Positions 1-24,000 of a DNA stretch of 24,000 nt are shown piece by piece. The notes under the pieces were generated by a model that worked only from the letters and a program-made list of their open reading frames with translations, was not told the origin of the DNA and searched no databases. A program made the position numbers and the translations under genes. Each line of letters begins with the position of its first letter. Position 1 is the first letter of the stretch. This DNA is from Pseudomonadales bacterium (GTDB taxonomy: Bacteria > Pseudomonadota > Gammaproteobacteria > Pseudomonadales > DT-91), in the NCBI GenBank assembly GCA_965225765.1, contig CBDDBO010000002.1, positions 1,875,712 through 1,899,711 on the forward strand, given 5' to 3'.

Positions 1-1232
1 TTAATTTCTTCTTCGGTTGGCTCAATGCCCTCTTCGGCAGTAAGAGCATTGACGAGCCGATTATTGAGTGCGCTAACCGCCGCCCCTGGCGATGAAGATA
101 TACAGCGTAATAAACCTAAGGCCGCCCACCATTTAAGCCTCTCTTTAAAAGTACCTGACTCTTCACTTTCTACCAATTCTTTGGCGTAACGCATGATGTC
201 ATTAAAGAGTGTTTGCCAATCGCCTGTTAGCTTATAAGTCACTTCTGTGGTGAGTTTTTCGGGGAAGGTATCGGTTTGCCACTCCTCGATATTAGCGCGT
301 TTACGCTGAATAAGGTGATTGTTAAGTTTTGCTCTTAATGGGTGCTTGGTATCTTCAACCCCCTGTAATTGCTTGAACTCTTCATCGAGCAGTGAGAGCA
401 AATTGTAGTAAGCCTCGTCTTTACCGCTGTGAGGCGTTGCCGTTAATAACAGCATGTGGCGATCGCTATCTTGCGATAATTCTTTAAGCACCTCAAAACG
501 CAATTGCCTGCCCTGCCCACTGTGCGAACAGGTATGGGCTTCATCAACCACCACAAATTCAGGGCATTGCTCCACAAAAGCATCACGGCGATTTTTGTTT
601 TTAATAAAATCGAGCGATACCACCGTAAACGGGTATTCGGTAAAGATAGAGCTGCCTGCAGGCAGGCCACGCTCTAACCGTTCTGCTGTGGCTGTACGAA
701 CAATCTCTGCATGAATATGAAAGCAATGATTAAGCTCTTGCTGCCACTGCTCGCACAGATGAGGTGGACACAGTACAGTAAACTGTTTGATCTCGCCTCT
801 ATCAAGCACCTCTCGTGCAATAAGGCCTGCCTCGATGGTTTTACCAATCCCGACATCATCGGCAATTAATAAGCGAATGGTGTCTTGCTTGAGTGCCATC
901 ATAAGTGGCACTAACTGATAGGCCCTTGGCTCAACCGCAATATTACCAAAGCTGCGAAAAGGGCCAGCGCCTGCACGCAAACTCATCATTAAGGCATCGC
1001 GCAATAATACGCCTGCGGATTGCAGCCCGATTTTTTTAGGGTTAGGCGCTGGAAATGTTGCATGGGTAATGGGCGCAGGTTCTAAATCTGGCAAGATGAG
1101 GGTTGGCGCTTCTTCACCGCCACCGAGTGGCCTTAAAAACAATGCATCCTTCTTGCTTTCGGGTAACACCACCCATTCCCTGCCACGCGCGTTGACTATG
1201 GCTCCAGGGTTAAACGCTTTCACTGAACTCAT
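1..1232 (-). CDS. SNF2-family (DrmD/RapA-like) helicase, N-terminal ~410 aa only; the 3' end runs off the left edge
   Basis: It is absent from the ORF track because no stop lies in the window. My own translation from ATG 1232..1230 gives MSSVKAFNPGAIVNARGREWVVLPESKKDALFLRPLGGGEEAP...TIRLLIADDVGIGKTIEAGLIAREVL (motif I, nt ~843-870), ...CPEFVVVDEAHTCS (DEAH motif II, nt ~534-554) and ...HMLLLTATPHSGK (motif III). The frame stays open to nt 1. The ATG overlaps the TGA of the upstream gene. Confidence 0.85.
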   Translation of the reverse strand, partial: MSSVKAFNPGAIVNARGREWVVLPESKKDALFLRPLGGGEEAPTLILPDLEPAPITHATFPAPNPKKIGLQSAGVLLRDALMMSLRAGAGPFRSFGNIAVEPRAYQLVPLMMALKQDTIRLLIADDVGIGKTIEAGLIAREVLDRGEIKQFTVLCPPHLCEQWQQELNHCFHIHAEIVRTATAERLERGLPAGSSIFTEYPFTVVSLDFIKNKNRRDAFVEQCPEFVVVDEAHTCSHSGQGRQLRFEVLKELSQDSDRHMLLLTATPHSGKDEAYYNLLSLLDEEFKQLQGVEDTKHPLRAKLNNHLIQRKRANIEEWQTDTFPEKLTTEVTYKLTGDWQTLFNDIMRYAKELVESEESGTFKERLKWWAALGLLRCISSSPGAAVSALNNRLVNALTAEEGIEPTEEEI

Positions 1233-4200
1233 GCCGTGGGTGCTCCAAAAATATCTGGGTAGGTTTTTATTATGTCAGGCCAAGTGGATTGATCTTTACT
1301 AAAGCGAATCACAATCAAGCCTGCATCTTCGAGCTGCTGCGTAATGGCTTCATCAATTTTTTGCTGCTTTGGTTTTTCGTGATGCGGCCCATCAATATAA
1401 ATCACGGCCTGATGCTCTTTGTAGGTGAAATCTGGCCGTGTTTGAAATTGCTCTATGGTCACTTGTGCATCACTGGGTAAATGATGACCGTGCTTTTCTA
1501 AATAATTAAGAAAAGCTTTTTCTAATGATGAATCTGACAGGTTGCCTAATTCTTCAGCCTGCTCTTTTTGCGTGCGTCCTTCGGATGAAGATTGCACAGT
1601 AGATTCACGCAGTTTAATCAACAATCGCTGAAATTCTGGGTTGGTGCGATCAATCAATTCATGATCGATTTGATTGTAATAACTTAACAAGCAGCGGTAA
1701 CAGGCCGCTGAGCAGTCTTCGTTGTTATTATGAAGGGCTTTATCGTCATCAATCGTAAAATGACACAGACTAATGGCTCGCTCTACCACGCGTTTAAAGG
1801 CGGTTTTATCATTCACTAAGCGAGTGAGTACGCCTGCACCGCCCTCTGCCGATTCATAATACAAAATGCCCTGCCTGTTCTCTCGGGTGGGCAATGGCTC
1901 TGCGATCAGCTCTGACTCTTCTATTTGAAACTCTTCTTCTATGCCGCGTTTCAACGCAAATTGCAGCGTGGTGAGTGTGTCATCTTCTAAGTGGGTTGCA
2001 GGCCTTAAGATTAAAATATTGCGTCTGTCTTCGGCATAAGGCGTGACTCGCTCAATATAACTGTCATCGGCTTTATCAATCTGATCGTTTACCTCTTTTG
2101 AGGCTTGCTCATCGTTAGTCCACGCCCCTGAGGTTGCATTAATATTAAACCCGAAAATGGCTTTATCCTTACGGCGACGCCAGCCTAAATTAATGCGCCA
2201 AACGGTTGCTGCTGGGGCATATTGCAGTGTTAATAAGCTGTTATCTTGCTTATCTTTGATTTCGGCATTAAATACGCGCATCGCCCCATCTTGCTTAGCA
2301 AACTGATAGGTGGTTTGCATGTCATAGCCTTGCCGTTGGCGCTCTTCTTCCTCGCAGGTTATGCGCGTCACTTTGCGTGTATTGACGTTATCAATTCGAT
2401 ACAGGGTTTTGATGGATTGCCCTTCTTCCAAAAGTGTGCCGCAAGCAACACACAGCTCCTGATCAAGCTGTTCCCTAAAATGACCATAACCACAAGCCGG
2501 GCACAATCTTGCTTCATCTTTTGGTAAGCCTTGATCTGTCGAGTCATCTTGGTTGCGTGCATTCATCATGACTTTTTCGACGCGATATTGTGCGCCCTCA
2601 TGATAAATCAAACTCATTGGGCCAAACTCTGAAATAGCCAAAAACCTTGCTCTTGAAACAAAACTATCTGAACCTGACTTTTCTCTGCGCCCGCCGATAT
2701 ATGCCATCAACGGCAACCTTGGAAAATTGTAGCCTGGCAAAAATCCTTGGCTTGCCAAATATCGGTAAGTACCAAAATCGGATTGATGGGATGATTCCGA
2801 TTTAAGTAATTCAATCTGACGAATGGCTTCTTGATAGCGTCTGTTTGCCGTTTTCTTTTCTCGATCTGAATGCGCATGACTAACATTCACTAAGTGCGCT
2901 TTGTCCCGCTGCTCACAAGCTGACAGATAAAGATCACGCCAACGCTGAAAAGAGGCATTAAACTCTTGGTAACTACTGTTTACTTTTCGCTCTAACCAAA
3001 GCCTTGCGCCTTCTTTGACTGGTACAGCATCGGATAACCAAATCCCTTTAGCGTCTTCTAGTTCCTGCTCAAGCATACCAAGCAGTACCTCGCCTCGCTT
3101 GAGTGTTTTTGCAATTACCTTTGGGGTATCCATCTCTTCTTTATAATCATTGGATACTGGCAGCTTATCTTTCTCCATATCAAGCAGTTCATTAACACCA
3201 GAGGGTAATTTTTTACGGGTTTCATTTAGCCAAATAGCATGGAGGTGACTAGAGACTAGATCTTCATTGGCTAAATCCAAGGTGGGAGGGCTAACATGAC
3301 CATGTACCATTCGCGCAGGGTCTGAAAAAAAGTATTGATCATGCGAACTAAAGGCAGAACAGTAAGTTAATACCAACGCAGGTTGACCTGAACGCCCTGC
3401 ACGCCCTGATCGCTGCGCATAATTGGCAGGTGTCGGCGGCACATTGCGCATATACACGGTGTTAAGTAATTTGATATCAACACCTAACTCCATGGTAGGC
3501 GAACAAAATAAGGTTTTAAGCTTGGCTTCTTTAAACTCGTTTTCGCGCTCTTCTCGAATATCTGATGGGACTTGTGCGGTATGCTCCCGTGCTTTTAATT
3601 CAAAAAGGGAGTGATCACCTTTTAGTAAATCCGCCACCGATTGATAAAGGGAGGTAAAATAGGCATTATCTGTATGGTATTTATCTGCAAGCGCTTTGTC
3701 ATCTTTGCCAGTACCTGACTTCCATTGAAGGCACTCGCCAACTATTTGATAACCTTCGACTTGCTTAGTGACATTTTCTTTTCTGACGATGTCATAGGAT
3801 TCTAGTGCCTGCATCAAACTGCTAATCAAGTTTACATAAACATCATCACCCATTTTTTCAGGGAATAAATAGCGGTCACTACCCCATATATCTTCGCTTT
3901 TGAGTAGCCGTGCTAATTGTGAGCGACTTGATCCTGAAACTAGCTGCAAATCTTTTTTGACGTTTTTAGGCTTCGGTTCCGTTAAGAAATACTGCGAATG
4001 CTCAAGTTTATCTTCTAAAATCCAAGGATCTTTTAAAAAGCTGCCACTTTGAAGCCTAAATGATTCCTGTTTTTCGGCATCTAAATATTCACTTTTAATA
4101 CACAAACCGCGTCGCATCGTATCTAACACGACTTTTAATGCGCTGTATCGATGCTCAGGTTTCGCTTGAGCTAACTCATAACTAGGCAAACCCCGCCATT

Positions 4201-6451
4201 GAGATTCGTTTTTGGCTAGTTCTTTTAATCCATCATAATCAACGGCTAGCAACCCTAACTGTTCAAGATTGGGGTTATTAAAGCGCCAGCCTTTTCGTAG
4301 ATCACGATAAAGGCTGTAAGCGATAACCTTGCGAATGGCTTCTATGGCTTTTTTTCTACCGGGGCCTTGTGCAGTAGGGTTATCCATAAACTCTTCTGGC
4401 TTGTTATCAAAAGCCAGTGCGTTATAAACAGATTGGGACAGGTTACTATCAGTCAAAAAACCTTCTTCTGACTGCTTAACCGCCGACAAAAGTGCTGAGC
4501 GCAAAATAAGCACTTGAACAAAGTCGTTGTAGTGCCCTGCTTGCAACGAAGCGTCTTGCCGATTGTCAGTAAACCCCAAGAGTTTCTTGGCATCATCTTC
4601 AAGATCCGTTTCACGCTCTAACATATACCTAAGCGCTGATATCGCAAGTACCGTCGTTGCGGACGAGCGACCCTCCCCCGTCAAGGAGGTTAATCTGTTT
4701 CCATCTCGGCCTCTAGCCTGATAACTGACACCACAATGCAAACAAAAGCGAAAATTTCCTGGCAAGAACCAACCATGCACGTTTTTATGGCTGACTTTAC
4801 CTTGTGAGCAGACACCCATAGAACGTGGTTTATAGGCCTTATAATTCCGCTTTAATTGATAGTCCCCTTTTTTAAACTCAATCCAATTTTCTGGGTAGCT
4901 TTTTGGATCTTCATCATTCCACTTTTTGTCTTTATCAAACATAAAAAAGCCAAAGTGATCTGTATCTTCATTATCCGTCTCACTAATATCTCTTGGCTCT
5001 AATGTTAATTCGCCATCGTTTTTTTCATGCCAGACAGGATAGTAGTCTTGCCCGCATTGGCGGCAGAAGTGCACACTGAATAATTTTTCTTGTTTTTCTA
5101 GGCTTTTTGGATTGTAGATTTGACCACTTAAATCAAAAACGCGTTTATTCTCAGGAGATAAGGTAGAGTAGATATTATCGGCTGCCGAGATAAACTGATG
5201 CACCCTAAACGCAAATAGCGGCTTACCTTTTTCATCTCTGGTGTTATAAGCTGTGAGCAAAAATTGCTGTAAGTAGGCTTTACATATTCCCTGATCTACG
5301 CCTGTCTGTTCCGTCAACAATTTCGCTGCACTCATCAAGCTTTGCGGCTTGGCTCGAATATAGTTACCTTCTTCTTTGTTTAGCCCTAAGGTCAACTCAA
5401 CCCAGATTGATAATGGGTGCTCTCTGAGTGCTTTAAAATCTAATTCGCCAGGCTTTGGTGCTGGCTTCTTTAAACATTTAGTTAATAACTTGTTGGATTG
5501 GGCAACCTCTCCTTCCGTCTGCCGCTGCAACAACTCAGTAATAATATTGTCAGGGTTAACATCTGCGCCAAAGAGTTTTGATGCGACATCTGCTACCGCT
5601 TTCTTTTTGGCAAATTGTGAGCCTTCGCTTGCCATGGTTGCTGAGGTTCCCACACAGAGTACATCTGGGTTTAAAAATTCTCTTACGCGCCTAACCAATA
5701 GCGCAACATCTGCCCCTTGACGACCTCTGTAGGTATGCAGCTCATCCAACACAAGAAAATCAAGCCCTTTAGCTGAAGCAATAACTTTTCTGTCAATTAC
5801 ATCTTGTCTTGTCATCAACAGCTCAAGCATCATGAAGTTAGTCAAGATGATATCGGGGGGATTTTTAGCCATGGCACGACGCTGAGTGTCACTTTCCTGA
5901 CCGGTATAACGACCAAAGGTCACAGGCTTACTCTCACCAAACGAACCTAAAAACTTCTCTAACTCATCCGCTTGAGAATTAACCAAGGCATTCATTGGAT
6001 AAATAATGATCGCCTTAATGGAGGCTTTAGGGGAAGATTGTTTCGCTTTTAGAATGGAATCGACAATGGGAAGAATATAAGATAGTGACTTACCCGAACC
6101 TGTACCTGTCGTTAAAACATAGCTTTGCTTAGTTTGAGCGACTTTAATCGCTTTCTCTTGATGGTGATAAAGCTTGGCGGGAACACCTAATTTACCACCT
6201 TCTAGGTTTTTGTCGAATCGAAAGATATCTGCACAGCTGGAGTGCAACTCACCCTGCCTGACTAGATCTTCAACATCATAACTCTGAACAAAGGATGGGT
6301 TTAACTGTATGAGTGGATCAGGCCAAAATTTTCCATCAGCGTATTGTGAGCCAACAAACTGCTTTATATCCTCTGCCTTTATTTTGGTAAAACTGGTAGT
6401 GAATTTGCTGTAGTCTGCAATCACAGAATTACGATAATCAAAAACGTCCAC
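1229..6451 (-). CDS. Giant fused SF2 (DEXH) helicase, Zn-ribbon insert, DUF1998/MrfA-type Zn domain and C-terminal Vsr/DUF559-like endonuclease (1740 aa)
   Basis: Track ORF with a GTG start at 6451 preceded by AGGAAGG. Helicase motifs: Walker A GTGSGKS (K121), DELH (236-239), SAT (270-272) and motif VI QRSGRAGR (1013-1020). There are CxxC pairs at 463/466 and 570/573. DUF1998 signatures: YLASQGFLPGYNFP, CPAC/CVAC (1317-1337), ESAEGGAG and C-x3-CYRCLLSYYNQ (1580-1593). The tail TRPDFTYKEHQAVIYIDGPHHE (1671-1692) resembles the Vsr/DUF559 core. Confidence 0.9.
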   Translation of the reverse strand: MDVFDYRNSVIADYSKFTTSFTKIKAEDIKQFVGSQYADGKFWPDPLIQLNPSFVQSYDVEDLVRQGELHSSCADIFRFDKNLEGGKLGVPAKLYHHQEKAIKVAQTKQSYVLTTGTGSGKSLSYILPIVDSILKAKQSSPKASIKAIIIYPMNALVNSQADELEKFLGSFGESKPVTFGRYTGQESDTQRRAMAKNPPDIILTNFMMLELLMTRQDVIDRKVIASAKGLDFLVLDELHTYRGRQGADVALLVRRVREFLNPDVLCVGTSATMASEGSQFAKKKAVADVASKLFGADVNPDNIITELLQRQTEGEVAQSNKLLTKCLKKPAPKPGELDFKALREHPLSIWVELTLGLNKEEGNYIRAKPQSLMSAAKLLTEQTGVDQGICKAYLQQFLLTAYNTRDEKGKPLFAFRVHQFISAADNIYSTLSPENKRVFDLSGQIYNPKSLEKQEKLFSVHFCRQCGQDYYPVWHEKNDGELTLEPRDISETDNEDTDHFGFFMFDKDKKWNDEDPKSYPENWIEFKKGDYQLKRNYKAYKPRSMGVCSQGKVSHKNVHGWFLPGNFRFCLHCGVSYQARGRDGNRLTSLTGEGRSSATTVLAISALRYMLERETDLEDDAKKLLGFTDNRQDASLQAGHYNDFVQVLILRSALLSAVKQSEEGFLTDSNLSQSVYNALAFDNKPEEFMDNPTAQGPGRKKAIEAIRKVIAYSLYRDLRKGWRFNNPNLEQLGLLAVDYDGLKELAKNESQWRGLPSYELAQAKPEHRYSALKVVLDTMRRGLCIKSEYLDAEKQESFRLQSGSFLKDPWILEDKLEHSQYFLTEPKPKNVKKDLQLVSGSSRSQLARLLKSEDIWGSDRYLFPEKMGDDVYVNLISSLMQALESYDIVRKENVTKQVEGYQIVGECLQWKSGTGKDDKALADKYHTDNAYFTSLYQSVADLLKGDHSLFELKAREHTAQVPSDIREERENEFKEAKLKTLFCSPTMELGVDIKLLNTVYMRNVPPTPANYAQRSGRAGRSGQPALVLTYCSAFSSHDQYFFSDPARMVHGHVSPPTLDLANEDLVSSHLHAIWLNETRKKLPSGVNELLDMEKDKLPVSNDYKEEMDTPKVIAKTLKRGEVLLGMLEQELEDAKGIWLSDAVPVKEGARLWLERKVNSSYQEFNASFQRWRDLYLSACEQRDKAHLVNVSHAHSDREKKTANRRYQEAIRQIELLKSESSHQSDFGTYRYLASQGFLPGYNFPRLPLMAYIGGRREKSGSDSFVSRARFLAISEFGPMSLIYHEGAQYRVEKVMMNARNQDDSTDQGLPKDEARLCPACGYGHFREQLDQELCVACGTLLEEGQSIKTLYRIDNVNTRKVTRITCEEEERQRQGYDMQTTYQFAKQDGAMRVFNAEIKDKQDNSLLTLQYAPAATVWRINLGWRRRKDKAIFGFNINATSGAWTNDEQASKEVNDQIDKADDSYIERVTPYAEDRRNILILRPATHLEDDTLTTLQFALKRGIEEEFQIEESELIAEPLPTRENRQGILYYESAEGGAGVLTRLVNDKTAFKRVVERAISLCHFTIDDDKALHNNNEDCSAACYRCLLSYYNQIDHELIDRTNPEFQRLLIKLRESTVQSSSEGRTQKEQAEELGNLSDSSLEKAFLNYLEKHGHHLPSDAQVTIEQFQTRPDFTYKEHQAVIYIDGPHHEKPKQQKIDEAITQQLEDAGLIVIRFSKDQSTWPDIIKTYPDIFGAPTA

Positions 6452-6485
6452 CTAACCTTCCTAGTACTTTATCAACAACACTCCA

Positions 6486-6514
6486 TTGATACACGTTTCT
6501 AATTATAAAGACAA
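6486..6514 (-). promoter_or_regulatory. Candidate sigma70 promoter directly upstream of the giant helicase gene
   Basis: On the - strand: TTGTCT (6514..6509), a 17-nt spacer, then TATCAA (6491..6486), with an embedded TATAAT. It sits in the 108-nt gap between the RHH stop and the helicase GTG. Pattern match only. Confidence 0.3.
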
Positions 6515-6559
6515 ATAAAATGACGGCCTATTTTGCTCCTAGCGCCTGAACGAAAGCGA

Positions 6560-6736
6560 TTACTCTCTAATTAATGGTAGATATACTTCGAGGGCATTTT
6601 GTACAATTCTGCTAACAGTTGCATTATCACTTTTTAATTTTTTATTTTTAAAAGCAATATCTTGAAGCTCATCGATCATTTCGACATCTAAACTAATTGA
6701 CGTGGCTTTCATTTTTTTTGTTCTATTATCATTCAT
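6560..6736 (-). CDS. Ribbon-helix-helix (CopG/Arc-like) small DNA-binding protein, 58 aa (below the ORF-track cutoff)
   Basis: Hand translation: MNDNRTKKMKATSISLDVEMIDELQDIAFKNKKLKSDNATVSRIVQNALEVYLPLIRE*. The pattern of a basic N-terminus, a beta-strand (KATSISL) and two helices is typical of RHH proteins. There is no clear SD, and Met9 is an alternative start. Confidence 0.5.
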   Translation of the reverse strand: MNDNRTKKMKATSISLDVEMIDELQDIAFKNKKLKSDNATVSRIVQNALEVYLPLIRE

Positions 6737-6753
6737 ATTGCTAACGTTAATCT

Positions 6754-6771
6754 TTAACTTTTTTAAGTTAA
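6754..6771. promoter_or_regulatory. Palindrome TTAACTT-tttt-AAGTTAA, candidate RHH operator
   Basis: Perfect 7-bp arms with a 4-nt spacer, 18 nt upstream of the RHH ATG. On the - strand it lies just downstream of a TTGAGC -35-like hexamer. Confidence 0.35.
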
Positions 6772-6833
6772 GCTCAAGCTCGCTGTACAGCTTTAATTTA
6801 GATTATTAGTTAATAATAGCCTCTAGACTGATC

Positions 6834-6861
6834 AAAAAACAGGCACCCCCTCACATCCTGT
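6834..6861 (-). terminator. Weak Rho-independent terminator candidate
   Basis: On the - strand: ACAGG-13 nt-CCTGT followed by TTTTTT. The stem is short (5 bp). It would separate the upstream small-ORF unit from the RHH/helicase unit. Confidence 0.3.
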
Positions 6862-7176
6862 AACGAAGAAAATAAAACTTAACAAAACAAGAAGCTCCTA
6901 CATCTCAAACGTAGTAGTGCCATCACCTTGAACACAATTACCACAACTACGGTAATTAATTTTACTAAAACAGCTAGTCGAGTTAACAGAGGAAACGGCG
7001 CTACTTTCAATCTAACATTGATAATCGTGAAGTAACTTAAGCTCTCACTGGCTCACAATGAACTAACGAACAAAGTCGCTCTAGCCTACGCTATTCATTT
7101 AGCTGCCCTATTTCTTGATAAACCTCGGCCAAAAGCCTTATCGCTTCTTCTACCTTCTGATTACAGCCTGCTTTCA

Positions 7177-8592
7177 TTACCGCTGGGTGATCGAGTACAA
7201 ATTCGTCCAAATTGCACTGCGCGATAAGTAGTCAGCCCTGACAAAGGCCTTATATTTTTTAAGGCCAAGTATTATCGAAAGCATAAACTTAAAGCCAGCC
7301 AATCTGCTGGCTGCTTTTTGATCAGGTAACCAGATAAAAACAAGCACAAAAAAAGCGTTGATCCACTTTTTTAAGTTCCAGGCACAAGCAGCCATCAACA
7401 AGTTAAGCTGATCGCCGATAAAGCCCTTAAGGAAGTTCCTGCACAATCTGAAGTCTTGCTTCAAATGACCGATAACGGGCTCAATGGATGAGCGTTTTTT
7501 ACAAAGCGTTCGTTTACGTGCTCGTTGTTTATCATTATCTCGCTTAAGAGGCTTGCCTGGTAAAATAACTTCCTGCTTCACTTTAGATTTGGAACCTTGA
7601 TAGCCTTTATCAACAACAGCAGTTTTGATGGATGTCTCTCTCACAGATTCTGCTTCATCTAACGCAGTTTGTAATGTTTCAGAATCATGCGTGAACGTAT
7701 CATGTGCAGCGACGCCAACAATGACATGATCGCGTGTCGATACGATAGAAGCCTTGCTCCCGTATTCGTATTTTTTATGCGCCTTACCTTTAGCAACACA
7801 GTAGACTTGAGGCTCATGAAGGCTGTAAATTTTGTTCTTGTCCTTAGACTGTTGAGCAAGTACCTTGCGATACATGGCAAAATCGTTTGCTAGCTGTGCA
7901 ACCGCACCCTCTGGGAGTTTTCGCTCAAGCTCTCTCATCAGAATGTCAGCAATAGTACGCAGACGCTTCAAGGCTTTTTTAGCCTTCTTGCGTTTCTTTA
8001 CATGTCCAAAGAAGCGCGAGTCAATACGAAGCTGTTTTACCTCTTTGACAAAAGTTCGCCGCTGTTTGACACCAAAGCCTTTTGCTAGCTTATTCACTCG
8101 ATTAATGATTTTGATGGCGAGCTTTGTATCGGTCGGATAGGTGATAGCTTTTTCCTGTACCCTCGTATCAACAAAAACCGTATCATCTTCAGCTGCCTCT
8201 CCATGCAGCTTAACTGACATCGCAAAAATCTGTTTAACGCCGCTCTCGCCAATTCTTTGCCTGAATTTTACAAGGTCTGTTGGATGGCAAGGCAGGCAAG
8301 ATTGAAAACTGGTTTCACCGCAGAAAAATTGAAAGTATGGGTTCATTTTCCACTGAGAAACCACATTCCCGTCACTCAAATTGAAGAGCTGCTTGAGCAT
8401 TAATAAGCCGCTCATCAATCGAATGGGTTTGGCTGGGCGACCTTCTTCGCTGTAATAAACGGCAAGACCTTTTTCTAAATCTGGCCAAGGCAATGCGTTC
8501 GATAAGGCTATGAGCGGGTCATTGAGATCTAATGAATCGAATAGATCAAAAAAGCTTCTTTGATTGTTCGAAGACGGGCTTGTAGTCAGCAT
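7177..8592 (-). CDS. IS5-family DDE transposase (InsH-type N-terminal domain plus DDE domain)
   Basis: Track ORF of 471 aa. DDE-region signatures: FVDTRVQEKAITYPTD, AVVDKGYQG and SSIEPVIGHLKQDFRLCRNFLKG. The last 18 codons (7177-7230) lie outside the IS end. Confidence 0.9.
   Translation of the reverse strand: MLTTSPSSNNQRSFFDLFDSLDLNDPLIALSNALPWPDLEKGLAVYYSEEGRPAKPIRLMSGLLMLKQLFNLSDGNVVSQWKMNPYFQFFCGETSFQSCLPCHPTDLVKFRQRIGESGVKQIFAMSVKLHGEAAEDDTVFVDTRVQEKAITYPTDTKLAIKIINRVNKLAKGFGVKQRRTFVKEVKQLRIDSRFFGHVKKRKKAKKALKRLRTIADILMRELERKLPEGAVAQLANDFAMYRKVLAQQSKDKNKIYSLHEPQVYCVAKGKAHKKYEYGSKASIVSTRDHVIVGVAAHDTFTHDSETLQTALDEAESVRETSIKTAVVDKGYQGSKSKVKQEVILPGKPLKRDNDKQRARKRTLCKKRSSIEPVIGHLKQDFRLCRNFLKGFIGDQLNLLMAACAWNLKKWINAFFVLVFIWLPDQKAASRLAGFKFMLSIILGLKKYKAFVRADYLSRSAIWTNLYSITQR
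7225..7230. repeat. Target-site duplication TAAGTA (left copy)
   Basis: Identical hexamer abutting both IS termini. Confidence 0.7.
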
Positions 8593-8711
8593 CCAAAACT
8601 CATTTCGACCAGTAATTTAAGGCTTTTAGAGTCTTTCTGGTCGAAATTGTTCGTTTCAAGCCAGCCCTAAGCCTCTTTAAATGAAGCTTTCTACTGTTTA
8701 TCAGGGCTGAC
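7231..8711 (-). mobile_element. IS5-type insertion sequence (1481 bp)
   Basis: Terminal inverted repeats are GTCAGCCCTGA(C)AAA at 7231 and its complement TTTATCAGGGCTGAC ending at 8711. They are flanked by a perfect direct repeat TAAGTA (7225-7230 and 8712-8717). The element encodes a single DDE transposase. Confidence 0.8.
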
Positions 8712-8717
8712 TAAGTA
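8712..8717. repeat. Target-site duplication TAAGTA (right copy)
   Basis: Identical hexamer abutting both IS termini. Confidence 0.7.
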
Positions 8718-8799
8718 CTCGATCAAGGCCTTCGATGATATGGCCTTCGTTAAAGGATTGTTCTTCAGACATCAGTTTTCCTTATAACCTCCTGACTTT

Positions 8800-9060
8800 T
8801 TACAAATCAAAAATCTCGATATCCTTTTTATAAATCAAATGAAACACTGGCACTTCGGTATACTCAGCCCTTTTGATACCTAGCTCTAGCTGCATTAAAC
8901 GACGCTCATTCATCCCAAATCTTGCACCATAGAAATATCTACTCTGCCTTGCTGCTAATCTTGGATGAACGATATGCCTAATTTTTACTGGTTTATCATT
9001 AGGCCAGTTTTTTCTGAAAATCTCGCGTCTTCTAGCACTAATAGATAGGGGAAGCTTCAC
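8800..9060 (-). CDS. Hypothetical protein (86 aa)
   Basis: Track ORF with a GTG start and no convincing SD. I recognise no family. Its position in the co-directional gene string is the only support. Confidence 0.35.
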   Translation of the reverse strand: MKLPLSISARRREIFRKNWPNDKPVKIRHIVHPRLAARQSRYFYGARFGMNERRLMQLELGIKRAEYTEVPVFHLIYKKDIEIFDL

Positions 9061-9106
9061 TATTTAAGTCTCTTGTCTGATTAATGTTTTAGGCACAACT
9101 CACTTA

Positions 9107-9634
9107 TCAGCCATCACCATTCACTGAGATTAAACCTGTAAAGATCGGTAACGCCCAGTCAGCATGCTGGTATCTATATCGCAGCGACATATTCTTAGGT
9201 AACACCACGTTATAAGATAAGGTAGCCAGCGCCCGCAATGCATCTTGGCGTAAAAAGTGATCATATGCTCGATAAACATCTACGCGTTCAATGAATGCCG
9301 GATACGCTTCTTCTGTTAGATTGACGCCGGGTAAAGCATTCCATTCTTTTACAATATTTTCAGCCTTATGTTCGATCACCATAAACAACTGACAGTCGTC
9401 TTCTAACTGACTGACTGAATATTCAATTAAGGTTGAAGCATCCGTAAATGAATAAGGTGTTGGTGGTAAGTAATTATGAATCTGCAAGCTAAACTCTTTA
9501 CAGGCTAAATCTGACGTTTCTGCTATTCCCATTGTAAAGGTGGGTTTTATTGACTTAAAAAATAGTCCTACCGTAAAGCAAACTATTGCAACTAGAAGAA
9601 TTCTAAATGGATAAACGATTTTATTGTTATACAT
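9107..9634 (-). CDS. Hypothetical protein with an N-terminal membrane anchor
   Basis: The track ORF starts at a TTG (9673). I prefer ATG 9634 (MYNNKIVYPFRILLVAIVCFTVGLFF...), which gives one hydrophobic helix followed by a soluble domain. It lies immediately downstream of the WYL regulator. Confidence 0.6.
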   Translation of the reverse strand: MYNNKIVYPFRILLVAIVCFTVGLFFKSIKPTFTMGIAETSDLACKEFSLQIHNYLPPTPYSFTDASTLIEYSVSQLEDDCQLFMVIEHKAENIVKEWNALPGVNLTEEAYPAFIERVDVYRAYDHFLRQDALRALATLSYNVVLPKNMSLRYRYQHADWALPIFTGLISVNGDG

Positions 9635-9720
9635 CACTTGGGCCCTATACCAGCCAACCCGACAAGTGATCAAATAATAATCAAGCCAATTACAATATGC
9701 AAACTTTATTTACAGGTAAT

Positions 9721-10599
9721 TTAACTTGCATCAAATAAAAGTTCATGCACTTTCGCTTTGTCTAATTCACTCACAACAAGCGGATAAGCAATGGCATCTT
9801 GCTCTAAATAATCTTCAACAGGCACCTGATAACGCTGCAACGTATAATGCACAAGCGCCTTTTGCGTCGTTAGTTTTAGCTTCCCTCTTGTCATTGCATA
9901 ATCTTTTTTAATAAGTTTCTGCTGAGACTCACTAAGATTAGGATTAGGCACTAAATGAAAACTGATCGTTTGCTGCCATTTATCGTCAGATTGATCGCTT
10001 ACAAAAGCGTCGCCCTTCACCGCTTCCACTTGAGACATTCTCGATAGATTAAAGTCTCGATAGGACTGCCGCTCATGGCAATAGGCTCTAACATGCCACC
10101 TAAATCCACTATAGATTAAACGGTGCGGTGATAGTTGCCGCTTAATACCCTCAGGGTTGGTCATCGACATATAAATTAAACTCACCACCTGCTGCTTTCT
10201 TGCAGCTTCTAACAACACCCGAACCGTTTTAGCTTGAATAGCTCTATCAGGATAACTCACCGCTGTAATGAGCGGATGGTCAACAACTTTGCCGGGCTGG
10301 CTCTGACTAATTAGGCCTATCAGCATATCCATGTATTCATTGATATGCCCTTGTGATAACACAGGTTTAAAATCAGGCTCAGGCTTATACGCTTTCAAGT
10401 CTTTATCATATACAAGTGCATCAGGGTTATAGTTATCACAATATCGCTTAATGTCCTTTGAGGCCTGTTGCCGCGATATACCAAACAAACCGATAAGTCT
10501 TGGTGTATTGAGTCGCCCCTCCCAAAAAGCAATCAATTCAATGGCCCGATACCTGAGCAATACTTCGTATTTTTCTGCTTCTTGAGTCAGAGCTGGCAC
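9721..10599 (-). CDS. HTH plus WYL-domain transcriptional regulator (BrxR/CapW-like)
   Basis: Track ORF of 292 aa with a GTG start. The N-terminal wHTH is LIGLFGISRQQASKDIKRY. The WYL-type core is SPHRLIYSGFRWHVRAYCHERQSYRDFNLSRM. Confidence 0.85.
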   Translation of the reverse strand: MPALTQEAEKYEVLLRYRAIELIAFWEGRLNTPRLIGLFGISRQQASKDIKRYCDNYNPDALVYDKDLKAYKPEPDFKPVLSQGHINEYMDMLIGLISQSQPGKVVDHPLITAVSYPDRAIQAKTVRVLLEAARKQQVVSLIYMSMTNPEGIKRQLSPHRLIYSGFRWHVRAYCHERQSYRDFNLSRMSQVEAVKGDAFVSDQSDDKWQQTISFHLVPNPNLSESQQKLIKKDYAMTRGKLKLTTQKALVHYTLQRYQVPVEDYLEQDAIAYPLVVSELDKAKVHELLFDAS

Positions 10600-10772
10600 T
10601 GAGAAACCCTTTGAAACTAGCTATTTACCGTAATAGTTCCATATTATCCATATCGGCTCTTTTCCACAATAGTAACCAATGCCACCTGCTATTCCTTTAC
10701 TTCAAGGTTTATCGAAAAGGCTTTTATCTTTAGAATCAAATACTGATAAATTCAGTCTAAAAACACCCCCTC

Positions 10773-11456
10773 ATGGCCCACAACAAGACCATACTCATCA
10801 TCGAAGATGAATCCGCGATTGCAGATAACATTGCCATTGCATTAAAAGCCGAAGGGTATTTGGCTCTGCATGAAACCTTGGCGCATAAAGGTATCGAAGC
10901 ACTCCAAACACAATCGGTTGATTTAGTGATACTTGATGTGGGTTTGCCTGATATGAGCGGGTTTGAGGCCTGTAAAGCCATTCGGCAATTTTCGCAAGTG
11001 CCTATTATCTTTTTAACAGCGCGTTCATCCGAAATAGACCGTGTGGTAGGGCTTGAAATTGGCGCAGATGATTATGTCACTAAACCCTTTAGCCCAAGAG
11101 AATTAGTCGCCCGAGTAAAACTTCGCCTACGGACATTTGATGCACCTGCCGCAGTGCAAAGTCAATCGGATTCGCCCTTCTCGCTCGATGAAACCAGCAA
11201 AACGATTCAATACCACGGCAAGCGATTAGACCTAACCGCCTTTGAGTTTGGTATTCTCAGAGCGCTTATCAACCACCCTAACCGCGTCTATTCACGTGAG
11301 CAGTTAATGGCGAGCGTCAGAGACATGCCTGAAGTTTCGCAAGCGCGCAGCGTCGACAATCACATTAAATCGTTGCGCGCTAAACTCAGCGCCATTACCC
11401 CTGAAGAACAACCCATCAAAACGCACCGCAGCATGGGGTATAGTCTCTCACTATGA
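10773..11456 (+). CDS. creB: OmpR-family response regulator CreB
   Basis: Receiver-domain motifs ILIIEDE, DLVILDVGLPDMSGFE, IIFLTARSSEIDRVVGLEIGADDYVTKPFSPREL and a winged-helix C-terminus closely follow E. coli CreB as I recall it. It sits in a creB-creC-creD gene order. Confidence 0.88.
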   Translation: MAHNKTILIIEDESAIADNIAIALKAEGYLALHETLAHKGIEALQTQSVDLVILDVGLPDMSGFEACKAIRQFSQVPIIFLTARSSEIDRVVGLEIGADDYVTKPFSPRELVARVKLRLRTFDAPAAVQSQSDSPFSLDETSKTIQYHGKRLDLTAFEFGILRALINHPNRVYSREQLMASVRDMPEVSQARSVDNHIKSLRAKLSAITPEEQPIKTHRSMGYSLSL

Positions 11457-12886
11457 AGCTTTACACCCAAATTATTATCGTATTTTGTGTGCTTGTGAGT
11501 GGTGTAATCTACTTTTTGCTCAATACCGCCATTGATGAATTGAAACCTGCGATGCGCCAATCGAGCGAAGAACTGTTGGTCGATACTGCCAACTTACTTG
11601 CTGAAATGATTCAAGCCGATATGTCTACGCAAGACATCAATACCCTTGAATTTTCCACTACAGTCAACGCCTTTTTAAACCGTGAATTGAATGCAAAAAT
11701 TTACGCCATCGACAAAACGCAAAGCCAGCTGCGTATTTACCTTACCGACAAAAATGGCACGCTGATTTATCACTCCTCGCCGTTATTTCAAGAAGACCTT
11801 GGAAAAGACTACTCTCAATGGAACGATGTGTATTTAACGCTCCTTGGCAAATACGGCGCAAGAAGCTCAGATGATATTGAAGGTGATAAAACCACCTCCT
11901 TTATGTATGTCGCTGCACCCATTTATCAACATAAAAAAATCATTGGCGTGGTCAGCGTTGGCAAGCCACGAACGGATCTCTTACCCTTTATTGATGCTAC
12001 GATCAATAAACTCTATGAATACAGTATCATCATTAGTTTTATCACGGTATTACTCGGCATTCTATTTGCGTTTGCACTCACCCACTCAGTCAGAAAATTA
12101 ACGCGCTACGTTAGACAGATTAAAGAAGACAAACCCGCCACGCAGCCAAAGTTGATCGATAGCGACATGCAACGGCTGGGTAACGCTATTACTGACATGA
12201 AGCAAGCACTTGATGGCAAGGCTTATGTTGAGCAATACACGCAAAGCCTCACGCATGAATTGAAAAGTCCCATTGCTGCCATAACAGGCGCTAGCGAGTT
12301 ACTTTCTCAGCAATTGTCCACGGAAGACTTTTCACGCTTAAAAGCTAATCTCACGAATGAATCAGCGCGATTAAACCAGCTCGTTAGCCGACTGCTTGAG
12401 CTAACACAGGTTGAACGCTTAACTGTAATTGAGTCACCTGCCACTTTTTCCATTGATGAATTAATCGAAGAACTGAGACAAAGCAAAAGACTCTTATTAG
12501 AAAAGCATCACCTGCACCTGATAACGCCAGTTCCATCGGGAATAGCATTATCTGGCGATCGGTTATTGGTTTTTCAAAGCCTTGATAATTTGCTGCAGAA
12601 TGCGATCGAGTTTTCGAATGATAACTCAACCATAGATATTCACGTCAATAAGAGCCAAGGCAGAATTACGGTAAGTGTCTTAGATGAAGGAACGGGTATC
12701 CCAGACTATGCCATCGATAAAATTACTGAACGCTTTTATTCTTTACCACGACCTACTAAGGCCAAAAGCACTGGACTAGGGTTAAATTTTGTGCAAAAAA
12801 TCATGCAATTGCATCAGGGTAAACTCACCATTTGCAATCGCCAACCTAAAGGTGTCATTGCCTCATTGATTTTCCCCACAAAATAA
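11453..12886 (+). CDS. creC: Sensor histidine kinase CreC
   Basis: ATGA overlap with creB. It has an N-terminal TM helix, a second TM helix, H-box THELKSPIAAI, N-box LLQNAIEFS, G1 DEGTGIP and G2 GLGLNFV. Confidence 0.88.
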   Translation: MKLYTQIIIVFCVLVSGVIYFLLNTAIDELKPAMRQSSEELLVDTANLLAEMIQADMSTQDINTLEFSTTVNAFLNRELNAKIYAIDKTQSQLRIYLTDKNGTLIYHSSPLFQEDLGKDYSQWNDVYLTLLGKYGARSSDDIEGDKTTSFMYVAAPIYQHKKIIGVVSVGKPRTDLLPFIDATINKLYEYSIIISFITVLLGILFAFALTHSVRKLTRYVRQIKEDKPATQPKLIDSDMQRLGNAITDMKQALDGKAYVEQYTQSLTHELKSPIAAITGASELLSQQLSTEDFSRLKANLTNESARLNQLVSRLLELTQVERLTVIESPATFSIDELIEELRQSKRLLLEKHHLHLITPVPSGIALSGDRLLVFQSLDNLLQNAIEFSNDNSTIDIHVNKSQGRITVSVLDEGTGIPDYAIDKITERFYSLPRPTKAKSTGLGLNFVQKIMQLHQGKLTICNRQPKGVIASLIFPTK

Positions 12887-12990
12887 ACCATTAAAAAACA
12901 CAAAAGAAATACGAAAAAAACACATAAGCTACACAAAGCGCAGACACAGATTCGATAGATTACTGCCAAACCAATAAGGAATCTATCACC

Positions 12991-14388
12991 ATGAACAACC
13001 CCCTATTCTTAAAGCTTGCCGTCATTGCAGGCATTGCGCTTTTATTAAATATTCCCCTATGGATGATTGAGGGGAAATCCTCTGAACGAAGCGTCTTTAA
13101 GGAAGCTGCCTTTCGTGGCATTGCCAAGAGCTGGACAGGCAATCAAACCCTTATTGGCCCATTTTTACGCGTGCCCTTCACCGTTCAATCGACAGAAAGC
13201 GCATGGGATGAAAACCTAAAAGCCTATCAGGATAAAATCACCACAGAAAGAAAGACGCTATGGCTCACCATGGATAAACTATCGGTGAATACCGCGATAG
13301 AAAACGACATGCGTTACAAAGGTATTTATCAAACGCCTGTGTATCATTCAACTATTCGCTACGAAGCAGAGATCGGCAACATACTTAATGCCATTAACCA
13401 GTATGACAATGTCGCAGAGATTCATTCCCCTACACTTTCTATGCTGGTGAAAGATCCTAGAGGCATAAGCAATATCCCTGAACTCAGCATAAGCAATGCT
13501 TCATTCACCTTTGAGCCTGGCAGCAAGCTAGCTTTTGACCCTAAAGGGTTACATGTAACGCTTGATAAGCAGTGGATAGGCAACCCCACGCCGATTCATT
13601 TCACATTGGATGTGCGCGGCATGAATCAGCTCAACTTTGTCCCCGTAGCCAAGGCTGCCGAGGTAAAAATAGTATCAGATTGGCCGCATCCTTCTTTCAT
13701 TGGCGATTTTTCACCGCTGGAACGCACCATCGATGAAAACGGTTATAGCGCTTTATGGAAAATGTCTTCATTTGCCACCAATATTGACCAAAAAGTTAAG
13801 CAATGCTCCGAAGGGCAGTGCGAGGAACTTATTAATGAATCTTTTGGGGTGAGTCATATCGAGCCTGTGGATGTGTACTCACAAACCGAGCGAGCGATTA
13901 AATACGCGTTTTTGTTTATCCTACTGAGCTTTATGGGGTTTTTCCTTTTTGAGGTGATTAAAGGTTTAAGCATCCATGCTGTGCAATATGGATTAGTGGG
14001 CATTGCTATTGCGCTATTTTACTTGCTGCTATTAGCTTTATCTGAGCATCTGCCGTTTATTGCAGCCTACTGCATTGCGACTGCCGCTTGCGTTGGGTTA
14101 CTGCATTTTTACCTCTCCGCCATTCTTAAAAACTGGCTGCATACCTGCCTATTCAGTGCCTTATTTACTCTGTTATACGGGTTACTTTATGTGATCATCC
14201 AAACGCAAGACTTTGCCTTATTGATGGGCGCGACCTTAACCTTTGGCGTGCTAAGCGCATTAATGGTTCTCACAAGGCACATCGACTGGTTCGAAGTGAG
14301 TGATCAGCTAGCTAAACTAAAGCCCGAAAAGCCCGAAAAGCCTATTCAAGAAAACTCTGATGAATCAATAAACCCATGGACTAAATAA
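12991..14388 (+). CDS. creD: Inner-membrane protein CreD
   Basis: Blocks of similarity to E. coli CreD as I recall it: LIGPF..., SDWPHPSFIGDFSP, TERAIKYAFLFILLSFMGFFLFE and YLLLLALSEH. The C-terminal half has multiple TM segments. Confidence 0.88.
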   Translation: MNNPLFLKLAVIAGIALLLNIPLWMIEGKSSERSVFKEAAFRGIAKSWTGNQTLIGPFLRVPFTVQSTESAWDENLKAYQDKITTERKTLWLTMDKLSVNTAIENDMRYKGIYQTPVYHSTIRYEAEIGNILNAINQYDNVAEIHSPTLSMLVKDPRGISNIPELSISNASFTFEPGSKLAFDPKGLHVTLDKQWIGNPTPIHFTLDVRGMNQLNFVPVAKAAEVKIVSDWPHPSFIGDFSPLERTIDENGYSALWKMSSFATNIDQKVKQCSEGQCEELINESFGVSHIEPVDVYSQTERAIKYAFLFILLSFMGFFLFEVIKGLSIHAVQYGLVGIAIALFYLLLLALSEHLPFIAAYCIATAACVGLLHFYLSAILKNWLHTCLFSALFTLLYGLLYVIIQTQDFALLMGATLTFGVLSALMVLTRHIDWFEVSDQLAKLKPEKPEKPIQENSDESINPWTK

Positions 14389-14666
14389 TGACGCAGTAAG
14401 CTGTAGATAACGCTTCTGCTCTTCCACAAAGCCACATGATGATTAATGATCAACTAGCGAATATAACTGCGTTTTATTATCTCGCTAATCACGGATGATC
14501 TTAGGTATTATTTTGATGACATTCCCCCCGACAAACTCGGTGGGGCACTATCTATTTCCTACATATAACTGTGGAAAGCTGACATATCATCTTACTAACG
14601 ATAAATAGCACGATAAGAGGATGATTAAAGTAAAAAATAGAAAGGCATAAAGCAGAACTTGATAAA

Positions 14667-14746
14667 TATCACCTGCAAAGTGAAAACCTTGCAGGTGATA
14701 ATGCTCTTTGTTAATAAAGAGCGCGATCGGCATATGAATAATATGC
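14667..14746. other. Three consecutive hairpins in the creD-RDD spacer
   Basis: TATCACCTGCAA-10 nt-TTGCAGGTGATA (perfect 12-bp stem, 14667-14700), GCTCTTT-6 nt-AAAGAGC (14703-14722) and GCATAT-5 nt-ATATGC (14730-14746). None has an adjacent U-tract. Confidence 0.4.
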
Positions 14747-14858
14747 GTCATGCACATATTTAGATAACGATGTTCATCAATGGTTCAAGATGTTAGCTAT
14801 TTAAATAACGCCCTGAATCCTATACAGTAGCGAGTCGATAACTAAAAAGGGTGCATGA

Positions 14859-15302
14859 ATGGATACATCAACGAATGAAGGGATAACCAGCTTTCAATAT
14901 GCCGGTTTCTGGCGACGATTTTGGGCAACCCTGCTGGATTCATTGCTATTAATCGCCATTAGTTTCCCCATTCTTTACAGCATTTATGGGGCTGATTATT
15001 TTTTATCTGAAAGCACCTATCACGGCCCTGCCGATATTATCATCACCTATGTTTTCCCGCTGATTGCGACCGTTTTGTTCTGGCGCTACAAATCGGCCAC
15101 ACCGGGTAAAATGGCACTGAAGTTACATGTCGTCGATGCTGATACAGGTAACAGGCTCTCCAATACACAAGCAATCGTTCGTTACTTTGCTTATATTATT
15201 TCGGCGTTGCCTTTGGGGCTGGGATTTTTTTGGATTGCATGGGATAAAAAGAAACAGGGCTGGCATGATAAGCTAGCCCGAACGGTTGTCGTTAGACCTT
15301 GA
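14859..15302 (+). CDS. RDD-family membrane protein
   Basis: GFWRRFWATLLDSLLL..., three hydrophobic segments, and the terminal GWHDKLARTVVV that is typical of the RDD family. Confidence 0.8.
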   Translation: MDTSTNEGITSFQYAGFWRRFWATLLDSLLLIAISFPILYSIYGADYFLSESTYHGPADIIITYVFPLIATVLFWRYKSATPGKMALKLHVVDADTGNRLSNTQAIVRYFAYIISALPLGLGFFWIAWDKKKQGWHDKLARTVVVRP

Positions 15303-15303
15303 T

Positions 15304-15366
15304 GAGAAGAAGCTCAGCCTTCTCTTACAAAACGATTGAATGGTGGATTGCGCCGCGCACATCCAC
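15304..15366. terminator. Two hairpins between the convergent RDD and AlpA-like genes (possible bidirectional terminator)
   Basis: GAGAAG-9 nt-CTTCTC (15304-15324) and GTGGAT-11 nt GC-rich loop-ATCCAC (15344-15366). The U-tracts are poor. Confidence 0.3.
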
Positions 15367-15377
15367 TCTACTCTAGA

Positions 15378-15560
15378 CTAATAACGCATCATTTGGCTTG
15401 CTATCCACTTTTCAAATTCCTTAATAGGAAAAAGCCTCCTCGATCCTATTTTTTTTGAAGGTGGAAGACTCTCCCCCTTACTCAATTTGTTGCGAATCGT
15501 GCCTTCTTTAAGATATAGAAGCTTGGCGATTTGTCTTACTGTGTAATACTCATTTTTCAT
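15378..15560 (-). CDS. AlpA/excisionase-family small HTH protein (copy 1)
   Basis: The track ORF starts at GTG 15611. ATG 15560 has AAGGA 9 nt upstream and gives a 60-aa product, MKNEYYTVRQIAKLLYLKEGTIRNKLSKGESLPPSKKIGSRRLFPIKEFEKWI. Confidence 0.7.
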   Translation of the reverse strand: MKNEYYTVRQIAKLLYLKEGTIRNKLSKGESLPPSKKIGSRRLFPIKEFEKWIASQMMRY

Positions 15561-15733
15561 ACACTTGTCCTTAAGCTGATGATTGAAAATAGCGTGATTA
15601 GTTTCCTCCACACACCACCTCTAATCTAGTGAGATTGGGCTGCAACCGGCTAAGGGTTAAACACCCTTACAGGGCTACCAATACTCGACCGAAAATAAAT
15701 GACGTACTCAGAAAACGATAAGGCCATTAACTT

Positions 15734-15785
15734 GTAGCAATCTGCTACCGTTTAATTTGAACCTCACGTAGCAATTTGCTACAAT
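15734..15785 (+). promoter_or_regulatory. Promoter with twin palindromic operators upstream of the ParD-like antitoxin gene
   Basis: GTAGCAatcTGCTAC (15734-15748) and GTAGCAattTGCTAC (15768-15782) have centres 34 bp apart. TTGAAC (15757-15762), a 17-nt spacer and TACAAT (15780-15785) form the promoter. The second operator overlaps the -10. Confidence 0.6.
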
Positions 15786-15810
15786 CAAACCAGCAACTGA
15801 GGATCAATTC

Positions 15811-16215
15811 ATGGCAAAATCACGCTCACCGGTAAGACTTGATGAAGATCTCATGGCTGATGCGGCGATCAGCGGCAAACTTCATAGCCGATCTGCTGCT
15901 GAAACCATTGAATATTGGGCCTCTATCGGTCAAAAAGTCTCAAAAATACTCGACCCAGAAACCTTATTAGATATTCAAGCAGGCGCTGTATCGCTTGAAA
16001 TCAAAAAACAAACCGTCACGCATGTTGATCCTGATGACTTATTTTCAGGCATTGAAGCATCACGTGAAGCGGGAACCTTAACCGCCCCCCCTCATCAAAA
16101 ACCCATCTATCAAGCAAGCAAAACGCATCCAGGCAAGCTTGAACAACTCATGCCAAATGGCGACATCAACATTGGGCAATTCAAAAATGGCAAATTTACT
16201 CAAGTCAAAACGTAA
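15811..16215 (+). CDS. ParD-like (RHH-type N-terminus) antitoxin
   Basis: GAGGA sits 8 nt upstream of the ATG. The N-terminus is SPVRLDEDLMADAAISGKLHSRSAAETIEYWASIGQKV. The gene lies 6 nt upstream of a zeta-type toxin gene. Confidence 0.7.
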   Translation: MAKSRSPVRLDEDLMADAAISGKLHSRSAAETIEYWASIGQKVSKILDPETLLDIQAGAVSLEIKKQTVTHVDPDDLFSGIEASREAGTLTAPPHQKPIYQASKTHPGKLEQLMPNGDINIGQFKNGKFTQVKT

Positions 16216-16221
16216 CAGCGC

Positions 16222-16818
16222 ATGACACATTCCCCTCAACTTTGGCTGCTCGTCGGCGGTAATGGCGCTGGCAAAAGCACCTTTTACGAGCAGTTCCTAA
16301 AGCCAAAAGGCATACCCTTTGTCAATGCTGATGTCATTGCAAAGACGTATTTTGGCGAACAGGCAGAAACGCGTTGCAGAGAAGCAGCCCAGATTGCCGA
16401 GCATTTGAGATTCAGGCTTGTTGAAGAAAAACAGTCATTTTGCTTCGAAACCGTCTTTTCACACCCTAGCAAAATAGACTTTGTCGCTCATGCTAAAGCC
16501 TCGGGTTATCAAATCATTGTGGTGTTTATTCGGCTTGAACAACACCCATTGCATTACGCACGTGTAGCACAACGCGTTAGCTTAGGTGGTCATTCTGTAC
16601 CTGAAGACAAAATCAGCCCTCGAATTGAACGACTTGAAGACAATGTCGTGTCACTCATCGAATACGGATTAGCGCATCACATCAAAATCCTAGATAACTC
16701 GTCTGCCTCTGACCCTTTTAAACCCATACTCACGATCAAAGGTCAGCAATTGACAGAGCATCAACCCGCCACTCCGATTTGGCCTGCGCGTTTTATTCAA
16801 GCGGCGACAGATTACTAA
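16222..16818 (+). CDS. Zeta-toxin-family P-loop kinase-like toxin
   Basis: It has a P-loop at LLVGGNGAGKSTFYEQF and is ~198 aa long. Its pairing with a ParD-like antitoxin is typical of this family. Confidence 0.75.
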   Translation: MTHSPQLWLLVGGNGAGKSTFYEQFLKPKGIPFVNADVIAKTYFGEQAETRCREAAQIAEHLRFRLVEEKQSFCFETVFSHPSKIDFVAHAKASGYQIIVVFIRLEQHPLHYARVAQRVSLGGHSVPEDKISPRIERLEDNVVSLIEYGLAHHIKILDNSSASDPFKPILTIKGQQLTEHQPATPIWPARFIQAATDY

Positions 16819-17009
16819 CGGTTTGTCTGCTTTGCATTCAGCCACGAGTGAACCTCAGCGTAACTGAACAATCGTTTACCTCCCATTAATTTTGACTTTG
16901 GAAAATCGTCTCCCTTAGACAGTTTATTTCTCAAGGTTCCTTCAGTGAGCCTTAAGATATGCGCAACTTCTTTCACGGTATAATAGTGTGTATCGTGAAT
17001 AATTTTCAT
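16815..17009 (-). CDS. AlpA/excisionase-family small HTH protein (copy 2)
   Basis: MKIIHDTHYYTVKEVAHILRLTEGTLRNKLSKGDDFPKSKLMGGKRLFSYAEVHSWL is roughly half identical to copy 1 by eye. Its 3' end overlaps the zeta gene stop by 4 nt in convergent orientation. Confidence 0.75.
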   Translation of the reverse strand: MKIIHDTHYYTVKEVAHILRLTEGTLRNKLSKGDDFPKSKLMGGKRLFSYAEVHSWLNAKQTNR

Positions 17010-17133
17010 GACCTACTCTCATCAATAAACATAGTGAAATTTATAGGCCTGTGTCAGAAAAAATTATCCCTTCGAATTGCCCATTTAGGGCAAACCTTTT
17101 CAATTACGCTTAGTTTTTAAAAGCTGCCGGATG

Positions 17134-17302
17134 TCTAGGAGGCTGTCCAAGAACTGACTGTTCGGCCTAAGCTTCCAATAATCGGCCAGACTTCTCATAA
17201 AATTTCTTTAAATAGGCCGGCTATTCGCAGAAATTTTCTAAAAATTCTGACTCAATTCTTGAAACCTTATGCTCGAACGCAATTCTCGGACACCCTCCTA
17301 GA
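17134..17302. repeat. MITE-like 169-bp element with ~30-bp imperfect terminal inverted repeats
   Basis: The left arm is TCTAGGAGGCTGTCCAAGAACTGACTGTTCG. The reverse complement of the right arm is TCTAGGAGGGTGTCCGAGAATTGCGTTCG, giving ~26 of 31 matches with 2 one-nt gaps. The right arm contains the hipA stop codon. Confidence 0.5.
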
Positions 17303-18557
17303 GGCGAAAATCTTTATTGAGGCTCTCCCAATGCACTTTTAGCAAAGCTTTATGGGCATCATTCATGGGTAAATGTTCAAGCTCAGTTCGCCATAGTGCT
17401 CTTGCTTTGTCCATTACATCCTCAACGTGAGGCTTAATTGCACGCCAAGGAACACCTACCTTTTTTGAAAGAAATTCAAAATGCTCTTTTTTGATCTCAT
17501 ACCACGCTTTTGTTTTCGCAAGGTTTAATGCCAAGTGTTCTTCTTCATGCATATACACACTAGTCGTCACTATGTCATAGGCAGGCGATAATCGAGGCGT
17601 GAGTTTATCAGGGTAGTAAAGGCTCCAATTCTTCAAATGTGCATCACCATTTGCAAGAAGAATGTTAATCAGTAATCGCCTTACATACTGTTGCACATCA
17701 GACAACCCGTTATACGAATACTCATAAATAATCTTACCAATGGCTTCTGCATTGGCACCTGTGTACTTTTCATGCGGATATTTAAGTAACACTTGAGCAA
17801 AGTCTTCCATATGCACACGCGTTTGGTCATCTCGATCAAACCGCTTAATAGCAAACGCTTTTGTCTCCTTAGGAAGATTAATAGCCGGTAAGTTATCCAG
17901 CTGAGACATGTCCACCAATTGAATATCAGGAATATTTACACCAGCCATAGCGGCCAAACGCATCGCTGTGTATTCATTAAGCGGAACATCTGGGTGAGTG
18001 GTCGATGGGGTTTTGACAATCCAATCACCTAAGGTGCCACGTTGATTAAATGTAAATCGATCACCTAGCTCACGCATCGAAAACTTCATTTGCACACCAG
18101 CTAAAGAAAACTTTTCTTCAGTTTGGACGCGCTCCTGATTCACAATATCAACATCGCCCATCGCGTCAATGATTGTAGCTGGCACTTCGTTGATTGCTAC
18201 AGGCTCAACAATTAGAGCACCTGGCAAATTAAGACCCACAGCTGATAATAGATCAAATTCATTATCAATGTGTGTTTTTAACGATTGAGCAACCAGCGCT
18301 CGTAACGCTCCTTCTGGCAGCAGATTAGACAACAATGGATGTAGCCTTTGTTTGGTTACCCAAGGTTTTGCTAATAGCCTTGATGATGCTTGAAAGCCAG
18401 GCATTGTCACTAAACTAAGCGCTGGACGCTGTTGGTTTTCACTAAAAGACGTTGCAAAATGCATGATATTGCGGCCATTGGTTAATCCTGCCAAATAGCC
18501 CACGACTGCGCCATGTAATGTGAGTTTAAAGATCTGGCCTTGCGACTTACTCAACAT
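17298..18557 (-). CDS. hipA: HipA-family serine/threonine kinase toxin (module 1)
   Basis: FSLAGVQMKFS (P-loop-like motif), NGDAHLKNWSL (catalytic D-H-x-KN) and LSPAYDIVTT. It overlaps the upstream HTH gene by 11 nt. Confidence 0.88.
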   Translation of the reverse strand: MLSKSQGQIFKLTLHGAVVGYLAGLTNGRNIMHFATSFSENQQRPALSLVTMPGFQASSRLLAKPWVTKQRLHPLLSNLLPEGALRALVAQSLKTHIDNEFDLLSAVGLNLPGALIVEPVAINEVPATIIDAMGDVDIVNQERVQTEEKFSLAGVQMKFSMRELGDRFTFNQRGTLGDWIVKTPSTTHPDVPLNEYTAMRLAAMAGVNIPDIQLVDMSQLDNLPAINLPKETKAFAIKRFDRDDQTRVHMEDFAQVLLKYPHEKYTGANAEAIGKIIYEYSYNGLSDVQQYVRRLLINILLANGDAHLKNWSLYYPDKLTPRLSPAYDIVTTSVYMHEEEHLALNLAKTKAWYEIKKEHFEFLSKKVGVPWRAIKPHVEDVMDKARALWRTELEHLPMNDAHKALLKVHWESLNKDFRL

Positions 18558-18855
18558 CTTCGTCCTCTATCAAACCCACCCATGGGTTTTCAAAATACTC
18601 ATCATCCTCATCTTGACTTTCATTTTTCGCATTTTGCAGCAATGAACGCACCGCCTCTATCTTATCTTTAGGTACAAGGATTAGTTCACTCTCCAACCCT
18701 TCTGCCACTAAGGCCAATGTATCTAATCTCGGATTACCTTTTGACTCTAGCCGCTGGTACTGCTGCCGTGACATGCCCATTTTCAGCAGCATGTCTTGCT
18801 GCTTCAAGCCAAGTTGTAACCGCCTTTGTTTAATTTGCTTAAGTAGCGCACGCAT
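18547..18855 (-). CDS. hipB: XRE-family HTH antitoxin (HipB-like, module 1) with an acidic C-terminal tail
   Basis: HTH: LGLKQQDMLLKMGMSRQQYQRLESKGNPRLDTL. Tail: NESQDEDDEYFENPWVGLIEDEDVE. Confidence 0.8.
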   Translation of the reverse strand: MRALLKQIKQRRLQLGLKQQDMLLKMGMSRQQYQRLESKGNPRLDTLALVAEGLESELILVPKDKIEAVRSLLQNAKNESQDEDDEYFENPWVGLIEDEDVE

Positions 18856-18860
18856 AGATG

Positions 18861-18958
18861 AAACTTATATATTGCTTTTTAATTCATAAGAAACATATTA
18901 GCTTCTTTTAAAGATAAAGCAACTTATTAGATACTAATGAGAAAAAAGCAGCTTATAA
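18861..18958. promoter_or_regulatory. Four A(A/G)C(T/A)TAT motifs at ~29-30-bp spacing upstream of hipB (module 1)
   Basis: AACTTAT at 18862, AACATAT at 18892, AACTTAT at 18921 and AGCTTAT at 18950. The last lies within the palindrome core CTTATAAG. Confidence 0.3.
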
Positions 18959-19033
18959 GTTGCCTTACGGTGAGATTTATCAGGCAATGTAGGCGGTGGA
19001 AAAGTCTCATTGGCTAAACTCTCACTCAATTTA

Positions 19034-19081
19034 ATGCGCAGAAAAGTGCTGCATTTATACACTTTTATGCGCATAAAAGTG
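19034..19081. promoter_or_regulatory. 22-bp perfect palindrome plus a third half-site
   Basis: CACTTTTATGCGCATAAAAGTG (19060-19081) is perfectly self-complementary. ATGCGCAGAAAAGTG (19034-19048) matches the half-site at 14 of 15 positions. Confidence 0.6.
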
Positions 19082-19281
19082 TCAATTTGATCATATTTAA
19101 AACAGTCATGCGGCGATTAGCCCCCTTATTCACCTTAAATTTTGCGGTGATTAACCATATAGTTTTATGAAACGTTTTCGTTAACTCAGTGCTCAAGTAC
19201 CTGCGGACGTAGAATGGAAATGAGAAGCACTACTTACCTAGGAAAATGCAATGATGAATACTTTTGTCTAACGTTTTATTA

Positions 19282-20586
19282 CTAAAGCAGTGCTTTATTT
19301 TCGTTTTTACGCAGGCACAGAGTTTTCTTTATTGCAGTAATGGTTGATTGACTAACACCAAGGCTCTTCGCTATTCCATCAAACTGACTAACAGCATCCA
19401 GTACCTCTCTTACAACAGGCTTAGCTTCTTGCCAACTTGAAAAGCCTGCCCCGGTGGCAAGCTTTTCCATGGTTTTTAATGGCGGCTTACTTCCATACCC
19501 GCCGAAAGCTGTTGCATGTTGGTTAAATGGATGAGGACTGAAGGTTGCATCATAAAATGGCGCAACAGACCACTGCCCGTCATCACGCTGTAAAAAGGAC
19601 CAATTCTTAGTGTGGTCATCTTGATTAGCAGCAAACAGATTAAAAACAGCCCGCCGAAATTGCAGTCGGCCCACCGCTGGCGACTTACACAGCTGACGGC
19701 TCGCTTTAATCAGCTCGACATAATCTAAGCTTGGCGTTCGAAAATCTGCATCAAGCAATCCGCAAGCACTATGCATGTGAAGCCGTCCAGACACTTCACC
19801 CATCACATGATCAAAACGTTTTACGGCTAACCAAGCCTCGGCACCGCTACTTTCTGGCGCTGGTAATAAACGCCAAATAGGTGGCTGACAGCCTGCCAAT
19901 TCTGCCATAGCTAAATAAGCAGCCTCACATAAACCCTCTTCATGACCTAGCGCTAAATTTTTTGATGTGAACTTAACAAGCCAAGCCTCATCACCTGGCT
20001 TCTCATACGTCCGACAAACACTAAAATCATCAGGCGGTACAAAAATTAACGCTTTGGGGCGAGCACCACCAGAGCTGCCACCTGCTACTAGTGCTTCCAG
20101 CACTTGTTTCATGTTGCCATCCAGTTCGTCAGTGATCGCTTGATCAAAAAGTTGTTGTGCTTCAAGCCCCAACGTCTCCAAATCAAATTCATGTTGAGAT
20201 TGATTGGCAAAGGGTGATTCAGGCTCAAACTGTAACGCCCCCATTCCCTTCTTCCCGACAAAAGCCAAGCGATCCATCTGCGTTACCTCCGCAGGCAAAA
20301 TACCCTGTTGGCGATACAGCCTATCTTGAAGCAACAAACCCCATCCATCTGGCAAGTGGTCTGCAAAAAGGCCGTGAAGCCCTTTATGAGGCTCAAGAGA
20401 TGCTTTTTGTAGCTTGAAACTTTCTTCTAAAGAGAAAGGTGATAGATTACCGAATGTACTCAGATAATCTTCACCGTATTGAAAGAATACCCCAGAGCGA
20501 TTTTGCGCCAGTGTGCCTACTTTGACTGATTGACCTGTGGAGAGTATCCGCGTAACACCTAGCTGTTGAATAGGTTTAAATGCCAC
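19282..20586 (-). CDS. hipA: HipA-family kinase toxin (module 2)
   Basis: GSSGGARPKALIF, NQDDHTKNWSFL and VAPFYDATFS. It overlaps the upstream HTH gene by 11 nt. Confidence 0.88.
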   Translation of the reverse strand: MAFKPIQQLGVTRILSTGQSVKVGTLAQNRSGVFFQYGEDYLSTFGNLSPFSLEESFKLQKASLEPHKGLHGLFADHLPDGWGLLLQDRLYRQQGILPAEVTQMDRLAFVGKKGMGALQFEPESPFANQSQHEFDLETLGLEAQQLFDQAITDELDGNMKQVLEALVAGGSSGGARPKALIFVPPDDFSVCRTYEKPGDEAWLVKFTSKNLALGHEEGLCEAAYLAMAELAGCQPPIWRLLPAPESSGAEAWLAVKRFDHVMGEVSGRLHMHSACGLLDADFRTPSLDYVELIKASRQLCKSPAVGRLQFRRAVFNLFAANQDDHTKNWSFLQRDDGQWSVAPFYDATFSPHPFNQHATAFGGYGSKPPLKTMEKLATGAGFSSWQEAKPVVREVLDAVSQFDGIAKSLGVSQSTITAIKKTLCLRKNENKALL

Positions 20587-20875
20587 CTTTCAGCACCTCT
20601 TCGATTGTTTTTGGTTCACCTTGAGCATTCGAGTGATTAGCCACTTGCGTCAACGCATAGATGCGCTGTAATTCATCTAACGACTGCCACAGCAACAACA
20701 ATTGCCTGAATGAAATTTGACCGGTTAGCTCAAATTTTTTGATGGTCGGCGCTGGTACATTACTACGCACTGAAAGCGCTTGTCTCGATAGACCTTCTGC
20801 TTCTCGTAGTTGTCGCAGATAGGCAGCAAAGGCCGTTTGAACGTCAGTCTCATCAAGGAGTTGAAGCTTAGCCAT
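20576..20875 (-). CDS. hipB: XRE-family HTH antitoxin (HipB-like, module 2)
   Basis: LRQLREAEGLSRQALSVRSNVPAPTIKKFELTGQISFRQLL. It is translationally overlapped with the downstream hipA. Confidence 0.8.
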   Translation of the reverse strand: MAKLQLLDETDVQTAFAAYLRQLREAEGLSRQALSVRSNVPAPTIKKFELTGQISFRQLLLLWQSLDELQRIYALTQVANHSNAQGEPKTIEEVLKGGI

Positions 20876-20884
20876 TATAAGTCC

Positions 20885-20946
20885 ATGGATATTATAATGT
20901 CTAATATTAGCCCATTTACCTTCAATATAGATACTATTATATCCAT
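20885..20946. promoter_or_regulatory. Inverted repeat ATGGATAT...ATATCCAT upstream of hipB (module 2)
   Basis: Perfect 8-bp arms at 20885-20892 and 20939-20946. On the - strand each arm abuts or overlaps a TATAAT-like hexamer. Confidence 0.35.
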
Positions 20947-21011
20947 AACTTCATAAAAGTGGCGTCATATACAAAGATGACAAACTCGAAACAGCCGAAA
21001 GCAGTAAAGCT

Positions 21012-22019
21012 CTACCTTAAGACAAAACAATGCCCAAACTTACTAAGCCGTTTCAGCTTATGAGATGTTAATAAACACTTAACACTGTCACTGACCCCAT
21101 CTTCACCAAAATGATTGCGTAAAAACTCAGAGCGCCTTTTTATGCTGTTCAACGTAATAGAAGACTGCAAGGTAGAATCAAAGCCGTGAACTGTGCCGTG
21201 AGTGTCATGCAAGTAGACGTCAACACCTGCAGCCTTTAACTTATTGGCAAACGCCACGCCTTCATCGTGCAGAGGATCAACCTCAGCCGTTTCTATATAA
21301 GCTGGCGCTAACCCTTTAACGCTGTTGAGCAACATAGGCACAGCATGAGACGATGAATTAGCATCATAGGCCCGCCACATTTGCGCTGAGGCTTTTCCGC
21401 TCCAACAAGGTGAGTCGTGAAATGCTTTCGTTGACTCAGTGCTTAAGCTGTTGTCAGTAACAGGGTATATAAGCAGTTGGCAGGCTACTGCACCTTCACC
21501 AAATTGCTCAAAAGCCATTTGCGCAACGGATGCGGAAATAGCACCGCCTGCGCTATCGCCGGCTACCGCTATTTTATCTGCATTGAACTGATCTTGCTTC
21601 CGCATCCACTCAAGCACAGAAAAGCACTGCAGCAATATATCTGACGCCTTATGTTCAGGCGACAAGCCATAATCGACAAAGACCGCATCGCAATTTGCTC
21701 CTTGCATATACTCAAACAATAACGCTTTATGAAAGCCGAATGCAGGCATGACAAACCCGCCACCATGATAAAAAATGATGACAGATCTCTGGCCTGCAAT
21801 CTGAGTGTTTGTAAAGTGTGTGATGCTAACCGGTTGATGGCTACCTGCAACGGTATGCTTTTGGACTGACACCCAACGAGGCGCTCTTGTACATATAAAA
21901 TTTAGCCTTGCGTAAATACGAAGAAATCCGACTAGCCAGCGCTTTTCAAAATCTGGCGCAGGGAATTTCAGCATCGGATGGAAGTCTGGGTGCACCCGCG
22001 CTTTTAATGGCTCGCTCAT
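21012..22019 (-). CDS. Alpha/beta-hydrolase, family IV (HSL/Aes-like) esterase
   Basis: Oxyanion-hole motif FYHGGGF, nucleophile elbow GDSAGGA, and a downstream D...HGF typical of the family. Confidence 0.85.
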   Translation of the reverse strand: MSEPLKARVHPDFHPMLKFPAPDFEKRWLVGFLRIYARLNFICTRAPRWVSVQKHTVAGSHQPVSITHFTNTQIAGQRSVIIFYHGGGFVMPAFGFHKALLFEYMQGANCDAVFVDYGLSPEHKASDILLQCFSVLEWMRKQDQFNADKIAVAGDSAGGAISASVAQMAFEQFGEGAVACQLLIYPVTDNSLSTESTKAFHDSPCWSGKASAQMWRAYDANSSSHAVPMLLNSVKGLAPAYIETAEVDPLHDEGVAFANKLKAAGVDVYLHDTHGTVHGFDSTLQSSITLNSIKRRSEFLRNHFGEDGVSDSVKCLLTSHKLKRLSKFGHCFVLR

Positions 22020-22105
22020 TTGTTGTTGGCCTTCTTAAGCAAGGCCGCGCACTATAACAAAGCAAGTCGTTAGCTCCAACTCAACTTAAGCTATTTTGAA
22101 AAGGC

Positions 22106-23278
22106 TTACAGGCGAGCGAGTGAACCTAAAAAGCCTTTCAAAGGTAACATGAGAGTGTCATCGCCTAATGGAATGACTGACTCCCCTCCATAAATAACAA
22201 ATTTCTTAGCCGCACCAACCTCTTCACACGTTCTATTAAAAACGGCTTTATTGAGTTTTGGTGCAGTGCCATGCTTAATTTCTACCGCCCATAATTCAGA
22301 TGATGGCAACTTGATCAGCAGATCAATTTCCGCACCTGCTGCGGTACGATAAAAATAGGTTTCCGATCGTCTAGGGATCATGCTATGAATATTTTCAATC
22401 ACAAAGCCTTCAAAACTTTTGCCTAACACTGGGTTCGATAACAATGCCTGATGACTTTCAATACCAAGAAGTCTATGCTGAATACCCGTATCACGAATAT
22501 AATAACGTGGCTTTTTGACTAAGCGTTTTTTGACATTGGCATGATAAGGATTCAGCCGCCGCACCAACAAAAGATCACATAATATATCGATATACCAACT
22601 TACCGTTTTATTATCCACCTCAAGATTAGCAGCGATTTTACTGGCATTAATGACCTCTCCCTGTAAATGCGCAAGCATTGTCCAAAGCCTGCGAAGACGA
22701 GCGGACGGGATAGAAAACCCCATTTGAGGAATATCGCGCTCAAGGTAAGTTCTTATCAAATCTTCAAGCCAATCCATCGCTGATTCATCAGTTGCCGCTA
22801 AATAGCTTTCTGGAAAACCGCCTCTTACTAACAATGTGCGTTGGGTGTCCTCGCTAGCACCTACTTCAATGCAGTTAAACCCACTCATATCCAGATAACG
22901 AATGCGACCTGCCAAGCTTTCAGATGATTGACGCATTAAGTCCATCGATGCTGAGCCAAGAAAAAGAAACTGGCCGGTTCTTCTACCCTGCTCTCGATTG
23001 GTATCGATCACGCCACGCAAAACTGTAAATAAATCTGGCATGCGCTGGATTTCATCAAGAATAATCAATTTGTCTGCATGCATTTCGAAAAAGCTTTTAG
23101 GATCACTGAGCTTTAATAAATCGCTTGGTGATTCTAAATCTAGATACAGAGTATCCATTGTTTGGCTCAGTGACTTTGCCAGAGTCGTTTTACCTACCTG
23201 CCTAGCCCCAAGCAACGCAACTGCAGGCATTTCAGAGAGATGTTTTAAAAGCAATGGCGTAATGGTTCTTTCAATCAT
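22106..23278 (-). CDS. AAA_14/DUF4143-type ATPase
   Basis: Walker A is GARQVGKTTLAK and Walker B-like is LIILDEIQ. The C-terminal region is typical of DUF4143 proteins. The track start (TTG 23314) is unlikely. I chose ATG 23278 (MIERTITPLL...), and ATG 23287 is also possible. Confidence 0.8.
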   Translation of the reverse strand: MIERTITPLLLKHLSEMPAVALLGARQVGKTTLAKSLSQTMDTLYLDLESPSDLLKLSDPKSFFEMHADKLIILDEIQRMPDLFTVLRGVIDTNREQGRRTGQFLFLGSASMDLMRQSSESLAGRIRYLDMSGFNCIEVGASEDTQRTLLVRGGFPESYLAATDESAMDWLEDLIRTYLERDIPQMGFSIPSARLRRLWTMLAHLQGEVINASKIAANLEVDNKTVSWYIDILCDLLLVRRLNPYHANVKKRLVKKPRYYIRDTGIQHRLLGIESHQALLSNPVLGKSFEGFVIENIHSMIPRRSETYFYRTAAGAEIDLLIKLPSSELWAVEIKHGTAPKLNKAVFNRTCEEVGAAKKFVIYGGESVIPLGDDTLMLPLKGFLGSLARL

Positions 23279-23374
23279 ACCTTGCATTTTAGGAGTCAAA
23301 CTCCAAAAAAACAAGGTTTTTCATTAAAATACCCTGCAAAATTGGAGTTGAACCCCCAAAATGCAAGGTTTCAT
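23274..23374. repeat. Imperfect ~50-bp tandem direct repeat spanning the ATPase start region
   Basis: Read on the - strand, ATGAAACCTTGCATTTTGGGGGTTCAACTCCAATTTTGCAGGGTAT aligns with ATGAAAAACCTTGTTTTTTTGGAGTTTGACTCCTAAAATGCAAGGTAT at roughly 70-75% identity by hand alignment. Confidence 0.55.
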
Positions 23375-23441
23375 AAGATATTAGAAATACGGCTACTTGT
23401 CTTCACCTGAGAGCAGGCCAGCTTATTTGGCACGATTAACA

Positions 23442-23473
23442 AAATCGCGCCACTCTTTATCTAAATCGCGCCA
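23442..23473. repeat. Perfect 11-mer direct repeat AAATCGCGCCA x2, 21 bp apart
   Basis: Copies at 23442-23452 and 23463-23473, ~70 nt upstream of the wHTH ORF. Confidence 0.6.
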
Positions 23474-23543
23474 AATTCATGCCATCAACATTCAAGATAC
23501 TGACAAGCATTGAGCCTCGCAGTCAGGCATAACCATCTCTGAA

Positions 23544-23978
23544 TTGATGGAAAAGCACCCGGGTGCTTCCAGACGCACAACCGAAAGAGATATTGCTCAA
23601 CTCATTAAAGAGGGTAAAGTGGTAGCTCGCGGTGAAGGGCGAACTAAACGCTACCTCCCAAAAGTATCAACTACACTGGATATATTAATAGAAGGTCAGC
23701 AACACCTACCTATCAAGCAAGTCTTAGCCGAACCTGACCCATTGCGCTTAGCCTGGAGGACCTTAATTAAACACACCATTCATCAAGTTGTCACCCATCC
23801 CGACCTTGACCCGCTGATCACCATAACCGAAACGGTTACTCAAGAAGTCCCTGAGGCGGATTGTGATAATGTACAAGCCTTAATTATTGAAGAGCTTCGT
23901 CGCACTCATGAAGGTGTATTAGCTCGTTATGGCTTAAAGCCTTCAGAGCTTAAATACTGGAAAAGGATTAACGGTTAA
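23544..23978 (+). CDS. Hypothetical protein with an N-terminal winged-helix-like segment
   Basis: Track ORF (TTG at 23544 or ATG at 23547). SRRTTERDIAQLIKEGKVVARGEGRTKRY looks like the recognition helix and wing of a DeoR/MarR-type wHTH. The first helix seems to lie upstream of an in-frame TGA (23511), so the gene may be truncated. Confidence 0.45.
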   Translation: MMEKHPGASRRTTERDIAQLIKEGKVVARGEGRTKRYLPKVSTTLDILIEGQQHLPIKQVLAEPDPLRLAWRTLIKHTIHQVVTHPDLDPLITITETVTQEVPEADCDNVQALIIEELRRTHEGVLARYGLKPSELKYWKRING

Positions 23979-24000
23979 AAATTTCAACATAAATTTTTTA

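Follow-up and report, generated by a model that had tools for sequence, protein, structure and literature searches.

The 24,000-nucleotide stretch of DNA analyzed here (the window) very probably contains the beginning of an ARMADA Type I anti-phage operon, with armC present in full and armA represented by its first 410 codons (Table 1). The remaining ~540 codons of armA and the gene armB would fall beyond the window, and ArmB is known here from relatives only; a complete three-gene set in the source genome is predicted from these relatives. ARMADA, the disARM-related Antiviral Defense Array, was named by Bell et al. in a bioRxiv 2025 preprint (PMC12458937), where the Type I order is given as ArmC, a YprA-family helicase ending in a Vsr nuclease, followed by ArmA, a BrxHII/RapA-like SNF2 helicase, and ArmB, a PglX-like methyltransferase. 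The sequence-only reading of this DNA had proposed a defence-type operon with parts homologous to those of DISARM and Druantia, which our analysis supports. It had also considered the combination to be undescribed, and this view had to be given up. Architecture, gene order and orthology match ARMADA Type I (PMC12458937), and the system is therefore known rather than new. The pairing of a helicase-nuclease with an SNF2 helicase is already described under that name, as a relative of DISARM and Druantia. The check for a catalogued system thus returned a match, and by that reading's own criterion the novelty is lost.

Table 1. Features located in the window, with coordinates, strand and supporting evidence.
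Feature	Coordinates	Strand	Evidence
armA, BrxHII/RapA/DrmD-like SNF2 helicase, first 410 codons, runs out of the window	1..1232	-	Pfam; identity to L001 ArmA
armC, ARMADA Type I YprA-family DExH helicase-nuclease, 1740 aa, complete	1229..6451	-	ORF/translation; Pfam; identity to Table S1 proteins
ArmC predicted Vsr/DUF559-type PD-(D/E)xK nuclease domain, about aa 1640-1740	1232..1534	-	Pfam DUF559; motif conservation
ArmC MZB/DUF1998 zinc-binding domain, aa 1496-1588	1688..1966	-	Pfam MZB 6e-9
ArmC lone CxxC...CxxC cluster (C1317/C1320/C1334/C1337) in the OB-CON region	2441..2503	-	Invariant in 20-homologue alignment
ArmC RecA2/Helicase_C, aa 932-1022, motif VI QRSGRAGR	3386..3658	-	Pfam Helicase_C 8.8e-13
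ArmC region with two CxxC motifs (C463/C466, C570/C573)	4733..5065	-	Cysteines invariant in 20-homologue alignment
ArmC RecA1/DEAD domain, aa 96-276	5624..6166	-	Pfam DEAD 1.8e-25
Shine-Dalgarno-like AGGAAGG, 4 nt before the armC GTG	6456..6462	-	Direct reading of the sequence
58-aa ORF, earlier called RHH	6560..6736		Weak PHROG CopG-like match, E = 0.028
IS transposase, 0.7 kb upstream of armC	7177..8592		DUF772 + DDE_Tnp_1
WYL-domain protein, 3.3 kb upstream of armC	9721..10599	-	Pfam WYL 2.1e-16; PADLOC WYL 4.3e-23

The armC gene, which starts with GTG, is a genuine gene and not a chance ORF, since at least 8000 homologues were returned and full-length relatives occur across many phyla. The SF2 motifs that had been named for the 1740-aa chain were all found in place: GTGSGKS at residues 116-122 (Walker A, with K121), DELH at 236-239 (with D236 and E237), TSAT at 269-272 and QRSGRAGR at 1013-1020. 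The Walker A and DELH residues are invariant in an alignment of 20 homologues with 50-62% identity. The number of CxxC motifs had been underestimated as two pairs; there are five, at residues 463, 570, 1317, 1334 and 1584. The region from C463 to C573 appears to correspond by position to the zinc-binding beta-barrel that is inserted in RecA2 of the ARMADA and Druantia helicases. Type I is described as having one zinc module inserted in the OB region, Type II as having two (PMC12458937). Judged from its sequence, ArmC has the CxxC insert in RecA2 and one, not two, OB-region inserts, as in Type I, for which the published criteria also include BrxA-like and MarR-like inserted domains. The DUF1998 module proposed earlier was confirmed by Pfam, and its residues C1580, C1584, C1587 and H1564 are invariant in the alignment of 20 homologues.

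The window ArmC terminates with the Vsr domain. The earlier suggestion of a Vsr/DUF559-like tail is borne out by a weak Pfam DUF559 match above the cut-off (residues 1674-1721, 1.1e-4, 22.5 bits versus 20.6) and by a complete Vsr motif (D1674, Y1677, D1687-G-P-H1690-H1691, D1700), in which D1674, Y1677, D1687, G1688, H1690, H1691 and D1700 are invariant in 20/20 homologues with 50-62% identity. The AF2 model of the tail has a pLDDT of 84.7, and the top Foldseek match of this model is the catalytic domain of I-Bth0305I (3r3p; E = 0.06, weak; prob 0.97; TM 0.62), a domain with a Vsr-like fold. A profile of 32 C-termini found its best PDB match, a weak one, in the "endonuclease-like protein" 3hrl (E = 0.1), which is the best structural match in the ARMADA paper too (PMC12458937). 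The single statistics are weak but concordant, and the tail is predicted to be an active nuclease of the Vsr type that characterizes Type I.

Comparison with published members of the family placed the protein further. Along its entire length, ArmC of the window shares 50-58% identity (1712-2077 bits) with ABC30535.1, AZZ92140.1, AMO54593.1 and ABK44516.1, four entries that Table S1 of PMC12458937 classes as "ARMADA Type I helicase", whereas only local similarity was seen to the Type II ArmC of E. coli and, by BLASTP, to DruE III. By its full-length identity to listed members, ArmC is assigned, within the YprA family, to the Type I clade. The likeness to Type I covers the YprA core, the CxxC zinc modules, the single OB-region zinc insert, DUF1998 and the C-terminal Vsr domain with an intact motif, in addition to the order of armC and armA, the end-to-end orthology and, in relatives, armB as the next gene. 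The part of the operon that is visible in the window shows no difference from Type I.

The order of a YprA homologue followed by an SNF2 helicase is present in the window, and the previously reported overlap of the armC stop with the armA start was confirmed as ATGA at positions 1229-1232. The two genes are translationally coupled. The visible ArmA fragment contains an SNF2-rel_dom (Pfam, 1.2e-14) with DDVGIGKT at residues 125-132 and VVDEAH at 228-233, and it shares 68% identity with ArmA (950 aa) of a related locus (L001).

We compared 80 related loci, counting ArmA where the downstream DNA reached at least 1 kb (70 loci) and ArmB where it reached at least 8 kb (55 loci). ArmA is located directly downstream of ArmC in 69/70 loci, and an ArmB homologue was found in 54/55 loci. 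The ArmB of L001 displays an Eco57I match (2.3e-23), contains NPPW and matches DrmMI in PADLOC (4.4e-71). A search for partners further to the left, as had been suggested, was carried out in these relatives and recovered the DrmMI/PglX-like methyltransferase, while a PLD gene, also among the partners to look for, was seen in no related operon. Nor was a UvrD-like gene conserved in the related loci. The ArmC family is scattered patchily over phyla, with unrelated flanking genes, and 81 plasmids carry it, 36 of which are mobilizable or conjugative. As a separate observation, loss of the Vsr motif among relatives is accompanied by an additional HNH gene downstream.

Upstream of armC, the WYL gene and the IS transposase noted in the sequence-only reading are both real, and both fall outside the published definition of ARMADA Type I. 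Between the WYL gene and armC there are an IS and two further ORFs. A WYL homologue (34% identity, E = 1e-43) is located immediately upstream of armC in locus L046, the sole case among the 80 loci. The WYL protein may be an associated regulator that has since been split from armC; whether it belongs to the system is uncertain. The IS lies close enough to armC that regulation of the gene may be disturbed. The putative RHH regulator is at best weakly supported, as the 58-aa ORF had no match in Pfam or PDB and a weak CopG-like one in PHROG.

The IS transposase and ORFs close upstream of armC could also indicate a decaying or incomplete ARMADA locus, in which armA is truncated or armB lost and defence is gone. 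The source ArmB is absent among the 120 best ArmB homologues, and the left part of the operon lies beyond the window, both of which would fit such a state. However, armC is whole over 1740 codons with all catalytic motifs kept, the armA frame is open through all 410 visible codons at the identity given above, and the three-gene set is nearly universal among relatives. We consider decay unlikely.

A different assignment would be to Druantia, perhaps as a new type in which the large gene is DruE and the partner an SNF2 helicase. The top PADLOC models for ArmC are indeed DruE3 (7.1e-107) and DruE1 (1.4e-97), and PMC12458937 describes the ARMADA helicases as nearest to those of Druantia. The two also share a fused helicase-DUF1998 architecture, and BrxA-like and zinc beta-barrel inserts are common to both (PMC12458937). 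Yet PADLOC v2 (2023) is older than ARMADA, and DruE is therefore merely the nearest model in that collection. The DruE3 match is limited to residues 31-663 of ArmC, and E. coli DruE III aligns with ArmC in two local segments of 114 and 95 bits (BLASTP). DruE III has PLD domains and is partnered with DruH, whereas ArmC has a Vsr domain and is accompanied by an SNF2 helicase and, in relatives, an adenine methyltransferase, with no DruH, DruA-D or DruMFG. Membership in Druantia, whose DruE is a 3'-to-5' helicase recognising ssDNA (bioRxiv 10.64898/2026.05.13.724758), is contradicted by these partner genes and was judged very improbable.

Equally improbable is a compact form of Class 1 DISARM in which DrmA and DrmB have merged and another nuclease stands in for PLD. 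Gene content does run parallel (helicase, DUF1998, SNF2 and N6-adenine methyltransferase); DrmD is the second-best PADLOC match of ArmA (2.8e-50), and DrmMI is the top PADLOC match of ArmB. The earlier description of the core DISARM functions in one chain stands in this sense, with DrmA-like and DrmB-like parts fused, a Vsr-type nuclease in place of PLD and a DrmD-like SNF2 helicase coupled to them. However, the NCBIfam DrmA models scored 17.5 and 14.3 bits on ArmC versus cut-offs of 950 and 999, and the DrmB match is marginal (PADLOC, E = 0.003). On NCBIfam DrmD, the full-length ArmA of L001 reached 335 bits versus a cut-off of 610, and the window fragment 178 bits; by profile comparison, ArmA is a homologue of DrmD and not an equivalog. 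The PLD domain is absent from ArmC (Pfam), as is the PLD gene from the related operons. In Class 1 DISARM (DrmD, DrmMI, DrmA, DrmB, DrmC), DrmA and DrmB are separate genes, the nuclease is the PLD protein DrmC, and the published YprA tree places DISARM on a separate branch from ARMADA/Druantia; shared with ARMADA are the helicase and DUF1998 functions and homologues of ArmA and ArmB, namely an SNF2 helicase and an N6-adenine methyltransferase. On the DrmA, DrmB and DrmD features, and on DrmC in ArmC and the related operons, membership in Class 1 DISARM is contradicted. The working-level likeness to DISARM holds, and it is the source of the name ARMADA.

Two further explanations were dismissed as having almost no chance of being correct. 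A housekeeping DNA-repair helicase of the MrfA/YprA type would account for the MZB domain, which is defining for MrfA, but it is contradicted by size (the nearest repair-type profiles matched span 742-804 positions, and ArmC is more than twice as large), by the added nuclease and extra zinc modules, by the constant linkage to SNF2 and methyltransferase genes, and by the patchy spread, often on plasmids. The earlier comparison with Hhe (Gao et al. 2020), a single-gene system which likewise joins a helicase and a Vsr-type nuclease in one polypeptide and here would stand beside an unrelated SNF2 gene, fails because HheA models in PADLOC gave no match to either the last 586 or the last 143 aa of ArmC at E <= 1, because no HheA occurs among the best 25 of 41 PADLOC matches for the whole protein, and because armC is coupled to an SNF2 gene, a pair kept in nearly all loci, and goes with a methyltransferase gene as well.

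Within ARMADA, the assignment is to Type I and not to the experimentally validated Type II, represented by armABCD of E. coli (PMC12458937, PMC13463889). Both types contain the same three protein kinds (SNF2 helicase, PglX-like methyltransferase and YprA-Vsr helicase) and presumably share their logic. Type II differs in its strict armA-armB-armC-armD order with the extra RelE-GajB-like ArmD, whereas armC comes before armA in the window. In E. coli ATCC 8739 its ArmC has 2113 aa and carries EEP and inactive Vsr domains as additions, which in Type II commonly, though not invariably, come after the active Vsr domain; this protein aligned with the window ArmC in three local segments (34%, 35% and 21%). 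Type II was rejected on gene order and ArmC orthology.

The experimental tests in the literature found cover Type II only. In Type II, protection depends on every gene of the operon, on the Walker motifs in both ArmA and ArmC, and on NPPW in ArmB; it is broad, and cells remain viable (PMC12458937, PMC13463889). For Type I we infer the whole mechanism by analogy. ArmB, in relatives a large PglX/Eco57I-type N6-adenine methyltransferase, would mark host DNA and thereby have a presumptive role in self/non-self discrimination. ArmC would load on unmodified invading DNA at single-stranded or end-containing regions, and would then translocate using ATP and cleave through the presumed activity of its Vsr nuclease. 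ArmA, as a dsDNA translocase, would aid loading or target processing, and phage clearance by the ARMADA Type I system would be expected to be direct and non-abortive.

The window locus is an ARMADA Type I system, a member of an already described class. ARMADA, the "disARM-related Antiviral Defense Array" (Bell et al., bioRxiv, September 2025, PMC12458937), is defined by three proteins: a YprA-family helicase nearest to DruE (ArmC), a BrxHII/RapA-like helicase (ArmA) and a PglX-like methyltransferase (ArmB). The proteins entered as "ARMADA Type I helicase" in Table S1 of that study include ABC30535.1 (Hahella chejuensis), AZZ92140.1 (Hahella sp. KA22), AMO54593.1 (Endozoicomonas montiporae) and ABK44516.1 (Magnetococcus marinus), which correspond to the homologues P0149, P0147, P0090 and P0095 in our set. 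BLASTP alignment with the window ArmC yielded identities of 58%, 58%, 51% and 50%, respectively, extending from residue 1 to approximately residue 1737. The Roseomonas mucosa plasmid match (CP034907) also appears in this table. The ARMADA helicase has been described as having a beta-barrel with CxxC zinc modules within RecA2 as an insertion, and one OB-region zinc insert in Type I (PMC12458937), and the cysteine pattern of the window ArmC agrees with this description. In both Type I and Type II, ArmC's C-terminal domain is predicted to be an active Vsr-type nuclease (PMC12458937). The sequence-only reading, which did not recognise this combination as a described system, chose its family resemblances well, but the match is to ARMADA Type I. 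As a discovery the locus matters little: the class, its architecture and its kinship with DISARM and Druantia have been public since 2025.

Translation and motif positions bore out most of what had been read from the sequence of the two genes at the left edge of the window. The SF2 helicase motifs of the single long ArmC chain were located at residues 116-122 (GTGSGKS), 236-239 (DELH), 269-272 (TSAT) and 1013-1020 (QRSGRAGR). Pfam searches recovered the DEAD (1.8e-25), Helicase_C (8.8e-13) and MZB/DUF1998 (6e-9) domains, and also DUF559 (1.1e-4) with a score of 22.5 bits, slightly over the cut-off of 20.6, in agreement with the proposed DUF1998 and Vsr/DUF559 modules. CxxC motifs are present as claimed, but they number five rather than two. 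The stop codon of armC overlaps the start of armA in the sequence ATGA, and the visible part of armA, which runs out of the window as had been noticed, encodes the N-terminus of an SNF2-type helicase with the motifs DDVGIGKT and VVDEAH. At least thousands of ArmC homologues were found. One database entry (P0001) is 100% identical to the window protein, and the next-closest relatives among the matches listed show 62% identity over the full length. The helicase motifs and all cysteine clusters are invariant in 20 aligned homologues, as are the C-terminal residues D1674, Y1677, D1687, G1688, H1690, H1691 and D1700.

Features of the window and, where a locus is named, of related ARMADA loci
Feature	Position	Strand	Remarks
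armA	1-1232	-	410 codons inside the window
armC	1229-6451	-	1740 aa; GTG start, AGGAAGG ahead of start
58-aa ORF	upstream of armC	-	proposed RHH regulator
IS5-type element	within 7065-8713		candidate terminal inverted repeats 7065-7078/8642-8655 or 7229-7245/8697-8713
IS5-type transposase	7177-8592	-	DUF772 and DDE_Tnp_1; between WYL gene and armC
Two ORFs (86 and 188 aa)	8800-9673	-	between IS and WYL gene
WYL-domain protein	9721-10599	-	upstream of armC
Two AlpA-like HTH_17 genes	15378-15611, 16815-17009		variable patch
ParD-like/zeta-toxin pair	15811-16818		variable patch
Two HipA/HTH (HipBA) pairs	17298-18855, 19282-20875		variable patch
AAA_14 and DUF4143 ATPase	22106-23314	-	PADLOC candidate defence family PDC-S01, 1.6e-91
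L001, armA	15217-18066
L001, extra genes after armB	23160-25100
L050, extra genes after armB	22664-25287
L046, WYL homologue	375-1106		directly upstream of armC

Related loci were collected by a contig scan with one genome per species, which yielded at least 600 candidates, of which 80 from many bacterial phyla were kept; the best of these showed 61% identity to the window ArmC among the matches listed. Neighbouring genes were counted by our own ORF clustering and tblastn. Of the 70 loci with 1 kb or more of sequence downstream, 69 have an SNF2 gene (approximately 945 aa) directly 3' of armC, showing that the gene pair co-occurs across genomes, as the sequence-only reading had suggested checking. 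Where the downstream sequence extends 8 kb or more (55 loci), this gene is followed in 53 by another of 1300-1650 aa, and in one further locus (L067) a methyltransferase gene is located upstream of armC. The product of the third gene is of the Eco57I/N6_Mtase kind and contains the motif NPPW; its top PADLOC match is DrmMI (4.4e-71). In L066, methyltransferase-like genes flank armC-armA on both sides. The window ends inside armA, and we consider it very probable that the operon is complete. The genes surrounding the related operons vary between loci. Full-length ArmC homologues were also identified on 81 plasmids, of which 13 are conjugative and 23 mobilizable (36 together), including NC_000958.1 (Deinococcus radiodurans MP1), NC_015851.1 (Acidithiobacillus caldus) and NZ_CP034907.1 (Roseomonas mucosa). 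The annotated plasmids that were opened carried generic gene names, for example "DEAD/DEAH box helicase", "helicase-related protein" and "hypothetical protein". On the Roseomonas plasmid (29 kb) there is also a gene for a Lit-family phage exclusion protein.

The locus was set apart from its nearest relatives by direct comparison. With the validated locus of E. coli ATCC 8739 as the reference for ARMADA Type II, the window ArmC matched the 2113-aa E. coli ArmC in three local segments only (121, 82 and 55 bits), and the ArmA fragment showed 29% identity to the E. coli protein, as compared to 68% to the Type I ArmA of locus L001. Type II further differs in its gene order, which is opposite, and in having armD as a fourth gene. 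The neighbouring E. coli DruE was matched by the window ArmC in two local segments (114 and 95 bits). For DISARM, the window ArmC reached 17.5 and 14.3 bits with NCBIfam DrmA models whose cut-offs are 950 and 999, its DrmB match was marginal, a full-length Type I ArmA scored 335 bits on DrmD with a cut-off of 610, and the related operons showed no PLD gene. Membership of DISARM and Druantia was rejected on the cut-offs and the partner genes. The comparison to the single-gene Hhe system fell away, as the HheA models in PADLOC had no match to the C-terminal half of ArmC.

The top matches in PADLOC v2 were DruE models for ArmC and "DpdE PDLC02853" for ArmA. The latter model aligned end to end with the ArmA of L001 (698 bits, over positions 2-972 of its 985) and was far better than every DrmD model. 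These names are nearest-model labels from a library older than ARMADA, and ARMADA Type I loci are therefore easily misfiled as parts of Druantia or Dpd.

Upstream of armC, the WYL gene and the insertion sequence that had been noticed are both present, whereas the proposed RHH regulator was weakly supported at most: the sole match of this 58-aa ORF was to a CopG-like PHROG (E = 0.028), with no support in Pfam, PADLOC or PDB. The ORF is not kept upstream of armC across the 80 loci, and no terminator-like site was found between the two. The 86-aa and 188-aa ORFs beyond the IS had no match in Pfam, PADLOC or PHROG, and the product of the latter appears membrane-anchored. Of the 80 loci, L046 (Falsiruegeria mediterranea) alone has a homologue of the window WYL protein (34% identity, E = 1e-43) directly upstream of armC. 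It is therefore possible that an ancestral WYL-armC arrangement was later split by the IS in the window, and the two loci together suggest an occasional regulatory link between WYL proteins and ARMADA.

The Vsr motif is gone in many members of the ArmC family. The genes often found after armB encode an LmuB-like/DUF2326 ATPase (approximately 650 aa, PADLOC LmuB 4e-25; 11 loci) and an HNH_2 endonuclease (approximately 220-250 aa; 11 loci), and their starts overlap the stops ahead of them. Besides L001 and L050, such extra genes were observed in L004, L007, L016, L019, L022, L025, L031, L034, L044, L046, L053, L057, L062, L065 and L078. In the 55 loci that were informative, 10 of the 21 ArmC proteins without the Vsr motif were accompanied by an HNH gene, as compared to 1 of the 34 with the motif (Fisher p = 1e-4, uncorrected for phylogeny). 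ARMADA Type I may have two effector configurations, a tentative proposal that we regard as somewhat doubtful: an intact cis Vsr nuclease in ArmC, as in the window, versus a decayed Vsr motif and a stand-alone HNH nuclease right after armB, often with the LmuB-like/DUF2326 ATPase. The pattern, which concerns the relatives and not the window locus, looks like an exchange between a Vsr nuclease in cis and an HNH nuclease in trans. HNH, LmuB and SMC partners are not mentioned in the main text of PMC12458937.

The setting of the window is gammaproteobacterial-looking, with creBCD as neighbours and 43% GC. Past the WYL gene follow a CreBC-like two-component pair with CreD and then an RDD protein, all core-like in appearance. 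To the right of these lies a second variable patch (15378-20875), which looks like a toxin-antitoxin-rich island apart from the ARMADA locus. The ATPase with AAA_14 and DUF4143 domains is a putative second defence gene. No tRNA, which could have marked an integration site, was present in the window.

Functional data come from ARMADA Type II, validated by two studies. Protection depends on every one of the four genes and requires the Walker motifs of both ArmA and ArmC as well as the ArmB NPPW motif; it is broad, and infected cells stay intact and metabolically normal (PMC12458937). In EHEC, ARMADA II and Druantia III act in synergy, and phages whose DNA is hypermodified escape. For Type I, we infer that ArmB would methylate host adenines and that ArmC would engage unmodified DNA containing ssDNA or ends, as DrmAB and DruE each do in a manner of their own. 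ArmC may then translocate and cleave through its Vsr domain, with dsDNA translocation supplied by ArmA. The window locus is probably a clean example of the three-gene-type ARMADA Type I, and a compact operon with an intact Vsr domain would be a convenient model for asking whether the Vsr nuclease acts as effector and what the methylation target of ArmB is. If the nuclease swap is true, it would single out the Vsr domain as the effector nuclease of the system and define an undescribed subtype.
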